The notes beneath the pieces were generated by a model. The model saw only the letters and a list, made by a program, of their open reading frames with translations, had not been told where the DNA came from and searched no databases. This document shows, piece by piece, positions 1 through 64,000 of a DNA stretch of 64,000 bases (positions are counted from its first letter, which is position 1; the number at the start of each line of letters is the position of its first letter). A program made the position numbers and the translations under genes. Origin of the DNA: a virus; IMG/VR virus record IMGVR_UViG_3300009506_000006, positions 40,171-104,170 of that record. One strand, written 5' to 3'.

Positions 1-430
1 AAGCGTAAGCCGTTGTGCGCCACTCACTGGGCGAAACCAGGCGTGACCGATATCGATTGACCATGTTCAGCGCGTCGTCTCCGTCTGTTTCGCTGTTAGA
101 GCCATAGTCATCCATACCGTCTTCCAACCCGGACATGGTATTGCCGCTGATGCTCCACGGAGGATATTGCTCGTTCCACAGCTTAACGCCATGTACCTCC
201 GCTATTTTTGGGCTGCCCATAGCGCGATAGCACAATGAATGCAGCGTACCGACATTCTGGGGATCCACGGTTGCTTTGGCTGCTGCCAATTCGTGAGCGG
301 CTGCTTTGGAAAATGACGTCACCACAACCCTGTCGCTTCCAAAGCGTTCCACAGCTGGCGGAACCGCTTTTTCCATCAGATACGTCGTCTTTCCACAGCC
401 TGGCGGCCCGAATATTTTTCGTTCTTCCAT
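1..430 (-). CDS. UvrD/Rep-like superfamily 1 DNA helicase, N-terminal part (runs off left edge; absent from ORF track)
   Basis: Manual translation from ATG at 430: MEERKIFGPPGCGKTTYL (Walker A)...VVVTSFSKAAAHEL (motif Ia)...VGTLHSLCYRA (motif Ib). Confidence 0.9.
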   Translation of the reverse strand, partial: MEERKIFGPPGCGKTTYLMEKAVPPAVERFGSDRVVVTSFSKAAAHELAAAKATVDPQNVGTLHSLCYRAMGSPKIAEVHGVKLWNEQYPPWSISGNTMSGLEDGMDDYGSNSETDGDDALNMVNRYRSRLVSPSEWRTTAYA

Positions 431-670
431 TTTTGCTTTATATAAGGTCTTACAAAATGCTTATTTGCTGATTTTGGGGTCCATAACTACCGCAATATTC
501 AATATCAAAATATATAAAGCAGCTTATAAGTATAAAATAAGCATAAAAAAATTGGACTTAACATATTGATATAATTATTATAAGCATAACAAGTACCATG
601 TTTAGAAAAATTTTTAGAAAAAAATTTTTTTCAGCCCTATATATAAGGGAAAATTTCAAAACATGCTTAT
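431..670. promoter_or_regulatory. Putative replication origin (AT-rich intergenic region with short repeats)
   Basis: Very AT-rich gap between primase and helicase; TAAGCAT motif about 4 times in both orientations, tandem TTTAGAAAAA, palindrome CCCT-ATATATA-AGGG. Confidence 0.45.
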
Positions 671-2379
671 GGGCTAAACAGGTCGTCGCGGAAGATGTTC
701 TGTGGTACCCAAATTACGAGCAGGTTCTTTTGCTTGCCATCCACAGTTGGCTGGATCCTGCTTTGCTTGCATCCTATCTGGACAAGGCGTTTGTTCATGT
801 CCGGGACAGACAGCACGCCGTACTCTTCGGAAACAATCCACTTGATAAGCGATTTGGTGAAAATGTAAATCTCGCCCTTGAACGTAATGGGATCTTTATT
901 CTTGAGCCCGCTTTCAACGATAACTGGCGGGAACTCGTCAAGATAGTCCAGCGTCCAGTTGCGTGTCTGGGTGTGCACCGTGGATTCTTCGCTGACAGCC
1001 CGCGTCTCCATGATAGCGCTTAGCATTCGCGTCACTTCGAACCAGACTTTCTTTTTGATGTCCGGCATAATCACGTCTGATTTTTTCCCGATGTTTGATT
1101 TGAACAGCCGAAATTTCTCCCAATCGTCGAATGTCTTAAACGATGAAACGACAGTGCGTCCGGCAATCGGTTCAAATTGCAAATGATAACTGGGCTCTTC
1201 CTGGTCCCATTTGACGAACTCGACGATTCTGTGCAGGCGCAGGACTTTAGCTATGCTGTCCTTGACAATTACCGGATCGTCGCTGCAGTACGACGTGCCC
1301 TGTAAAATAGCTGCTGTGGATATGCCCTGCTCCGCGTCTTCACGCTCGATGTTTTGCCGTGACTCGACAATTGTCCGGGCATAGTATTGTTTGTTGTCGA
1401 ATTTGAGCGGTGTCTTGTGCTTATTCCGAAACGCGATGAGCAGGTTCAGGATTTCCTGGTCGCTCCATCCGCACATGATGGCAAAGTGCGCCAGGGAATG
1501 GTCATATTCAGACGGAGAGTCCGCCTTGAGGTCATTGCGTTCCATTCTCCATGTATGCGTGAATCTCGGATCGAACGCATCGAACAAGTCATGGAGCCGG
1601 TCAACGTCGATGGCGGGATTGGGGTTGAACACCAGGCTCCCCAGGACTTCATGAATTTTATCCGACGATATCGCTACTTCGATAGTCTTGTTCGGCTCCG
1701 ATTCTGCAGCCGTCAGTTCTTTGGCCACAGTCAACACTTCATCCAGATCCTCCGGGTTGTACGCCTGATCTGTGGCCTTGAGCAACACGACGTCGACTTC
1801 ACAGTCATTCTTGCAGTTCTTGGTGCCCGGGATTCGAAGTATGCGTGCCAAGTCATGCGTACCGTCGATTGTATGCCCGCGCAGGCGTAGCGTCTCCAGC
1901 AGCCGCAACTCGAGATGCGCAGCCCGGCGCCTGTCTTCATCTGACTCGAATATCCACGGCTCCTTGAACAGCCACCAGCAGTGTAATCCGTACCCCGAAT
2001 GCACAATGAGCGTTGGATCCCAGCCTTGTCCAGTAACAATGCCGAGCGCGGTGTTGAGATCCGGCGCGTAGTTCTTGCCCTTGTGGGCTTGATCGTGCTT
2101 GATATCGATATCGGCCCAAAGCCCGACGATCCCGGCGGTTTGATTGGCTTTACAGCGGATATACGCTATCGACTCGCCGTTGTTGCCAACCAGTGTGCGG
2201 GGATCCGGCGACAGCGCCACACCGACGTAGACTTCTTTGGGTTTTTTGAGCGCATAACGGCCGGCTTTGACCGGGTCGGTGAACCAATGGCTGGTTTGGG
2301 TGCGCATGTGGTGAATCAGGATGTATAACTCGTTGGGCTTGTTGCCGAACAACCTGGATAAAAAATTATCTGGAGTCAT
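667..2379 (-). CDS. Archaeo-eukaryotic primase superfamily (RepB-like) primase-polymerase
   Basis: AEP motifs WADID, HSGYGLHCWW, HDLARILRIPGT; helical primase C-terminal region (SPSEYDHSLAHF); no Walker A. Confidence 0.85.
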   Translation of the reverse strand: MTPDNFLSRLFGNKPNELYILIHHMRTQTSHWFTDPVKAGRYALKKPKEVYVGVALSPDPRTLVGNNGESIAYIRCKANQTAGIVGLWADIDIKHDQAHKGKNYAPDLNTALGIVTGQGWDPTLIVHSGYGLHCWWLFKEPWIFESDEDRRRAAHLELRLLETLRLRGHTIDGTHDLARILRIPGTKNCKNDCEVDVVLLKATDQAYNPEDLDEVLTVAKELTAAESEPNKTIEVAISSDKIHEVLGSLVFNPNPAIDVDRLHDLFDAFDPRFTHTWRMERNDLKADSPSEYDHSLAHFAIMCGWSDQEILNLLIAFRNKHKTPLKFDNKQYYARTIVESRQNIEREDAEQGISTAAILQGTSYCSDDPVIVKDSIAKVLRLHRIVEFVKWDQEEPSYHLQFEPIAGRTVVSSFKTFDDWEKFRLFKSNIGKKSDVIMPDIKKKVWFEVTRMLSAIMETRAVSEESTVHTQTRNWTLDYLDEFPPVIVESGLKNKDPITFKGEIYIFTKSLIKWIVSEEYGVLSVPDMNKRLVQIGCKQSRIQPTVDGKQKNLLVIWVPQNIFRDDLFSP

Positions 2380-2689
2380 GTGGTCCTTCTGGTGCAGTAA
2401 ATGAGTTCACGTCAACCCCGTCCACTGAGTCGAAAGACTGAATGATACGAAAATACTGCTTGATTCGATCCATCCTGACACAAAAGATACATGAATCGTT
2501 TTTTAACTTGGGAAATTCCTGCACAAAGGTTTCAGGCTTGTAGATCAGATAGTACTGCAAATCATCTCTTGATCCATAACTTAAATATAAAACTGCGACG
2601 TAAATGCGCATGTGTTTGAATATGAATTTATAAGCAAGATCCGACGTTGGACTCTGAATATAAATCAGCTTGAGAATTGTCATGCGCAT
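2366..2689 (-). CDS. Hypothetical protein
   Basis: ORF overlaps both neighbours in the co-directional operon. Confidence 0.55.
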   Translation of the reverse strand: MRMTILKLIYIQSPTSDLAYKFIFKHMRIYVAVLYLSYGSRDDLQYYLIYKPETFVQEFPKLKNDSCIFCVRMDRIKQYFRIIQSFDSVDGVDVNSFTAPEGPHDSR

Positions 2690-2931
2690 GTATGCTTAAT
2701 TATTTTAAAATATCGCTTGAAGGCATTGCTAAATATATGTTGTGAAGTTGCGTATTTGGCCCCGGGCAGCGGAGAGTCGTCCAGCGTGGATACATCATAA
2801 ACGCATCGACTTTCTTTTGAACTCCAAGAAATTAGTTGAGCGCAGTAAGGATGAAATTGTTTGTAATGGACATTCTCAGCAAGTTCGGGAATTAGTTTTT
2901 TATCGACGTCCTTAATGCAGATGACAATCAT
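2680..2931 (-). CDS. Hypothetical protein
   Basis: Co-directional ORF overlapping the next gene. Confidence 0.55.
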   Translation of the reverse strand: MIVICIKDVDKKLIPELAENVHYKQFHPYCAQLISWSSKESRCVYDVSTLDDSPLPGAKYATSQHIFSNAFKRYFKIIKHTCA

Positions 2932-2968
2932 ACCGATTGTACCTCAAGTTTCTTGCTTTAAGCAAGAA

Positions 2969-3286
2969 TTAATCATAAATAGAAAAGCTGTCTATCGACA
3001 AAGGAGAAACTCCAACGTATGCTGCCGTTGCGCAAGAGAAGCCGGATGGTGCCTGATAACTCTTGAAGCGCTCCGCAATTTCCGAATTTTCGCACATGGC
3101 CCAGCGTGTTTCGGTACGGTGGCATTCTGAACATTCCCGTGATTGCAGGCATTGGTGCTGTGCGTCTGGCATACCGGCCTCGTAATATCCGATTACGTCT
3201 TGGCACATTGTTATCACCCAGTCTTGCCAGCAGTGATACTCACCGCCCAGGCGTTCTCACAAATGACGGCGTAGTGGCTTGCTCAT
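2969..3286 (-). CDS. Cys-rich protein with in-frame TGA at codon 10 (readthrough/selenoprotein candidate or nonsense pseudogene)
   Basis: ATG at 3286 overlaps upstream stop (ATGA); MSKPLRRHL*ERLGGEYHCWQDW continues in frame into ORF 2969..3217. Confidence 0.45.
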
Positions 3287-3681
3287 TGCATGCTCCATCG
3301 TTTCAGAATTGCCTCAGCTTCAGGAGATTGCCGGGTAATTTGAACTCCATTGATCCGCAGCAGCGCGATAAATGCTTGCGTAACCGAGCGCTTGGCCGGT
3401 TTGAAGCTGTCCGCCACGGATTTCCTGTAACCCGAAACAGTGTAGACCAAAGAGCCATCCCAGACATATGGCCGCAGGCTTGCCGGACAAGACTGGTCCA
3501 AGTAGCGATATCTTGGCCACAGATGCATGTCCAATGGAAAACCACAGTTCGCGCAGATAGTGTAGCCATGCAGGGGCAGCCACCGCAGTCTTGCCTCACC
3601 GTTATATGTGCTGAGCAAATATTTAGCTGCGTCGGCGAGGCTTATCTTGCGCCCTCGCTTGAATTTGATCAAATCACTCAT
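3283..3681 (-). CDS. CCHC zinc-finger paralog family A, member 1
   Basis: ICANCGFPLDMH...C and C-terminal AFIALLRINGV. Confidence 0.8.
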   Translation of the reverse strand: MSDLIKFKRGRKISLADAAKYLLSTYNGEARLRWLPLHGYTICANCGFPLDMHLWPRYRYLDQSCPASLRPYVWDGSLVYTVSGYRKSVADSFKPAKRSVTQAFIALLRINGVQITRQSPEAEAILKRWSMQ

Positions 3682-4046
3682 ACTGAAAGACAGCTCTCTT
3701 TAATCTTAGAAAAGACAGCTCCCTTTAATCTTAGATACGCCATGAAGGCCTCGGTCTTGCCGTTAGTATCCCGTTCGAACTTCTTGGTGCGGTAATGATT
3801 GACTCTGGGTCCGCTCCAGCGGTATTGTGATGTACACCGTCGTCCCCAGGCATACCACTCATGCGACACGCTCGATGGGCACCCTACCATGATTCCCCAT
3901 GGAGACAGATGCATGCCGTACGGATACCCGCAGTTTGCGCATATCTCGAATCTGTCGTGGCGTTTGTATTGGGCATCATTGATAAAGCTTTTGTCGATGG
4001 CGATGATTTCAGCAAAAGTTGGCTGCCATTTGATTTTGTCTGCCAT
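3678..4046 (-). CDS. CCHC zinc-finger paralog family A, member 2
   Basis: ICANCGYPYGMH...C and AFMAYLRLKGA. Confidence 0.8.
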   Translation of the reverse strand: MADKIKWQPTFAEIIAIDKSFINDAQYKRHDRFEICANCGYPYGMHLSPWGIMVGCPSSVSHEWYAWGRRCTSQYRWSGPRVNHYRTKKFERDTNGKTEAFMAYLRLKGAVFSKIKESCLSV

Positions 4047-4058
4047 GGTGTTCCTCCT

Positions 4059-4400
4059 TTATTCACAAACCTGAATGCCATGCAATCGCAGCATGGTAAT
4101 GATCCATGTGACTTGATGCTGGTTGTTAAGTTTAGGTTGAAAATAATTGATCTTAGAAAAGCGTCCATCATAGATGCGCATGACTTTACGATATTTTGGA
4201 CAGTGTGAAGCATTGTGTTCGCCCTGATGCCAATGGCAATTCCGGCATATTTGAAGCGCTGAAAATTTGATCGGATATTTTCGATAGCCGCAATCGTAAT
4301 CAAGCAGTATCTGCTGCAGATTGCGCTTGAGGTATTGAGGAACTTGCTTCATTGTCATAGCAACGTTACTCCATGCAGTCGAAACATGGCTATCAGCCAA
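4059..4400 (-). CDS. CCHC zinc-finger paralog family A, member 3
   Basis: ICRNCHWHQGEH...C and WIITMLRLHGI. Confidence 0.8.
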   Translation of the reverse strand: MADSHVSTAWSNVAMTMKQVPQYLKRNLQQILLDYDCGYRKYPIKFSALQICRNCHWHQGEHNASHCPKYRKVMRIYDGRFSKINYFQPKLNNQHQVTWIITMLRLHGIQVCE

Positions 4401-4678
4401 CGTTCTTCGATACTGTCTTCTAACCGGCGGAAATGTGAATCACGCGCGAAGTAAGCACAACCATGTGTGTTGACGATGCAGCGATGCTTTACAATTGAAT
4501 GATATCCGTATGAAAACCCACAATTTGCGCAGATCTCGCACCACTTTCGTTTATAAGCTATTTGCCCGGGATAATAGGATCCAATTAAAGCGTGTGCTAA
4601 AGCGCCTTGGAAGAATTGACGAACTACAGGTCTAATGATTTGTTTTTCCATAAGATACAACCAATCGCGCAAAATCAC
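4355..4678 (-). CDS. CCHC zinc-finger paralog family A, member 4
   Basis: ICANCGFSYGYH...C and WLIAMFRLHGV. Confidence 0.8.
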   Translation of the reverse strand: MILRDWLYLMEKQIIRPVVRQFFQGALAHALIGSYYPGQIAYKRKWCEICANCGFSYGYHSIVKHRCIVNTHGCAYFARDSHFRRLEDSIEERWLIAMFRLHGVTLL

Positions 4679-4899
4679 GCAAACAAATGTATGATTTGTA
4701 TGGCAGTAGATCCGACCAGAATTCCCCAGTAAAATGACTTTCTTTCGAATCTCTTGATCATGGCGATAGCCAGGTCGTCGATATAATACCGGCGTTGGTT
4801 AAATATAATGGTGTCCGGTGTATTCATTCTTAACATCCTATACGAGGTGGATTCATTGTAACTTTCTTGCCACGCAAGCGCAGCATGGAAGCTAACCAT
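4675..4899 (-). CDS. Small protein with C-terminal hydrophobic helix
   Basis: C-terminal FYWGILVGSTAIQIIHLFA; overlaps neighbours. Confidence 0.5.
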   Translation of the reverse strand: MVSFHAALAWQESYNESTSYRMLRMNTPDTIIFNQRRYYIDDLAIAMIKRFERKSFYWGILVGSTAIQIIHLFA

Positions 4900-5099
4900 A
4901 CTTGCTCTTCATCGGTGTCTTGTGGACAAAATCCTTGGCTGCATAAAGGCGTTGAATGAAATCCGTAGCGCTGTCCGCAGTGTTTGCAAATGCATAAATG
5001 ACCATAATAATATGGATGATATACAGTGTTACGATCAATGCCGCGTATAATCTCTTCCAGTATGGCTTTAAGTTTCCGTAAACGATCGTCCGATATCAT
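4830..5099 (-). CDS. CCHC zinc-finger paralog family A, member 5
   Basis: ICKHCGQRYGFH...C and WLASMLRLRGK. Confidence 0.8.
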   Translation of the reverse strand: MISDDRLRKLKAILEEIIRGIDRNTVYHPYYYGHLCICKHCGQRYGFHSTPLCSQGFCPQDTDEEQVWLASMLRLRGKKVTMNPPRIGC

Positions 5100-5218
5100 T
5101 TATCCCCCCCTACCCTGTGCCCCCCCAAATATTTTGTAAACTCCGCTGCCCGGCCGGCCCGGCTAATAGCCTCCCTCCAGTTGTCAGCCTACCCGGGGGT
5201 ATCGAACCGGGAAGCGGG

Positions 5219-5458
5219 TTATTTTTCTACTAATTTAAAGCCATGCAGTCGCAGCAGTGCTTGAAATGCCGTAGTTTTTTCGCGATCATGCTGATTTTTA
5301 ATATCTTCAACGCTATATTGATTACAGCCTTCCCTGTTATGTCGTCCGCTTCGCATGCCGCAGTGGGGACAAATATAGGACCATTTAATAAGATATTCCG
5401 GATTAGTAAGTTTCAACTCTTTGACCTGCAGCAGTTGTTCGTGTAGAGAATGTTTCAT
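5219..5458 (-). CDS. CCHC zinc-finger paralog family A, member 6
   Basis: ICPHCGMRSGRH...C and AFQALLRLHGF. Confidence 0.8.
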   Translation of the reverse strand: MKHSLHEQLLQVKELKLTNPEYLIKWSYICPHCGMRSGRHNREGCNQYSVEDIKNQHDREKTTAFQALLRLHGFKLVEK

Positions 5459-5721
5459 TTCAGTTTGACCCCATGCAGCCGCAACAGCGCCCTAAACGCT
5501 TTGGTTTTTTGGACATCTTCAATAAATGTCGGCTTTTCTTGGTAATAGCAGCGCGCAATGTAACCTTTACCGATGTTGGAATAGTGATCGCCACGCGTCT
5601 TGCCACATAATTTGCAGAGAGCGGAATATTCCAGTCTGTGATCACGCATTCCGTACGGTGGTCTATCAGACATGGCATTTTGAATGTAGTACTGCACGAG
5701 TTCCTTCAGTGAGCGGTCCAT
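5455..5721 (-). CDS. CCHC zinc-finger paralog family A, member 7
   Basis: LCKLCGKTRGDH...C and AFRALLRLHGV. Confidence 0.8.
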   Translation of the reverse strand: MDRSLKELVQYYIQNAMSDRPPYGMRDHRLEYSALCKLCGKTRGDHYSNIGKGYIARCYYQEKPTFIEDVQKTKAFRALLRLHGVKLK

Positions 5722-5995
5722 ATATCAATTCGTTCCAATGAGGATTTCGTTCGGTGTAAACCTCGACTCCGTGGATACGCAGATAAGCAATGGCTACATT
5801 GAGATGTTTTTCAAAATCAATTTCAGGTTTGAATTTTAGTGTCGGATGGCCTCGGGTGCACTGGCCATCACAGTGCGCACCACGCCGCAACCCGCAATGT
5901 GCACACAGCACCAGATAGGCGCTGTTGTACGTCATCCGGCGTATTTTGTTTTCTTCTATAATTTCACCGTACAGCTCACGCAGACTTGCCGCCAT
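5666..5995 (-). CDS. CCHC zinc-finger paralog family A, member 8 (likely start MAASLRE at 5995)
   Basis: LCAHCGLRRGAH...C and AIAYLRIHGV. Confidence 0.8.
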   Translation of the reverse strand: MAASLRELYGEIIEENKIRRMTYNSAYLVLCAHCGLRRGAHCDGQCTRGHPTLKFKPEIDFEKHLNVAIAYLRIHGVEVYTERNPHWNELIYGPLTEGTRAVLHSKCHV

Positions 5996-6479
5996 GCCGA
6001 TAACTCCGTCCTTGGTTGTATTCATGCTTGGCTTTGATTTCAGCCTCAATATCGATGCCCCAACCGCGGGCAGCGTCCAGAGTGCGAATTATAATGTCAG
6101 CCAACTCGGCGCCCAGGCTGTTAGTGTTGTCATGCACATCGTTGCGATGGGCTTCGAGAGCTTCGGAAACCTCGCTGTGTATCAGTGCCAGAACTTCTGG
6201 AATATTGCGTTGGCGGGAGATCTGGATCAGATCCAGGAAAGCAGTGAGAATCTTGAGGATTTTATCGACGTTGAGCGTGATGTATTCATCGTCATGGCTG
6301 CATTCCATGTCTCCACTTGATTGTGGATTTGCTATGCAGTACTGAATCCTGGAGCGGTATTCCATGATTAGTTGATACCACTGTTTCAGATTCATGCCGT
6401 CGATTTTGATCGGAGAATCCCACCAGCCCTTGTCACGGGCTATTTGATGGATGTCGCTGGCTATGTCGTTGATGTCCAT
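5976..6479 (-). CDS. MazG-like nucleotide pyrophosphohydrolase with internal insertion
   Basis: LALIHSEVSEALEAHR...GAELADIIIRTLD...IKAKHEYNQGRSYRHGGK. Confidence 0.85.
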   Translation of the reverse strand: MDINDIASDIHQIARDKGWWDSPIKIDGMNLKQWYQLIMEYRSRIQYCIANPQSSGDMECSHDDEYITLNVDKILKILTAFLDLIQISRQRNIPEVLALIHSEVSEALEAHRNDVHDNTNSLGAELADIIIRTLDAARGWGIDIEAEIKAKHEYNQGRSYRHGGKSA

Positions 6480-7045
6480 TGGTGTCCTTTAAAGTTTGGA
6501 TGTTCATATATGATCCCGCCGTACTTCTTATTGCTATGCCTAATTTGCAAAATGTTTTCAGTTAGAATCAAGTCACCAGTACAACTGCAACGATTATATA
6601 CCATTATGAAGCTTTTCAATGGTCCAGTTGTGTTGCGGACATATCCAGAGCAGATCCCGGAGCCGGGAATTGTATCGAACGGCTCGCCAGTTTCGAGATT
6701 ACCGTAAGTAATGGTAAGGCGGTTGTGCAAAAATTTGTTGACAGCAAGATGACGATGGATACTTGGTGGAGTTTTGACTGAAACATAAATAAGCTCAGGG
6801 ATGTTGGACACGCCGTACAAGTTATACTTGGTTGCACCGTACATGCCATACTTGGTTGGCGCATAATGCAGATTACCGTTTTGATCGATTAAAATGCGCG
6901 ATTTGCATGCCGGGCACCACCGTGCTTGGAGTTGGTGTTGTTCTAGCTCAGACTTAAGATGTGCAGAGCCATGGAATGTTGAATCAGGAGGTGTTTCTAA
7001 CTGATGGAAACCCTTTTCACACAACTTCTTGCGTAGATCACTCAT
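6461..7045 (-). CDS. Hypothetical protein (CxxC motif)
   Basis: 194-aa ORF tightly packed in the operon; WCPACK. Confidence 0.6.
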   Translation of the reverse strand: MSDLRKKLCEKGFHQLETPPDSTFHGSAHLKSELEQHQLQARWCPACKSRILIDQNGNLHYAPTKYGMYGATKYNLYGVSNIPELIYVSVKTPPSIHRHLAVNKFLHNRLTITYGNLETGEPFDTIPGSGICSGYVRNTTGPLKSFIMVYNRCSCTGDLILTENILQIRHSNKKYGGIIYEHPNFKGHQWTSTT

Positions 7046-7227
7046 CGTTTACCCAAACGTTTTCGGCGTTCTAGTTTGGCTGCTTTGCGCTCTTCAAACC
7101 GCCTCTGTTTCTCGATGCGACGCGCTTTGTTTTTCTCCCGGCGTCCCTCCAATGTGTAACGCTGGTGGCTGGGTTTGCGTTTGGAGCGTCCTTTCTTTCT
7201 GCCTCCTCCGCCTGCTTTGCTCGCCAT
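7042..7227 (-). CDS. Small highly basic protein
   Basis: Lys/Arg-rich 61 aa, GGAG RBS, 4-bp overlap with next gene. Confidence 0.55.
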   Translation of the reverse strand: MASKAGGGGRKKGRSKRKPSHQRYTLEGRREKNKARRIEKQRRFEERKAAKLERRKRLGKR

Positions 7228-7398
7228 GACGTGTACCTCCCTTCTTGAATTTGATATTATCGTAAATCATTCCGCATACCAAGCACAGCTGTTTGCCATC
7301 ACACCAGCGTATAGCGCCTATAGCAGGTTTGCCACAGTCGTTACAGATATATGCCTTGCTTGTTGAGCGAGGTTGAGTATCCACCATTCGTATTAAAT

Positions 7399-7425
7399 CG
7401 CCGGACTCCGAGACGGAGCCCGGCG
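7399..7425 (-). terminator. GC-rich hairpin, putative intrinsic terminator
   Basis: CGCCGGGCTCCG-TCT-CGGAGTCCGGCG followed by ATTTAAT, downstream of the SSB-like gene. Confidence 0.5.
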
Positions 7426-7462
7426 TCTTGTGTAGGTTAACTTTCAGTAAGAACTTAGACCA

Positions 7463-8251
7463 TTAAAAAGCCTGGCTCTCCTCACCTTCAGCCATCGGGA
7501 TGTCTCCCAGCGGATCGAACTCTTCACCGTTTTCAATATTCATTTGGTTGGCCATTTCGTGAATGGCGTTGGTCATGGATGGCGCCATGGATTGAGCATA
7601 GGCATCTACTGCGTCAATATCAGGCACGTCTCCGGCGTAGAACATCTGCAGTTCGGTGTTGCGCTTACCCTTTGCCAAAGTGAACCTGGTGATAACATGC
7701 GGATAGCGCTTGTGCAATCTGCCAAGATCTTTGCTAAGATAACGCTTAGCACGCTTCAGGGATGTCGGCGGCACGTTGATGATTGTGGGTACGCCGCCGG
7801 TGTTGGGTAGCACGGTGCACAGCAACCGATACATTTTGCAGCCCTGTGCTTTGGTTTTGTTGCCTTTGGCGTCTTCCGCGGATCCAAACCGGCTCAACGG
7901 ACAATTGGAACATTTCCCGCCGCACTTGCTGGCCGGTTCACCGTATCCATTGATCCCGTCCGGGCTGAAGCAATCCGGGGGTACGCCTTCACCGCTGTAC
8001 GCTTCTCTGTAGTAGCGCCGAATGATGGCGGTGTGGAAGATGATTCCTTGAAATTCATCGACAAATTCTCCGTCCGGGAGTTCGAATTGCAGACCTTCGC
8101 GCGGGATAGTGATGCGATCGAGATCCATAATCCCGAACGTGTCTCCACCCAGATTGTATTGAATGATGTCCTGCACATTACCGTCTTTGTTGACGATATC
8201 GAACTGATCGAACGGTACCACCGCCATGATTTCTGGTTTGCTGTTTTTCAT
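7463..8251 (-). CDS. Putative phage ssDNA-binding/recombination protein with Zn site and acidic tail
   Basis: PPDCFSPDG..G.GEP...C..CP...FGS...CK..RLL; acidic C-terminus EEFDPLGDIPMAEGEESQAF; replication context. Confidence 0.6.
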   Translation of the reverse strand: MKNSKPEIMAVVPFDQFDIVNKDGNVQDIIQYNLGGDTFGIMDLDRITIPREGLQFELPDGEFVDEFQGIIFHTAIIRRYYREAYSGEGVPPDCFSPDGINGYGEPASKCGGKCSNCPLSRFGSAEDAKGNKTKAQGCKMYRLLCTVLPNTGGVPTIINVPPTSLKRAKRYLSKDLGRLHKRYPHVITRFTLAKGKRNTELQMFYAGDVPDIDAVDAYAQSMAPSMTNAIHEMANQMNIENGEEFDPLGDIPMAEGEESQAF

Positions 8252-8335
8252 GTAGCTGCGACTCCTTTTCTTGTGTTTTGGTTTTTGGATTTCAGTTCTC
8301 AGCTCTCATGGTGTAACTCCGGCACCACCTCCTTT

Positions 8336-8710
8336 TTAATTGATACGCATATCAATATCCGGGACAATCGACTCCGGCTTGAAGATAATACGATACCTAT
8401 ATGCATCAGCGACAACCGGATCGATTTGCTCGGCAAAATAAGTCACGTTGTCTGACAACCCGAGAAAATGCTTTTTATAGCTGTCCGGCCCAGTCTTGCA
8501 TGTTACTGACAGCTCCCCATTCGGATCGTTGTTCCCAAGTGAGCATTTCCCTTCAATCACAAGCATGTAGTTACCGGTAATACCGTTGTAAAACACAATC
8601 CGCCGATTGACTTCAAACATATCGGCAGCTTTGGACAGATTGTGGGACGCTATGTCGGCATCGCTGCAGCTGCAAATTGCAATTAGGGCTATAAACATTA
8701 TCTTTTTCAT
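8336..8710 (-). CDS. Conserved phage lipoprotein-like protein
   Basis: Signal peptide with Cys, then SDADIASHNLSKAADMFEVNRRIVFYNGITG...YKKHFLGLSDNVTYF, a family I recognise from phages. Confidence 0.7.
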   Translation of the reverse strand: MKKIMFIALIAICSCSDADIASHNLSKAADMFEVNRRIVFYNGITGNYMLVIEGKCSLGNNDPNGELSVTCKTGPDSYKKHFLGLSDNVTYFAEQIDPVVADAYRYRIIFKPESIVPDIDMRIN

Positions 8711-8926
8711 GCCAAATTTTTCCCTTCACATAAAATTTTTGTTTGAAACAACTGATTTTTTTATTTTCCTTCAGTTGCCGGTAATACATCAACATACTTT
8801 TGACGATCGTATTGACACATCCAGCATTCGATTGGCTGTTTGAACGGCTTGTCTTTTTTGAGTCGGCTGTTATGCGGACAATTTAGCCAAAGACATTCAA
8901 TATCATAGTTGCTTGATGATTTCATG

Positions 8927-9133
8927 TCATTGCAATTGGTCCTTGGTTGGATATGTAAACGGCGCCTTGTCGACCAACCGATCGTTGTCGATCCAGAAAT
9001 ACTTTCCGCATATGATATTGCTGCATTGATACGGTCCATGCTGGGTGCTTTGCTTGTCGCCCCAGCCGGTCTTGACGATTTTGCCTGTACGACATTTTGG
9101 ACAAATCATGACAATTTCCTTTTGACACTCCAT
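8927..9133 (-). CDS. Small zinc-ribbon protein
   Basis: CPKC...CSNIIC. Confidence 0.5.
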   Translation of the reverse strand: MECQKEIVMICPKCRTGKIVKTGWGDKQSTQHGPYQCSNIICGKYFWIDNDRLVDKAPFTYPTKDQLQ

Positions 9134-9300
9134 GGCCCGGCTTCTTCGCTGTCCGGACTCAGAACCGTATAGTAACGGGTTCGATTGTAATATGTGCCAC
9201 CGCCATCCAAGACTTTAGCTATGGCTTCATTTTCATCGACCGCATCGATGAGCACATCCTGAATATGGACTTCTTTGGTACTGACAATAAACTGTGCCAT
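9106..9300 (-). CDS. Hypothetical protein
   Basis: GGGG RBS, co-directional. Confidence 0.6.
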   Translation of the reverse strand: MAQFIVSTKEVHIQDVLIDAVDENEAIAKVLDGGGTYYNRTRYYTVLSPDSEEAGPWSVKRKLS

Positions 9301-9313
9301 TTATTCCCCCTTA

Positions 9314-9892
9314 TTATGATTTTTTGGATTTCATCTGAGTTTTTTCAGTGTATCCAATCACACCTTCAAATTCTTTTGGCAGCGATTCGTCGTTATCAAC
9401 CCATTCCCGGATCAGTGCCGACAAACTCTGGTGGTTGACCTTTTCATTGACATAAATCTCACCATATCCAGCTGCTTTAAGAGCTGCTATCATATCGTCA
9501 TCAGTTACGCCGTCTTCCTTTTTAGCCCAGATTTGTGAATGTGAATATATCGTACGTCCGATGACGTTAGCGTACTTAATTCCGACACTGGCAAATTGTT
9601 CCTGCAGGATTGGGTCAATCACGGCCTTTCGTTTTTTAAGTATTTTTTCTTTGAAACTGATTGCATCCAATTCGGCATCGATTCTTGCGAATTCTCTAAG
9701 CAACTCGCTATCCAGATTTGGCACCGGTATATGGACGCTGGCATCAATTTTGGCTATCTCCTTCGCAAGCTCCGCGTCTATACGGGCAAACTCAGCCAGT
9801 AAATCAGTACTGAGCGGCGGTTGTTCACTATTGGCTTCTTCGGCATCCAGTCGATTGAGTTCATCGATAATATCGTCTATGTTGTCAGACAT
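9314..9892 (-). CDS. Phage protein typical of SSB/helicase clusters (gp33-like) with duplicated N-terminal helix
   Basis: C-terminal IAALKAAGYGEIYVNEKVNHQSLSALIREW; repeat LL(A/R)EFARIDAEL twice. Confidence 0.6.
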   Translation of the reverse strand: MSDNIDDIIDELNRLDAEEANSEQPPLSTDLLAEFARIDAELAKEIAKIDASVHIPVPNLDSELLREFARIDAELDAISFKEKILKKRKAVIDPILQEQFASVGIKYANVIGRTIYSHSQIWAKKEDGVTDDDMIAALKAAGYGEIYVNEKVNHQSLSALIREWVDNDESLPKEFEGVIGYTEKTQMKSKKS

Positions 9893-9894
9893 CG

Positions 9895-10152
9895 CTACTC
9901 CCTGTAAAAATAGTTTCGTTTTAACAACGCAAATTTAATTTCGCATGCCCGATCCTTATTGGACCCTGTCGAAAAGACACTTTGCTTGTTTTCGCAGCAG
10001 CCACGGATGTGTTCCCCACGCAGGTAGCCGCAATTGACGCATGTGTGATTGGAAAGCACATTCCATTGCTTCATCGGTATTTGTTGCAGATAATCCAAGT
10101 TACCGCTCATCTGATATTGGCGATACAGTTGCAGGGCTATGGCTTTGGTCAT
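9895..10152 (-). CDS. CCHC zinc-finger paralog family A, member 9 (start MTKAIAL)
   Basis: TCVNCGYLRGEHIRGCC and degenerate KFALLKRN. Confidence 0.65.
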   Translation of the reverse strand: MTKAIALQLYRQYQMSGNLDYLQQIPMKQWNVLSNHTCVNCGYLRGEHIRGCCENKQSVFSTGSNKDRACEIKFALLKRNYFYRE

Positions 10153-10372
10153 GATTTTGCTCCTGTACCAAAAATTGAACCCATGTTTTAAACGAAAAAA
10201 ATAGCTGAGAATCATCCGGATAAAGGCAATATGCAGGCCCTGTGTCAGGTCCGCAATGTCTTCCGAGTCTTTGATGACAGCGATCGCATATTGGCTGCTG
10301 GTCGTGTGTCCAGTAGCCCTCCCAGTATTTCTGGAGCAGCCAGCTGTGGTATGCTGCGGTAAGTTTGACCAT
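10100..10372 (-). CDS. CCHC zinc-finger paralog family A, member 10 (start MVKLTAA)
   Basis: ICDRCHQRLGRH...YC. Confidence 0.6.
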   Translation of the reverse strand: MVKLTAAYHSWLLQKYWEGYWTHDQQPICDRCHQRLGRHCGPDTGPAYCLYPDDSQLFFSFKTWVQFLVQEQNHDQSHSPATVSPISDER

Positions 10373-10373
10373 G

Positions 10374-11126
10374 TCAAGATTTCTTGAACGCATTGTCTAA
10401 GGTCATGACTTGGCCGTTCTGCAGCCGAACGCTGCGTCCTGCCAAGAATTTAGCATCAGTTGCTTGGCGCAGCTTGACGTGTGCCGCTTCGAGCGCTTCT
10501 TCGAGTGCCTTAATCTTCTCCTTGCAGATTTTCAGGCTGTCTTCTTTGTCAGTCAATTGCTGCTTGTAATGACGTATATCACGCTGCAGCTGTGATTCCC
10601 GACCGCTTTGAGTATATCGGACTTCTTTGAGATCGTCGGAAAGCCTGCGATTTTCGGCACGCAATGCATCGATAGTTTCGATTACGGCATTGCCCAGCTC
10701 TATGGCATTGAAAGTTGTCTGCTGCTCGGAATGGGTGCATGCGCACTCATGTTTGTTGCAATCGATTCGATCGACATTAAGAAGCTCGGCAGCTGTATCT
10801 GCAGTGTCCTGGAGCAGATCTTGCTTGAATTTCGGTCCGCGTTTTTTGTGTTTCAACTCTGTCTTGCCAAGCCATCGATAGACAGCTTTTCTGTTGCCTT
10901 TGGCTTCCGGATTGTCACGTTGGACCCAACCGCGTTTTTTGAGCAACGACAGACGATTTTCAATGGCTTTTTTGTTGTCGTCCTTAAAATGTTCGCAGAG
11001 TTCATTGAACGTGAATACCGGATCTTCGCGTGTTTCCAGATATCTAACCAGAAGATCTGAAGGAAAATTATGTACTGCGCGCATTGTCTTGTTCCTTTCT
11101 TTTAAGAGTTGGGTCCGGTGGAGCAA
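10374..11126 (-). CDS. Winged-helix DNA-binding protein with long coiled coil
   Basis: FTFNELCEHF...IENRLSLLKKRGWVQR...AVYRWLG followed by heptad-rich C-terminal half. Confidence 0.65.
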   Translation of the reverse strand: MLHRTQLLKERNKTMRAVHNFPSDLLVRYLETREDPVFTFNELCEHFKDDNKKAIENRLSLLKKRGWVQRDNPEAKGNRKAVYRWLGKTELKHKKRGPKFKQDLLQDTADTAAELLNVDRIDCNKHECACTHSEQQTTFNAIELGNAVIETIDALRAENRRLSDDLKEVRYTQSGRESQLQRDIRHYKQQLTDKEDSLKICKEKIKALEEALEAAHVKLRQATDAKFLAGRSVRLQNGQVMTLDNAFKKS

Positions 11127-11568
11127 TTACTCATTCAGGCGCCCGGACCCGTCGCACCCATAGGAGGGCAGCCCCGACAACCGCTTTTTACGGACGCGAA
11201 TCGGGAAAGCATGCTCCGCATCGCTCCTAACGGTAATGAATGAGATGATACAGTCTTTGGCGCCTGTATCATCGCTCGCGTCCAACCTCAGCTGTTGGGG
11301 GATAACTACAGCCAAGGATGACATTATTTCAATTTTCAACCAATCGAAACGGGATGGATAATAACCACAAACCAATACGCTGAATAATAATAAAGGAGGC
11401 ACATCCCTATTCCTTGAAGCTTGCTGATGTTTTTGCCAGGGGCCTGTGTCCACGTCAGTTAGGTCCACCATGAAGGTCGCCAATGTCGCCCTGGAACGCA
11501 CCTGCCATCTGGGTACTGGCATCAGTTTACTCCAAAAAACTTCGATTGGTTGAAAATTGAAACAATTA

Positions 11569-12978
11569 TTATTGTATCTCCGACAATACCGATTCAATAA
11601 CTTTGAACCTGCTCTTAAGTGCATACCAGGTCTTGACGTCAACAGTGCCTTTAGCGATCAGATGATAATAGAACACCTTGCGCATTTGCCCTGGCCGATG
11701 TGTACGTGCCAGGCTTTGTAAATATTGTCCCAGGCTAAAGCCCACAGAGAAATAAATGCAATACCTGGCTCGAGTTAAGTCAATGCCCTCGCCACCAGCT
11801 TGGATCTGCGCAACAAGCACATTGTACTTCCCGGCTTTCCAATCTGCCAATTCATTGTATCTCCCGGACACTTCAGCGCATGACCTGCCGATTGATTGGG
11901 CTGCAGTTTTGATGCGTTCAAGCTCATTCACGAAACGTGTGAAGATCACCACCGGCTCATCCAATGGCAAATCCTCGAGTATTTCCGTGCACAACTCAAT
12001 TTTAGAATTATCGATAACCAACTCGCGTCCGTCATCTAGTTTGGCAAACCCGCCAGCAAGCTGTGCCAACCTGAGCAACTTGACCAGGGCATTGTCCACG
12101 CTGATTTCGCCACCGGCTGCACGGGCATCCTGTACTTCCGCAATGAATTCCTGCTCGAGCTCACGGTATAGCGCCATGGTTTGGTCGTCCAGATCGCAAC
12201 GTCGTTCGATGTGCTGTGTTTCCGGCAAGTCCAGCACATCAGCTGCTTTGACACGGTATGCCATGGAATAAAACTTCTGATTAAGCTCTTCGATATTGGT
12301 GAACGCTACGACTTGTTTGTTTTCAAAACCGCCCATTATGCAGTATCGCTTGCGAAACAATTGAAACGATCGCCCGAAGATTGCGTCATTGAGCGCACGA
12401 TACTGAGCATAGACATCGATCAGGGATGACGGCATGGGAGTCCCTGAGAGCGCCAGACGATGTTTAGCTTTCTTGGCTATACGTGCTGCACCCCAACTGG
12501 CACGGCCGCCGGGTGCCTTGATTCTGTGGCATTCGTCAAGTATCAGCAAGTCCCAATCATACTGCATTAACACGCCAAGATCTTTAATGCGGTTTCGAAT
12601 ATGCGTAGGCCCGAGCGGCGGCCGCCAAAACGCATCGTAATTAAATACCGCCGCAATACGCTGATTGCGTACATTCGCCAGCTGCATAGCCTGCTGGAGT
12701 TCCGCGGTCTTGCGCGCTACCGTGCCTTTTGTTGGTGCAAACACATGGAACGGCTGGTGGCTGTGGAGATCGAACTGCTCCGGCCAAACATCGATGACTT
12801 TCTTGGGGCATAGGATCAGCACCTTGCTGGCGTTCCAACCATTAGCCATGTCGATTGCTGATTTTGATTTGCCGCAGCCCATTTCGAACGCCAAGTAGAA
12901 CGCGTACTTGTGAGCCGCCAGTTTCCAGGCCTCGACTTGATGGCTCCAGGGATCAGTCTTGGTTAGAGGATAATGCAT
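11569..12978 (-). CDS. SNF2-family (SF2) helicase
   Basis: FEMGCGKS, LILDECHRIK, LALSGTP, QSLARTHRPGQ. Confidence 0.95.
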   Translation of the reverse strand: MHYPLTKTDPWSHQVEAWKLAAHKYAFYLAFEMGCGKSKSAIDMANGWNASKVLILCPKKVIDVWPEQFDLHSHQPFHVFAPTKGTVARKTAELQQAMQLANVRNQRIAAVFNYDAFWRPPLGPTHIRNRIKDLGVLMQYDWDLLILDECHRIKAPGGRASWGAARIAKKAKHRLALSGTPMPSSLIDVYAQYRALNDAIFGRSFQLFRKRYCIMGGFENKQVVAFTNIEELNQKFYSMAYRVKAADVLDLPETQHIERRCDLDDQTMALYRELEQEFIAEVQDARAAGGEISVDNALVKLLRLAQLAGGFAKLDDGRELVIDNSKIELCTEILEDLPLDEPVVIFTRFVNELERIKTAAQSIGRSCAEVSGRYNELADWKAGKYNVLVAQIQAGGEGIDLTRARYCIYFSVGFSLGQYLQSLARTHRPGQMRKVFYYHLIAKGTVDVKTWYALKSRFKVIESVLSEIQ

Positions 12979-13035
12979 TCATTTTCTCGTAGATAGCAAC
13001 CATACTGTCGAAATATTCGCCAGTTGCTTTGTCCA

Positions 13036-13293
13036 TCATTTTTCCTCAAGTTCATGTTCTACTTGAATAATTAAATCACTCACCATGTCAAAGTTGTTGA
13101 TTTGCTGGTAAGCTTCTATGAACAACTTATCAACTTCCATGTTGTCAGGATCGTAAAGAAGATGTTTTAGATTTTCATTAACTCGAAACGCAATAGCATG
13201 CGTTCGAATTCTTTCAACTGGATCACTGATTTTTTTAAGACATTTTATGAAATCCTGAAGAGTTGCAAAATAGTACTGTTGTTTATCAATCAT
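13036..13293 (-). CDS. Hypothetical protein
   Basis: Packed co-directional ORF. Confidence 0.55.
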   Translation of the reverse strand: MIDKQQYYFATLQDFIKCLKKISDPVERIRTHAIAFRVNENLKHLLYDPDNMEVDKLFIEAYQQINNFDMVSDLIIQVEHELEEK

Positions 13294-13520
13294 ACCCGTT
13301 CCTTTTTAATATCACCGCAGTATTCGCATTGCAGTATATAATCGATAGCGCAAGGCCTTTCAATTGACTTGTCAAACTTCTCATGCTTCCAATGGATATA
13401 GACATTGTATGTCTGAATAGTTATCCATTTATGCGGACATTGCATAACTCGGGCTTGCCCACATTTTGTACAGTACTGGTAGCCCTTCTCAACTTTATCG
13501 TATTTGTGCCTGCAAAACAT
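13290..13520 (-). CDS. Small Cys/His-rich Zn-binding protein
   Basis: CRHKY...CTKCG...CPHKW...CEYCG. Confidence 0.6.
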   Translation of the reverse strand: MFCRHKYDKVEKGYQYCTKCGQARVMQCPHKWITIQTYNVYIHWKHEKFDKSIERPCAIDYILQCEYCGDIKKERV

Positions 13521-13522
13521 GG

Positions 13523-13738
13523 TTACAGCTTTTCAAGTTCGATCGTGATGGCCCTGATATATTTACCGTCTACGTATGCATCAACGGAACAGACGGGCCG
13601 GATGTTGATGATTTCAATGCCAGTTTCTTTGTAGAACTGCTCGATCATGGCATGGATGATATCTTCGAGGTTTTTTTTCTTATTCCTGATTTCTTGCAGT
13701 GTCATTGATGTAATCCAAACTCTTCGCGTTCCTGGCAC
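13523..13738 (-). CDS. Hypothetical protein
   Basis: Packed co-directional ORF. Confidence 0.5.
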   Translation of the reverse strand: MPGTRRVWITSMTLQEIRNKKKNLEDIIHAMIEQFYKETGIEIINIRPVCSVDAYVDGKYIRAITIELEKL

Positions 13739-14430
13739 ATGACTTCGTAAGCTGCTGTCAAAGTCGGATACAGCGTATTTTCCGCATGTTCGCCGGTCCA
13801 GTTCAGTAGCGTATATTGAATCTTGTCACCCTGCTGCGCTTGGTCGTCAAATCGAATGCTGGCGATTGACGCACAGATGATTTTTCTGCCATTGATAAAC
13901 CATACGGATTGCCCAAGACTGTACTTGATGTTTGGTAGTAAAGCGGAAACTGTAGCTTTGTCGTCCAAATTGTGCGTAGCGATAGCCGGAGTACCGAAAA
14001 AGTCAGAAGGATGTTCAGTGCATGGGATGCCGTGTTTTTGACAGGTTTCTTGAATGATCTTGGATTTCGAAGTCGTTGATTTGAGAACAACAGAGGCTGC
14101 TATTTCGAGACAATTCAGACTGATAAAATCAGCATATTCCTGTGTGGCAATAATCCCTGGAAACTGGCGATAGATCTGCTGCACAACCCATACTTGGTTT
14201 TCGAGACTCCAATCACTGATTTGATCAATAATCTTGGCCATGTCTTCGATCTTGGCACTTTCTTCAATCGATGGATACGGACAAAGACGTTCCATGTTGC
14301 GGCAAGACCAGGCGACGAACGCATTCGAACTCAGTGCTTCCGGACTATCTTCGTCAATTCGTCGCGCAATCCAGAGTTGATTCTTAAATTCTAAACTGTC
14401 CATTTTTTCGAATATTTCTTTCGCATCCAT
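13702..14430 (-). CDS. Hypothetical early protein with an internal repeat
   Basis: KMDSLEFKNQLWIARRI resembles QISDWSLENQVWVVQQI; first gene after cro. Confidence 0.7.
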   Translation of the reverse strand: MDAKEIFEKMDSLEFKNQLWIARRIDEDSPEALSSNAFVAWSCRNMERLCPYPSIEESAKIEDMAKIIDQISDWSLENQVWVVQQIYRQFPGIIATQEYADFISLNCLEIAASVVLKSTTSKSKIIQETCQKHGIPCTEHPSDFFGTPAIATHNLDDKATVSALLPNIKYSLGQSVWFINGRKIICASIASIRFDDQAQQGDKIQYTLLNWTGEHAENTLYPTLTAAYEVMCQEREEFGLHQ

Positions 14431-14500
14431 AATTAACTTCCTAACTTAGTAAAATTTATAGGAAAACCAATATCATTGATAAACAAATGTATTTTTTTTG

Positions 14501-14529
14501 TTGACATTCTTACGGACAGTGCGTAAGCT
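14501..14529 (+). promoter_or_regulatory. Sigma70-type promoter antisense to cro, pointing to cI (PRE-like position)
   Basis: TTGACA-17 bp-TAAGCT immediately past the cro stop codon. Confidence 0.6.
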
Positions 14530-14530
14530 T

Positions 14531-14773
14531 TCAAACAAGATCCATTTTTTTGGATTTCTTACTCACACCATTGTAAAACGTCGGATATAAAATGACGATT
14601 TTGCTGACTTCGCCGCCTGACCATTCCTCAATTTTTTCGGCAATAGCTTTGCCGCCAGCAGCGCCGTTAACCAATGAAGTCAAATACACACGCGAACATT
14701 TCAATTGCTCAGCGGCTTTGTGGTGGGTCAGATGTTTATCTTTTAGGTACTGCTTGAGGGTTTTCATTGACAT
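14531..14773 (-). CDS. Cro-like XRE helix-turn-helix regulator
   Basis: LKQYLKDKHLTHHKAAEQLKCSRVYLTSLVNG; divergent from repressor. Confidence 0.85.
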   Translation of the reverse strand: MSMKTLKQYLKDKHLTHHKAAEQLKCSRVYLTSLVNGAAGGKAIAEKIEEWSGGEVSKIVILYPTFYNGVSKKSKKMDLV

Positions 14774-14820
14774 GCACCAAGTCTCCAGAAATGTGTTGAT
14801 TGATTGGATAATCTTGGTCT

Positions 14821-14849
14821 GTCTTACTATGAGTAAGAATCTTTGTCAA
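14821..14849 (-). promoter_or_regulatory. Early lytic promoter with operator palindrome
   Basis: Minus strand TTGACA-17-TAAGAC; TCTTAC-TATGA-GTAAGA at 14822..14838 lies between the boxes. Confidence 0.75.
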
Positions 14850-14906
14850 GTTTTTTTTGACAATTTTCTCACTCAAAGAAATTGACTTTAAGAAAGGACT
14901 TAGGAT

Positions 14907-15326
14907 ATGAATACAACGCAATCGCTAATGGTCCATGATTTTCAAACCGGAAAGGCGCACAGTCGGATTGTGATTAAAAAACTTGGGAACTACCGTCATA
15001 TTCTTGGCAAAAAGATCCGTATCCTGCGCGAAATGGTTGAGATGACTCAAATGGACCTGGCAAACGCTTTGGGCTATACATCGACTGGCATGGTTAGCCA
15101 AATTGAAACTGGCGCTAAAGGTATGGATCCCGAAAAAATTATCAAAGCTGCCAAAATTTTTGGTGTGCACCCGTCTGTATTGATCTCTGATGTCGAGATG
15201 ACCCGGGAGGATGTGGAGATGTTCGTCAATTTGTCTATCATACTTAAATCTAAAGATAAAGCTATTCATTTTAGTGCAATTCGTGAATTACTTAAGTTAA
15301 GCGCTGACAAGACCAAGATAAAATGA
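14907..15326 (+). CDS. CI-like XRE repressor (no S24 peptidase domain)
   Basis: KIRILREMVEMTQMDLANALGYTSTGMVSQIETG...AKIFGV. Confidence 0.9.
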   Translation: MNTTQSLMVHDFQTGKAHSRIVIKKLGNYRHILGKKIRILREMVEMTQMDLANALGYTSTGMVSQIETGAKGMDPEKIIKAAKIFGVHPSVLISDVEMTREDVEMFVNLSIILKSKDKAIHFSAIRELLKLSADKTKIK

Positions 15327-15658
15327 TAATATGCTTTCTTAAATCAATTCTTTGCGGAGAGACTGGGTATGGAGACAAAATTAAATTGGAAGTTGGTTGA
15401 CATTATCCGCAACAAACACAAACACCCTGAACTGTATTATTGGACACAAATTAGACTGCGCATACTAGCCACGCTTTGTCTTGTCGAACGCAATCATGAG
15501 ACTGCTCATGCCAAGAAGACCAACGATCACTCTGTGAGCATGTTGACATCATGGTTTAATTTGTTTTTGGCGTTATCATGGTTACTGTTTGACGCAACTA
15601 ATTTGACGTTATTCTAAATTTTTTTTCTTGCTTTAAGTAAAGACTTGCGTATTTTTTT

Positions 15659-15919
15659 ATGTCTTCACATCTTACCGAAAGTAAGCGCTGGCTGAAGCTT
15701 AAGGACGCTATCAAGTATTCCGCCATCGGTCGTGATCGACTCAAGCAGCTTGCTCGCAACGGTGTGATCATTGGTTTTCATGACACAGACAATGCTAGAC
15801 ACGATTGGATTTTCGACCGGCTTTCTATCGACTCGTACAGGCTTACTCAGTATCACCTGCAGTCCACCATAACGACTCAAATAGCTAATGACATAGCGCT
15901 TGAAGTTTTGAATCGGTAA
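15659..15919 (+). CDS. Excisionase-like protein
   Basis: WLKLKDAIKYSAIGRDRLKQLARNG (MerR-like HTH) directly upstream of integrase. Confidence 0.75.
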   Translation: MSSHLTESKRWLKLKDAIKYSAIGRDRLKQLARNGVIIGFHDTDNARHDWIFDRLSIDSYRLTQYHLQSTITTQIANDIALEVLNR

Positions 15920-15923
15920 TGTT

Positions 15924-16916
15924 ATGGCTGAGACCATGAAACTCTATCGCTATTTCAATGGCTATTGGTATGTGCGCCGACCGGACGGAGCCCGCAAATC
16001 GCTCAAGACTCGTAATGCTGATGAAGCTACTCGCATTTACAAAGCCATGCAACGTGCTGTACTTCAAGGCAAGCTCACTGCCCTGGATTCTGAACGCCGT
16101 GTAACAATCGCGCAGCTGCAACCAGAATTTTTTGACAGCCGTGATGAACTATCCGCTGATACTGTGGCTGCTTACCGCCTGGCATTTAAACAGCTGGCTG
16201 AATTTTTCGGCGGATCCACCCTAATTTCGCGTATAACTGCACGACGTTTATCTGAATTCAAATATCTGTGCCGTGCTCGCGGTGTTACAGATGTTTCAAT
16301 TAACACCTATCTGCGCCATATTCGCAGTATTTTGAACTTTGCTTTTAACTGTGGTTATCTCAAAGACAAGGTATTGGTTCCGATAATTCCAATCGGTGTG
16401 CGTCACCCGCGAATTTTGACTCGGGACGAAATTGATCTGTTGTTATGTCATGCTGCACATTGCCGATCACACATGACACCGATCATTGCTTTTGCATTAT
16501 GGACTGGCTGCCGACGTTATGAAATCTGGTCTCTGTCATGGGAACGCGTGCGTAAAGGCTACTGCACTGTACTTGGCAAGGGACGCCGCGAGCGCACGAT
16601 TCCGTTGCTGCCGGGAGCTGTGGAAGCTATGGGCTCACACAAAGACATTGGCCCGGTATTTTGGCATCCGAACGATATCGACCGATATTCTAAGGAATTT
16701 AAGCGTTTGGCACGTGACTGCGAACTCGAAGGTGTGAGCTTCCACAAATTGCGCCACACCGCAGCCTGCAACATGTTGGCGGCCGGCGTGGAATTGCGTT
16801 ACGTGCAAGAGATGCTGGGACACAGCCAAGTAAACACAACTCAGATCTACGTGCAAGTCGTGCGCGATAAACTCAAAGAACAGCTGACTGAAAAATTTAC
16901 GGAATTTGTGCTTTAA
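15924..16916 (+). CDS. int: Tyrosine recombinase (phage integrase)
   Basis: TGCRRYEI (R), GKGRRER (K), FHKLRHT (HxxR), LGHS...TQIY (H, Y); N-terminal arm-binding region. Confidence 0.95.
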   Translation: MAETMKLYRYFNGYWYVRRPDGARKSLKTRNADEATRIYKAMQRAVLQGKLTALDSERRVTIAQLQPEFFDSRDELSADTVAAYRLAFKQLAEFFGGSTLISRITARRLSEFKYLCRARGVTDVSINTYLRHIRSILNFAFNCGYLKDKVLVPIIPIGVRHPRILTRDEIDLLLCHAAHCRSHMTPIIAFALWTGCRRYEIWSLSWERVRKGYCTVLGKGRRERTIPLLPGAVEAMGSHKDIGPVFWHPNDIDRYSKEFKRLARDCELEGVSFHKLRHTAACNMLAAGVELRYVQEMLGHSQVNTTQIYVQVVRDKLKEQLTEKFTEFVL

Positions 16917-16926
16917 ATATGCAATT

Positions 16927-17004
16927 TGGTGATCCTGGTGGGAATCGAACCCACGTTACCGGGATGAAAGCCCGACCTCCTTTCCAATTTGGATGCACAG
17001 GATC
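16927..17004 (-). tRNA. tRNA-Glu(UUC), atypical D arm
   Basis: GATCCTG/CAGGATC acceptor + A-CCA; anticodon arm TCGGG-CTTTCAT-CCCGG; T arm GTGGG-TTCGATT-CCCAC. Confidence 0.85.
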
Positions 17005-17013
17005 ATAAGACGT

Positions 17014-17097
17014 TGGTGGACGGGGGAGGAATTCGCACCTCCACAGCAAGCGCGGGGGATTTACAGTCCCTTGGGTTCACTCGTACCCAGCCCGTCC
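17014..17097 (-). tRNA. tRNA-Tyr(GUA)-like, non-canonical
   Basis: GGACGGG/CCCGTCC acceptor + A-CCA; anticodon loop CTGTAAA; long variable arm; 8-nt T loop TGCGAATT, C at position 8, D loop lacks GG. Confidence 0.65.
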
Positions 17098-17579
17098 AGT
17101 TGTTTTGAGTCGATCGTTGTCTGTTTCTTTGTACCAGCTGCAGTCGAGAAACTTAAATCACGTTCGTTATTCATTAAGTCAAAGCCGGATGCCATGCATT
17201 TGTAACCGTGCTCTTTGAGTAGATCGATGAGATCATCGTCCAGCTTTTCATTGGGCGGACCGTCATAATAGATATTAAGATCTTTCGTTTTGTCTGCATG
17301 CTGCATATTGGGCAGTGTTCGACCAAATGCTCCTATCTCATAGTCGCAATCACATCCTATTGCCTGCATGTCGCATATTGGACAGCGCTCGACATCACAT
17401 CCGGGATGATGTGGCATGCCGTGCTTGGCACCACAATCGTTGCACCGACCATTCGGCTCGTCGAAGTGATCCGTAGACCGCGGCACCCATTTTGAACGCT
17501 TGTTTTTTCTGGCATGCGTGTATAGACATCCGTCAGCTTTCAGCATGTCTTGTTTACAATACTGACAAATTGCTCCCAT
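17061..17579 (-). CDS. Cys/His-rich Zn-binding hypothetical protein; 3' end overlaps tRNA-Tyr
   Basis: CQYC, CNDCG, HHPGCDVERCPIC...CDC. Confidence 0.7.
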   Translation of the reverse strand: MGAICQYCKQDMLKADGCLYTHARKNKRSKWVPRSTDHFDEPNGRCNDCGAKHGMPHHPGCDVERCPICDMQAIGCDCDYEIGAFGRTLPNMQHADKTKDLNIYYDGPPNEKLDDDLIDLLKEHGYKCMASGFDLMNNERDLSFSTAAGTKKQTTIDSKQLDGLGTSEPKGL

Positions 17580-17610
17580 TGATTCTTACCTTTCATTTAG
17601 ACGATTTCAA

Positions 17611-17850
17611 TTATGCTGCCTTGCTAGACACAAATTTATCAATTGCAAAGCCTTTTTCCTCCAATTCGCAGGCGGTCAGTTCGAATGTCCGGTAGCTTTC
17701 CCCGCAAGTCTGGCAGCGCCGGGTGCGTCGAACCGCTTCGTTGAAGTTTGTGCCGATCATTTTGTGGTATCGCGAATCTGTAACAGTTGAGCTGCTGCTG
17801 CCGCAATGTGGACAGGTCAGTAGACACCGCAGACCGCCTTGGCTGCTCAT
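17611..17850 (-). CDS. NrdR-like zinc-ribbon protein lacking the ATP cone
   Basis: CPHCGSSSSTVTDSR...VRRTRRCQTCGESYRTFE matches the NrdR N-terminus. Confidence 0.8.
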   Translation of the reverse strand: MSSQGGLRCLLTCPHCGSSSSTVTDSRYHKMIGTNFNEAVRRTRRCQTCGESYRTFELTACELEEKGFAIDKFVSSKAA

Positions 17851-17982
17851 GGAGTCTCCCTTTTAGTTAGTTTGGCAAACCTACACGGACGCCCCATTGC
17901 GCCTCGCCTTCGATAACCAATTTAGACGTCGAGCTTATGGTTATCACCCCTCAACCCCCTCAGCTTGCCATTTTGTGCATTG

Positions 17983-18162
17983 CTAATAAATCCATATCCT
18001 TATGATATTATTTAAAAAATCATCCAAATAAAAACATTGGCATTGCGGACAATAATAAATGTCGCCAGTATGCTGCCCAGGTTGTGCTCGTTTTGTGGTT
18101 GTGTTTGATTCTGTTCTATCAACAGGATCACCCATATTATACGAACATTTTTCGCAATCCAT
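17983..18162 (-). CDS. Small zinc-ribbon protein (start MDCEKC)
   Basis: CEKC...CPQC; AAGGT RBS; upstream extension in the ORF track crosses the tRNA-like element. Confidence 0.55.
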   Translation of the reverse strand: MDCEKCSYNMGDPVDRTESNTTTKRAQPGQHTGDIYYCPQCQCFYLDDFLNNIIRIWIY

Positions 18163-18193
18163 ATTTTTTACCTTTGCCACAGGAGCAATTGTT

Positions 18194-18302
18194 TGCGCTC
18201 GGCAGGGATTTGCACCCTGCATGACTCTATTCTTTTGTCCGTGTAGGGGGTTAACCCGACTGTCAGCCACGGCGCTTCGTCTACCTATTCCGCCACGAGC
18301 GC
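18194..18302 (-). ncRNA. tRNA-like RNA with Leu-type D arm and enlarged, branched anticodon domain
   Basis: GCGCTCG/CGAGCGC acceptor, TGGCGGAATAGGTAGACG D arm, GCAGGG-TGCAAAT-CCCTGC T arm; about 57 nt in between; no encoded CCA. Confidence 0.6.
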
Positions 18303-18337
18303 AATTCTCAATTGGCACTTATTTTGCATGACCTACA

Positions 18338-18568
18338 TTTTGGTAAAATCATGGCAAAATTTTTAGCTTTAGATTTGTAACAGTCTGATTTCATTTTAGT
18401 TTTAATTGACGTTCCGCTTAACTCTTAATCAGTAGGTTGATGGTTCGATTCCATCACGGCCCACCAGATTTGCCAATAATTTCAAGACCTATATTACTTG
18501 TTGTCAAAACTGCAACACGCTAAATTTGACTGTTTTTGACGTTGTTTTGGTAAAAAAACGGCAAAGTT
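18338..18568 (+). mobile_element. attP: core = 3' half of tRNA-Lys(CTT) at 18421..18466, flanked by arm-type direct repeats
   Basis: ACTCTTAATCAGTAGGTTGATGGTTCGATTCCATCACGGCCCACCA with no 5' half; repeats TTTTGGTAAAA-N4-GGCAAA at 18338 and 18545. Confidence 0.85.
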
Positions 18569-18573
18569 GATTC

Positions 18574-18927
18574 TTAATCTGTCAATTCATCAATCAAATC
18601 GTTATACATATCCCATGTTTCAAGCGATGTTGGCAATCCTTTTTCTGTGATCAAATTTCCGTGGTAAGCTGCCATGAAAGCGTTAATCCCGTGTTTGCCG
18701 TAATGGTTTGGATTTTGCTCAGCTTGCTGAATGAATGCAATCGGATCATCGGTTTCAAGCAAAATTTCTCCACGAGGACCACAAGGAAGGCCGCTACTAG
18801 GTAATTCATAACAAGGATCACCGATTTTCCACCAGCATGTCTGAAGACCATAAACGAGGCGATTTGACCGCAACGCTAATTCTTTGACTGTTTCTAAACT
18901 GGTAAATTGAGTGAGTCTTAAAACCAA
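18574..18927 (-). CDS. Conserved phage hypothetical protein
   Basis: YGLQTCWW...GLPCGPRGEIL...YGKHGINAFMAAYHGN. Confidence 0.7.
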   Translation of the reverse strand: MVLRLTQFTSLETVKELALRSNRLVYGLQTCWWKIGDPCYELPSSGLPCGPRGEILLETDDPIAFIQQAEQNPNHYGKHGINAFMAAYHGNLITEKGLPTSLETWDMYNDLIDELTD

Positions 18928-18977
18928 TTAAATTTCCTTTCTTTATTGGTTTTTGAACAGGTATTTTGTTTCTCCTG

Positions 18978-19208
18978 TTATGGTTCAACAATTCTGAAGT
19001 GCTGATGAAAAATATGTTTGCTCATGGTAACGCCAGGTGTATCGTAGAATTGATCAGCTGGCATGGATTCACTTCTTGTAACGAAATAATCCCATAGTAA
19101 TCCGAGCGATAGTTCCTTAAAATATGACCGTTTATAGCAATAATACATGCGAGGCTGGTCACATTCTAACTGTACGCTTTCTATTGCGCGAATACAAATG
19201 ACTTTCAT
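18978..19208 (-). CDS. Paralog family B member 1
   Basis: MKVICIR...YY...FHQHFRIVE. Confidence 0.75.
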   Translation of the reverse strand: MKVICIRAIESVQLECDQPRMYYCYKRSYFKELSLGLLWDYFVTRSESMPADQFYDTPGVTMSKHIFHQHFRIVEP

Positions 19209-19477
19209 TTAAGCACCTTGAAAGACCTGTGGAATTCATCGTTTGTGAACCAAAGCGAGTTATCTTCATCATAGATAATGAAATAGAGCATATTGTCATT
19301 ATTTGTACAATCGTATAAACCGTAATATTGCTTCAATAAAGTCGGTTTTAACCATGGTTCTGTCATTGCCATTGCATTGAAGCATATTACCTTGATTGGC
19401 TTGAGTATCGTACCTTGCTTTGCATAATTTCTGATAATTTGATTTTGATATTTTTGTTCAGGACTTAAAATTTTCAT
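19205..19477 (-). CDS. Paralog family B member 2
   Basis: IKVICFN...YY...FHRSFKVLK. Confidence 0.75.
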   Translation of the reverse strand: MKILSPEQKYQNQIIRNYAKQGTILKPIKVICFNAMAMTEPWLKPTLLKQYYGLYDCTNNDNMLYFIIYDEDNSLWFTNDEFHRSFKVLK

Positions 19478-19698
19478 TACTCTACAATTTTGAAATGCTC
19501 TTTGAACAATGTTTCAGAGAGCAGCAGTCCTCTGTTTTGTATGATTTCGGTAAACGTCAATAACTCACTAACTTCGTGATCACATATAAAATACGCGAAT
19601 ACTGCACTGATGTGTTCTAATGTTGTTGCGTAATACATTTTGCAAAGCACGCATTTGAGAGCAGACGAACAGATGGATTTGATGCAGATGACTTTCAT
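19477..19698 (-). CDS. Paralog family B member 3
   Basis: MKVICIK...YY...FKEHFKIVE. Confidence 0.75.
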   Translation of the reverse strand: MKVICIKSICSSALKCVLCKMYYATTLEHISAVFAYFICDHEVSELLTFTEIIQNRGLLLSETLFKEHFKIVE

Positions 19699-19976
19699 TG
19701 AAGTGTTTTAAAATGATACTTAAATTGTTCTTTATGAATCCAAAAACCGTATGTTGGGGATTCAAAGAAAAAATAATAATCTTGTGGAATTTTATCAAAA
19801 TCCATACCATGACAGCATAAAATCCAATATTTTCGCAGTAAAGTGTATGGACTATCAGGCTTAATACAGATCACTTGTACAACTTCTGGTTTGTGCACGA
19901 GTATTGAATGAGAATATAAGTCTGATATTAGTTTTTTATAAATCGGATAGTCCTTGTATGGTTGATTCTCATTCAT
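19695..19976 (-). CDS. Paralog family B member 4
   Basis: VQVICIK...YW...FKYHFKTLQ. Confidence 0.75.
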   Translation of the reverse strand: MNENQPYKDYPIYKKLISDLYSHSILVHKPEVVQVICIKPDSPYTLLRKYWILCCHGMDFDKIPQDYYFFFESPTYGFWIHKEQFKYHFKTLQ

Positions 19977-20664
19977 AATCTGAGCAGTCTTTGATCCATT
20001 GTTCCCAGATATTTTCTTCTTGTGGTATAATCTGAAAGCCCAACTCTTTAATTTTTGTCAGCATTCGTTTAGCTGCATTTGAATTATGGTCGTTGTAATG
20101 GATAACTTCGTATGGCGACATGTCGATCATAAAATCTGTTAAATCTGAAGCAAACTCAACAACTTGGTCAAAACTTTTTCCGGAAAGGTTGACTTCGTAT
20201 TGTTTAACTTTGATGAATTCTTTTGCAGTCTTGATTCTTCCGGCATTGAATAACTCTCTGAGTCGATCAGTGTCCATTTGCCCATTAATATACCGCGACC
20301 TCCCGTAGTCTCGCTCATAGGCAATTGCGGCACCGTAAATTTTTCCGATACCGGCGTATCCTTGATATTCCAGAATGATATTTTTTTGCATGTCGATTAC
20401 GATCAAGCCGTATTCAACTGGCGCCAGATACGGATGGCCGGCATAGACTGGTGTCATATTAAATTCGAACTGCCGATCGTGCTGGTGTTGTTGCCAATCT
20501 TGACGCATATCATACCAGCGTCCCAGGTATTCATTGAGATGCTCCAGATCTTTTTCGATTAACTTGATATTGTTGATAAACCATGGAATTGGATTGGTCC
20601 AGCGTGACATGCGGTGTTCCATCCCATTTTCTTCGCGAATAGTAACGCCGATATTTCCACCCAT
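19969..20664 (-). CDS. Phage hypothetical protein
   Basis: 231-aa ORF with GGAGG RBS. Confidence 0.75.
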   Translation of the reverse strand: MGGNIGVTIREENGMEHRMSRWTNPIPWFINNIKLIEKDLEHLNEYLGRWYDMRQDWQQHQHDRQFEFNMTPVYAGHPYLAPVEYGLIVIDMQKNIILEYQGYAGIGKIYGAAIAYERDYGRSRYINGQMDTDRLRELFNAGRIKTAKEFIKVKQYEVNLSGKSFDQVVEFASDLTDFMIDMSPYEVIHYNDHNSNAAKRMLTKIKELGFQIIPQEENIWEQWIKDCSDYE

Positions 20665-20683
20665 TATTTAACCTCCATTCATT

Positions 20684-20887
20684 TTATTGCGTTGTCTTAG
20701 GTAAAACATATTTTCCGTTTTCTTTTTTGATTACATTTTCTTTGACTAGAAACTCTAAGAACTCGATTATAATGGCTTCATCGCTTGAAGAATCCTTTGG
20801 ATGTCTTTTGCGGAAGTCGTTAACAATGTTGCTAAGAATGAATTTCCAATGCAACGCCCATGCGACATAATCTATTTCTTGTTTTTT
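20684..20887 (-). CDS. Hypothetical protein (likely start MNEKKQE)
   Basis: C-terminal part of ORF 20684..20995; ATGA overlap with the SRAP gene. Confidence 0.5.
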   Translation of the reverse strand, partial: KKQEIDYVAWALHWKFILSNIVNDFRKRHPKDSSSDEAIIIEFLEFLVKENVIKKENGKYVLPKTTQ

Positions 20888-20888
20888 T

Positions 20889-21326
20889 TCATTCATATTT
20901 TCCACCTGTACGCTCATTGAGCTTCTCGACATATTGTTCCCGATTCCAACTGCTCGGCACTTGACTCGGCATTCGTGGATGCACAGCTTGTTCATCCGGA
21001 GTACGCGCCGGCCGGGTCAGAATTTTAAAGCTGCCATCGATGCCAACCAATCCTGCCAACCGGCTGGCACGAAATACATGCTCACGGCCGTCTTTATGCC
21101 TCTCGGTAAATCTGTCGGATTTGATAATGACCGGAGTCCATTTGGATGGCGGCCACTGCTGCGCCAGGGTTTTGCGACCGTCTCGAGATCCGTCCGTGCG
21201 CGCAAAGCCGTTCCATTCATATGATCCTTTACCGTAGGGATCTTGTCCTTCAAAATTACTGGCATGTACTTGGGCTCCGATTGAAACCCAGAAACCTAAT
21301 CCTTCAAGTCTGAGTGATCCACACAT
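20889..21326 (-). CDS. Minimal SRAP (SOS response-associated peptidase/HMCES-like) protein
   Basis: N-terminal MCG, F.ER, ILTRPA...VHPRMP. Confidence 0.75.
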   Translation of the reverse strand: MCGSLRLEGLGFWVSIGAQVHASNFEGQDPYGKGSYEWNGFARTDGSRDGRKTLAQQWPPSKWTPVIIKSDRFTERHKDGREHVFRASRLAGLVGIDGSFKILTRPARTPDEQAVHPRMPSQVPSSWNREQYVEKLNERTGGKYE

Positions 21327-21601
21327 TCTACCACCTCCAAAATTTTAAATCTTTTGTTAAAATCAGGTGCATTAAACCATTGATACTTTTCCGGATTATA
21401 GAGTAGTACAGCATATGGAACGCATTCGTCTCCGCTATCCTCTATACAATAATAAGTATGTATCATACTGAAATTCTGACACGATTTGACGCAGATAACA
21501 CGCATAACTCTGAAGTGTCTGTGGCTTTTTTCGTCCATATCTCTAAAAAGTTTATATATTCGAGTGTTTTTGTAATCATGAGCATCTTGTTCATAGTTCA
21601 T
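21296..21601 (-). CDS. Paralog family B member 5
   Basis: MRVICVK...YY...FNKRFKILE. Confidence 0.7.
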   Translation of the reverse strand: MNYEQDAHDYKNTRIYKLFRDMDEKSHRHFRVMRVICVKSCQNFSMIHTYYCIEDSGDECVPYAVLLYNPEKYQWFNAPDFNKRFKILEVVECVDHSDLKD

Positions 21602-21652
21602 AATTATACCTTAAGAAAGAACAAGGAGCTTCTCTTTTTTGCTAAACAAAAC

Positions 21653-21680
21653 GGGGGAGCCGGATGATTCCAACTCCCCC
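21653..21680 (-). terminator. Intrinsic terminator
   Basis: GGGGGAGTTGGA-ATCA-TCCGGCTCCCCC then GTTTTGTTT. Confidence 0.7.
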
Positions 21681-21682
21681 GA

Positions 21683-21711
21683 GTCTTACTTCAGGCGAGA
21701 TAATTTGTCAA
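21683..21711 (-). promoter_or_regulatory. Promoter with imperfect operator, driving the accessory block
   Basis: TTGACA-17-TAAGAC; TCTTAC-TTCAG-GCGAGA; flank TTTGTCAAGTTTTTTTTGACA identical to the one at the cro promoter. Confidence 0.7.
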
Positions 21712-21727
21712 GTTTTTTTTGACATTA

Positions 21728-22234
21728 TTAAATCTTGTTCATTTGCTTTAGCCCGATCAATGAAAGCTTGTGGACGCTGTTATACAGATCGTCTAAGCTC
21801 ATTAATGTCAACGTTTTGTCCACCGATCCTTGCAGTTGAATATCATTTTCAAACACAAGGAAGTTGTTCGACAATATCAACAATGTCATACCGGCTTGCT
21901 TGTTGAACTCTGCAACTTTAAGTATGATAGCGCTTTGAAGATCCGACATACTGAGTCCGGCTTCCACGGTGCTTCGAATACGTACATACCATGCGTCGAA
22001 TTCAGACAAATATTTTTCACCAGCCCAGATCATGGGTAATTGAGCCGCGGTAACGAAGGCTTTCTGGGCAACACACGGGTTTGCGATCTTAGCTGCAATG
22101 ATGCTGTTCTCCGATGTGGCTCCAACCTGTTCGTAGACGTCACAGGGCTGGCTTGTAACCGGCGCGATCTGTAGCATAGAGCCGCAGCCGACAAGCATAA
22201 ACAAACTCAATAGAGAAACAATAATTTTTTTCAT
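21728..22234 (-). CDS. Lipoprotein
   Basis: MKKIIVSLLSLFMLVGC lipobox. Confidence 0.75.
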   Translation of the reverse strand: MKKIIVSLLSLFMLVGCGSMLQIAPVTSQPCDVYEQVGATSENSIIAAKIANPCVAQKAFVTAAQLPMIWAGEKYLSEFDAWYVRIRSTVEAGLSMSDLQSAIILKVAEFNKQAGMTLLILSNNFLVFENDIQLQGSVDKTLTLMSLDDLYNSVHKLSLIGLKQMNKI

Positions 22235-22267
22235 TTTTTCATTCCTTTCTTCTTTTTCTTTTTGCTT

Positions 22268-22534
22268 TTACTTTTGCAAGCCATGCTGTACCTCCCGTGC
22301 TTTTCTGCGTAGATTTTTGCTTACATTATATTGATTGTCACATACGCGGCATAGATGGCTCAAACCATCGTACCGTGACTTATTTTTATTGAATTCCTTA
22401 ATCGACAACGTGCGTCGGCAGCAGTAACAGAATTTTACCAGCTCCAACCCTGTGATGTCTCTTTCGTCTATCTCTATCGATCGACCAAGCGAGACACCAT
22501 GGCAGCATGATATGTGCGTGCCTGATGACTCCAA
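22268..22534 (-). CDS. Small Zn-finger protein of the type found N-terminal to HNH nucleases
   Basis: CYCCRRTLSIKEFNKNKSRYDGLSHLCRVC. Confidence 0.6.
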   Translation of the reverse strand: MESSGTHISCCHGVSLGRSIEIDERDITGLELVKFCYCCRRTLSIKEFNKNKSRYDGLSHLCRVCDNQYNVSKNLRRKAREVQHGLQK

Positions 22535-23277
22535 CCTTCTTCCTCGGTTTCACCGATGATTAAACGAATAACTCCAATATCGATGGATCCGTCACATTCC
22601 TCATCGCCATATTTGTCGCCGTATGCTTTCCAGCCTGGCAACGTCATGACAGAGCCCCAGCTATTTTGTGCAAACAGGTAATAGTGCACATGACCCCAGA
22701 TTAACAAATCAGCCCACTTGGCACCGGTTTTTTCGTAATGCGCTTTGAGCGCTTTGTTGAGTACTTCCCACATCAGTGATCTTAGCGGGCCTGTCGCGCG
22801 CCCGTGTGGTATGATCGAGCGACTGACTTTGTGTCGACCTTGCATATGAAACCAGCCGTTGATTCTAGTGTTTAACTTGCGCAGGATTGTGACCTGTACA
22901 TTTTCGTTCCATATTTCACGGTGTTTTTCCCGGATCATGGATGCTGCGAATTCTTCGAGCTGCTGTTCTTGGAGGTGCGTGTGGATGCGTGTGCCTGTAA
23001 GCAAAATATATTCACGTACGGCGCCCCACATGACAAGAGATGTTACAGATTTTTCATATTGGCTGACCAGGCGTGAATCGTCGATATCGAGCTTGATGTT
23101 GACCCCTTCGCTGATGTCTCCAAGATGCACGACAACATCTGGACGCTTTCCAAACCAACCAATACAATCAATCCAGGTTTCGAAGATTCTCTTTTGGATG
23201 GGATTTTGAGGATATGGTGTAAGACCAACCGGGCTTCCACAGTGTGTGTCGGAGATCAACGCCCAGGTCTGAGACAT
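22474..23277 (-). CDS. Calcineurin-like metallophosphoesterase (likely start MSQTW)
   Basis: ISDTHCG, HLGD, GRH, WGHVH motifs. Confidence 0.8.
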   Translation of the reverse strand: MSQTWALISDTHCGSPVGLTPYPQNPIQKRIFETWIDCIGWFGKRPDVVVHLGDISEGVNIKLDIDDSRLVSQYEKSVTSLVMWGAVREYILLTGTRIHTHLQEQQLEEFAASMIREKHREIWNENVQVTILRKLNTRINGWFHMQGRHKVSRSIIPHGRATGPLRSLMWEVLNKALKAHYEKTGAKWADLLIWGHVHYYLFAQNSWGSVMTLPGWKAYGDKYGDEECDGSIDIGVIRLIIGETEEEGWSHQARTYHAAMVSRLVDR

Positions 23278-23278
23278 G

Positions 23279-23482
23279 TCATTGTCCCTTTTTGGCCATA
23301 CCGCGCGAGATCGAATATCCGAAAGCGCTGGCCACCATGGCGACAACACCGCCGATTTGTGTTACAGCTCGTGTGACTGAATCGGCCTTTTCCGGCGTCA
23401 ACACATCGGTTGTAGCCAGAATACCGATAATTTGAATGGCGACAGTTACCCAAAATTCAGTAGTACGATATCCGGGGCGCAT
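23279..23482 (-). CDS. Putative holin
   Basis: MRPGYRTTEFW + two TM helices + basic tail. Confidence 0.7.
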   Translation of the reverse strand: MRPGYRTTEFWVTVAIQIIGILATTDVLTPEKADSVTRAVTQIGGVVAMVASAFGYSISRGMAKKGQ

Positions 23483-23484
23483 AG

Positions 23485-23865
23485 CTAATCTTTCCTCATG
23501 TTATTCATGTGTTTGATTAGTTGAATTTGTTCTTGACGCAACGACTTGATTTCTTCAAGAATAGCAGTTGTGCGGGTTTCCTGCTTTTGTGATATTTGGA
23601 CTGTAGTTGATACCTGCGTGAGCTCTTTACCGATGCCTTCCAGCTTGTCGGACATTTTACTCATGTAATGCCAATTAAAAATGACTAATCCGATTAGGAT
23701 GGGTGCAATGACACTGACGAACCATGTGGCATTGCGAGTTGAAACAGAACGACTTTCGTTTTGAGTTTGCCGCTGTGAGAGATCCTTGACCGTGGATTCA
23801 CAATCATCCAACCGCTTCTTGCATATTGGATGATAGTCGCAGTAGTCCTGTTGTGTGTGTTCCAT
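23485..23865 (-). CDS. Single-TM coiled-coil protein (lysis-cassette type)
   Basis: One central TM (WFVSVIAPILIGLVIF) flanked by coiled coils; adjacent to holin. Confidence 0.65.
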   Translation of the reverse strand: MEHTQQDYCDYHPICKKRLDDCESTVKDLSQRQTQNESRSVSTRNATWFVSVIAPILIGLVIFNWHYMSKMSDKLEGIGKELTQVSTTVQISQKQETRTTAILEEIKSLRQEQIQLIKHMNNMRKD

Positions 23866-23927
23866 GCCGATTCAAACCCCTTAACGCTCCCGATTGTGTT
23901 TGATGCAGTCACGCTCCCATGTCCAAT

Positions 23928-23956
23928 ATCTTACTCTCAGTAAGATTGTTTGTCAA
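23928..23956 (-). promoter_or_regulatory. Promoter with perfect operator upstream of the holin cassette
   Basis: TTGACA-17-TAAGAT; TCTTAC-TCTCA-GTAAGA at 23929..23945. Confidence 0.75.
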
Positions 23957-23965
23957 ATTAAAAGC

Positions 23966-25177
23966 TTACTGGCGCAATGCGGTAACTGGATTCGCATATG
24001 TCAGCGGAACTTCACGAAACGCATTCGAATCAATCCAGTTGAGATCAATCGATATGTTGCGGTTGCCTCTGGCTAAATATTCCGGACTGCGTATAAAGCC
24101 AAAATACACATCGCTTGGCCTGATGCCGGCTGTCAAATAATTGCTCCAGTGTTCCAACCCGCCGCTGTCGGGTTCCCGTCCAAGCAAGTAGCGGTACAAT
24201 ATAGTTGGGAAATCTGTAACAAATTTAAATCTGGCGGATCTTTGGGCGGTCAGATCGATGTAATAATTTCCATATTCGTAAGATCTGGCAATGTCACTGC
24301 CTTCATGCCATTCATTCCAAGTTTCTACCAGAACGATATTGCAGTTGCTGATCTTCGACCAGTTGCGTCGATACCATTCTCCGCCTTGTCGATTTACATA
24401 CCCGCGTATTGGTCTTTGCGTTGCCCGATCATCATAACCTGGACTGACAGAACAGACATCATTGATATAATAACCAGGATTTGCAGTATCAAATCGATAA
24501 TTCATATCTGCAGTAAACGGACTATTGTCGTCGGCTATAATCCAGGGACTGATTCCAAATTCATTTTGGAAGCATGTCTTGATATGTTGGATGAACGCAT
24601 CATTTGCAGTCTGCATATGAGCAGGATGATAAAATATGATCAGTGGCTTGCCATCGATAAGCATCCAACACCGACGTGGAACATAGTTAAAAAATTCCTG
24701 GATTTCACGCCAGACGAGGTACCACTCCTTTTCATTGGATAAATCGCGACCTATCATGATCGATGTGTCATAAAACATTCCGACTTTAGGTGTTGGGCCT
24801 GTTCGTTCAATGAGTACCTGGCGTAGTTTAGCCATGCCTACATGAGACCAATCGAAATTATCCCAAGCCTTACCCCACCACACCGGCAGGATGAAATCAA
24901 TATTGGCTAAGACGACCTGATCAAGCATGTCGTTCCACCATTCAGCGGATGCATATGAAAATTGTGGATAATCCAAATAATCCTGTCCGGTCCAGGTCCA
25001 ATAGTGTGTGGTGCAAGCATCGGATCCGTCGCTGTTCCAGATGTGCTCATTCGAATCTTTATACCAGTAGAACAGATATGTCCCAACCGATCTGGTTTCT
25101 ACGGCTGCAGCGTTAGTTAACAGAATGGAACTGATCAGTAGGATTGCTATCAGGCTTACTTTTTTCATGTTCGTCAA
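23966..25177 (-). CDS. Exported GH99-like glycoside hydrolase with C-terminal DUF4214-like domain
   Basis: Signal peptide; YLFYWY, IDFILPVWWG, VETWNEWHEGS; LYRYLLGREPDSGGLEHW...FIRSPEY. Confidence 0.7.
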   Translation of the reverse strand: MTNMKKVSLIAILLISSILLTNAAAVETRSVGTYLFYWYKDSNEHIWNSDGSDACTTHYWTWTGQDYLDYPQFSYASAEWWNDMLDQVVLANIDFILPVWWGKAWDNFDWSHVGMAKLRQVLIERTGPTPKVGMFYDTSIMIGRDLSNEKEWYLVWREIQEFFNYVPRRCWMLIDGKPLIIFYHPAHMQTANDAFIQHIKTCFQNEFGISPWIIADDNSPFTADMNYRFDTANPGYYINDVCSVSPGYDDRATQRPIRGYVNRQGGEWYRRNWSKISNCNIVLVETWNEWHEGSDIARSYEYGNYYIDLTAQRSARFKFVTDFPTILYRYLLGREPDSGGLEHWSNYLTAGIRPSDVYFGFIRSPEYLARGNRNISIDLNWIDSNAFREVPLTYANPVTALRQ

Positions 25178-25340
25178 CCTGCTTTCTTAGATCTTCGATT
25201 TGTTGTTGAAGCTGAACAATTTCGTTTTCTTTCTGTTGCAATTTTAATAGCTGCTCCTGGATGACCTCATTTAGGTAAGCGTAGCGCCCGATAATTTCAA
25301 ACGCTTTTTTGATATCGAATTGTATTTGAGATTGTTCCAT
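25113..25340 (-). CDS. Small coiled-coil protein
   Basis: Heptad-rich 75 aa immediately after the tail tip gene. Confidence 0.6.
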   Translation of the reverse strand: MEQSQIQFDIKKAFEIIGRYAYLNEVIQEQLLKLQQKENEIVQLQQQIEDLRKQVDEHEKSKPDSNPTDQFHSVN

Positions 25341-28300
25341 TACTTAATCCTTTCATTGAGTTCTAGCACTGCTGCCATCAACAGTGACACGGTTGCTCCA
25401 AGATCGCGGCCATACTCGGTTACTGTGCCTTCAGGCATGCTGTCATGATCAAGCTCAGCCCAATTTGAAAGTTCGGTTCCAGGTTTGATAGCGATCTTTG
25501 AGAGCTCGTTTAATGCCGATTCACCGATATAGACTTTGCAACGATCAGTGATTGACTCGCCTGACACGTCTCCCTTAACCCACAAATTAGCTGTTCCGGA
25601 TCCGATATTATTTATAGTAACTGTGCCAGTGCTGTTACTTGATAGAAACATGCGTAAACCGCGCTGATAGCAGTCAAATGTCCAGGTCTCGTAGCTTCCG
25701 GCCCCGGCGAAGCGCATTTCACCACCTTCATTAGTGCCATCCATTGCCTGAAGTTGCAGGATCGCATTGTACAATCGAATATACCCGCCACTGCCATCAA
25801 ATACGAAACGTGCGGAACTGCTGCCAAGACCGATATAAGCGTCTTCTTTCATTCTCAACATTGTAATTCCGCCTGTGTCGGCAAATAGCACAGTATATTC
25901 TGCAGAACCTGTCCACATACTTAATGTAAGATTTGTGCTGGCGATTACTTGGACATAATCCGCATAGTAAGCAGTTTCGCTTATATCATTATATCCAATA
26001 TTAATTGATGATAACCAAGATGACGAATTTGGACCTAGCCTTAAACTGTGGATACCGCCGGATATTGATTTTTTAGAGAACTTGAAATAAACATTTGTAG
26101 GATCATCATTTTTTTCAAATCTGATTTCACTTGGTATAGTACCATCTCGTAAATGCAGGATAGACGGATTTCCGGCAGTGCCTTGCTGCATGGTTAAGTC
26201 ACCGCCTGATTCAATTATAATATCGCCGCCAGATTTGATTGTGATAGCGTTTGCCTTAGCTGTGCTGATCGCGACGCCGTTAGCAACTGTATATGAGAAG
26301 TACTCATTGCTGCCGTCTCCAGCATACAATGTTCCGGCATTGCTCATATAGGTTCGCCAGGCAGAGCCATTATAATATCCAGAATAATCCGAGCCAAGAT
26401 ACAACCCAGCACCGCTTGGCGCAGCCACAGATGCTGGGATGACTTTAGTTTTCAGGTATCCAGTTGCGTCGAGCGCTGTGGATACTCGGCCGTCAGTGAG
26501 TTCAGTGGGACGGCTAGTGAGATTTGTACTCCAATTAGCACCTACTGTAGCCGCATTTTCCACTTTTGATATGTAAATATAGGATACGTACGCTTCTCCA
26601 GATGTCGCAGAGCTTTGCACATAAATTCCGAATGAACCCTGGACGACGTTGTTACCGCCGGTGATGGTAATTGTGGTGGTAACGGTTTTCCAGGTTGAGT
26701 CTCCAGTTGTTAGCTGCCCGGTTCCAGGATATCCAATTGGCGTTCCGTCTTTGTCTTTCGTGTTGAATTGTGCATATAGATAACCACCAGACAGGCTTGA
26801 CCAGACTCGAGCTTCGACATAATATGTTTCACCGGACTTTAGCGGAAAATTTGAACCACGTGCGGGATATCCGCCTGGATAATTTCCAAAGTTAGCTGGC
26901 AATCGCAGAACTTTTTCAGTGCCTTCACCATAGCTGTCAGCAATTGCTGCTCCAGAGCTGGTTGTCCAGTAGCTGCTATTCATAAATCGTGGATCAGCAA
27001 TGAGATTGCTGTCATTGCGTCCGGCATTATCAGACGGTTTGGTATTGCCGCCAACATCCGCAAAGTCACGTGTGCTGCTGGCAAACATTCGATTAGTAGC
27101 ATCGCTCGCCAATTTACCAACTACAATGGAGTTTGCCTGAATTAAACTGGTGACCAGATACCCGCCAGAGATAACCGTAGTCCCAAGTTTGGCGGTTTCA
27201 ACTAGATCCTCATAGGCCAGATCTCCGAACGACGGAATATTAGACAGGTTAGTATCCCAGTCGGCACCTACCGTAGCGTTGTTAGCAGGTTTTGTAGTAC
27301 CTCCAATATCCGCAAAATCACGTGTTGAGTTTGTGAAAATACGATCGGTGACATTTGATGACATCGCTGACACAGTCAACGATCCGGTTTGTATTCTATT
27401 AGCATCCAGGTATCCTGCATTGATTTTACCTGCATCCAAATCACTGATTTTAGCGTTGCCGATGCAGGCATCCAGGATCCAGGCACTTCCGATCATTTGG
27501 TTTGCAATCGCATTCCAAGCTAATTGTCCTATGCCTGAATCATTGACCGCAATGATGAAGTCTTCCCCTGGCGCCCAGCCCGATATGCTCCCGGGATGCG
27601 TAGCTGAGCTAGCAAACGATGCTCCAAGATCTTTCCAGTAAATATATCGATTTCCGCCTGTTGTGTTGCCTGAACTAATTGAGTATGCCGTACCGTTATA
27701 ATAGACTGTGCAGGCGCTCCAGGCCACATTACCGGCAGTTGGGGAGTCGTTGGTTAATGTCAATCCCTGAACAACTGGAATTTTAGTGTTGAACTTACTG
27801 GCCGTAATAGCGAAGTCATCAATATCAGTTTCGCCGATTGCAAAGTTTTCCGCATCGGCATTTGTGCTGCTGGCCGACGACTCACGGGCGAAAATATCCA
27901 CTGTTTTGACTTCAATATAAATTGTGGCCGTGCCGCCGTATGTGCCTTTTTCGGTGTCTGTTAGATTGCGTTCGACCCGCGTGCCGGATGTGCGATACCA
28001 GCTTGACCAACTGCCAGTTTCAATTTTAAACCGATACAGGAAGTGACTGAAATCCAGGGCTGTATCCTGATCCCAGTTAAATACCACACCGCCTATCTTG
28101 GTTTCATAGGTCAGATTTTGTGGATTAGTTGGTACGGCGTTAGTGGCCGTTAGACTAACAACTGTGCTTGGCTGATCCCAAAGATTAACTGTATACACAT
28201 TGAACTTAATCGACGGAATTGGCGTACCGCTGTTGTCCTGGCGGTTCATGGACAATGTATAGTTGTATTTGGCATCGGTTACATAGTCAATTCTCAGCTG

Positions 28301-31300
28301 CGTATCGTCAGTTTTGCAGACTTGAACTTTATAATGCTTAAGCCTGGATCCTGCAGTACCGCCCAATGCAGGTCCGGTCCACTCGATTTCGCAGTCACCT
28401 TGACTGAATGTCGAACCACCGCCTTTGACCTGCAAACTGCTGACAGCTGGTGGAGCTAGTGTGGCTAAACTAATTGTGATATCGCTTTCAGTGTCCCATG
28501 GTGAGAAACTGGATCTGCTGGCAAACGATCGCACTCTAAAATCATATGTGGAACCATTGGCAACTTCGAAATTAAACCTGAACGTATGGTCGTCCATAAC
28601 CGGCAGTGATATCCAGGCACCGCCGCTTTCGCGATATTGAGCTTGGTACCCTTGGATAACGGCATCTGACATACTTCGTAATATACGACCAATTAATCCA
28701 AATCCTGTTGGTGCTGTCAATGTTGGTAACGTGAATGTTACCGTCATGATAACTTGATAGCTATCATCATCACGCCTGCTTACCCAGTGCGCGTCATATC
28801 GATAATCCACAATGACAGGCGTTGGAGGCACGCGATTAATAATCGGCGGCTTCGTAATATTGGTTACAAACTGTGGGATCAGCCCCTGATCCGCACTATG
28901 TACAGCAGACGCTGCATGTACGCATGTGATCTTAGCTGTCAGATCTGGACCGGGTTCAATGCGCGTGACAATGCATTCTATAGATTCCAATGACAGTACG
29001 CCGAACTGCATCAGATCTCCAACAGCTGGCGCCGTAGCGGCCGAAATGTCGGGATTAAATTCGATCCGAGTATTGTCTCCCGGGACGTTAACAACAGAGG
29101 CTGTAATACTGACTCCGTTTGATTTACGGATACGTACGCCATAGCTCGTCCCGCCAGCCATGGTGAACGTGTTGTCTATGCTGGCGGCTGACACATCCCC
29201 ACCGCCGGTTGTCGTGATTTCGGTTATCCTGGCAGCGCCGTAGCCGATGGACAATACATCATGGGACAGTCGAATCAGATCGCCGCGGGTACAGACGATA
29301 TGCTCAACATCGGTGTTAAACGTAAAGACTTCCGGTCTCAGACGTGCACAGGCGATCAGGTAGCGGGCGTCTTTCCAGACATGATCCGAATCAACATATC
29401 CCCAGAAGTCCATAGTCTCGAAGCGTGTGGCCTGGTCTTCACAGATCCACAGCACCGAGCCGTCCATTTCGAGCTCTCCGGCTTCCGCCGGCCATGTTGG
29501 CTGCGTGCCTCCGGTTGTGCCTGCAGTGGTTGCCCGGTAATAATACCCGTCGTCTGGTGTGGCTATGCAGTAATCATTGGTAGCGTATGCTGTAGAGGCT
29601 TGCCAGTAAGTCGTGCCGGATGGTATGATATTGTAATATCCATCGTCACAGACGACCAGTTCGTCTGGCTGGTAATCCTCATCTTCATTTTCGAAGCGAC
29701 ATTTGAGCGCGTGCGGCTGATCCGGAAATAATTTAGATCCGACGAAGCCCCAACTATTGCGTGGTGTGAAGTGTTGAATCGGTACTGTCTGCGCAATATC
29801 TTCGACAACCGTGAACAGGTTGTCTTTAATGCCAGGTGTGGCACGGCCGGTTGCAGCTATATTAGTTAACAGCTCAAACACAGTGAACTGAGAATCTACA
29901 ACAGCATCGAATTTGCGTCCTGCGGTTTCGCAGCGTAGATCCCAGGCTCTAAGTGCTGCGATATCGATTTTGCTGTCAGATAACGCACGATGGTTGCCGG
30001 CGCCGCGTAATACGTCAGCATATGCCCATGCAGGACTGCGTGTTTTAACGACATGCCAATCGCTGCCATCGTGTGCAGGTAACAGGGCTTCAGCAACGCA
30101 GTTGTATTGATCGATAGCTCCCGAGAGTTGATCACTGGCCTTAATGCGCAATGCCACTAGACAACGCCCAGCCAGATTGACAGGATTTGCATATGACAGT
30201 GATCGTAGCGCTGTGATATATGACGAATCCGAGTAGCTGGACGAACTGTGATCGGCTGTCAGCCTGCGCCAGCGAATATCATATTGTCCGTTTGGAACTT
30301 TAATAGAATATCCGAGTCGATGCAGGTTGTCGTATTTGCCGGTAACATTTAGGGTTGGCGTGGTAGCCCTGTTAACTGTTGGCGTCGCTTTGCCGACAAC
30401 TGTAATAGATCCGACACTAAATACACCGGTTGAAACTGAAACGTTGATTACGGCCGTATAGCGTTCTGTTTCATAGCGCAGGCGTCCGTCACCATCATAA
30501 TACGTATTCCATGTTTTATGGCTTGCCTGTCCTGCGTACGTGATAGTACCGGAAGCGCCAGTAGATGCTTGAGTGACGGAATCTCCAACTGCGATAGTTG
30601 TTGTGGGATATCCTGAAAACGTTAAAGTTTGAAATGTATTGTCAATAAAATTAATCCAATTTTCGCTGTCTTTAACGGCATACTGGCATTCAAATTGTAC
30701 GTTTGTGGTTTGCCGTTTATTATTGGCATCTGAATAAAACCACAAACCACCTGGGAACGTAATATCAAAACCAAGTTCATCAGTATTGGCTTGCGTAGTT
30801 CGCAGTTGCCATCCTGCAGCTTGAGTTAGTTCGATAGACAGCTGATCTTCATGAACATTATCCGGATAGATGCTGTAGTAATCGTCATCCGGACCGTCTC
30901 CTAAATAATCGTCGTTCTGGTAAGCTTCGTACTGGACTTCGTCGAATTCATCCAGCGCGGTTTCCCCAATTTTGTGATCAGACAACTCGAGAGGCGCATA
31001 CCCCACATCAAATAAACACCGTAAATACTGATCCGAACCAACAAGTTCGGTGTATGGCATAGCTGCTAGACGTGGAAACACACGCCGTTTACCGAAGATT
31101 TTTAAACACGGTCCCCACGGATCGGCCTGGTTACGTGCACCGGTGATGCTGTATATTTGATTAGTATCGTAATTATTGACTTTAGATGTCTGTGGAGGAA
31201 CTAACGCATTGACTGCCAGCATGCCACCGATTGCTACGCCAAATCCCGCTACGCCTCCCCAGCCAGCCAAGGCACCTTGAGCTCCGAAGACTCCCAAATG

Positions 31301-31624
31301 CGGGACTGCCAGGCTGAGTGCAATGACGGACAGAGTCAGAATGACTCGCATCGGATCTTTCCCGCCGCCGCCACCACCGCCTCCGGGCGCGACACGCACG
31401 GTTACGACGTTACCGCCTTCGGGAATAAATGCCGACCATTGTTCACGCGGAATTAGCAGATCATCAACATAAACATATGTCGTTAGACTGCGTGTAGCCG
31501 ATAGTCCTATACCTGACTCTTCAAGAATTTGCAGGAGGTTGGAGCCCTGTGCAATTTTGCGTTCAATGCGTTGAGTTTTGAACGGATGCGGACAGGCGAA
31601 AAGCTGTATTTTATTTTGGGACAT
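25340..31624 (-). CDS. Tail tip/central fibre protein (lambda gpI-gpJ-like fusion) with FN3, CBM-like inserts and chaperone-like C-terminus
   Basis: N-terminal ubiquitin-like domain ending PGGGGGGGG; YSITGARNQADPWGP; RSPAWAYADVL; FN3-like repeats; position after NlpC gene. Confidence 0.9.
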   Translation of the reverse strand: MSQNKIQLFACPHPFKTQRIERKIAQGSNLLQILEESGIGLSATRSLTTYVYVDDLLIPREQWSAFIPEGGNVVTVRVAPGGGGGGGGKDPMRVILTLSVIALSLAVPHLGVFGAQGALAGWGGVAGFGVAIGGMLAVNALVPPQTSKVNNYDTNQIYSITGARNQADPWGPCLKIFGKRRVFPRLAAMPYTELVGSDQYLRCLFDVGYAPLELSDHKIGETALDEFDEVQYEAYQNDDYLGDGPDDDYYSIYPDNVHEDQLSIELTQAAGWQLRTTQANTDELGFDITFPGGLWFYSDANNKRQTTNVQFECQYAVKDSENWINFIDNTFQTLTFSGYPTTTIAVGDSVTQASTGASGTITYAGQASHKTWNTYYDGDGRLRYETERYTAVINVSVSTGVFSVGSITVVGKATPTVNRATTPTLNVTGKYDNLHRLGYSIKVPNGQYDIRWRRLTADHSSSSYSDSSYITALRSLSYANPVNLAGRCLVALRIKASDQLSGAIDQYNCVAEALLPAHDGSDWHVVKTRSPAWAYADVLRGAGNHRALSDSKIDIAALRAWDLRCETAGRKFDAVVDSQFTVFELLTNIAATGRATPGIKDNLFTVVEDIAQTVPIQHFTPRNSWGFVGSKLFPDQPHALKCRFENEDEDYQPDELVVCDDGYYNIIPSGTTYWQASTAYATNDYCIATPDDGYYYRATTAGTTGGTQPTWPAEAGELEMDGSVLWICEDQATRFETMDFWGYVDSDHVWKDARYLIACARLRPEVFTFNTDVEHIVCTRGDLIRLSHDVLSIGYGAARITEITTTGGGDVSAASIDNTFTMAGGTSYGVRIRKSNGVSITASVVNVPGDNTRIEFNPDISAATAPAVGDLMQFGVLSLESIECIVTRIEPGPDLTAKITCVHAASAVHSADQGLIPQFVTNITKPPIINRVPPTPVIVDYRYDAHWVSRRDDDSYQVIMTVTFTLPTLTAPTGFGLIGRILRSMSDAVIQGYQAQYRESGGAWISLPVMDDHTFRFNFEVANGSTYDFRVRSFASRSSFSPWDTESDITISLATLAPPAVSSLQVKGGGSTFSQGDCEIEWTGPALGGTAGSRLKHYKVQVCKTDDTQLRIDYVTDAKYNYTLSMNRQDNSGTPIPSIKFNVYTVNLWDQPSTVVSLTATNAVPTNPQNLTYETKIGGVVFNWDQDTALDFSHFLYRFKIETGSWSSWYRTSGTRVERNLTDTEKGTYGGTATIYIEVKTVDIFARESSASSTNADAENFAIGETDIDDFAITASKFNTKIPVVQGLTLTNDSPTAGNVAWSACTVYYNGTAYSISSGNTTGGNRYIYWKDLGASFASSATHPGSISGWAPGEDFIIAVNDSGIGQLAWNAIANQMIGSAWILDACIGNAKISDLDAGKINAGYLDANRIQTGSLTVSAMSSNVTDRIFTNSTRDFADIGGTTKPANNATVGADWDTNLSNIPSFGDLAYEDLVETAKLGTTVISGGYLVTSLIQANSIVVGKLASDATNRMFASSTRDFADVGGNTKPSDNAGRNDSNLIADPRFMNSSYWTTSSGAAIADSYGEGTEKVLRLPANFGNYPGGYPARGSNFPLKSGETYYVEARVWSSLSGGYLYAQFNTKDKDGTPIGYPGTGQLTTGDSTWKTVTTTITITGGNNVVQGSFGIYVQSSATSGEAYVSYIYISKVENAATVGANWSTNLTSRPTELTDGRVSTALDATGYLKTKVIPASVAAPSGAGLYLGSDYSGYYNGSAWRTYMSNAGTLYAGDGSNEYFSYTVANGVAISTAKANAITIKSGGDIIIESGGDLTMQQGTAGNPSILHLRDGTIPSEIRFEKNDDPTNVYFKFSKKSISGGIHSLRLGPNSSSWLSSINIGYNDISETAYYADYVQVIASTNLTLSMWTGSAEYTVLFADTGGITMLRMKEDAYIGLGSSSARFVFDGSGGYIRLYNAILQLQAMDGTNEGGEMRFAGAGSYETWTFDCYQRGLRMFLSSNSTGTVTINNIGSGTANLWVKGDVSGESITDRCKVYIGESALNELSKIAIKPGTELSNWAELDHDSMPEGTVTEYGRDLGATVSLLMAAVLELNERIK

Positions 31625-32027
31625 AACGGTAAAATTCCGTAATTCGATTTTTCCAGATTGGTGAGCTCATCCTTTCAATGACAGTGTTTTTATTGCGCTG
31701 TACATGCAGCATGAAATCCTTTGCTATAACGATTCCGGTGTGCTGTGTAACGCCATTTAACCGCATTAGCACTACATCGCCTGGCTGCGGAAGATCTACG
31801 GGATGCCATGCTTGTGCTTCCCGCTGGCATATGTCTGCAATTGTGAATTTGTCATGTGAGGATTCATATTCCTGCTCAAAACTGTCGACTTGAATATTAA
31901 ACCGTTCCTTAAGTACCAGTCGTACAAGACCCCAGCAGTCACAACCATCATGGTTGCGGCCATGTTCAGAAAATGGAATGTTGATATATTCGATAGCCCA
32001 ATTTGGTATGATATCAACATGACTCAT
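31611..32027 (-). CDS. NlpC/P60 tail assembly protein (gpK-like, no JAB domain)
   Basis: GCDCWGLVRLV...HTGIV...MLHV. Confidence 0.9.
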   Translation of the reverse strand: MSHVDIIPNWAIEYINIPFSEHGRNHDGCDCWGLVRLVLKERFNIQVDSFEQEYESSHDKFTIADICQREAQAWHPVDLPQPGDVVLMRLNGVTQHTGIVIAKDFMLHVQRNKNTVIERMSSPIWKNRITEFYRYVPK

Positions 32028-32044
32028 AGTAAGAACTCAAGTCG

Positions 32045-32518
32045 TTAAAAAAGCGCTGGAAAATTTTGAGGAGAATACAAGTCTCCAGGATACGGCTCGT
32101 TAAGAATATTATCAGGCGATATGGTTGCCGTTACTGTCATGGCATCATACTGTGCACTGCGCACCGTAAGATCGACTGGACCATACTCAACGGTATTTGG
32201 CGAATCTGCTAGGATTACTGACAACGCTATAGTTGGTGGTCCTGTGCATGTACGAATAGCATCAACAATTTGACGATCGACATTATCAATTACCAGGCTG
32301 ATCTCGGGAATATTTTCACCAGTGTCTTCCAGCAAAGCAATTTCAAACGGATAACCAGTATACGTATCACCATTGCTTGTGACGTTGCTATAATTATTAA
32401 CTACGCGAATTGGAGACCCCAGATCGTCATGGTCTATTTCTAGTAGGATTAAAAATGTTTGATCTGTTTCCTGTGCGAATATGGCTTGCTTAAGCGTGCT
32501 GCTGACACTGCGGCTCAT
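32045..32518 (-). CDS. Minor tail protein (DUF1833, gpL-like position)
   Basis: LILLEIDH...IRVVNN...YTGYPFEIALLEDT...ISLVIDNV. Confidence 0.85.
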   Translation of the reverse strand: MSRSVSSTLKQAIFAQETDQTFLILLEIDHDDLGSPIRVVNNYSNVTSNGDTYTGYPFEIALLEDTGENIPEISLVIDNVDRQIVDAIRTCTGPPTIALSVILADSPNTVEYGPVDLTVRSAQYDAMTVTATISPDNILNEPYPGDLYSPQNFPALF

Positions 32519-32527
32519 GGCGTTCTC

Positions 32528-32884
32528 CTAACTGGGCAGCATGATGACATCCATGTCAGCGTAATACGACAGTCCGCTGGCGGGTGTGTAGCGTGGCTGT
32601 CCGGTGAACTTGAATGTCTGTGAAGTCTCAAGCCGTGGATGATCTTTTGTAAAAGTCAGGCTCCCGCCTTCCAGCGTGGTGTTGAAGAACTCATCGAATA
32701 CCTCGGTTTGAGATTTGGTCATGTATATGCGCCAATGCATTGGAGTCGGTGCGCTGGTAGCTCGACGCCGTGACTTCGGAGGTCCGACATCCATCTGAGT
32801 GTGGATGCTGTTTGTCGGCAGTTCTTCTTCGAATCCGTCCTGCAGAATGTAATCCGGCAGGCATCCCGGCCATGCGCTAGGCAT
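32528..32884 (-). CDS. Distal tail protein (gpM-like)
   Basis: WPGCLP...MDVGPPKSRRR...FDEFFNTTLEGGSLTF. Confidence 0.85.
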   Translation of the reverse strand: MPSAWPGCLPDYILQDGFEEELPTNSIHTQMDVGPPKSRRRATSAPTPMHWRIYMTKSQTEVFDEFFNTTLEGGSLTFTKDHPRLETSQTFKFTGQPRYTPASGLSYYADMDVIMLPS

Positions 32885-35800
32885 TAGATATTTCTCCCTG
32901 TACGTCTAAGTCCGTAGACATTTTCCATGGATTGCGCCAGCGGTCCGCGCTTGTAGATGTCCTCAGCGATGCTAACCTGTATTTGCCGGCGGCCTCCGGG
33001 TTGTCTCTGTTCCTGGACTTTGACATTATCGTTACCGTAGTTATTAACCACAATATCAACTGGTGCAGCAGCCATAGCGCCGTTGCGCGGTATGACCGTC
33101 TCGCCGTGTTGCAGGATCGCTGGATATTCGTCTGCCGCCAGTCCACCATGCAGCCGTGGCGCTCCAGCAAATACGAATGGAGAGATCATGCGGCTGATGT
33201 AAGACTCCTGCCCGCCGGTATGCATGAGTCGATATGGCGAGGTTGACATAGGCCCGGAATATCCAGTAGTTGTTGTTGGGGTGAATAGACTGACCAACAT
33301 TGGCAGCAGTCCGCTAGCCATTCCAGCACCTGCGCCGCCTTGCATTAGATTTCCGAAGAGAGACTGCATCAAATTCGCAGCCAGAGCTTTGGCAGCCATA
33401 TTTTGGACGACTGACATAAAGTGGTTGCCAAGACTGCTGAGCATATCTTTAGCGTTAGTAATTTCACTTGAAAAGACTTGGCCGAACAGCGATTGGAATC
33501 CGTCTTCGGTTGCTGCCAGAATTTGGTTAAGCGTTTCCATGCCGCGCTGAGCTGCTGTGATTGGTTTGACCATCATCTGTAGACGCCTGGCTTCGATGGC
33601 ATCATATGATTTGGAAGTAGACTTTGCGAGAATTCTTTCCGATTCTAGATCAGCCATTAAACGCTGAAATTTTGTCCAGGCACCAGCGATATCTTTGGTG
33701 GCTTCTATGGTTTCGTCTCTGTCGCGTATAATCAGTTTTTTGCGATGCTCGTAATACGCGTCAGTCATGTCACCGCCTTTTTGATACATGTCTTCCCACT
33801 TGGACACGGCGTATGCTGTGCTTTCATCGTCGAGTTTTTGCATGCGCTTAGCTTTAATTCTGTACGCTTGCGATGCTTTTTGTCCGCCTTTAATGGCTAG
33901 TTCTGTTTCGGTGTTGATCTGAGTAGCCCTGTCTTCGTAGTATTGCGTACTCATAATATTGGTTTCACTGAAGAACTTCTTTTGCAACTCCATGCGTTTA
34001 GCCATGACTTTTTGATCAACTTCGTACATCTCGAGTGCTTCGATATACTCAGCTTCCGGGCGTGCAGATTCACCAAGGCGTTCGATGGTCTCGTACTTTT
34101 TCATGCTGGCTCTGAGCCGTTCATATTTTTCGAGCCGCGGATCGTAGTACTTTGTGTCTGTGTACATGGACTCCATAGCTTTGACTTGCTTTTCGCTGAG
34201 ATATCCAACGTCCTTGAACTCTTTTGAAAGAACGGCTTTTTGTTTCAGTGCGAACATTTGCTGGCGTTCAATGACTTTAGCGGCTTCACCAAAACCTAAA
34301 CGACGCAGTACGTCTGCACCGTGTTTAATGCGTGCGGCTTCTTCGTTGTAGAAAATTTGAGTCAGCTGACCGCGTTCGTCGTAAACCGTTTTGGCTGCAT
34401 CGTAGAACGGCTGCATTTGTTTGCGGGTTTGCTGATAGATCAGCTCTGCACGTACGCCGGCAATTGTGCCAATGCTTTCGCCAAATAGCTCCAAGGCTTC
34501 CGTAATTTCACGCAGATTTTCTTTAAAATCGTATATCAACGCTTCATTCATACGCCCGGAGACTTCATGCGCTGTTTTTAAAGCTGCATTGGAATTTTGA
34601 ATAATACGTTGTGTACGTTCGCGTATTGCCTGCTCACCTCGAATATCGGCTTCACTACCGGGAAGTCCGATGTCGATCGGCATACGGATTGCATCTAAAA
34701 TTTTTTCCGCATTTTGCATCAAGACGTCGCTTCTCTTATCGACAAATACGTCGAGGCCTCCACGTCTAAATCCCCATTTGCCTTTTGCAGGATAATTCCT
34801 TTCGAAGTATTCCGGGAACTCCCTTTCGATTCTTTCCTGGGCTGTTTCTTTACGAATGAAATCAAAAACTGTTTTCAGCTCATCGGATATAGTTGCGCCA
34901 AGACCGCGAAATAAATCTCGGATCCCGGCTTTAAACTTTTCCAGTGAACCGGTGACAGTATCTTCCATGGCGGTATCTAATTCGTAGATTTGTGACTTGA
35001 GTAATTCCATTGCTTCAGCAGAACTAAAACCCTGCTTTTTGAAATCAGCCATTTGTTGTGCTGCTTTGTCAGCATTCATAGCTCCGGAAAAATCTGCCCG
35101 TTCGACTGTCTTCAATAAACTTTTTAATTCAGAACCAGTTGCGCCAAATGACTGCCGTAAATTTATGGCTGCTTTTTCAAGATCGAGAAACGGCCGCATA
35201 ATAGCGCCAATTACCTGCACCAGATTTTGAAACACAAATATCGTCGCTGCGATCCCAGACATGTAGACCGCCATCTTAGCGAAGCGTCCGTTAAACACGC
35301 TCATGCGCTTGTCAGCCTTGCGGGCGCCTTCATCGACTTCTTTGAAGAGCTGATTAGCTTCTCTTCCATAGCGTGACAACGCTTGAGCTCGCACTAATGG
35401 ATCCTTAGAGCCTAGTTCTTGCTTAAATATTTGCATACGTGCCAGAATTTCAGACTGTCTGGCCCATTCTTTAGTGCCGACCTCCAATGCTCCAACCGTA
35501 CGGCGCACACGCGTCATTCCAGCTTCGAGTTTGCCGATAGATGGTAGCGTGTCAGCACGAATGATTTTGGTCATTTCGTTTAGACCCATATCGGCAGTTT
35601 CACGTATAGCATCCCTGATATCAGTCCAATCTCTAGTAACGGATTGTAAGACACGATCGTATTCTTTTGTTCCTTGAGCTGAGAATACCTTACCTTGCAA
35701 ACTTTTAATTGTATTTAGGTCATCTATTTGTGGGCCGTAGAACGGAGAAGCTGTACCAAGAGGACGCAAATTTGAATATAATTTATTTTGAAGAACCGAC

Positions 35801-36333
35801 ATCTCTGTCAATGCGTCATTTGTTTCAGCAGTTGAAAAGGCAACATCGGACATGGTTTGTGCAAATTGCTGTTGTGTGCGTGTCCAGCCAGTTCTGAATG
35901 CCGTTGCAGCTGCTGTTGCCTTCTGCATTCCGGCCGCTGTTTGCTGTGCCGTGCCGGTGACTCCAACTGCTGCGCCCATGAGTCCTGTAGCTCCCGGGGC
36001 ACGTACCGCTGATACGGCAGCAAGCTTTTGTTTGGACGCGATCAGTTTGTTAACCACAGCAATTTCTTGCATGGTTTGCGTAATGGCTTGTTTCTGGGTC
36101 TGGACCTGCTGCTTGGTGGCGGCCTCGGTACCGGTAATGGACTTGAGGATTTGCTGATTCATGGTGGCGCGCTTGCTCATTTCGTCAGATGCGCCCTGCA
36201 TGGCAGACTTTTTGATTTTTTCCATAGCCTGCATTTTTTGCATAGCCCGCTCAGCCGCGTTTTCGATTTGCTTCAAATCCCGGGTTGCCTGCTCTTTACC
36301 TTGAAGCTCGACCTTGATATAGATGTCAGCCAT
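32884..36333 (-). CDS. Tail tape measure protein
   Basis: 1149 aa, helical Ala/Gln-rich, C-terminal HTGG...DEYPAILQHGETVIP; canonical position. Confidence 0.9.
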   Translation of the reverse strand: MADIYIKVELQGKEQATRDLKQIENAAERAMQKMQAMEKIKKSAMQGASDEMSKRATMNQQILKSITGTEAATKQQVQTQKQAITQTMQEIAVVNKLIASKQKLAAVSAVRAPGATGLMGAAVGVTGTAQQTAAGMQKATAAATAFRTGWTRTQQQFAQTMSDVAFSTAETNDALTEMSVLQNKLYSNLRPLGTASPFYGPQIDDLNTIKSLQGKVFSAQGTKEYDRVLQSVTRDWTDIRDAIRETADMGLNEMTKIIRADTLPSIGKLEAGMTRVRRTVGALEVGTKEWARQSEILARMQIFKQELGSKDPLVRAQALSRYGREANQLFKEVDEGARKADKRMSVFNGRFAKMAVYMSGIAATIFVFQNLVQVIGAIMRPFLDLEKAAINLRQSFGATGSELKSLLKTVERADFSGAMNADKAAQQMADFKKQGFSSAEAMELLKSQIYELDTAMEDTVTGSLEKFKAGIRDLFRGLGATISDELKTVFDFIRKETAQERIEREFPEYFERNYPAKGKWGFRRGGLDVFVDKRSDVLMQNAEKILDAIRMPIDIGLPGSEADIRGEQAIRERTQRIIQNSNAALKTAHEVSGRMNEALIYDFKENLREITEALELFGESIGTIAGVRAELIYQQTRKQMQPFYDAAKTVYDERGQLTQIFYNEEAARIKHGADVLRRLGFGEAAKVIERQQMFALKQKAVLSKEFKDVGYLSEKQVKAMESMYTDTKYYDPRLEKYERLRASMKKYETIERLGESARPEAEYIEALEMYEVDQKVMAKRMELQKKFFSETNIMSTQYYEDRATQINTETELAIKGGQKASQAYRIKAKRMQKLDDESTAYAVSKWEDMYQKGGDMTDAYYEHRKKLIIRDRDETIEATKDIAGAWTKFQRLMADLESERILAKSTSKSYDAIEARRLQMMVKPITAAQRGMETLNQILAATEDGFQSLFGQVFSSEITNAKDMLSSLGNHFMSVVQNMAAKALAANLMQSLFGNLMQGGAGAGMASGLLPMLVSLFTPTTTTGYSGPMSTSPYRLMHTGGQESYISRMISPFVFAGAPRLHGGLAADEYPAILQHGETVIPRNGAMAAAPVDIVVNNYGNDNVKVQEQRQPGGRRQIQVSIAEDIYKRGPLAQSMENVYGLRRTGRNI

Positions 36334-36686
36334 TATTTGGGAGCCTTGCCTTGGTTGGCAATTTGATTTTGTGCGTCAGAGGTTTTCATCTTTTCGTGGG
36401 CATGCTGTAGATACGCCTGGTCTAGTATCTGCATGCGGCGTAAGAATACCTGCCTTTCTTCGTAGTCGTTCATTTCAAGTATCTGCATATAGGCTACAAT
36501 ATCAGCAATTCTTAGCGCACATGGTCCCCAGCCGTTGGATTGCCGACTGGCATGCAGTTGCCCGAAGGCTTTGAAATCCTGTCGCAGATCGTCATAAATT
36601 TCCGGCTTCTTGTCGAGCGCTGTGATATGACCGCCATCCGCCTCGATCTGCAGGTACCAGTCGACTTTTTCGCCATGATCCAGCAT
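36333..36686 (-). CDS. Tail assembly chaperone, frameshift (gpT-like) segment
   Basis: In the -1 frame of the upstream chaperone; directly precedes tape measure. Confidence 0.85.
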   Translation of the reverse strand: MLDHGEKVDWYLQIEADGGHITALDKKPEIYDDLRQDFKAFGQLHASRQSNGWGPCALRIADIVAYMQILEMNDYEERQVFLRRMQILDQAYLQHAHEKMKTSDAQNQIANQGKAPK

Positions 36687-36703
36687 CCAGCGCAGGACTT
36701 CGG

Positions 36704-37123
36704 TTAGTTTTTTTCCGTGTCCTCTTCAGGTGTGGTTTCATCTTCCACAACCGCAAAATTGGACGGATCCCCGGCTTCCTGCATGACTTCTAGAAACAAC
36801 TTGCGGTACTTGGTTAATGCAGTGATCTTGTTTTCCAGTGTGGCTTCGATAGGTTGACCCAGATCGTCGAGTACGCCTTCCCAATCAATCAAGATTGACT
36901 CGGCCACAATCTTAACTAGCAGCTGCTGCTGCAGATCCTCTTTTTTACGATACCGTTCTAGCTGCCTGGAATACCGGCGCTGGACTTTTTCGTGGTTCGG
37001 ATTGCCAATCTCGGCAATATAAAACACCACGTCGTTATCATACTGGTTTGTGCCCACAATGATTGGCACGCCTTTGACCGCTTTGTTCTCATCGGATTTG
37101 AACAGACTTTCCAGTGTGTTCAT
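36704..37123 (-). CDS. Tail assembly chaperone (gpG-like)
   Basis: VAESILIDWEGV; ends in slippery G-AAA-AAA-AC-TAA. Confidence 0.85.
   Translation of the reverse strand: MNTLESLFKSDENKAVKGVPIIVGTNQYDNDVVFYIAEIGNPNHEKVQRRYSRQLERYRKKEDLQQQLLVKIVAESILIDWEGVLDDLGQPIEATLENKITALTKYRKLFLEVMQEAGDPSNFAVVEDETTPEEDTEKN
36707..36715 (-). other. -1 programmed ribosomal frameshift site (A AAA AAC)
   Basis: -1 frame reads K-L-T-E-V-L-R-W-M-L-D-H directly into ORF 36333..36686. Confidence 0.85.
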
Positions 37124-37135
37124 ACGACTTCCTTT

Positions 37136-37348
37136 CTATGATTCGTTTTTTAACTTGCTCAACACCATATTCAAGACCCGCGGGTTATCGCATCCATTAT
37201 CCAAGTCTTCTCGAAAATATATGCAACGATTCTGGTTACTTTCGGGTTTTTGACATTGACGACAATCCACATGTTCGGCCCAACAGCTGCCGGTGCATTT
37301 CACCATTCCTTTGAAGGTGGCGATATGGTCTTTCATCTCATAGGTCAC
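37136..37348 (-). CDS. Small Cys-rich protein
   Basis: CTGSC...CRQC...C...C; GGAAGG RBS. Confidence 0.5.
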   Translation of the reverse strand: MTYEMKDHIATFKGMVKCTGSCWAEHVDCRQCQKPESNQNRCIYFREDLDNGCDNPRVLNMVLSKLKNES

Positions 37349-37476
37349 CTTCCACTATGGGATGACAGATTGTGAGAGCCGGGTGCAAGAACCGTCAGGC
37401 GACGGGGTGGCACCTGCCGGGGAGAAGCACCCGGCTCCCATAAACCAGGCAGCAGACTATCACTGCCCAGCGGCCG

Positions 37477-37692
37477 TCATATGGCTGTTTCATCATTTCT
37501 GGTGCTATACCATGTAATGTATGGCCTATTTGGATATGACGGATACAAAGGCACATAGTACGGCGTTACTGGATTGATCGCAATTTCCGACTGATCAGAC
37601 CATTCTTTTCCGCACTGTTTGCAATAGACCTTGCCACACAATGAACAATACTGCACATCTGTATGCAGGCAGTTGTGGTTGCAGTTGTGCAT
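37477..37692 (-). CDS. Small Cys-rich protein
   Basis: CNHNC...CSLCGKVYCKQCG. Confidence 0.55.
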   Translation of the reverse strand: MHNCNHNCLHTDVQYCSLCGKVYCKQCGKEWSDQSEIAINPVTPYYVPLYPSYPNRPYITWYSTRNDETAI

Positions 37693-37695
37693 AGA

Positions 37696-38883
37696 TTACT
37701 CCGCAGCGAATTTGTCAATTTGAATCATGCATGCATACGTGGCATGCCGCAGGGCACGCCATGTGAAGTTTTGCATGACATCGGTATTGATACCGGTTGC
37801 GTTGATGTTATTGCTTTCGAACTTGAACCGGTGGAATGTGAATATGTACGTATTACCAGCGATCACACCACCTTCAGATACCCGGAAACTGATCGAAGAC
37901 TCCGTACCGGCTGCAAACTTGGTGTACAGATCTTTGTTGGATAAATACAGGTTCATAGACCCGGTTACTTCCAACGCGCCTGCACCGAGATCAGCATTAC
38001 CAAGTACACCAATAGCTTTGAGTCCGCGGATATTGTTATTCAGGGTGAAATCCATACCCTGGATGTATACTCCGGACATCAGACTGCCACCTTCGCGTAC
38101 CTGGGCTACGTTAGACACGGAGTTCATGACGTCATTGTTTGTAGCAGTATTGACGGATCCTGAACTCATGGCGCCAGTAGCTACGCTGGTGTCTTTTCCG
38201 ATAAATGTCATGTTGCCGGTCAGGATGCTATTGGCTTGTACATTGAACGTCATCTGGTTGACTTTCATGCCGGTAAACTGAAAATACAGCGCTGGGCTTA
38301 AGTCACCGTGATAACGTTCAATCGAGAAAGACCGCTCGGTCGTTCCATTTCGCATCATGCAGGCATTGATTGTAGCGGTGTTATCAGCTGTCGTTACGCT
38401 GACAGCCGGTGCCGGAGACACCGTGATGTTCTGTGCGGAGGTTTTGGTGGTGATTAGATAATACCCATCATTCAGCGAGTTGGTTGAATTTGCTACTTTA
38501 ATCCACTGGCCAACTGAGAGTGCTGTGAATGGAGAAGTTTCGGATGATGTGATTGTACTGGCGCTGTTGTTGAAGATCAAATCGGCAGTAGCAATACTGA
38601 TTGAAGACCCCCATGTGGAGAACAGCGCTGCTTGCAGAAAATCATCGAAAGCTGCGTATGACAGCTCGAAGTCAAGACCGCCGCCGCACTCAGCTCCAGT
38701 CTGAACTAAGTCAGATACCATGCGGTCGGAACGAATTTCGTTTGATTGGATGTACTCAATGCCATAGTTTAGAGACTCGGCAGTCAACCGAATCTCCGTC
38801 ATATCGGCAGTCGACGGGGTCGTCCCCCAAGTAGCTTCTTCGATATATCGAAGTTGTGTTCTGTTGGCATCAGCTGTGGCCAT
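37696..38883 (-). CDS. Major tail tube protein
   Basis: YIEEATWGTTP...SNEIRSDRMV...GGLDFELSY...FTGMKVN; position before chaperones. Confidence 0.9.
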   Translation of the reverse strand: MATADANRTQLRYIEEATWGTTPSTADMTEIRLTAESLNYGIEYIQSNEIRSDRMVSDLVQTGAECGGGLDFELSYAAFDDFLQAALFSTWGSSISIATADLIFNNSASTITSSETSPFTALSVGQWIKVANSTNSLNDGYYLITTKTSAQNITVSPAPAVSVTTADNTATINACMMRNGTTERSFSIERYHGDLSPALYFQFTGMKVNQMTFNVQANSILTGNMTFIGKDTSVATGAMSSGSVNTATNNDVMNSVSNVAQVREGGSLMSGVYIQGMDFTLNNNIRGLKAIGVLGNADLGAGALEVTGSMNLYLSNKDLYTKFAAGTESSISFRVSEGGVIAGNTYIFTFHRFKFESNNINATGINTDVMQNFTWRALRHATYACMIQIDKFAAE

Positions 38884-38956
38884 GGCTTGTTATCTCCTTT
38901 CCGGCAGTATGACTGCCGGAAATCAGCCCTTGTCATGCTGCAGACATGACAAAGAC

Positions 38957-39009
38957 AAAAAAACGGCAAATGCGTTGGTTAGGACATTGTGCCCGCACGC
39001 ACTGCCGTT
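38957..39009 (-). terminator. Long-stem terminator ending the modification cluster
   Basis: AACGGCA-GTGCGT...ACGCAT-TTGCCGTT followed by a T run. Confidence 0.65.
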
Positions 39010-39043
39010 AGCTGTTGATTAAGTTGTCAGGCCGGTGTGAAGA

Positions 39044-40816
39044 TTAGCTGCTTTGAGATGCAACGACTGGCCGAGTCGGCTGCAATCCCAACCTGCTCAT
39101 GTTCTGAAACACGTTAGCTGCCAGATTCTGTGCGAATTGTTTGTCCGCACATTGCTGCAAGGCTTGTTGCAGACCCGTTAATGCAATAACGCCCTTCTCG
39201 AGCTGAGTCATGGCCAGATAGTACGCGCACTCACACATAAACTCGGGTCTGAAGTTAAATGTGAAATACCCGTAGCCTTCTTTTTTCTGAGCCATTTCCG
39301 TATATCTCTGGACGAATTTGGATGCTCCCTCCACGGCGAGTGTATGGTCCTTAGTCGACCGACCCAGATCGAATGCCGCATACATCAGATCCAGACTGGT
39401 GGGTTCCAGGACCGAGCCGCGATCCAGCCATTCTCTGGCTTTGTCCAGCTTGTTAACTTTCATGTAACGCTTAATCAGCGTGTAATATACAGAACGCTGA
39501 AATTCGTTTTCAGGGATTATGTCGCGATGCTTTGCGTAGATTTCGGCATACTCCAGACATTTGTCTTCATCGTTAAGCCATCCATGATATTGGCTTAGAT
39601 AAAACATCGCTTCGTAATCGTTTGGATTATCTTCCAATCGTTTATTGAGCAGACCCACCGAGCGCTTAAATTTCTTTTTACGCTCTTCAGGACTAACGTC
39701 GTATCCGTAATGATTGAGTACTAGTTCGACCAGATGCCTGCGTTCACCTTCAACGATTGCTTTGTTATGCACGATGTTAATATAGTGCACGCAGCCTTTG
39801 CGGAATAACCGTGTAGGCGTAAGCGTCGCCATCATTTTTCCGCCTTGGTAATCTCGCAACGCCGGACATATTCCGTTAGCCGTGGTCTCTTTCAGAAACT
39901 TACGGATTTCGTTTGGTGCAGCTCCATCGAGAACCAACTCTTCGTCTGCATCGATCTGAAACAGCCAATTACCAGTACAATATTCCATGCATTTATTACG
40001 TGCCTTGGAAAAATTGATCTGTGGTCCGAACTCAGTTTCCACGAAATATTCTTTTAAGTTGTCCGGTTGATAAACCCTGGCGCCGAAGTTGCGACAGATT
40101 TCCATGCTGTTATCGGTTGAACCTGTGTCAAGCACCACCAATTCATCAGCTAATGGCACAATCGACTGCAAACAGCGCGGCAAATTCTTAGCTTCATTAC
40201 GCACGATCATCATGAAGCTGATTTTCACGCCTTTGTGATTGGATTTTTTAACCAGCTTAGCTTCTTTATCGAACAGATCTTTGATCTGGTGCAGATGATA
40301 CATGTACAAACCGGGCATGATATAAAGCTCATAGCCCGCACTGACTAAGCGTTTGTGATAGTCGTTATCGACTCCCATAAATACGTTTTCTGTAAAGCCA
40401 TTAACTTTTTCCCAAGCCTCTTTATGCGTTAGAATAAAGAAGCCTGACATTGGCTTGTCTGACTGCGGCTTAATTAACTGTGAACCGTACTGCCGATATA
40501 ACTCATTGGAATATTTAATATGACCGCGGATGTCATCATGAGCACTTTGCGGTGTGAATTTCTGATCATCGCACCAAGTTCGATTCGTTACGCCTGAGAT
40601 CCAGCCGGCTTTGTGCCCGACTTGCTCGATGGCGTCCAGGCACATCTCGTACCACTGTGGACGCAGCAGCAAGATATCCGAATCCAGAAACAGCACCCAG
40701 TCGTCGACTTTGGCCATGGCCTGATTGTACGCCTTGCCGATATTGCCGGGCTCGTACGGAACGATCACATCAATTTTGTGGTCTCTGGCTTTATGCGAAT
40801 CAATTTTCCAGGCCAT
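39044..40816 (-). CDS. Two-domain GT-A/GT2 glycosyltransferase with C-terminal TPR-like region (likely start MAWK)
   Basis: FLDSDI; MIVRNEAKNLPRCL...VLDTGSTD...FSKARN...QIDADE; HYGY; helical TPR-like tail. Confidence 0.9.
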   Translation of the reverse strand: MAWKIDSHKARDHKIDVIVPYEPGNIGKAYNQAMAKVDDWVLFLDSDILLLRPQWYEMCLDAIEQVGHKAGWISGVTNRTWCDDQKFTPQSAHDDIRGHIKYSNELYRQYGSQLIKPQSDKPMSGFFILTHKEAWEKVNGFTENVFMGVDNDYHKRLVSAGYELYIMPGLYMYHLHQIKDLFDKEAKLVKKSNHKGVKISFMMIVRNEAKNLPRCLQSIVPLADELVVLDTGSTDNSMEICRNFGARVYQPDNLKEYFVETEFGPQINFSKARNKCMEYCTGNWLFQIDADEELVLDGAAPNEIRKFLKETTANGICPALRDYQGGKMMATLTPTRLFRKGCVHYINIVHNKAIVEGERRHLVELVLNHYGYDVSPEERKKKFKRSVGLLNKRLEDNPNDYEAMFYLSQYHGWLNDEDKCLEYAEIYAKHRDIIPENEFQRSVYYTLIKRYMKVNKLDKAREWLDRGSVLEPTSLDLMYAAFDLGRSTKDHTLAVEGASKFVQRYTEMAQKKEGYGYFTFNFRPEFMCECAYYLAMTQLEKGVIALTGLQQALQQCADKQFAQNLAANVFQNMSRLGLQPTRPVVASQSS

Positions 40817-40848
40817 GTAATACCTTTCTTCAATTGTTTGATATAAAT

Positions 40849-40877
40849 TTCTTACTTTAGGTAAGATATTACACAAA
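40849..40877 (-). promoter_or_regulatory. Operator palindrome and probable promoter upstream of the GT2-TPR gene
   Basis: Perfect TCTTAC-TTTAG-GTAAGA at 40850..40866; weak -35 (TTGTGT). Confidence 0.65.
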
Positions 40878-40900
40878 AATATGCAATGAATCAAGACATT

Positions 40901-41068
40901 TTACGTAGCGATGATTTCTGCACGCGTTTTAGCGATCAGCATTTCTGTGGCTTGTTTCAGTCCGACTTGGTCAACCAGTATATCAAACAGCCGCCGGTTC
41001 TCATCCAGTAGCTGTTGATAGGCTACATTGATACCATTCGGACCGAGCTCTTTACAGTAGTCTCGCAT
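40901..41068 (-). CDS. 55-aa hypothetical protein (below ORF track cut-off)
   Basis: Manual translation MRDYCKELGPNG...RAEIIAT*. Confidence 0.45.
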   Translation of the reverse strand: MRDYCKELGPNGINVAYQQLLDENRRLFDILVDQVGLKQATEMLIAKTRAEIIAT

Positions 41069-41071
41069 GGC

Positions 41072-41704
41072 TTAAGACCTCATAATAAAAAATCCGTTGC
41101 CACGGTGGTATTCTTTCCAGTTGTCCTTGAACCCGGGGATGTGATAATGCATCTCAATGTTGTAATACCCGCTATCTTCGAATCGCTTCAACCACCAGCC
41201 CTCTGACTCGGCAATGATGTGCGTGACGTCCTGGTGATACTGCGCAATGCGGTACTTGCCCTGATCTCCGAACGGGACGATAAACATAGCCTGCTGTGCT
41301 TTGTTGCTGAGTTGTCTAAGCACGTCGCATAGAGACTGATATGGAATATGCTCCAGAGTGTCCTTGGCGAACACTATACTAGCTGGTGGACAGTATTCAA
41401 TGTTTTCAAATAAAAATGGCTTGGCATCTGATGGTGCTTTGGAAAGAGCATAACGCGATATATCGATTCCCCAGGCATCGACTGAAAGACAGCGCAGCGC
41501 ACGTACCAGGAAACCCTTAGCGCATCCGAAATCAATGACTGATTTGCCGGGGAACATAGCTTTGAGCTGGCGAGCCATTGGCATGGTGCGCTGCGGCATC
41601 CAACGATAGTTTTCGTACAGACTGACTCCGGCTTTAATACCATGCTCGAAATACGTCTGATCAAATCTGCTTCTGTAATTTTTCAGATCGTTATGCAAAT
41701 TCAT
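41072..41704 (-). CDS. Class I SAM-dependent methyltransferase
   Basis: VIDFGCAKGFLV, GIDIS, KDTLEHIP. Confidence 0.9.
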   Translation of the reverse strand: MNLHNDLKNYRSRFDQTYFEHGIKAGVSLYENYRWMPQRTMPMARQLKAMFPGKSVIDFGCAKGFLVRALRCLSVDAWGIDISRYALSKAPSDAKPFLFENIEYCPPASIVFAKDTLEHIPYQSLCDVLRQLSNKAQQAMFIVPFGDQGKYRIAQYHQDVTHIIAESEGWWLKRFEDSGYYNIEMHYHIPGFKDNWKEYHRGNGFFIMRS

Positions 41705-42653
41705 TGAATTCAGTTTCCATCAGTAAGTCTTCCAGCAGATCCTGTTGCTTGGAATACTTGCAGTAACTGCAATTATATTGCAGAGCTGTTGGACGAAGAT
41801 TACTATAGTATTGAAATATCTCGCTGCTGTGACACAGGCGCGCCTGCGTATTAATTTGCTTATTGTTTTCTACCGCCAACTCCGCACTTGGACAGGGATA
41901 TACCCAACCATCGGTGTATAGCGCAGGCTTAATTAGATGAATATAGCAGTTGTTATTGCGGCGTGTCAGTGTGGTATTAAAATCTGATAGGAATAAATTT
42001 GTTGAGTTAACTTGCTGCAGTTTGCGCTTGATGTGCGCCATCTGACGTTTAATTAACTTAGTGTCCATGATGCAGTCGGGTGCTACACGGCAAGTAATTT
42101 GATGTTCATCAGCAAACTGCGCGATTTTTTCAATATTGTCATCCGACAGATCATTCCAGATATAACAAAAGCTGGCTCGGCTGCGATTTTGCACAGCTTG
42201 CACAGCAGATCGTAGATCTTTGGCAGGTCTGTAGTCCAATGTGTTCAAGGATATTCTTACCCAGCTAATGTCATCGAGAAATTCTGCAATGTGGCTGATT
42301 GCGAGCCCGTTAGTGATAAGCCCGATTTTCATTTCGAGCTTGTCAATGAAATAATCTAAACATTTAGCAATATGCGGATACAGAGTTGGTTCTCCGCCTC
42401 CGGTGAGTTCTATGGCACGCACACCTATGTCATGGAACTGTTTCACACCTTCCATATAAACGCTAGGACTGATATCCGTAACTAGATCGCTGCGGTTTTT
42501 GAAACAACAGTGTAAGCAGTTTAGTTGACAGCGATGTGTAGGCATGGTGTGCACCATAATCGGAGACACGCAGCCAGATTGCAGATCTTTGAGCTTATCC
42601 AGATGTTTGAGCAGCTTGGCTGTGTTGGATGTAATGGAATAAGACTGGTTCAT
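41691..42653 (-). CDS. Radical SAM enzyme with SPASM/twitch-like C-terminus
   Basis: CQLNCLHC, TGGGEPTL, ITNG, C...DGWVYPC...CSYC. Confidence 0.9.
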   Translation of the reverse strand: MNQSYSITSNTAKLLKHLDKLKDLQSGCVSPIMVHTMPTHRCQLNCLHCCFKNRSDLVTDISPSVYMEGVKQFHDIGVRAIELTGGGEPTLYPHIAKCLDYFIDKLEMKIGLITNGLAISHIAEFLDDISWVRISLNTLDYRPAKDLRSAVQAVQNRSRASFCYIWNDLSDDNIEKIAQFADEHQITCRVAPDCIMDTKLIKRQMAHIKRKLQQVNSTNLFLSDFNTTLTRRNNNCYIHLIKPALYTDGWVYPCPSAELAVENNKQINTQARLCHSSEIFQYYSNLRPTALQYNCSYCKYSKQQDLLEDLLMETEFNEFA

Positions 42654-43225
42654 GAATAGTATCTTTCAATAGCTTTGCGCTCTGCTCTAAGTAGTTTATT
42701 GCGGAGCGGCTGGGTTAAACCAGTATCGATATCACGTTCCGTGTCATTGACCAAGACTTCTGGGGCCATGACATCGTATCCCCAAATTCGCAGTAATTTG
42801 TTTAACTGCGGTGTCAGGTTTTCTTGACGCAAAATATAGTCACAATGTGGTGCGTAATTATCGTATAATTCAGTCACATATCCAGGCCACTTTTTAATGA
42901 CATTTTTAATAAATCCTTGGAATGTATCTGACACGCATAGCACATCTAATGGAAAATCATTACGCCAGCTGGTTTTAATACGATAACGATAGTGCGATCG
43001 ATACCATTCAATTGGATGTCTGATCGTGCAGAATGTCTCACATTGTTTAAGAATATCTGGCTCGACTTCAAACGGCCGGCAATGAGTTTGTCTTTGCCAT
43101 GAGTCTATTACTATTCCGACTTCTTCTGATTTTACTGGCAATCGTTTACGAATTACGTAACGAACATATGAGCCGCCGGTTTTTGGAATGTGAAAGAACA
43201 GTTTATTATCGAATTTAAGCGCCAT
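42650..43225 (-). CDS. Sulfotransferase (family 2-like)
   Basis: FFHIPKTGGSY (5'-PSB loop), IRHPIEWYRSHY (3'-PB). Confidence 0.85.
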   Translation of the reverse strand: MALKFDNKLFFHIPKTGGSYVRYVIRKRLPVKSEEVGIVIDSWQRQTHCRPFEVEPDILKQCETFCTIRHPIEWYRSHYRYRIKTSWRNDFPLDVLCVSDTFQGFIKNVIKKWPGYVTELYDNYAPHCDYILRQENLTPQLNKLLRIWGYDVMAPEVLVNDTERDIDTGLTQPLRNKLLRAERKAIERYYS

Positions 43226-43754
43226 AATATTCTGACAAGAATTTAATCAGCCGGCTGTTGTATGTATTTGCAATTGCCACACCGCGTTTAATGGACATGC
43301 TGGGCCGCATGCGCTGCAGGCTTTTAGCGACTTCATATGGATTGCGAAATATTGATATGATATGCAAATTTTGGAGATGCGGCAGGTACAACCGGATAGT
43401 TAGTGTAGTACGCGGTTCTTTCCAACCCCAGATAGGTTCTCGGGTATTTCTGGCGATAGTGTCAATGATTTCCTGCTTAAACTTTGGATACTGTTGCAGG
43501 ATTTTTTCCTCGGCGGGTGGTTGGAATATATTGCCGCCAGCTGCAAACAGGATCCTTTCATTTAGATCTTTAAACTCCAGATTTTCGTAATAACCCAGAG
43601 GATTGGCGATATCACCGGCAAGCAGATGTTCGCCGATATGCACACCAGCTCGCTGCAAACCCAGTCCAACCAAAGACGTCGCGCTTCGGGGCATACCAAG
43701 CACAACGATAGATTTGACAACGGTTGGTATGTTCTGTGCATCTTCCCCTGGCAC
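43215..43754 (-). CDS. Sulfotransferase (family 3-like)
   Basis: VLGMPRSATSL, WGWKEPR, FRNPYEVAKSL. Confidence 0.85.
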   Translation of the reverse strand: MPGEDAQNIPTVVKSIVVLGMPRSATSLVGLGLQRAGVHIGEHLLAGDIANPLGYYENLEFKDLNERILFAAGGNIFQPPAEEKILQQYPKFKQEIIDTIARNTREPIWGWKEPRTTLTIRLYLPHLQNLHIISIFRNPYEVAKSLQRMRPSMSIKRGVAIANTYNSRLIKFLSEYYGA

Positions 43755-43796
43755 CCTGCGTCCCCTTCTTGTTTGTTGTAAAACTACAAACTTGAA

Positions 43797-44117
43797 TCAA
43801 TCATCGTACAACCCGTCCATGTAATTATGGATTTTCTTGATCATATATTCCACCAAACCAAGACAGAACAGTGTTGAGTTTTCGCCGAACCAGTAGTCAA
43901 ATATATAATTGAATGCCTCATCCTCATTTTCCGGTTCGGCTTCCACAGTGTAAACCATGACGAGATTTTTGACTTTACCTGCATCATAATGATGTATCAA
44001 TAGATCAACTGCGTCATGTACGACTTCGCTGGGCTTCGGTCTCAATTGAATGACGTTGTTCGACTTCTGCTCTGGTTCCTCGCAGCCATTGGACGAATTC
44101 ACGGTATTCTCTGTCAT
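43797..44117 (-). CDS. Acidic hypothetical protein
   Basis: GGAG RBS, co-directional. Confidence 0.6.
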   Translation of the reverse strand: MTENTVNSSNGCEEPEQKSNNVIQLRPKPSEVVHDAVDLLIHHYDAGKVKNLVMVYTVEAEPENEDEAFNYIFDYWFGENSTLFCLGLVEYMIKKIHNYMDGLYDD

Positions 44118-44152
44118 AGTTTGTCTCCGTCATACTGCCTGAACGATCTGGA

Positions 44153-44728
44153 TTATTCTTGGCCATTGCTCTTTTTTAGTACCTCGAGTGGATCGATAAG
44201 TTCGAATTGAATTGGATCCTGTTCCGATGTATCATTCAAACTTCCGTCTTTGCTGGCTTTTTTGTTGCCTTTTTTATTTGACATAACTTCAATCCAACTA
44301 CCGCCTACTTTTTTTTGCAGCTTTTGCAAATCTAAAAGCTTTTTATGCAGTTCTCGATCATATGGCAACTTGAATGCACGTGGCTCCATCTTTCCGGAAT
44401 ACGTATAACGTTTAAATAAATTAAAAACATTGCGTGCCTGCTGTTGATTATCTGGTTTAATATCGCACCAGAAATAAAACGCACCTGGATTTTGGTTGTC
44501 TGGTTCGCTGATTGTCAAAGATATGATACGACTTTTCTCCGGGATCGCTTGCTCTGCCGGCCATCCTTTTAAGTCAGGCAGTGAATAGAAAAATGAAATT
44601 GAAAACCATAGTGCTATGGCTATACCGACACATTTATAAACAATGCGTCCTTTAGAATAAATGACTGACCAGCATAGAAAAAACATTACTAGCAGATAGA
44701 CAAACATGATTGCAGCGGTTGATATCAT
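44153..44728 (-). CDS. Membrane protein (two N-terminal TMs), third gene of the MotA/MotB-like module
   Basis: Two hydrophobic helices then a soluble domain; ATGA overlap with the upstream gene. Confidence 0.7.
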   Translation of the reverse strand: MISTAAIMFVYLLVMFFLCWSVIYSKGRIVYKCVGIAIALWFSISFFYSLPDLKGWPAEQAIPEKSRIISLTISEPDNQNPGAFYFWCDIKPDNQQQARNVFNLFKRYTYSGKMEPRAFKLPYDRELHKKLLDLQKLQKKVGGSWIEVMSNKKGNKKASKDGSLNDTSEQDPIQFELIDPLEVLKKSNGQE

Positions 44729-45318
44729 GGGCTTGCAGTTTCCTTGATTATCACCAATGGTTTAAAAGTCGGATCAAACATCATAATATCACCATTGGCG
44801 TTCATGGTGAACCGTGTTGCTGTTTCTTCTTGCCACTGTGAAGTTAATGTAATGTCTTTGTAGAAAACTGTCGAAAACGACGGATTGATTTTATCGATCG
44901 TTGCGATAACATGAGTGGGCTCTTTTTCGCGTTTGGTATATGCGTGCACATTTAGAGTCCATTCCCCGGGAATAAATCCTCTGATCGTGGTTAATTCCTG
45001 GTTGCGGGGACATTTTACAACCAAACCGTCCGGCATGATGATAGTATCATTGATATATCCAAGATCGTCTCTGTCGATGTGCGCAAAATTTTTTTCTAGA
45101 CGACGAAACCATACAACTCCTCCAAGCGGATCTTCGAGCCAAGTGTCGATATCGTCTGTATTGTCATTTGGCCAAGTTACCGTAATGATATACTCAGCCT
45201 TGTTTTTCATGTTTGCTTTTTGAGTTTGCGGCCGGATTAACATGAAAGATATGCAAAACAAAATTGTTATGCCAAGCAACATGTTAAATAAGAGATCTAG
45301 AAATCCTGTATTCCGCAT
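44725..45318 (-). CDS. MotB/ExbD-like single-TM protein
   Basis: TGFLDLLFNMLLGITILF: Asp in TM helix; soluble domain without OmpA motif. Confidence 0.65.
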   Translation of the reverse strand: MRNTGFLDLLFNMLLGITILFCISFMLIRPQTQKANMKNKAEYIITVTWPNDNTDDIDTWLEDPLGGVVWFRRLEKNFAHIDRDDLGYINDTIIMPDGLVVKCPRNQELTTIRGFIPGEWTLNVHAYTKREKEPTHVIATIDKINPSFSTVFYKDITLTSQWQEETATRFTMNANGDIMMFDPTFKPLVIIKETASP

Positions 45319-45767
45319 GACAGCCCCATCTCCAGGTTATAAATTTGAAGCTTGAGCATGAATGAACAGATAAGTCCAGCTGCTGTTGTGTATAGTGCTG
45401 TTCCCATACCATGCGCCATATTTGCAATTGCCGCCTGCATACTATTAATGTTTGCAGCATCGATCTTGCAGAATACGGTGTCCAATGTGAACAAGAAACC
45501 AAACACGGTCCCGATCATACCAAGAGTCACGAACTTTTCAGCAAACCATTTGGCTGTATTGAGTTGACTTGCAGCAGTTGTTTTAATTTGATATGTTAAG
45601 ATACCGAGCTGTATAGAGAATATGATAAACAAGGTGAGGATCACGAAGCTGAGCTTTGTTAGATCTGCCTGGTTGACTTTTTCGAATAGGCTGTAATAGT
45701 ACATCAAAAAAAGTCCGACACCTATCATGCACATACAGAGCCACCATTTCAGAAAATATCTTTTCAT
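45297..45767 (-). CDS. MotA/TolQ/ExbB proton channel family protein
   Basis: Four hydrophobic helices; TLGMIGTVFG and MGTALYTTAAGL. Confidence 0.85.
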   Translation of the reverse strand: MKRYFLKWWLCMCMIGVGLFLMYYYSLFEKVNQADLTKLSFVILTLFIIFSIQLGILTYQIKTTAASQLNTAKWFAEKFVTLGMIGTVFGFLFTLDTVFCKIDAANINSMQAAIANMAHGMGTALYTTAAGLICSFMLKLQIYNLEMGLSCGIQDF

Positions 45768-46465
45768 GGTTCACCTTCATACGGGACAATGCCAATCTCA
45801 ATAGCACGTTGCATATTGATCCACTCAGTTTTGCGTTCCCATACTTCCCATTGCTCCTTGTCTTTAAGATTGGTTCTGTCCATCAGGATGTTGAAATACT
45901 GATCACGCAACAAATCAAACAACGCAGTCTGGCTTCTGAACTCAGAGCTTGATCCTTGAAGAGACGAACTTGCTTCGTGTATCATAAATACCGTGTTTGC
46001 AACCGCTGTGCGATTATCGAACGCTAGGAACACAGGAACCGCGGCACTGGCAATAAGACCGTTGGCGATAGCATGAAATTTAAAACCGTCCTTTTGGGCT
46101 TGTTGAATCAAACCGTACAACGCGAAGCCGACAAAGGCACTGCCTCCATACGAGTTGATAAACACTTCTGCTTCCGTAATGCCTTTAAGTTTTAAAATCG
46201 AAATATCGTTCCAGAAATCTTTATCTTCGAAGTCTAAATTATCGTAGATTTTCATGAACGCTTTGTCATTTGCAATGAATGTCATGCTCGAGAGCTTTGC
46301 TTCAAGCGGATCTTTTTTGCATTCGCATTGCTCCGATGTCGCATCTTTGTCGGAAGTTTCAGTTTCGTAAACTGTGAATAAGCCTCGATTCGCAGCATCA
46401 GCATGACCGTCGTGAACAGTCATCAAACATATAACGATCGATAATGCCAACAATGTCGTTTTCAT
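45764..46465 (-). CDS. ClpP-like peptidase with signal peptide
   Basis: FINSYGG, GLIASAA (Ser), FMIHEAS (His); N-terminal MKTTLLALSIVICL...HADA. Confidence 0.8.
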   Translation of the reverse strand: MKTTLLALSIVICLMTVHDGHADAANRGLFTVYETETSDKDATSEQCECKKDPLEAKLSSMTFIANDKAFMKIYDNLDFEDKDFWNDISILKLKGITEAEVFINSYGGSAFVGFALYGLIQQAQKDGFKFHAIANGLIASAAVPVFLAFDNRTAVANTVFMIHEASSSLQGSSSEFRSQTALFDLLRDQYFNILMDRTNLKDKEQWEVWERKTEWINMQRAIEIGIVPYEGEP

Positions 46466-46484
46466 TCAACTTCCTTTCATATGA

Positions 46485-46883
46485 TTACTCGATTTCATCA
46501 CGTTGAAATTCCACACTTACATTGTGCACACGCCACCCGCTATGTTCCCCAAGATCTGTTACACTCGGATCGCGGCAGACAAGTCCGTTGAAGCTAGCGC
46601 TTCTGAATATGGCGGATGCCGTGTCAATATACCCGCGTGCCGTGCGCGTACCGGTGTTGACCGGCACATAGATATTGATAGAAATCAGACCGATATAACG
46701 GCGTAAATTGGTCGAACCGCCGAGCGATATTTTGCGTGAGAGACCAGATACCACCTGCAGTTCAACCCAGGCGCTATCGGCTGGTGGATCGAAATCAACG
46801 TTGGCATATTTGATAGCTGTCGTGGATCCCCAATTGGTGGCGAACCGTTGTTCAATATATTTGGCTTCGTTTGAATAGCTCAT
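46485..46883 (-). CDS. Tail terminator protein
   Basis: IKYANVDFDPP...WVEL...GLISINIYVPVNTGT. Confidence 0.85.
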   Translation of the reverse strand: MSYSNEAKYIEQRFATNWGSTTAIKYANVDFDPPADSAWVELQVVSGLSRKISLGGSTNLRRYIGLISINIYVPVNTGTRTARGYIDTASAIFRSASFNGLVCRDPSVTDLGEHSGWRVHNVSVEFQRDEIE

Positions 46884-47368
46884 AGCATTTCAGTCACTGC
46901 AGCAGCCGCTGCCAGACGCAAGATCTCCGGCAAGCGTTGTTTGATTTCTAGGTATGTAAGACCGTAGACATGATATGCCGGTGTCACCGGCCAACCGATG
47001 TATTCCACATCAATTGCATGCTCGATGGCGTTGGACACAATAATTGACTGCACATGTTGCGCAGTCTTAATGATTGACATGGCCATCATGGCTTGTTGAC
47101 GGAGCAGGTGCTTGACGGCTTCGTCTTGGATGCAAATATTTTGTAATTCTTGATTGACGCGTGTTGGTGGTGAGCTGTTCTCAAAGTTTATGCCGATACG
47201 ATGGCTGAGAACATATGATCCAGTGCAGATAGGTGATTTTTTGACTATGCTTTCATAGACTTCCGTTGCAGCGGTTTTGACAATAGCTTCAGCAGTTTGC
47301 GTTATTTCTTTTTTGGCTTGTTCGAACTGTATGCTTAACTGTTGTAAGGTTGTTGCAGCCATGTCCAA
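46880..47368 (-). CDS. HK97 gp10-like neck/tail completion protein
   Basis: VYESIVKKSPICTG...IVSNAIEHAIDVEY. Confidence 0.75.
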   Translation of the reverse strand: MDMAATTLQQLSIQFEQAKKEITQTAEAIVKTAATEVYESIVKKSPICTGSYVLSHRIGINFENSSPPTRVNQELQNICIQDEAVKHLLRQQAMMAMSIIKTAQHVQSIIVSNAIEHAIDVEYIGWPVTPAYHVYGLTYLEIKQRLPEILRLAAAAAVTEML

Positions 47369-47592
47369 GGCGCCTTGTCTATTTCACATCGACCGCTGTC
47401 CAAAAAATCTTTGACGTATTGCGGCAGTTTGTAATCTTCCCGCCAGCATTCTTTTAGATAACGCTTGAAATCTTTTTGGATGACCGGATACATGAATCCA
47501 TAGTGTTCACCGGCAATGTAGAAGAACTCCAGTGTGCTTTTACCGGTAATGTACGTTAGTTTGTACAACCGATCCAGATCATCCATTAACAC
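47335..47592 (-). CDS. Hypothetical protein
   Basis: Packed co-directional ORF. Confidence 0.5.
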   Translation of the reverse strand: MLMDDLDRLYKLTYITGKSTLEFFYIAGEHYGFMYPVIQKDFKRYLKECWREDYKLPQYVKDFLDSGRCEIDKAPWTWLQQPYNS

Positions 47593-47938
47593 TTATGTCC
47601 GCTTTGACCTGACATCCAAGAATTTTGGACACAAGATTAAGCAGTTTGCGCGCTACCCACATGCGCAGTTTAAATTCCCGGGTCAATCGAATACATACGT
47701 CAACTGTTAAGTTTGCGTTCAATTTTCGTAGCTTGTAGTCGATTTGTTTCATAACGTTTTTGTATCAGCTTTGGTAGACTGTAGCCTAAATTTCGCATCT
47801 TCAGCGCGATCTCAGCTGTTTCATGCAGCAGCTGCAGACGTCGTGCCGGACTCGCGACCAGCACTTTCAGCTCGATTTCTTTGTATCGATCTGCAAGTTG
47901 CATGGCGCGTGCCCGCGGGCTGATATCGATCACAGTCA

Positions 47939-48307
47939 CTACGGCAACCTGATTTGAATTATATACATTGCAGCTGCCGGATCTTTGCTGAAATTCATTA
48001 CCTGCCAATTTACCGAGCCGATAACGACAACATCGTTAAGTTTTGGTACAACCGCCAAGTCCAGTGCTGGGACCAGCAGTTTCTGATCGGTTGGCTGAAT
48101 TACGACATTGTCGATTTCCTGGGACTGATACCGGACCAGCAAACCTGCAACACTATAGCTTGTATAGGATTCGCTAACCGCGCCGGTTGTAGTATTGTAT
48201 GTTGCTGATCCGGAAGATTTGCTGCGATATGTAACCGTGGTCAACATATCGTCCAAAATATCGAAAGCTGCCTGCACGGCTGTTTGTACTGTCGTGCCGA
48301 TACCCAT
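47939..48307 (-). CDS. Head closure (head-tail joining) protein
   Basis: YNTTTG...IDNVVIQPTDQKLLV...PKLNDVV. Confidence 0.85.
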   Translation of the reverse strand: MGIGTTVQTAVQAAFDILDDMLTTVTYRSKSSGSATYNTTTGAVSESYTSYSVAGLLVRYQSQEIDNVVIQPTDQKLLVPALDLAVVPKLNDVVVIGSVNWQVMNFSKDPAAAMYIIQIRLP

Positions 48308-48882
48308 TAAGAATAGTCTCCATATAAATCACGATAGATAGCTGAATCAGTTGCACTAAGCCCGCCACCGCCTGCACCGATTCGCTTGAGTGTGCGCGCA
48401 GCGCTGGTGGCTTTAACAGCATAGTAATTAATTATTGCCCACACGGATGCCGGAATGGTTTCCGTACGATCATGTTTGTCAAATTCGATTTCAATGACAT
48501 CAGCTTTGAGCCGATGTATACCGGCGCTGTCAGGATCATCGGTACGATCGGACAGGATCAGGTATCCGGCAAATTCCGCCGTACCGTTCTTAAGCCAGAT
48601 TGGTATGCTGTCCTGTGAAAATAAATAACCATCTCGATCAGTTACGCCGATTCTTGGAAATCGTAGCGCTTGGCTTTCGGAGGTTTTAACGCCTGTCCAA
48701 TCAACACGTTCATCAAACAGGCGTGTGGCCCAGACGATTGCAGCATTCTTTGTCGCCGGCAGAGCATTGGTGATTGAGCTGGAGACGTTGACTTTGCTGT
48801 CCCAGTATGTATTGAATTCTGCCAGTGTGCAGTACGCATTGGCGTCAGATGCACCGGCAGTTGCAATTAATGTAATGGCCAT
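48307..48882 (-). CDS. Head-tail adaptor protein
   Basis: ANAYCTLAEF...ATRLFD...QALRFPR...IPIWLKNGTAEFA. Confidence 0.85.
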   Translation of the reverse strand: MAITLIATAGASDANAYCTLAEFNTYWDSKVNVSSSITNALPATKNAAIVWATRLFDERVDWTGVKTSESQALRFPRIGVTDRDGYLFSQDSIPIWLKNGTAEFAGYLILSDRTDDPDSAGIHRLKADVIEIEFDKHDRTETIPASVWAIINYYAVKATSAARTLKRIGAGGGGLSATDSAIYRDLYGDYS

Positions 48883-48893
48883 AATTCAGTACC

Positions 48894-49202
48894 TCAAACG
48901 TCTTGGACTGTTAACCTAACGATGAACTCTCCATAACTTCCTTCAGCAGTTGTGACATGGCATATAATAAAATATGTTATGCCATCCGTACCGCCTTGGA
49001 CATACGGCCGTATCGTGCTTCCAGAATATGTACACTTGACCGCATCAAGCAATGTTTCAGTCACAGTCGTTCCATTTTCATCTTTAGCCACGAAAGCAAC
49101 AGCTGATATGGTTTCAGTCGATAACCAACTCGAGATGTCAATATCGATAAACCATTTTTCCCATGAGCCTTTATTTTGTGACAGCGTAAAAGTCTCGCTC
49201 AT
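48894..49202 (-). CDS. Small structural adaptor-like protein
   Basis: IDISSWLSTETIS...YVQGGTDGITY...VTTAEG. Confidence 0.7.
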   Translation of the reverse strand: MSETFTLSQNKGSWEKWFIDIDISSWLSTETISAVAFVAKDENGTTVTETLLDAVKCTYSGSTIRPYVQGGTDGITYFIICHVTTAEGSYGEFIVRLTVQDV

Positions 49203-49555
49203 ATGCGGACCTCGTAATCAGATCGCGTCAAAAGCGTGCGTCCGGTTGAGAACACCCACAATCGATAGCGATTTGTCATGCAACAATTAATGTATTCGCG
49301 CAATTTAATGCCGTCAGATCCTTGGCGTATAATTCCACGTCCGAACCGTTTCACGAACCTCTCGCCATTGGCATGATCGATCAGCACGTCGTGCCGAGGC
49401 AGGATGTTGATCGACGGGACAAATGAAAAGCGAACAATCGCATCCGCATTCACAGATTTCCATGTGTTTTCTTTGCCGTCTTCGTCATACTGTTTTATGA
49501 CGACGCCGTCTGCAGTCTCGAGCTCCCATGCATAGACTGTGTTAGGCTTCAACAT
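49199..49555 (-). CDS. Hypothetical protein (likely start MLKPN)
   Basis: YAWELETADG..IKQYD. Confidence 0.65.
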   Translation of the reverse strand: MLKPNTVYAWELETADGVVIKQYDEDGKENTWKSVNADAIVRFSFVPSINILPRHDVLIDHANGERFVKRFGRGIIRQGSDGIKLREYINCCMTNRYRLWVFSTGRTLLTRSDYEVRI

Positions 49556-50735
49556 ACCAGAAATCTCCGAACGTTTTGATAGTCTTATCAGCGAAATATT
49601 CGTCGACTGCTTGCTTGACGCCAGGCCATGAATAGTCATGGCCGATAATTAATTGCTTCGTGATAGGTCCCCACATTTGCAAGTCCGCCTTGCAGCCTTC
49701 GTAACTATGGTCACCATCTATGAAGACCATATCGATTTCGCTGTTCGCAAAAATTTTAAACGCATCTTGGCTGTCCATCTCAAGCAACCGCAGATTATTG
49801 AACATGCCGACATTATCGAGAAACGCCTGCTTGATTTTATCCGGATGCTTGGCTTCGATATGTGCAGCCTGACGTTCGTCAAGCGACCCCATGAAATGAT
49901 CGACAGCATACACAGTGCCTTGCCTGCATCCAGACAGCAGCGCGTGCGTGGAGCGGCCTTTCCAGACACCGATTTCGACGATTATCTTCATCTGCTTGGC
50001 TTTTTTGTACAGCCAATCTAATTCCGGTCCGGTCATCCAGCCCGGAATATCATTGCAATAATGCGTGTCACGCGCAATTTCATTCAAATGCGTTGACAAA
50101 CTGACAATATGACTGCCGACATGCCCAAGCTCGATTGTCGGATCTGCCCATATTTCTATGCCAGCCAAATTACAACGATGACAAAAACTCAAGTCTTCAC
50201 CGAGTTGCTCGTGATTAGGCATGGTCCAGTGATTAAACGGATATCCGTATTGCTCTACCATGCTTAAACTCAATACTTGACTGATCAAATCTTTGCGCAG
50301 CAGCATGTATCCGGTAGCCAGGCCTGCCACTTGGAACGGATGATCTGGAATATCATGTGACTTGATACCGGCAAAGGCATTATGCGCCATATTGTCAGAC
50401 AGATCTTCCGAGAATACCAATGGCCGGTATTGGGTATCTGATCTGGCATAGTAAATCCCACCGGCTACAGGCTTGTCCAGTGCGATCAATTTCATGATGC
50501 CGTTTTCTGGCGATACGATATCGGCATCGATAAACATCAGATAATCACACTGTTGTTCTTTGGCCTGCTGTATAATGTAATTTCGCTGGCTTGACAGCAG
50601 CGCCCCGCGCCGATAGAACGTATTGACCTGGTACCCATTTTCAGCCATGTGGATGCATGCTGTTGATAGCGATGTCACGAACTGGCTGTCGACCTGACTG
50701 TAATGTGGAATACCCACCAAGAGCTTCTTGTTCAT
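49542..50735 (-). CDS. GT-A glycosyltransferase fused to class I methyltransferase
   Basis: FIDADI, ATGYMLL, GEDLSFC; VEIGVWKGRST, FIDGDHSYE. Confidence 0.9.
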   Translation of the reverse strand: MNKKLLVGIPHYSQVDSQFVTSLSTACIHMAENGYQVNTFYRRGALLSSQRNYIIQQAKEQQCDYLMFIDADIVSPENGIMKLIALDKPVAGGIYYARSDTQYRPLVFSEDLSDNMAHNAFAGIKSHDIPDHPFQVAGLATGYMLLRKDLISQVLSLSMVEQYGYPFNHWTMPNHEQLGEDLSFCHRCNLAGIEIWADPTIELGHVGSHIVSLSTHLNEIARDTHYCNDIPGWMTGPELDWLYKKAKQMKIIVEIGVWKGRSTHALLSGCRQGTVYAVDHFMGSLDERQAAHIEAKHPDKIKQAFLDNVGMFNNLRLLEMDSQDAFKIFANSEIDMVFIDGDHSYEGCKADLQMWGPITKQLIIGHDYSWPGVKQAVDEYFADKTIKTFGDFWYVEA

Positions 50736-50743
50736 ACGTTCCA

Positions 50744-50772
50744 TTCTTACCGAGAGTAAGAATTTTGTCAAT
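50744..50772 (-). promoter_or_regulatory. Promoter with perfect operator upstream of the GT-methyltransferase gene
   Basis: TTGACA-16-TAAGAA; TCTTAC-CGAGA-GTAAGA at 50745..50761. Confidence 0.7.
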
Positions 50773-50781
50773 AATTATTGA

Positions 50782-51273
50782 TCAAGTTTCGTCATAACTG
50801 AAGGTCAATGTCTCGGCTGACAATGTTCCCGGGTTAGCCGTGCTGGCTACACCCATCTGCAAGCGCAGGAAGTCGCCTTTATACCCGGTCCCGGTATATG
50901 GTCCGGCGTTGTAGGTAGCCAGATTAATAGAACTTCCAGCCGTAGCTCCAAACACATCAGCGCCGGATATATCCGCATCTGTCTGAGTCTGGAAACTTGT
51001 GTGAGTATCGTAATCAACGGATACGCCAGTACCGAATCCACTGGATCCGTCTGTATACGCCGCCAAATTTTGGATATCCACACTGGGGGCGGAGTTAAAG
51101 TAAAACCGAAGCTGCTTGGTATAACTCCAGTCCTCGCCTCCTGCAGGGATCTGCAGCCGGTTGCTGGTGTCCACCGTGGTTTCATTGGCTGACTTGAAGC
51201 GCACGGTACCGGAGGTCTTGTCGACTCCGGTGTTAGTGTCTGTGACTTCATGAATCTGTACATCTGCGGCCAT
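50782..51273 (-). CDS. Probable virion structural protein
   Basis: Ala/Thr/Gly/Ser-rich beta-type sequence within the structural operon. Confidence 0.65.
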   Translation of the reverse strand: MAADVQIHEVTDTNTGVDKTSGTVRFKSANETTVDTSNRLQIPAGGEDWSYTKQLRFYFNSAPSVDIQNLAAYTDGSSGFGTGVSVDYDTHTSFQTQTDADISGADVFGATAGSSINLATYNAGPYTGTGYKGDFLRLQMGVASTANPGTLSAETLTFSYDET

Positions 51274-51384
51274 GAGTATAATCTCCCACTTAATTTGGAT
51301 GAATCACGGCAGCGCAGCATTGCAATCTAACCGCATTCAATTTGAATTATATGACGACAGCAAACTGTGCATGCCTGCTGTCAT

Positions 51385-53544
51385 TTAAGTTGACGTTGCC
51401 GTCAAGCCAGGTCGTGTTATTGTTGCCGTAAAACCAGGCAATTCTATAGCTGCTGTGGCACTTGGCCTGCTAATGGACGCTGTCAGACTTTCTTTGGCTT
51501 TTGTCCATGCCAGGCTTAAGACAGTAATTGCGTCAAGCAAGGTCGTAATTCTGGATGTGACCTGTGCCGTAATAGCATCGAGTCCAATGAATTTGCTGAG
51601 TGTGCCGTACGCTATGGCATCCAATGCCGTGGTCTTAATTCGGCCATTATAAAGGCTAGCATCGATTGCCACGGTCTTGGTTAGACCTGTTTTATTAAGC
51701 AGGCTGTCTATGCCTGTTACAACTGTCATGGCTTTTCTCAGCGCAGCGTCGATCATGGTGTTGATGGTGTTAACCACATACAGGTGCGCATCCAACTGCA
51801 TGGTGTTGATGATTTGAGACTGCTGCAGCATGGCATCGAATGCCAAATCTTTGGTGACCTGCCCGATTAACAGCGCTTCGATCAGAGCCGAAATTGTTTT
51901 CGAGCCTGTATCAGACAGGATTGCGTCCAGAGAAGCCGTGATGGTTAGGCTTTTGTTGAGCAGCGCGTTCAGATCAACTGTGGCAATGACATTATTGGCG
52001 TTTAGCAGCGTATCGAGACTGACTGTGCGTGCATTCATTTTAAATAACACCGCATCGATGTCGGATGTCACGGTTAATCCAACTGCATGTAGCAGTGCGT
52101 CGATGTTGGACTCCGCAGTTAACCCGAGTTTATTCAACAGCGCGTCTAAGCTGGCGGTTGTTGCCATGCCGGCTTTGTTCAGCAGCGCGTCTATACTGGA
52201 CTCTACGGTTAGACCGCTATTTTGCAGGATCGCATCGATTGCAGCAGTTTTGGTTAAGCCTAGTTTGTTAAGCAGTGCGTCGATTGAGCTTTGCACGTAA
52301 CCGGCTGCCACTTCGTATAGCACGGCATCAAGGCTGTTGGTGATAGTCATACCGGCTTGATTGAGCAGTGCGTCGATTGACAGGCTGGTGGTAATGCCGA
52401 CTTTGTTTAGCAGTGCATCGATGCTGTTGGTAATCGTCGTGCCGGACTTGTTTAACAGTGCGTCCACATCGGTTGTAGTTGTGATCAGCTGCTTGAGCAG
52501 CGCGTCCAGAGACAGTGTGATCGGGATCGAGCCTTGCAGGTAAGCATCGAATGACAGTGTCGATGTAAGTGTCTTCTTGAGCAGTGCATTCAGGTCAACT
52601 GTCTGAGTATATGCAGCTGCTGATATCAGTATTGCATCTAAATCGACAGTTTTGGTTGACCCGACTTTATTAAGCAGCGCGTCCAGATCTGGTGTTTTGC
52701 TGTAAAGTTTGGACAGGATCGCATCGGCATCTGGCGTTTTGAGATTGCCGGCTTTGTTAAGCAACCCATCGATATAAGACGTCTTGAGATTGCCAGTCTT
52801 ATTAAGCAGCGCATCGATATCCGGTGTCTTGAGGCTGCCGACTTTGTTAAGCAGCGCATCCAGATCCGGTGTCTTGCTGTAAGTCTTAGACAGGATTGCA
52901 TCGGCATCTGTCGTCTTCAGATTGCCAGTCTTGTTGAGCAGCCCGTCGACATCTGGTGTTTTTAGGTTGCCGGTTTTGTTAAGCAGCCCGTCAATCTTCG
53001 GTGTTAGCGTGTATGTTGTAGCCTGAGTAGCCGTGAAAACTTGCGGGTATGTGTTGGCGCCGTAGGTCGCAGATGGCGGTGCCAGGACTGTAGCGGCATA
53101 GATCCGAAAGTAGTATGTTGTAGCTTGTGTGACATTCGCCGAGACCGGCACGATAGCGAAGTCTTCTTCATTGACATCGTTTTTGCCAAACTGTGTTGCG
53201 TATGTACCGCTTTCACGATACACACCGCCGTCCAAGGCAGCATCTGCGACTTTAGCGCCGGCTACTGTATTGCCTTCCGTGGCTTGTCCATTGGCATAAT
53301 TAAAATGCGCTGACGGTCCCAATGAGAACCAGTCGGATTGGTTTAGTGAATACTCCAGATACCAGACCGCAGCTGTGCTGTTGGCTCCACCGGTTTCGAC
53401 CAGCTCAACACGCAGCCTGATAATACTGGTGTTGTCTGCCAATATTGGCTTGGCGTTTTCGCCGGTCAGCGGAGTCGTGGGCTCAACAGCGTCGTTAGCG
53501 TACCAGCGCCAATCGCCTTGTACGGGTATGTAAGATGATGGCAT
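51385..53544 (-). CDS. Repeat protein with about 34 tandem 14-16 aa units (x-T-x-x-(L/I)-D-A-L-L-N-K), probable fibre/decoration
   Basis: Counted units from PKIDGLLNK to TLLDAITV; about 175-aa N-terminal domain. Confidence 0.75.
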   Translation of the reverse strand: MPSSYIPVQGDWRWYANDAVEPTTPLTGENAKPILADNTSIIRLRVELVETGGANSTAAVWYLEYSLNQSDWFSLGPSAHFNYANGQATEGNTVAGAKVADAALDGGVYRESGTYATQFGKNDVNEEDFAIVPVSANVTQATTYYFRIYAATVLAPPSATYGANTYPQVFTATQATTYTLTPKIDGLLNKTGNLKTPDVDGLLNKTGNLKTTDADAILSKTYSKTPDLDALLNKVGSLKTPDIDALLNKTGNLKTSYIDGLLNKAGNLKTPDADAILSKLYSKTPDLDALLNKVGSTKTVDLDAILISAAAYTQTVDLNALLKKTLTSTLSFDAYLQGSIPITLSLDALLKQLITTTTDVDALLNKSGTTITNSIDALLNKVGITTSLSIDALLNQAGMTITNSLDAVLYEVAAGYVQSSIDALLNKLGLTKTAAIDAILQNSGLTVESSIDALLNKAGMATTASLDALLNKLGLTAESNIDALLHAVGLTVTSDIDAVLFKMNARTVSLDTLLNANNVIATVDLNALLNKSLTITASLDAILSDTGSKTISALIEALLIGQVTKDLAFDAMLQQSQIINTMQLDAHLYVVNTINTMIDAALRKAMTVVTGIDSLLNKTGLTKTVAIDASLYNGRIKTTALDAIAYGTLSKFIGLDAITAQVTSRITTLLDAITVLSLAWTKAKESLTASISRPSATAAIELPGFTATITRPGLTATST

Positions 53545-53808
53545 TTAGATATCTTCGTAATGAAAACCGCAGCCATCCGGCTGCTCATCTTCCGGCATGG
53601 GCCATAACGCGCATGCCAACGGCCGTTGTGAATAGATTGCGCAGCGGTATGCTACGACGTTGTCAATGGTTTCATAGACCAGATGCTTGCAGTTCGATCT
53701 TTGGCAACATTGTCCGCAACGGTGACAAGATCCTGTGCGCCGTTTGCTGTCGACATACCGGACACTAATGTTAAACACGCCGTCGTATTCGCATATGAGC
53801 TGTTTCAT
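53545..53808 (-). CDS. CxxCxxCC (YkgJ-like) metal-binding protein
   Basis: CHRCGQCC...CKHL...CAIY..RP.AC..WP. Confidence 0.75.
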   Translation of the reverse strand: MKQLICEYDGVFNISVRYVDSKRRTGSCHRCGQCCQRSNCKHLVYETIDNVVAYRCAIYSQRPLACALWPMPEDEQPDGCGFHYEDI

Positions 53809-54137
53809 GAATCGCTTTCTTCAAGCATGATAATGATGTCGGCAGCCAGGTAGTTGATTGCTCCCAACAACTCGCGGATTGCAGCTGGATTATTCATTCT
53901 GGCCGACTCTTTGATTTTTTTGGAGGCCTGCCCGCGGGTAAATCCATGCCCGAATATACGTACGTACTCGCAGATATCCTGTTGTTCAAACGGCTGGTCT
54001 TCCACGAATACATGCCGTTCTTTGCCTTTACCGTTAGCAGCTTGGTCGAGCGCCATGTCAAGGACTTTTTTCAGTGATGCATATGGATCCTGATTGAAGT
54101 CCGGATTAAAGTCCGGTAGAGCACTTGGAATGATCAT
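53805..54137 (-). CDS. Conserved phage hypothetical protein
   Basis: QAANGKGKERH...GQASKK...ELLGAINYLAA. Confidence 0.7.
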   Translation of the reverse strand: MIIPSALPDFNPDFNQDPYASLKKVLDMALDQAANGKGKERHVFVEDQPFEQQDICEYVRIFGHGFTRGQASKKIKESARMNNPAAIRELLGAINYLAADIIIMLEESDS

Positions 54138-54163
54138 GATAAGCTTTCTATGTAAGTAAGATA

Positions 54164-54901
54164 TTATTCAATTACGTCAACTAGTCCCCAAACTCTGGCT
54201 TGATCCGCATCGAACCAAGTTGTTTTGGTTTCCAGTGCTTCCCACTGGTCTTTCGACAATTTGGAATTTTGTACCAATTTGCCGATATAGCGGTCGCGTA
54301 GCAGTCCCATCAGCTCGTTCTGCGACCGGATATCCGAGGCGGTTTCACGTCCCGGCCATTTCCACAGAGCAGCTTCGTGCACCATGAAAATCGTTCCGGG
54401 TGCGGCCAGGCGATTGTTGCATACAGCAAATACCGGAACTGCTGCGCTGGCGATAATGCCGGACGCATGGGCCGTGACACGAAATCCCTTACGCTGTGCA
54501 CGTTCTATTTCGTCGGCTAATGCCAACCCTGAAAACGCATCGCCTCCAGATGAATTGATAAATAAATTGATATCCCGAATGTCAGTCATGTGATACAGAT
54601 AGCATAAATCGTTCCATAGACGCGTTACGTCAGCAACCGACAACCCGGAAAAAATCTTGACAAAGGCTTGATCCTTGGCGATGAAAGACAGTTGAGACAA
54701 AGACCCTTCCGGATTGGGAACCTCCATTGATTTGTTGATTTTTTGACTTCCGCTATCAGTGGAACTGACTTCAACATTGGCAGGTTCGCTGGCTTGGACC
54801 TTGACGATGACTTCTTGCGGTTGACGTTTTTGAATCGGAACAGTTGCCGCACATCCCACAAATAGACACAATGCACCGATAAAGATAATGAGTTGTTTCA
54901 T
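54164..54901 (-). CDS. ClpP-like peptidase, predicted lipoprotein
   Basis: LCLFVGC lipobox; FINSSGG, GIIASAA, FMVHEA, WGLVD. Confidence 0.85.
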   Translation of the reverse strand: MKQLIIFIGALCLFVGCAATVPIQKRQPQEVIVKVQASEPANVEVSSTDSGSQKINKSMEVPNPEGSLSQLSFIAKDQAFVKIFSGLSVADVTRLWNDLCYLYHMTDIRDINLFINSSGGDAFSGLALADEIERAQRKGFRVTAHASGIIASAAVPVFAVCNNRLAAPGTIFMVHEAALWKWPGRETASDIRSQNELMGLLRDRYIGKLVQNSKLSKDQWEALETKTTWFDADQARVWGLVDVIE

Positions 54902-54927
54902 GACGCCTTGCCTTTCATAGTTTGATG

Positions 54928-57900
54928 TTATTTTATAGTTACTCCGTTAAATAGTACACCCGAGCTTGCTGAGTCCCACCACTCGCATGCTCCAGTATCG
55001 ATAGTGTGCCATGGTTCTTTACCGTAATAATCGGTTTGCCCCGAGATTCCGGTTGGGGTTCCAGCGTCAACGCTTGGATCGGTGGATGAATCGGAGCAGT
55101 AGTTCGAGTCAAGAGAAGGATTGGCGGATGCCTCGTCTGATACTATAATTTCAGCGGCACTTTCTCCGTTCCACGCGCTTATGGAAGTATAGTCCACAGA
55201 ATTTGATGTCCATTTGGGGCTGGCCATTCCATAATACAAATTGTGGTTGAACGTATTCGCCCCTCCGTCGCCAGCATCAGCATCCACAAAGACGTAGTAA
55301 TCCATCTTGTCGCCCCAGATGATATTATTTATGATGGTATTACTATCGGTCCCCGCGTCTGCGACCCTGATGCCATAGTCATCGTATCCAACACGTCTAT
55401 CAACTGTATAGATGATTGTATTATTTGCAATTATATTCGATGCATCCCGCAAATGAATTCCTGATACAGACGGGTTTTTAATTATATTTCCGTATACATT
55501 AAAATTCTGCGAATTAATGGTCAAACCATATCCATTGCCGACATGATCTACTACAGCACCTGGATTTTCAACATAATTCCTTGCAACCTCTCCTGACGTG
55601 GCATAAATCACAGATATTCCGCCTTCGCCGGAATTCACGACGCTGTTATCGGTTATATTTACCGTCCCGCCTTCTGTTTCTGATGCAGTCACAACTATTC
55701 CAAGATCACCGTAGCCTCCACTGCAAATATTTATTGTGTTATTTGTTACGGACACTGTCGGTGCTACGGTATTGGGACTAAGATCAAGATCGATGCAATC
55801 AGTACTATATGCAGGACAACTGCTGCCTTCCGTTGATATAGTGTTATTATTAACAGATATGGAAGTTATATTGCCTACTGACCATCCTTTAATAACGTAA
55901 TTGTTTCCCCAATCTCCAACAAAAGTATTGTTGTCTATTACTGCTGTGCCAGAATAGACAATAGCCATATTTCCATTATTGGTGAATGTGCTGTTCTTTA
56001 ATTGATGCCCAGTTCCATAAAACATTACTCCGTTATTTGTGTTTCCGGAAAATTCACACCCATCTATCACTACGTTTTCATGGGCAGCGTTCGAAAGGGA
56101 GACGGCGTAGTTTGTAGAATTCTTTATTGCACAGTCATTTAGTTCAAAATCATTTACCGGATCGACTGAAGCCGCGAACACCAGTGCCTGAGTGTTTGTC
56201 TTATTATTCGCATCGAACTCAATACCTTCGATATGCCAATAATCGCAACTGTTGAACGTAATAAAAGTTGTTCGGTCTGTGCTTAGTTTCAGAATGGGAC
56301 GTGCGCCAGATCCATATGTAGTAACAGTAATGGGATTTAGTGCTGTCCCGTCTTTATCCACATAAGCGTCGTAATCTTCAGTGAAGGTATCTCCCTTGTT
56401 GACATGAAGTTTATCCCCAGCACTTAATGCGTCAAATGCGTTGTGGAAATTGTTCCAGGCATATCCGGCACCTTCTCCGCAGAGCTGTCCTGTGCCGTCA
56501 CCATTGCTAGCGCAATATCGGAGATAATAAAGTGCCTGCCATTCGCAAGCACCAATATCAATAGTGTTTACAATCGGATTTTCATAGTAATCTGTCTGTC
56601 CACTGATTCCCGTTGGAGTGCCAGCATCAACACCGGGATCGGTGGGGGAGTCTGGGCAATAACCGGAAAGGGATGGATTGCTTAGAAATGAGTTGGTGGT
56701 ATCTTGGCTGCTTGCAGATTGCCACTCTGACAAATCGTCTATGTCAGTAGTCGCGCCCCAGGTCCAGTTATCGTCTCCATCTCCTCCGTAATAACCATTG
56801 GCATTGATGTTTCCTGCAGATGGCTGATGATTTGCGGAAGCTGCCGAAACGTATTGAGCATCTAAATCGCTGTCGTCTAAATAGACGATATTGTTTTTCG
56901 CAACCGTACTTGAACTTCCGTAAGATTCAAATTTAATTCCAACTTCGTATATGTTGATTAGAAGATTATTATATATCGACACCGCTCCAACATAGTAAGT
57001 TCCATTTTGTCCATATAAATCAAAGCCATTCGGTGCGCCATCCACTACGTTATTATGGAAGACGTTACCACTCATAATATCGCGGCCATTATCTAAATCA
57101 TAACAATACAGAACAAACCCTGCTTTCCGTGACGAAGCGGCTGCTTCAATCACGCTGGCTTTGTTTCTTCTCCAGATTCCATTTGTCCCACCAACTATCC
57201 AGAATCCACTTTTGCGAGCGTTAATAACCGTGTTGTCTTCTACAACCACTCCGGTTTGTGCAGCATCCAGGTCCGTAACGATCCCCGTATCACCACAATT
57301 TCCCGTAATGTTCACAGTGTTATTTTTGACGGTAAAACTTGTTGACGGCGTCTGCGAGACATTAAAAGATACTTCAATACCGTCGCAGTTCCCGTTAGGG
57401 CTTGACAGGTCGTTATCATCTAAGACAATTCCATTCCCGTATACCTGCGTCAGGTGGATGCCGTACCCACTGCAATCATAGCATGAATCATCTTGCGGAT
57501 CAGTTGTTGTCGCACTTCCGGTTATTGGGTCCGTAATTGTTTCAGCGTTATCGAATTCACCAGATTGACTTTTTAGATATAACGTCCCCGATGTTCCGTT
57601 ATCTACCTGCGCTACTATCGTAGCACTTGCTCCGGAAGAACTTCCGGTTACGGTTTGACCAACCGTAAAGTTTCCATTAGGTTCTTCCGCTTGCAATTCA
57701 AAAGCTAAAGACGAATACCAGCCCCATCCCGTAATTGTGTTTCCAATGACTGTGGTATTCGGGACGTTGCCACTTAATACAATGCCTTTGCCGCAATCCG
57801 TGGCAATATTGTTGCTGACTGTGGCACTGCTTGCCATATTTTGAAGACGCGCACCCTGCAAGCAATTCGTGAACTGGTTATCGTCTATCAGGTTTGTGCC

Positions 57901-58401
57901 GCCCCCTGTGGCTGTAATTGCCAGAGCGTAGGCATACCCGACATAGAAATTCTGAAACGTACAACTCTGGACCGTAACATTGCTGGTCGTTCCAGTTATA
58001 ATCAGGCCCTGTCCATTTCCGCCGGTTATACCCGATCCATCAAACGTGACATTATCCCAAATCGTGGTGGTTCTGTTTGTAACTTGAGCCGTATAATTAA
58101 TGCTTCCAACTCCACTGATCTGCCCATTTTGCCATTTTTGATTATTAGCCTGGACGGTCAAGATAGAATCGGCATCAAGTTCTACTCCAGAATAGGTACA
58201 ATCACATAGATCAAAAACATTATCTGCCCCGAGTGTTGAGGATACTGCTTCTAAATCGGTCGCTCCAGTCCACGAACCTTCGTAAGAGCATGACGTGCTG
58301 TTATACTCAACGTTGCTTGCGCCGTCGCGGATATAGTATGTCGCTCCCCACCCATTAGCGGCAAATAGCAGGATACCTAATATGTAGATATATTTTCTCA
58401 A
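54928..58401 (-). CDS. Exported right-handed beta-helix protein, two tandem modules
   Basis: Signal peptide; many PbH1-like (I/V)xNN repeats; each half ends in NP.L...DAGTPTGISGQTDYY...IDxGACEW. Confidence 0.8.
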   Translation of the reverse strand: MRKYIYILGILLFAANGWGATYYIRDGASNVEYNSTSCSYEGSWTGATDLEAVSSTLGADNVFDLCDCTYSGVELDADSILTVQANNQKWQNGQISGVGSINYTAQVTNRTTTIWDNVTFDGSGITGGNGQGLIITGTTSNVTVQSCTFQNFYVGYAYALAITATGGGTNLIDDNQFTNCLQGARLQNMASSATVSNNIATDCGKGIVLSGNVPNTTVIGNTITGWGWYSSLAFELQAEEPNGNFTVGQTVTGSSSGASATIVAQVDNGTSGTLYLKSQSGEFDNAETITDPITGSATTTDPQDDSCYDCSGYGIHLTQVYGNGIVLDDNDLSSPNGNCDGIEVSFNVSQTPSTSFTVKNNTVNITGNCGDTGIVTDLDAAQTGVVVEDNTVINARKSGFWIVGGTNGIWRRNKASVIEAAASSRKAGFVLYCYDLDNGRDIMSGNVFHNNVVDGAPNGFDLYGQNGTYYVGAVSIYNNLLINIYEVGIKFESYGSSSTVAKNNIVYLDDSDLDAQYVSAASANHQPSAGNINANGYYGGDGDDNWTWGATTDIDDLSEWQSASSQDTTNSFLSNPSLSGYCPDSPTDPGVDAGTPTGISGQTDYYENPIVNTIDIGACEWQALYYLRYCASNGDGTGQLCGEGAGYAWNNFHNAFDALSAGDKLHVNKGDTFTEDYDAYVDKDGTALNPITVTTYGSGARPILKLSTDRTTFITFNSCDYWHIEGIEFDANNKTNTQALVFAASVDPVNDFELNDCAIKNSTNYAVSLSNAAHENVVIDGCEFSGNTNNGVMFYGTGHQLKNSTFTNNGNMAIVYSGTAVIDNNTFVGDWGNNYVIKGWSVGNITSISVNNNTISTEGSSCPAYSTDCIDLDLSPNTVAPTVSVTNNTINICSGGYGDLGIVVTASETEGGTVNITDNSVVNSGEGGISVIYATSGEVARNYVENPGAVVDHVGNGYGLTINSQNFNVYGNIIKNPSVSGIHLRDASNIIANNTIIYTVDRRVGYDDYGIRVADAGTDSNTIINNIIWGDKMDYYVFVDADAGDGGANTFNHNLYYGMASPKWTSNSVDYTSISAWNGESAAEIIVSDEASANPSLDSNYCSDSSTDPSVDAGTPTGISGQTDYYGKEPWHTIDTGACEWWDSASSGVLFNGVTIK

Positions 58402-58460
58402 TTACTCGTAACTCCTGTTCGATATATACCGGTCATGGTTGCAGGAATTGGAGGTTCACC
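58385..58460. repeat. 76-bp direct repeat, copy 1
   Basis: One mismatch versus 60112..60187. Confidence 0.95.
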
Positions 58461-60128
58461 GTCTCCTGGGTTTCCTTCAATGACTCCTTCTATCGCAGCA
58501 TTGAGCAAGTCTATATCTGCGCCCAAGTCCTCGCTATCCGTTCCAGCGTTCAGATAGGGACTACCACTGTCTAAATGGTAATCACCACTGCCATCCGCCT
58601 GATAATTCACAAATTGAATTGCAGCGACATTTTCTGGTGTTGTAACTCCTTGTGATGGATAACCCGATGCAGGCCATCCAACAGCGGCATTTTTTGTGCA
58701 TGACCAACCAGAATCCTGGCCACCGGGATAGGCAGCGTTCAGTGAAGCAGTCCCAGCAACCGAACCGTCTGCTTTGATCCCGTACGTACCCATATCTACG
58801 GTAATGTTATTAATAAAATCAAAACCATCAGCGCTGCTCTCATAAAGATACACCAAACGATTGCCGACATCATTGATGACCGTATTATGGTTTACGATTG
58901 TATCATTCACAGTCAGATTTTGTAAAAATATTCCGTTGCCGAGTGAGGTATTAATCATAAAAAGATTGTCGTGAAAATTAACACGTTCCATCGCTACCGA
59001 CGTATACGCGCCGGCCTTTGGTGTTATGTTAATTCCAAAACTCACATTAAGAATCTTGTTATATCGTATTGTCCAATCAGCAGATTCGGCCCAGTTATTG
59101 TTTCCTCCTTGATTTTCGCTTTTAAGGCGTATCGCATTATCCTGCACGTCAGCCCAGCAATTCTGGATGACGTTTCCTTCCACCAAGACCCTCTTGGCCA
59201 TTTTGCTTTCAATGACATTTACGCAATTCCAGTGCGCTCCATCCCACGACAGACGCTTGAATAAATAATTTTTTGTTATCGTAATATCAGATGGAATCAA
59301 GTCTGAGGCTTGGTTATCGGCTCCACCAAAAAAGATATTCATGCCACAAGCCTCAATAAAATTATTATAGATCAAAATCGGTCCGGATGTATTATATGCC
59401 CACACGCCCTGATTATCCACATCCGCTTTGATATTATCTATATAGCAGTTTATAACCGCTCCATAGGACACATCGAAACCCAAAGCTCGGGTTGTATAAT
59501 ACTCCTCATCAAGAGCGTGAAAATAGCATCTATCTATTGTTATATAGGTAGATTGGTTCGAAGAAGTTGTATTATTAAAACCCATCCACACCAGACTTGA
59601 ATGGGATGAACTTCCTGGGGGCATAAAAGCGATACCTACTAATCGGTAGTGGTGTGAATTTAGGGCAGAAGTCATGCATTTATACCCAGAGCTTCCGGAA
59701 GTTGGTTTTATGGTTGGCATATTAGACACATCGGAAGGGGAAACCCGTACTCCTTCTCCCGGCAAACTCGCAAGAGCGCTCGATATTATGTAGATCCATC
59801 CTGAACCAGAACTTTTGTTTGGCAGAACATAGCCATTGTCAGATGCTGGCGCTGTATAGCTCGATCCGGCTGTCAGAATTATAACATCATTTAATTCCGA
59901 ATTTGTCAGAGCATATAAAAAACTGCACCCCGTTCTATTGCCTTCTCCGGTGCCAGGCACACTACTACTTGACGTATTAGAGGCTGTCCAGGTGTTTCCA
60001 GTGGGCAATGAATATGTTGTATTCACTTCCAATTGCGGAAGTGTTGCAGAAGTCGCTGTTGCAGCACTGGATATACTTGGAAAGACTAATACAATTATAA
60101 AAAGTAATGTATAGATATATTTTCTCAA
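58398..60128 (-). CDS. Exported right-handed beta-helix (pectin-lyase fold) protein
   Basis: Signal peptide; ITIDRCYFH, ILIYNNFIE, ITITKNYL; GDYHLDSGSPYLNAG...GAD; tail PATMTGIYRTGVTSN. Confidence 0.8.
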   Translation of the reverse strand: MRKYIYTLLFIIVLVFPSISSAATATSATLPQLEVNTTYSLPTGNTWTASNTSSSSVPGTGEGNRTGCSFLYALTNSELNDVIILTAGSSYTAPASDNGYVLPNKSSGSGWIYIISSALASLPGEGVRVSPSDVSNMPTIKPTSGSSGYKCMTSALNSHHYRLVGIAFMPPGSSSHSSLVWMGFNNTTSSNQSTYITIDRCYFHALDEEYYTTRALGFDVSYGAVINCYIDNIKADVDNQGVWAYNTSGPILIYNNFIEACGMNIFFGGADNQASDLIPSDITITKNYLFKRLSWDGAHWNCVNVIESKMAKRVLVEGNVIQNCWADVQDNAIRLKSENQGGNNNWAESADWTIRYNKILNVSFGINITPKAGAYTSVAMERVNFHDNLFMINTSLGNGIFLQNLTVNDTIVNHNTVINDVGNRLVYLYESSADGFDFINNITVDMGTYGIKADGSVAGTASLNAAYPGGQDSGWSCTKNAAVGWPASGYPSQGVTTPENVAAIQFVNYQADGSGDYHLDSGSPYLNAGTDSEDLGADIDLLNAAIEGVIEGNPGDGEPPIPATMTGIYRTGVTSN

Positions 60129-60187
60129 TTACTCGTAACTCCTGTTCGATATATACCGGTCATGGTTGCAGGAGTTGGAGGTTCACC
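60112..60187. repeat. 76-bp direct repeat, copy 2
   Basis: One mismatch versus 58385..58460. Confidence 0.95.
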
Positions 60188-61921
60188 ACTTGTATATTCG
60201 TATGCTCCGATATCTGGATTGGAACCCACGAGTAATATTGTGTCGTAATCATTGAACGAGGCATAGAGGGTCACTGCCGCACCGTTGGACCACGCGCTGA
60301 GGGAAGTATCTAATGACAGGGTTCCGGCCGGTTCGGTGCCGTAGCTTATTCCGGTGATCTTCGCTGTTTCTATTCCACTATTTGTTATCACCGCAATTTT
60401 GTCACCGACCCCATAAGAGGTGCCGAACTTAGAGTTCCACTCAGTCGCCCAATATGAATACCAGAAAAATCGAGCATCAGCTACCGCAATGCTCGATCCG
60501 GATGATGCACTCGTCGCGGTCGTTAGCCATCTTCCGGCATTTATCAAACAAGAGGAAGATTGTAGCGTAAAATCTGGAGCATCGGGGTCAGTATCAGGAT
60601 CTACAAATTTAGGATCGAGTCCCGAACATCCAGTTGAATTGTGAATGTTCTGGCTCCATGCTGATGGATAACTACTTTCTACTGATGCCACCGTGACCAT
60701 TTCATTCGCATTTATAATTGCTCCGCCGTCCTGCCATCCACTACTATACCCCATAAAGAAATTATTTTTAAACTCGCTCTCTCCGAGACTATCGGGATAA
60801 TGCAATGTAACCTCTCCAGCATCCCAATCGTCTCCATAGTGTTGTGAGTTTTTGGCCCATACGTTATTATAAAATTTGTGGTAAATAGTTATATTGTTAT
60901 TCCAAAAATGTAGGCCTGCTTGGTCATTGTACCAAAATATGTTATTATACCACCTGTTGGATTCTCCTGTGTATTGATCACAGCCATAAGATCCGTTATC
61001 ACTTCCCCCATAAAAATCCTGTGAGCAGTGATGGCCGACATTGTAGCGAATAACATCATGAGACGATCCATAAATTAATATTGGAGATTTTTGATGGTTT
61101 ACCGGACCCTGGTTCATTCCAGTACCGATATTTCGTTCAACCAGAGTTTCATCGGCTTCTATGCTACTCAGATAGCCAATGCCATAACTCACATTATTGG
61201 CTATCACCTCATTATTAATTCCCGCGCTGCCACTCCCATATATACTGATATTGTCGTGACAGCCTTTTGATAAAGTGTTATTTGATATGCGCGAATATCT
61301 GCCAAACACTGATATGCCATAGCCAGTGTATCCATCTACGTCGCAGATCCCAACACCTTCCACTTCGTTGTCGTGAACATATGAATAGTCCCCAAAGATG
61401 CAGATGGCAGATTGTACCCATGTAAATGACCAACTATCATTTACACCAATAACCGCACAGTTTTTTATCTCTATATAATCTCCATTGCCATTGGCGTAAA
61501 TTCCATAACCAGTTTTGTTTGTACCAGTAGGTCTAAGTTCAATTCCGTCTATTACCCAATATGCGTTCTGGATATTAAATACTCCATCATATGTCCCGCC
61601 AGTACTCATGGTCCTAAATATAGGAGGGCCATAGGTTTCGGTTTGCCATGCTTGGATCGTTATTCTATTGACGGCGGTTCCGCTTGCAGCCGAAGTAAAT
61701 TTATCAGTAGTATCGGTATATACCCCACCCCTTACATGCAGCGTTTCCCCTGCACTGAGAAGCGAATCCACATAACCGAGCGTCAGACACGGATTCGCAG
61801 AATTTTGGCAATCGTTTTCAGTATCCGTGCCGATCGGAGACATGTATATGTCATTCTGCGCGAAAACGCGTAGTGACAATAGTAGAAAAATTAGAAAGAT
61901 AAAAATTATGATTTTTTTCAT
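60125..61921 (-). CDS. Exported right-handed beta-helix protein (DUF1565-like N-terminus)
   Basis: Signal peptide; IYMSPIGTD..DC...NPCLT...GETLHVRGG; tail PATMTGIYRTGVTSN. Confidence 0.8.
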   Translation of the reverse strand: MKKIIIFIFLIFLLLSLRVFAQNDIYMSPIGTDTENDCQNSANPCLTLGYVDSLLSAGETLHVRGGVYTDTTDKFTSAASGTAVNRITIQAWQTETYGPPIFRTMSTGGTYDGVFNIQNAYWVIDGIELRPTGTNKTGYGIYANGNGDYIEIKNCAVIGVNDSWSFTWVQSAICIFGDYSYVHDNEVEGVGICDVDGYTGYGISVFGRYSRISNNTLSKGCHDNISIYGSGSAGINNEVIANNVSYGIGYLSSIEADETLVERNIGTGMNQGPVNHQKSPILIYGSSHDVIRYNVGHHCSQDFYGGSDNGSYGCDQYTGESNRWYNNIFWYNDQAGLHFWNNNITIYHKFYNNVWAKNSQHYGDDWDAGEVTLHYPDSLGESEFKNNFFMGYSSGWQDGGAIINANEMVTVASVESSYPSAWSQNIHNSTGCSGLDPKFVDPDTDPDAPDFTLQSSSCLINAGRWLTTATSASSGSSIAVADARFFWYSYWATEWNSKFGTSYGVGDKIAVITNSGIETAKITGISYGTEPAGTLSLDTSLSAWSNGAAVTLYASFNDYDTILLVGSNPDIGAYEYTSGEPPTPATMTGIYRTGVTSN

Positions 61922-62541
61922 TGCAAGGTATACAAGGTAAATTGAGCATCACGATCTTGGTCTACACCACCGTAAAATGCGTCGTACGCTGTGGTAGCAT
62001 AGCAAGTCGTGGTTAGCGTTGAGTTCCAAAGCAATTCGGCTGGGCTTGCAAATGCCGTTACTAAATGGATGAAATAATTTCCGCTTGGGTCCGGATATTC
62101 GTGTCCCGTTGTATTATCCCAAGTAAAGACTTTTTCTGTGCAAGGACTTCCGTTGCTTACATCTATATCATTGCTATTTCCTCCATATTTAGTCCCTGTC
62201 GCGTTAATATCGGACCATATTTCTATGTGAGTAGTTATCGTTGATTCGTAGTAGCTTGCGAGCCAATAAGTAATTTTACAAATTTGTATGGCACTTGCGT
62301 TGTTTATTGCCTGTCCCTTTGGTAATGCACCGCCTCGTTCTCCGCTTGATCCACAACCCGACGCATCGATGAGTAGGGTACAGGTTAGCTCTGGTTCTCC
62401 GCCAGGGGGAGGACCTGTTATCAGAATAAACGCAGCAGCGTTCGGGGTTAATGCTGGCAGCTTGTCGGGTGGAGGACTGTAGCCAAGCGCAAACCCGGTT
62501 ATCGCACAGACAAAATAGAATATTAAGATTTTCTTTAGCAT
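61918..62541 (-). CDS. Exported hypothetical protein
   Basis: MLKKILIFYFVCAITGFA signal; Pro-rich linker; Cys pairs. Confidence 0.7.
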   Translation of the reverse strand: MLKKILIFYFVCAITGFALGYSPPPDKLPALTPNAAAFILITGPPPGGEPELTCTLLIDASGCGSSGERGGALPKGQAINNASAIQICKITYWLASYYESTITTHIEIWSDINATGTKYGGNSNDIDVSNGSPCTEKVFTWDNTTGHEYPDPSGNYFIHLVTAFASPAELLWNSTLTTTCYATTAYDAFYGGVDQDRDAQFTLYTLQ

Positions 62542-62930
62542 TACGGCACCTCAATCGTAATGACGGTCGGTTTGGTAGGTCGGATATACATAACCGATGG
62601 CAAGGTGTCAGCTGGAGGGCTATACGGTGTGCCATCTCGCGTCCACAGCAAACGATTTGATCTTTCGCTTTCACCGTAACTGTTATAGGCGGTCATTTCA
62701 AAAGAGTATTCAACGCCCTGCGCAAAGTACTGCTCTGCCATTGCCATTGTTCTTTCCGTTCCGACGTTTATCGTCTTGTTGTAAACCGTTGTCGGCTGAT
62801 TTGTCTGCCAGAAGTATAGCGTGAAACCGGCTACGTTTTGGCCATCGTGGTCCCAAGTAAAGGTTACGTCCGCTGCCTGCGCCGTAAATGTGCAAGCGAT
62901 GATTGCCAATGTAATAAGTAGTTTTTTCAT
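62541..62930 (-). CDS. Exported fibronectin type III-like protein
   Basis: Signal peptide; VTFTWD...GFTLY...YSFEMTAYNSYGESERSN. Confidence 0.8.
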   Translation of the reverse strand: MKKLLITLAIIACTFTAQAADVTFTWDHDGQNVAGFTLYFWQTNQPTTVYNKTINVGTERTMAMAEQYFAQGVEYSFEMTAYNSYGESERSNRLLWTRDGTPYSPPADTLPSVMYIRPTKPTVITIEVP

Positions 62931-62932
62931 GT

Positions 62933-64000
62933 TTAATCATCCTCATCCATGTCGTCAATCTTATACATAATTTTGATGCCTGTGACTTCTACATCGTTGG
63001 TGTCTGTATCTGTATCAGCATTCCTGTTTACGTAGACAAGCAAAGTATCACCGCCTGCTCCGCTAAGTGCTTCATCGATTGTGATTTCTGTGTAATATGT
63101 ATCATATTGCGACTCTGATGCTCCGAAGGTAGTAGTCGCTGAGTCGGCAGTTGTCCATGTATTGTCTACTTGATCCCCATTCCCACGGGCTTGAAGCTTG
63201 GCCTGGAAAATAACGGTTTGCGTATTCGTTCCAGCTGTTGTTGCAATCCAATGGACACCTACCTTCATTGCACTAGCTGTCCCGCCTTCCCAGTTTTCGG
63301 GCATCGGGATGGCGATTTCCATCGTTCCATCAGTAGCTCCGTCACATGTGCATGCGTAGAGATTGGGTCCGCTATTGATTTGATGTGCTGCCGGATCTTC
63401 GCAATTCGTGCCGTCTGCAATCAAAGCACCGGCTGAAACGGCAATTGACCTCCAAGATTTTTGGGTTGCAAGCACACTATCTATGGCAGTCGTCAGCAGC
63501 GTTGGGTTATAGTTGGTGTCGTCCGCATAAAGAATATATCCGGCAGTGTTTGTATTCATATACAAATCATCGCCAGATATTCTAAAATCATTGTTTAGGG
63601 TTAGTATATTTTCTCCGTTGTTTACTTGGAGTATGGAAGTAGTATCGTCCGCAGAATCTGAAATACTTAAGGTTGCGCCGTTATGAAGCGCAAGATCGAT
63701 TGCCAAGCTTGCGCTGCCAAGATGGATATCATTCAAATCTCCAAGAGCCGTCATTGTCATGTATGCTTGATAAGTCGGCGTGTCTGCAGATCTGAGGTAG
63801 AATGTTAACGTACCTTCATCACTATCGTTATTCCCAATAAGATAAGCTCCGATATCGTTTCCTTGATCACTGTCTTTGAAGTTAACTGTCGGTGTTGCTC
63901 CGATAATATCAATATCCATCGTAAAATCCGGAGACGTCCCGAAGACCAATGCTCCCGTTCCAGTTTCTCCGGTAACAGCGGAAGCCAGATTAGCGCTGGA
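62933..64000 (-). CDS. Fibre-like virion protein, C-terminal part (starts beyond right edge)
   Basis: Frame open to 64000: SSANLASAVTGETGTGALVFGTSP, a motif common in phage fibre-like proteins. Confidence 0.7.
   Translation of the reverse strand, partial: SSANLASAVTGETGTGALVFGTSPDFTMDIDIIGATPTVNFKDSDQGNDIGAYLIGNNDSDEGTLTFYLRSADTPTYQAYMTMTALGDLNDIHLGSASLAIDLALHNGATLSISDSADDTTSILQVNNGENILTLNNDFRISGDDLYMNTNTAGYILYADDTNYNPTLLTTAIDSVLATQKSWRSIAVSAGALIADGTNCEDPAAHQINSGPNLYACTCDGATDGTMEIAIPMPENWEGGTASAMKVGVHWIATTAGTNTQTVIFQAKLQARGNGDQVDNTWTTADSATTTFGASESQYDTYYTEITIDEALSGAGGDTLLVYVNRNADTDTDTNDVEVTGIKIMYKIDDMDEDD

Follow-up and report, generated by a model that had tools for sequence, protein, structure and literature searches.

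A transferable-looking block of putatively exported beta-helix proteins in the late structural operon of an uncultured siphophage

A run of five genes in the late structural operon of an uncultured marine-sediment siphophage encodes proteins that all begin with Sec-type signal peptides, three of them large beta-helix proteins. We give about an even chance to the reading that the products are exported late in infection as degraders of envelope glycans, possibly joined by terminal tags. The arrangement, a transferable exported block within a late structural operon, is apparently new to the literature.

The analyzed stretch of 64,000 nucleotides (the window) belongs to a circular contig of 108 kb, and the phage with its array was found unchanged in three separate studies. 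The open reading frames, all on the minus strand, coincided exactly with the five genes proposed in an earlier sequence-only reading: p129 (62541..62930; 129 aa), p207 (61918..62541; 207 aa), p598 (60125..61921; 598 aa), p576 (58398..60128; 576 aa), and p1157 (54928..58401; 1157 aa). As that reading had also held, the genes are coupled through stop/start overlaps, neighbors sharing 1-4 nt. The fibre gene p1295, whose C-terminal part occupies 62933..64000 (minus strand) and which reaches genome position 106990 beyond the window, precedes p129 by a 2-nt gap, and p245 (54164..54901, minus strand) follows 26 nt downstream of the array. Translational coupling links the array genes to the capsid and fibre genes of the late structural operon, and promoter- and terminator-like sites were not in excess at the array. 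With this coupling and no such excess, a reading of the genes as ordinary morons is unlikely.

The signal peptides of all five proteins, read from the sequence and scored with our own hydropathy heuristic, showed a basic n-region, a hydrophobic stretch of 10-17 residues, and a small-x-small site, in line with the cleavable type named in the earlier reading. The predicted cleavage sites were AQA↓A for p129, ALG↓Y for p207, VFA↓Q for p598, SSA↓A for p576, and GWG↓A for p1157. Comparable signal peptides occur in relatives of p576, p598, and p129, and homologue conservation starts immediately past the predicted cleavage site, which supports the start sites of the array. The exported run extends to p245, giving six consecutive signal-peptide ORFs in a genome with 12 among its 171 ORFs. 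A run of six arose in 1 of 200,000 shuffles (chance about 5e-6); the clustering is far beyond chance. Every module product except p1295 as assembled has a Sec or lipoprotein signal. The many closely spaced Cys pairs that had been noted alongside the signal peptides were not distinctive: Cys made up 1.4-2.9% of the array proteins versus 2.0% of the proteome, mature p129 has zero Cys, p576 has zero close Cys pairs, and C201 is the sole conserved Cys in the p576 family. The argument from disulfides thus builds on an unremarkable Cys content.

The expectation of three large beta-helix proteins was borne out by Pfam for p1157, by an AF2 model for p576, and by an ESM Atlas model for p598. In each, the beta-helix starts directly behind the signal peptide, and a virion-anchor domain is absent. 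The nearest relatives of these enzymes are signal-peptide-bearing bacterial proteins, two of them within polysaccharide-synthesis loci. The right-handed beta-helix of p598 is Pel9A-like (TM 0.62-0.72 to Pel9A-like/DUF1565 clusters), and P0002, the only homologue that clearly spans its full length (28% identity, 98% coverage), contains PF22842 and is neighbored by GT2, PIG-L, MBOAT, DegT, and flippase genes of a polysaccharide-synthesis locus; the neighbors of another bacterial relative, P0008, are GT4, heparinase II/III, and UDP-glucose dehydrogenase. The p576 protein, also a right-handed beta-helix, belongs to a widespread uncharacterized secreted family of 115 homologues, the majority with a signal peptide. 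Its model (pLDDT 88.3, with the tag residues 555-576 disordered in the monomer) gave, in structure comparison (VIA), Z scores of 28 to AlgE4/AlgE6, 27.6 to RbmB, and 26.4 to the Sf6 tailspike. The invariant polar residues of the family in the helix core and groove (D199, R200, D238, Q240, E307, and K309) are as expected for an active site. Sequence similarity of the beta-helix proteins to solved structures was not detectable, and the fold matches were nearly tied at Z 23-28 among lyases, epimerases, hydrolases, adhesins (PfbA), and tailspikes, so these matches are generic and catalysis is to be taken as putative. For p1157, Pfam Beta_helix matched in 4 stretches (1.5e-26), together with NosD. 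Its two tandem modules (about residues 1-622 and 623-1157) are 32% identical (internal BLASTP 6e-27), the second opens with ALYYLRY, resembling the mature N-terminus ATYYIRD, and the C-terminal end is a tag variant, SGVLFNGVTIK. Judged by these repeats, p1157 looks like two fused cassettes that lost the inner tag, stop, and signal peptide.

The enzymes are interchangeable cassettes of signal peptide, beta-helix, Pro-rich linker, and C-terminal tag. The tag of ~12 residues, TG[VI]xxxG[VA][TS][SI][NK]-COOH, is conserved among 8 proteins encoded on 4 contigs; in contig L020, its two copies are 73% identical in DNA, yet 11/16 residues match. In the window, the cassette junctions on the minus strand are 83-nt repeats. 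Copy 1 (60105..60187) comprises the final 20 codons of p598, which encode the tag, then the TGA/TTG overlap and the opening codons of p576 (MRKYIY); copy 2 (58378..58460) has the same layout, with the final 20 codons of p576 (again the tag), the stop/start overlap, and the opening codons of p1157, and with AGGAG ~10 nt upstream of the TTG start. The two copies are 96% identical, suggesting a recent duplication of the junctions, and copy 1 is about 75% identical to the matching junction of the L024 phage.

The one FN3-like protein of the earlier reading is p129, identified by Pfam (fn3, 1.1e-6, 29.2 bits against a cut-off of 25, the match beginning at profile position 10) and confirmed in fold. 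Its AF2 model (pLDDT 91.7) has six strands, with strand A missing and the domain starting at strand B, and its Foldseek matches were FN3 domains. Behind the domain is a conserved Pro-rich tail (YSPPADTLP ... TVITIEVP), and about 55 small signal-peptide proteins of identical architecture form the family. In P0154, a 231-aa tandem protein, the equivalent of this tail is the linker and first strand of the following FN3 domain. After its signal peptide, p207 opens with a similar motif, YSPPPDKLP, followed by a strand, and counterparts sharing this motif come after the FN3 gene in L024, L025, L031, L022, and L028. The ESM Atlas model of p207 (pTM 0.67; TM 0.58 to beta-sandwich clusters) suggests that it is probably a lectin/CBM-like beta-sandwich, which we treat as a lead only.

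A fibre-like virion gene had been placed directly upstream of the array. The position stands, but the virion role is doubtful; the first ORF of the fibre has a signal peptide. On the circular contig, this ORF also carries CBM5/12, and its counterparts in two other phages are likewise signal-peptide-bearing. Over its C-terminal 369 aa, p1295 is 91% identical to the 775-aa fibre of L024, itself equipped with a signal peptide, and its closest clusters in the Atlas are viral and of fibre type; as assembled (1295 aa), p1295 has no signal peptide. The upstream fibre is probably exported too. On the other side of the array, p245 is a ClpP/S49-fold peptidase with a lipoprotein-type signal (LFVG↓C), matching Pfam CLP_protease at 2.5e-17 and the NCBIfam head-maturation profile at 64.6 bits, far under its 120-bit cut-off. 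A paralogue at 45764-46465, 44% identical, has a signal peptide as well.

The earlier reading had left open whether the proteins are late-secreted degraders or adhesins, or virion appendages. The former fits best, with no anchor domain, relatives in polysaccharide loci, mobility of the module, and a separate relative in tailspike format. Late in infection, the proteins would be exported by Sec and freed of their signal peptides, with folding in the periplasm or at the surface of the cell. The three enzymes, likened to polysaccharide lyases, hydrolases, or epimerases, would then cleave or alter polysaccharide of the host itself outside the cytoplasm (capsule, EPS, or sheath); loosening of the matrix would allow progeny release, and receptors on cell debris would be destroyed. 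More speculatively, the tags of the enzymes, the tail of the FN3 protein, and the N-terminus of p207 may dock the proteins to one another or to the fibre, yielding a multi-enzyme complex bound to the fibre. Under this explanation, the module proteins are most likely non-virion. The beta-helix folds are closest to secreted polysaccharide epimerases and lyases (AlgE4/6, RbmB, PL6, and PL9), with tailspikes equally close. Export by Sec goes no further than the periplasm in a diderm host, which counts against glycan degradation as proposed here, and no outer-membrane route was identified for the exported module proteins.

It is rather unlikely, though far from negligible, that the enzymes are independent, soluble, and never form a complex, with the tags, FN3 tail, and p207 motif being leftovers of inter-domain linkers; the tags might be what remains of truncated FN3 domains. 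Bacterial relatives of the enzymes are frequently fused to FN3, Big_2, or CBM domains, and such beta-helix-FN3 fusions would be split into cassettes by recombination at conserved linkers. In several bacterial homologues, the C-terminus is an FN3 strand-A-like peptide (PPSNLRIQ and APTGLGVQ) with no FN3 gene downstream, and both the P0154 tandem and the recent duplication suggested by the window junctions point the same way. Against this, the L020 tag was kept as a peptide despite 27% DNA divergence, it persists across four contigs, and the FN3 protein is always accompanied, in constant order, by the p207-like protein and the tagged enzymes.

The order of fibre, FN3, beta-sandwich, and beta-helix enzymes recurs in at least 6 other viral or metagenomic contigs, L024 among them; analogous arrays or identical gene order occur in L020/L021, L025, L031, L022, L028, and L026. 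The FN3 protein and fibre C-terminus are shared with the L024 phage at 84-91% identity; the remaining L024 proteins had no BLAST match to this genome at E 1e-5. In phages with a 60-66% identical capsid protein, the array is absent and the capsid-neck interval is only about 1.3-2 kb. Because it is shared by an unrelated phage and absent from capsid-protein relatives, the module is considered a mobile accessory, and these comparisons argue that it transfers horizontally between phages as a block. We read the five array genes as its core of enzymes and adaptors, and the ClpP-fold lipoprotein p245 as its last member. This bears on the proposal, clearly unlikely in our view, that folding of the fibre, adaptors, and beta-helix proteins takes place in the periplasm and that they join finished particles through their tags once lysis breaches the inner membrane, which, if true, would be a new assembly route. 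The head, neck, or packaging position of the module in three phages (window, L024, and L026) and the resemblance of the p1295 C-terminus to phage fibre tips would fit such appendages. The module, ~14 kb inside the structural operon, also accounts for about 13% of the genome, and its conserved tags and terminal motifs imply some assembly. However, the capsid-protein relatives make particles without it, and a matched virion docking site is not evident, because it moves between phages otherwise without protein matches. Moreover, a complete tail tip of the J type is already present in this phage. A virion-format relative, P0018, aligns with p576 over two segments beginning at p576 residue 30 (45% and 34% identity), bears, where a signal peptide would be, an N-terminal extension of 120 aa, and lacks the C-terminal tag; its gene adjoins a tail-fibre gene and lies upstream of a GH19 lysin. 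In this layout, P0018 has the classic tailspike format, in contrast to that of the array. We know of no tailed phage that assembles by extracytoplasmic docking of appendages, and a literature search for such assembly found none. The exported fibre and conserved tags show that something is assembled, with no link from that assembly to the virion.

Remodeling of the host surface, in which the enzymes and cytoplasmic glycosyltransferases of the phage alter or strip the receptor glycan and block adsorption of other phages, is quite improbable. The arrays of the window, L025, and L020 have glycosyltransferase clusters nearby, and the genome encodes many further envelope-directed proteins, but the array genes are coupled to late structural rather than early or lysogenic genes, and late expression leaves little time for exclusion to count. 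We regard as very unlikely that the beta-helices and fibre are non-catalytic adhesins sticking infected cells or debris to particles or neighboring cells, as pneumococcal PfbA would; PfbA scored close to the enzymes (Z 25.5), the first fibre ORF has CBM5/12, and the module contains small FN3 and lectin-like proteins, yet the p576 family retains its active-site-like residues, and relatives lie in EPS loci, the usual place of processing enzymes. That the hydrophobic N-termini are uncleaved anchors or wrong starts, leaving the proteins membrane-tethered or cytoplasmic until lysis, is scarcely credible: public gene calls from this contig do place the p576 start at residue 182 and p598 starts at residues 27 and 51, and two array genes start with TTG, but downstream starts leave 80-540 nt uncovered and remove conserved residues, the TTG starts are preceded by AGGAG at a junction conserved in L024, all five proteins have small-x-small motifs, and homologues with their own signal peptides align from just past the cleavage site.

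Compared with known systems, the putative glycan degraders of the array have their closest structural counterparts in the secreted bacterial enzymes RbmB (Vibrio cholerae) and AlgE4/AlgE6 (Azotobacter), the best matches (Z 27-28; rmsd 2.3-2.5 Å over 312-336 residues). These enzymes, WceF (Pantoea), and PL6/PL9 lyases are signal-peptide-dependent or secreted and lie in or near EPS loci, a setting shared by cellular homologues of p576 and p598; they are host-encoded and host-regulated, whereas the array enzymes are phage-encoded. The WceF fold is described as tailspike-like (PMC7949094). Tailspikes and capsule depolymerases (P22, Sf6, HK620, Det7, CBA120 TSPs, Klebsiella KP32gp38, and phi29 gp12) share with the array the right-handed beta-helix (Z 23-26), phage encoding, several different enzymes per genome, and diversification by modular exchange. 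In contrast, tailspikes have an N-terminal virion-anchor domain, lack a signal peptide, and assemble in the cytoplasm, whereas the array beta-helix directly follows a cleavable-type signal peptide and the conserved element is the C-terminal tag.

Donor-strand assemblies (chaperone-usher pili and type V pili) resemble the array in that p129 has an Ig-like domain without an edge strand and its partner proteins bear terminal strand-like peptides, although in the array it is strand A, at the N-terminus, that is missing, with a candidate donor at the C-terminus. As in cohesin-dockerin cellulosomes, the enzymes share one docking-type tag; chaperone, usher, cohesin, and dockerin were not detected for the array, and by analogy these resemblances offer only a lead. 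Phage CAZymes and auxiliary genes with signal peptides, Lys44 of fOg44, and SAR endolysins provide precedents for phage proteins using host Sec; exported endolysins have been reviewed (PMC6116005), and signal peptides on prophage CAZymes are rare, about 5% (PMC13507307). Those CAZymes and lysins are single genes, whereas the present phage carries an ordered, conserved, capsid-coupled set of six to eight exported proteins that includes fibre, adaptors, and tagged enzymes.

The array consists of five minus-strand ORFs, namely p129 (62541-62930), p207 (61918-62541), p598 (60125-61921), p576 (58398-60128), and p1157 (54928-58401), whose stops and starts overlap by 1-4 nt, exactly as the sequence-only reading had placed them. 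That reading had also assigned Sec-type N-termini to all five proteins, which was borne out as a prediction by reading of the sequences and a hydropathy heuristic. The predicted SPase I pattern, defined by a basic n-region, a hydrophobic stretch of 7-15 residues as the h-region, and small amino acids at -3 and -1, was present in all five, and homologues share it. Hydropathy screening of 171 ORFs flagged 12, and six of the 12 were consecutive: the five array proteins and a ClpP-like lipoprotein (54164-54901). A run of six consecutive signal-peptide ORFs was obtained in 1 of 200,000 shuffles. Public gene calls place some p598 and p576 starts further downstream. Judged from sequence, the upstream starts are the correct ones, because homologues with their own signal peptides are conserved immediately past the predicted cleavage site, AGGAG lies ahead of both TTG starts, and a second phage retains the junction. 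The Cys pairing by which the array had also been characterized proved not to be a special feature, and Cys/disulfide enrichment was rejected. A phage moron would have a promoter and terminator of its own and be expressed independently of the late operon, a definition that the array does not fit: start/stop overlaps span the entire array, and promoter-like sites (31 vs 30.4 expected) and terminator-like sites (15 vs 13.2) were not in excess in consensus scans, which are weak evidence.

The right-handed parallel beta-helix, defined here as a three-sheet right-handed helix with an Asn ladder, was assigned to p1157, p576, and p598. The first of these matched Pfam PF13229 (Beta_helix) at 1.5e-26 and comprises two modules that are 32% identical to each other. 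AF2 modeled p576 as a beta-helix (pLDDT 88.3, Z 28), and Asn is invariant in its family at positions 256, 287, 319, and 357. PL9/Pel9A-like lyases are defined by a match to the family profile (PF22842) together with Ca2+-binding acidic residues and a catalytic base. p598 itself had no Pfam match at E <= 0.01; it is predicted to be Pel9A-like from its ESM Atlas model (TM up to 0.72), whose Atlas neighbors are Pel9A-like, and from its sole clear full-length homologue, P0002 (28% identity), which carries PF22842. No family was found for p576, p598, or p207 in PHROGs, Pfam, or NCBIfam; sequence comparison of p576, p598, and p1157 with PDB chains gave nothing meaningful, and none of 50,697 phage records matched p598 by tblastn. 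p129 is a fibronectin type III (FN3) protein (PF00041, 29.2 bits vs a cut-off of 25), and its Foldseek matches were FN3 domains with TM(target) of ~0.7. Its mature chain has six strands compared with the canonical seven, strand A being the missing one. p207 is probably a lectin/CBM-like beta-sandwich, an assignment that serves as a lead only.

Structural comparison of p576 gave Z 28 for the mannuronan epimerases AlgE6/AlgE4 (rmsd 2.3-2.4 Å over ~335 residues), Z 27.6 for the Vibrio biofilm polysaccharide lyase RbmB, Z ~27 for an alginate epimerase/lyase, Z 26.4 for the Sf6 tailspike, and Z ~25 for PL6 lyases. Because these scores are nearly tied, only the general class of a polysaccharide-processing beta-helix can be claimed for p576. 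Cellular relatives of p576 and p598 mostly carry signal or lipoprotein signals, and two are encoded in polysaccharide-synthesis loci. Virion-attached tailspikes lack a signal peptide, bind the particle through a domain at the N-terminus, and are encoded in the tail module. p576 does not fit this format: its beta-helix homology begins at residue 30, directly after the signal peptide, and the array is located between the capsid and neck genes. In contrast, P0018, a member of the p576 family, has neither a signal peptide nor the conserved C-terminal tag of the array enzymes, and carries a 120-aa N-terminal extension exactly at the position of the p576 signal peptide. Its gene adjoins a tail-fibre gene and lies upstream of a GH19 lysin, and its contig also encodes a serine recombinase and may thus be temperate. 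No other observation argues as strongly as this natural contrast that proteins with a signal peptide and tag would represent a delivery mode other than a virion spike. Seven further p576 homologues (P0013, P0020, P0021, P0026, P0031, P0036, and P0041; contigs L034/L035) have no signal peptide and appear circularly permuted, with the N-terminal ~75 residues of the family (LP..Y.DT.Y..PTG ... TAG.TF.G.F.L) at the C-terminus; the P0026 gene lies among small, phage-like genes.

The enzyme genes are arranged as cassettes. Outside their last 20 residues, p598 and p576 have no detectable similarity. The shared residues lie in an 83-nt repeat that is 96% identical and also spans the stop/start overlap and the initial codons of the gene that follows. 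Likewise, similarity between p598 and the enzyme of L024, another phage contig, was limited to the C-terminal end, and the junction DNA was ~75% identical. The phage-like contig L020 encodes two signal-peptide proteins, unrelated to each other, with the C-terminal ends PRLVRGVTVRSGASIK and PRVVTGVSVVGGASIK; their coding DNA shows only 73% identity here, suggesting that selection acts on the peptide. When eight C-termini encoded in four contigs were aligned, the pattern was a Pro-rich linker followed by TG[VI]xxxG[VA][TS][SI][NK]-COOH. This tag was disordered in the AF2 monomer model of p576. p1157 looks like two fused cassettes that have lost the inner tag, stop, and signal peptide, as read from its sequence: module 1 ends in GACEW, and module 2 starts with ALYYLRY, resembling the mature N-terminus ATYYIRD.

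A search with p129 returned 362 matches at E <= 0.001, the family consisting of signal-peptide proteins of ~115-145 aa. Among 55 small representatives taken from the best 150 of these 362 matches, the mature chain begins at FN3 strand B, the FN3 fold is retained, and a conserved tail, (P)YxPPxDxLP ... xIxIxx, is shared. In the 231-aa tandem relative P0154, the p129-type tail forms the linker and the first strand of the following FN3 domain. The p207-like proteins bear the same tail motif at the mature N-terminus, and the enzyme tags resemble FN3 strand A. Folding of the p129 tail back in cis as a canonical strand A was not supported; AF2 positioned the tail with confidence (pLDDT ~85), but no strand was assigned there by DSSP. 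The tags may serve for docking through donor-strand-like complementation; alternatively, they may be remnants of former beta-helix-FN3 fusions. No FN3 gene adjoins the genes of bacterial homologues that end in a similar way, and none was found downstream of the bacterial homologue P0008; the contigs of P0009, P0122, P0123, and P0126 were too short for this check.

Directly upstream of the array is the fibre gene p1295 (1295 aa), which extends past the window. It is preceded by a fibre-like ORF of 280 aa and, at the contig start, by an open ORF with a signal peptide and CBM5/12 (2-769, minus strand, in L001, the contig-start segment). The contig-end overlap copy (~19751 in L003, the contig-end segment) is without 5 nt, CGGAC on the minus strand, which both the contig-start copy and the contigs of two other studies contain. 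Once the 5 nt are restored, the signal-peptide/CBM5/12 ORF continues in frame into the 280-aa ORF, indicating one fibre of ~531 aa with predicted export. A ~120-nt repeat unit encoding DLQTFAGITPSANVQSLLGAADYAAMKTLM occurs in four copies at fibre gene ends, and the junction between the 280-aa ORF and p1295 (L003:18960-19040) is the same unit with a 28-nt deletion (L003 ~18990-19000). This deletion creates a stop, after which translation restarts at the next Met; thus, p1295, as assembled, has no signal peptide. One is present in the corresponding fibres of L024 (775 aa, with 91% identity in the C-terminus) and L020 (1136 aa). The source run contains loose contig ends that suggest this junction is heterogeneous, and some genomes may encode the fibre in one large gene with a signal peptide.

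The window occupies positions 40171-104170 of one 107,865-bp contig. Its ends overlap by ~140 nt (L001:1-140 and L003:19726-19865), indicating a circular genome. The large terminase and portal are encoded on the plus strand, and the scaffold, major capsid protein, neck genes, and a tail-tube-type protein on the minus strand; the contig also encodes a 2094-aa J-type tail-tip protein. A 1149-aa ORF (32884-36333), which had no match in PHROGs, was taken as the tape-measure protein from size and position alone. Among 50,697 phage records, the best terminase match was 41% identical, indicating an uncultured siphophage. According to the public runs, the source is a marine-sediment metagenome; none of the runs listed as containing the phage was an RNA run. 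Fragments at least 99% identical, in which the array is unaltered, were present in two further studies, one labeled "soil metagenome" and the other carrying a coded organism label. A metagenome scan yielded three loci only, and a scan of genome contigs with the p129 family gave one weak match, from which no host or prophage was identified.

The module, comprising the fibre, FN3, p207-like, and beta-helix proteins and the ClpP-fold lipoprotein, is accessory and mobile between phages. In L007 and L014, whose capsid protein is 60-66% identical, only ~1.3-2 kb of unrelated small genes lie between the capsid and neck genes. L024, with terminase and portal confirmed by PHROGs, encodes outside its array no protein that matches this genome's proteins by BLAST at E 1e-5. 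Its array is closely related to that of the window and runs in the order of signal-peptide fibre, FN3, p207-like protein, two further signal-peptide proteins, and p1157-like protein; the FN3 protein is 84% identical to p129, and one of the two further proteins is a beta-helix with the tag GETPASPSMTGITSNGVTSN. The order of fibre, FN3, p207-like protein, and signal-peptide beta-helix was also observed in L025, L031, L022, and L028. L020/L021 show a rearranged order, with six consecutive signal-peptide proteins just upstream of a lysozyme, and a 786-aa protein whose gene adjoins the terminase in L026 has the FN3 domain after its signal peptide.

Genes of other kinds were also observed beside the arrays. 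In L025, an 89-kb viral contig, the array adjoins eight glycosyltransferase-like genes; the stretch preceding it (2543-9014) holds about eight such genes with cytoplasmic products and a 314-aa lipoprotein. The arrays of the window and L020 also have glycosylation genes in their vicinity. At L020:1-2741, a polyvalent protein of >1500 aa with a weak ART-PolyVal match is followed by radical-SAM and epimerase genes.

Two ClpP-fold paralogues (54164-54901 and 45764-46465, minus strand) are 44% identical, and their export signals are one lipobox and one Sec signal. Assignment of the former, p245, as a ClpP-type prohead protease, a cytoplasmic enzyme of head maturation, was rejected, as it scored 64.6 bits against NCBIfam Clp_rel_HeadMat with a cut-off of 120 and bears a lipoprotein-type signal. 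A separate scaffold protein gene adjoins the capsid gene; given the export signals and this scaffold protein, neither paralogue looks like an ordinary prohead protease. That the exported ClpP-fold lipoprotein processes array proteins is pure speculation. Nearby, a 719-aa protein without a signal peptide (51385-53544, minus strand) is built from ~40 copies of a 13-15-residue repeat, D[AG]LLNK.G..KT., and no family match was found for it; the 163-aa protein encoded at 50782-51273 is similar to its N-terminal domain. More signal-peptide- or lipoprotein-like N-termini occur at window positions 23966-25177, 21728-22234, and 8336-8710 (minus strand) and genome positions 22747-23196 and 30069-30686. 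These ORFs include one for a 403-aa protein just past the J-type tail-tip gene and one for a lipoprotein of 168 aa, which shares 47% identity with the lipoprotein after the lysozyme in L020 and may be lysis-related or a spanin.

Building on the signals, translational coupling, folds, cassettes, recurrence in contigs, and mobility between phages documented here, we propose that a glycan-processing set would be exported via Sec late in infection, with its signal peptides cleaved. The exported set would act on host extracytoplasmic polysaccharide, both catalysis and substrate being putative, and its scaffolding into a complex through terminal peptides is possible. The presumed benefit would be progeny release and receptor destruction on debris; T5 Llp, which blocks its receptor, follows an analogous logic. 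A further-reaching proposal, which we consider improbable, is an extracytoplasmic split-domain, donor-strand-like assembly in which p129 would accept the enzyme tags and the motif shared by the p129 tail and p207 N-terminus would chain the adaptors to the exported fibre. The product would be an enzyme fibre, comparable to a cellulosome, that either stays on the dying cell or is loaded onto virions at lysis. Assembly outside the cytoplasm through docked strands, whether or not virions are loaded, is a minority possibility that would be categorically new if true.

Phage depolymerases are usually viewed as virion tailspikes or excess soluble copies thereof. If the proposed Sec export of the set is true, a conserved, transferable late module of fibre, adaptors, and swappable enzymes would provide phages with a second delivery route for glycan-degrading enzymes. 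Three questions would be affected: how progeny leave capsule, EPS, or sheath in sediments and sludge, how re-adsorption to cell debris is avoided, and what share viral lysis has in extracellular polysaccharide turnover. The cassette design of signal peptide, enzyme, and short C-terminal tag forms a natural plug-in system, testable and reusable, and the tag would be a new protein-assembly device if it is a strand-complementation docking peptide.

Sec-exported phage lysins are established, and plaque halos are a known instance of free depolymerase (PMC6116005); signal peptides are present on ~5% of prophage CAZymes (PMC13507307). In the literature searched, the coverage of which was incomplete, neither a late-operon module of several ordered genes for exported fibre, adaptors, and enzymes nor its C-terminal tag was described, and signal peptides were not described for virion proteins of tailed phages or for multi-gene arrays. 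Donor-strand complementation systems are defined by an incomplete Ig-like fold, a donor strand supplied in trans, and a dedicated chaperone/usher. In the array, p129 is without strand A and a terminal tail is conserved, and no chaperone or usher homologue was seen in the Pfam, PHROGs, and NCBIfam searches.
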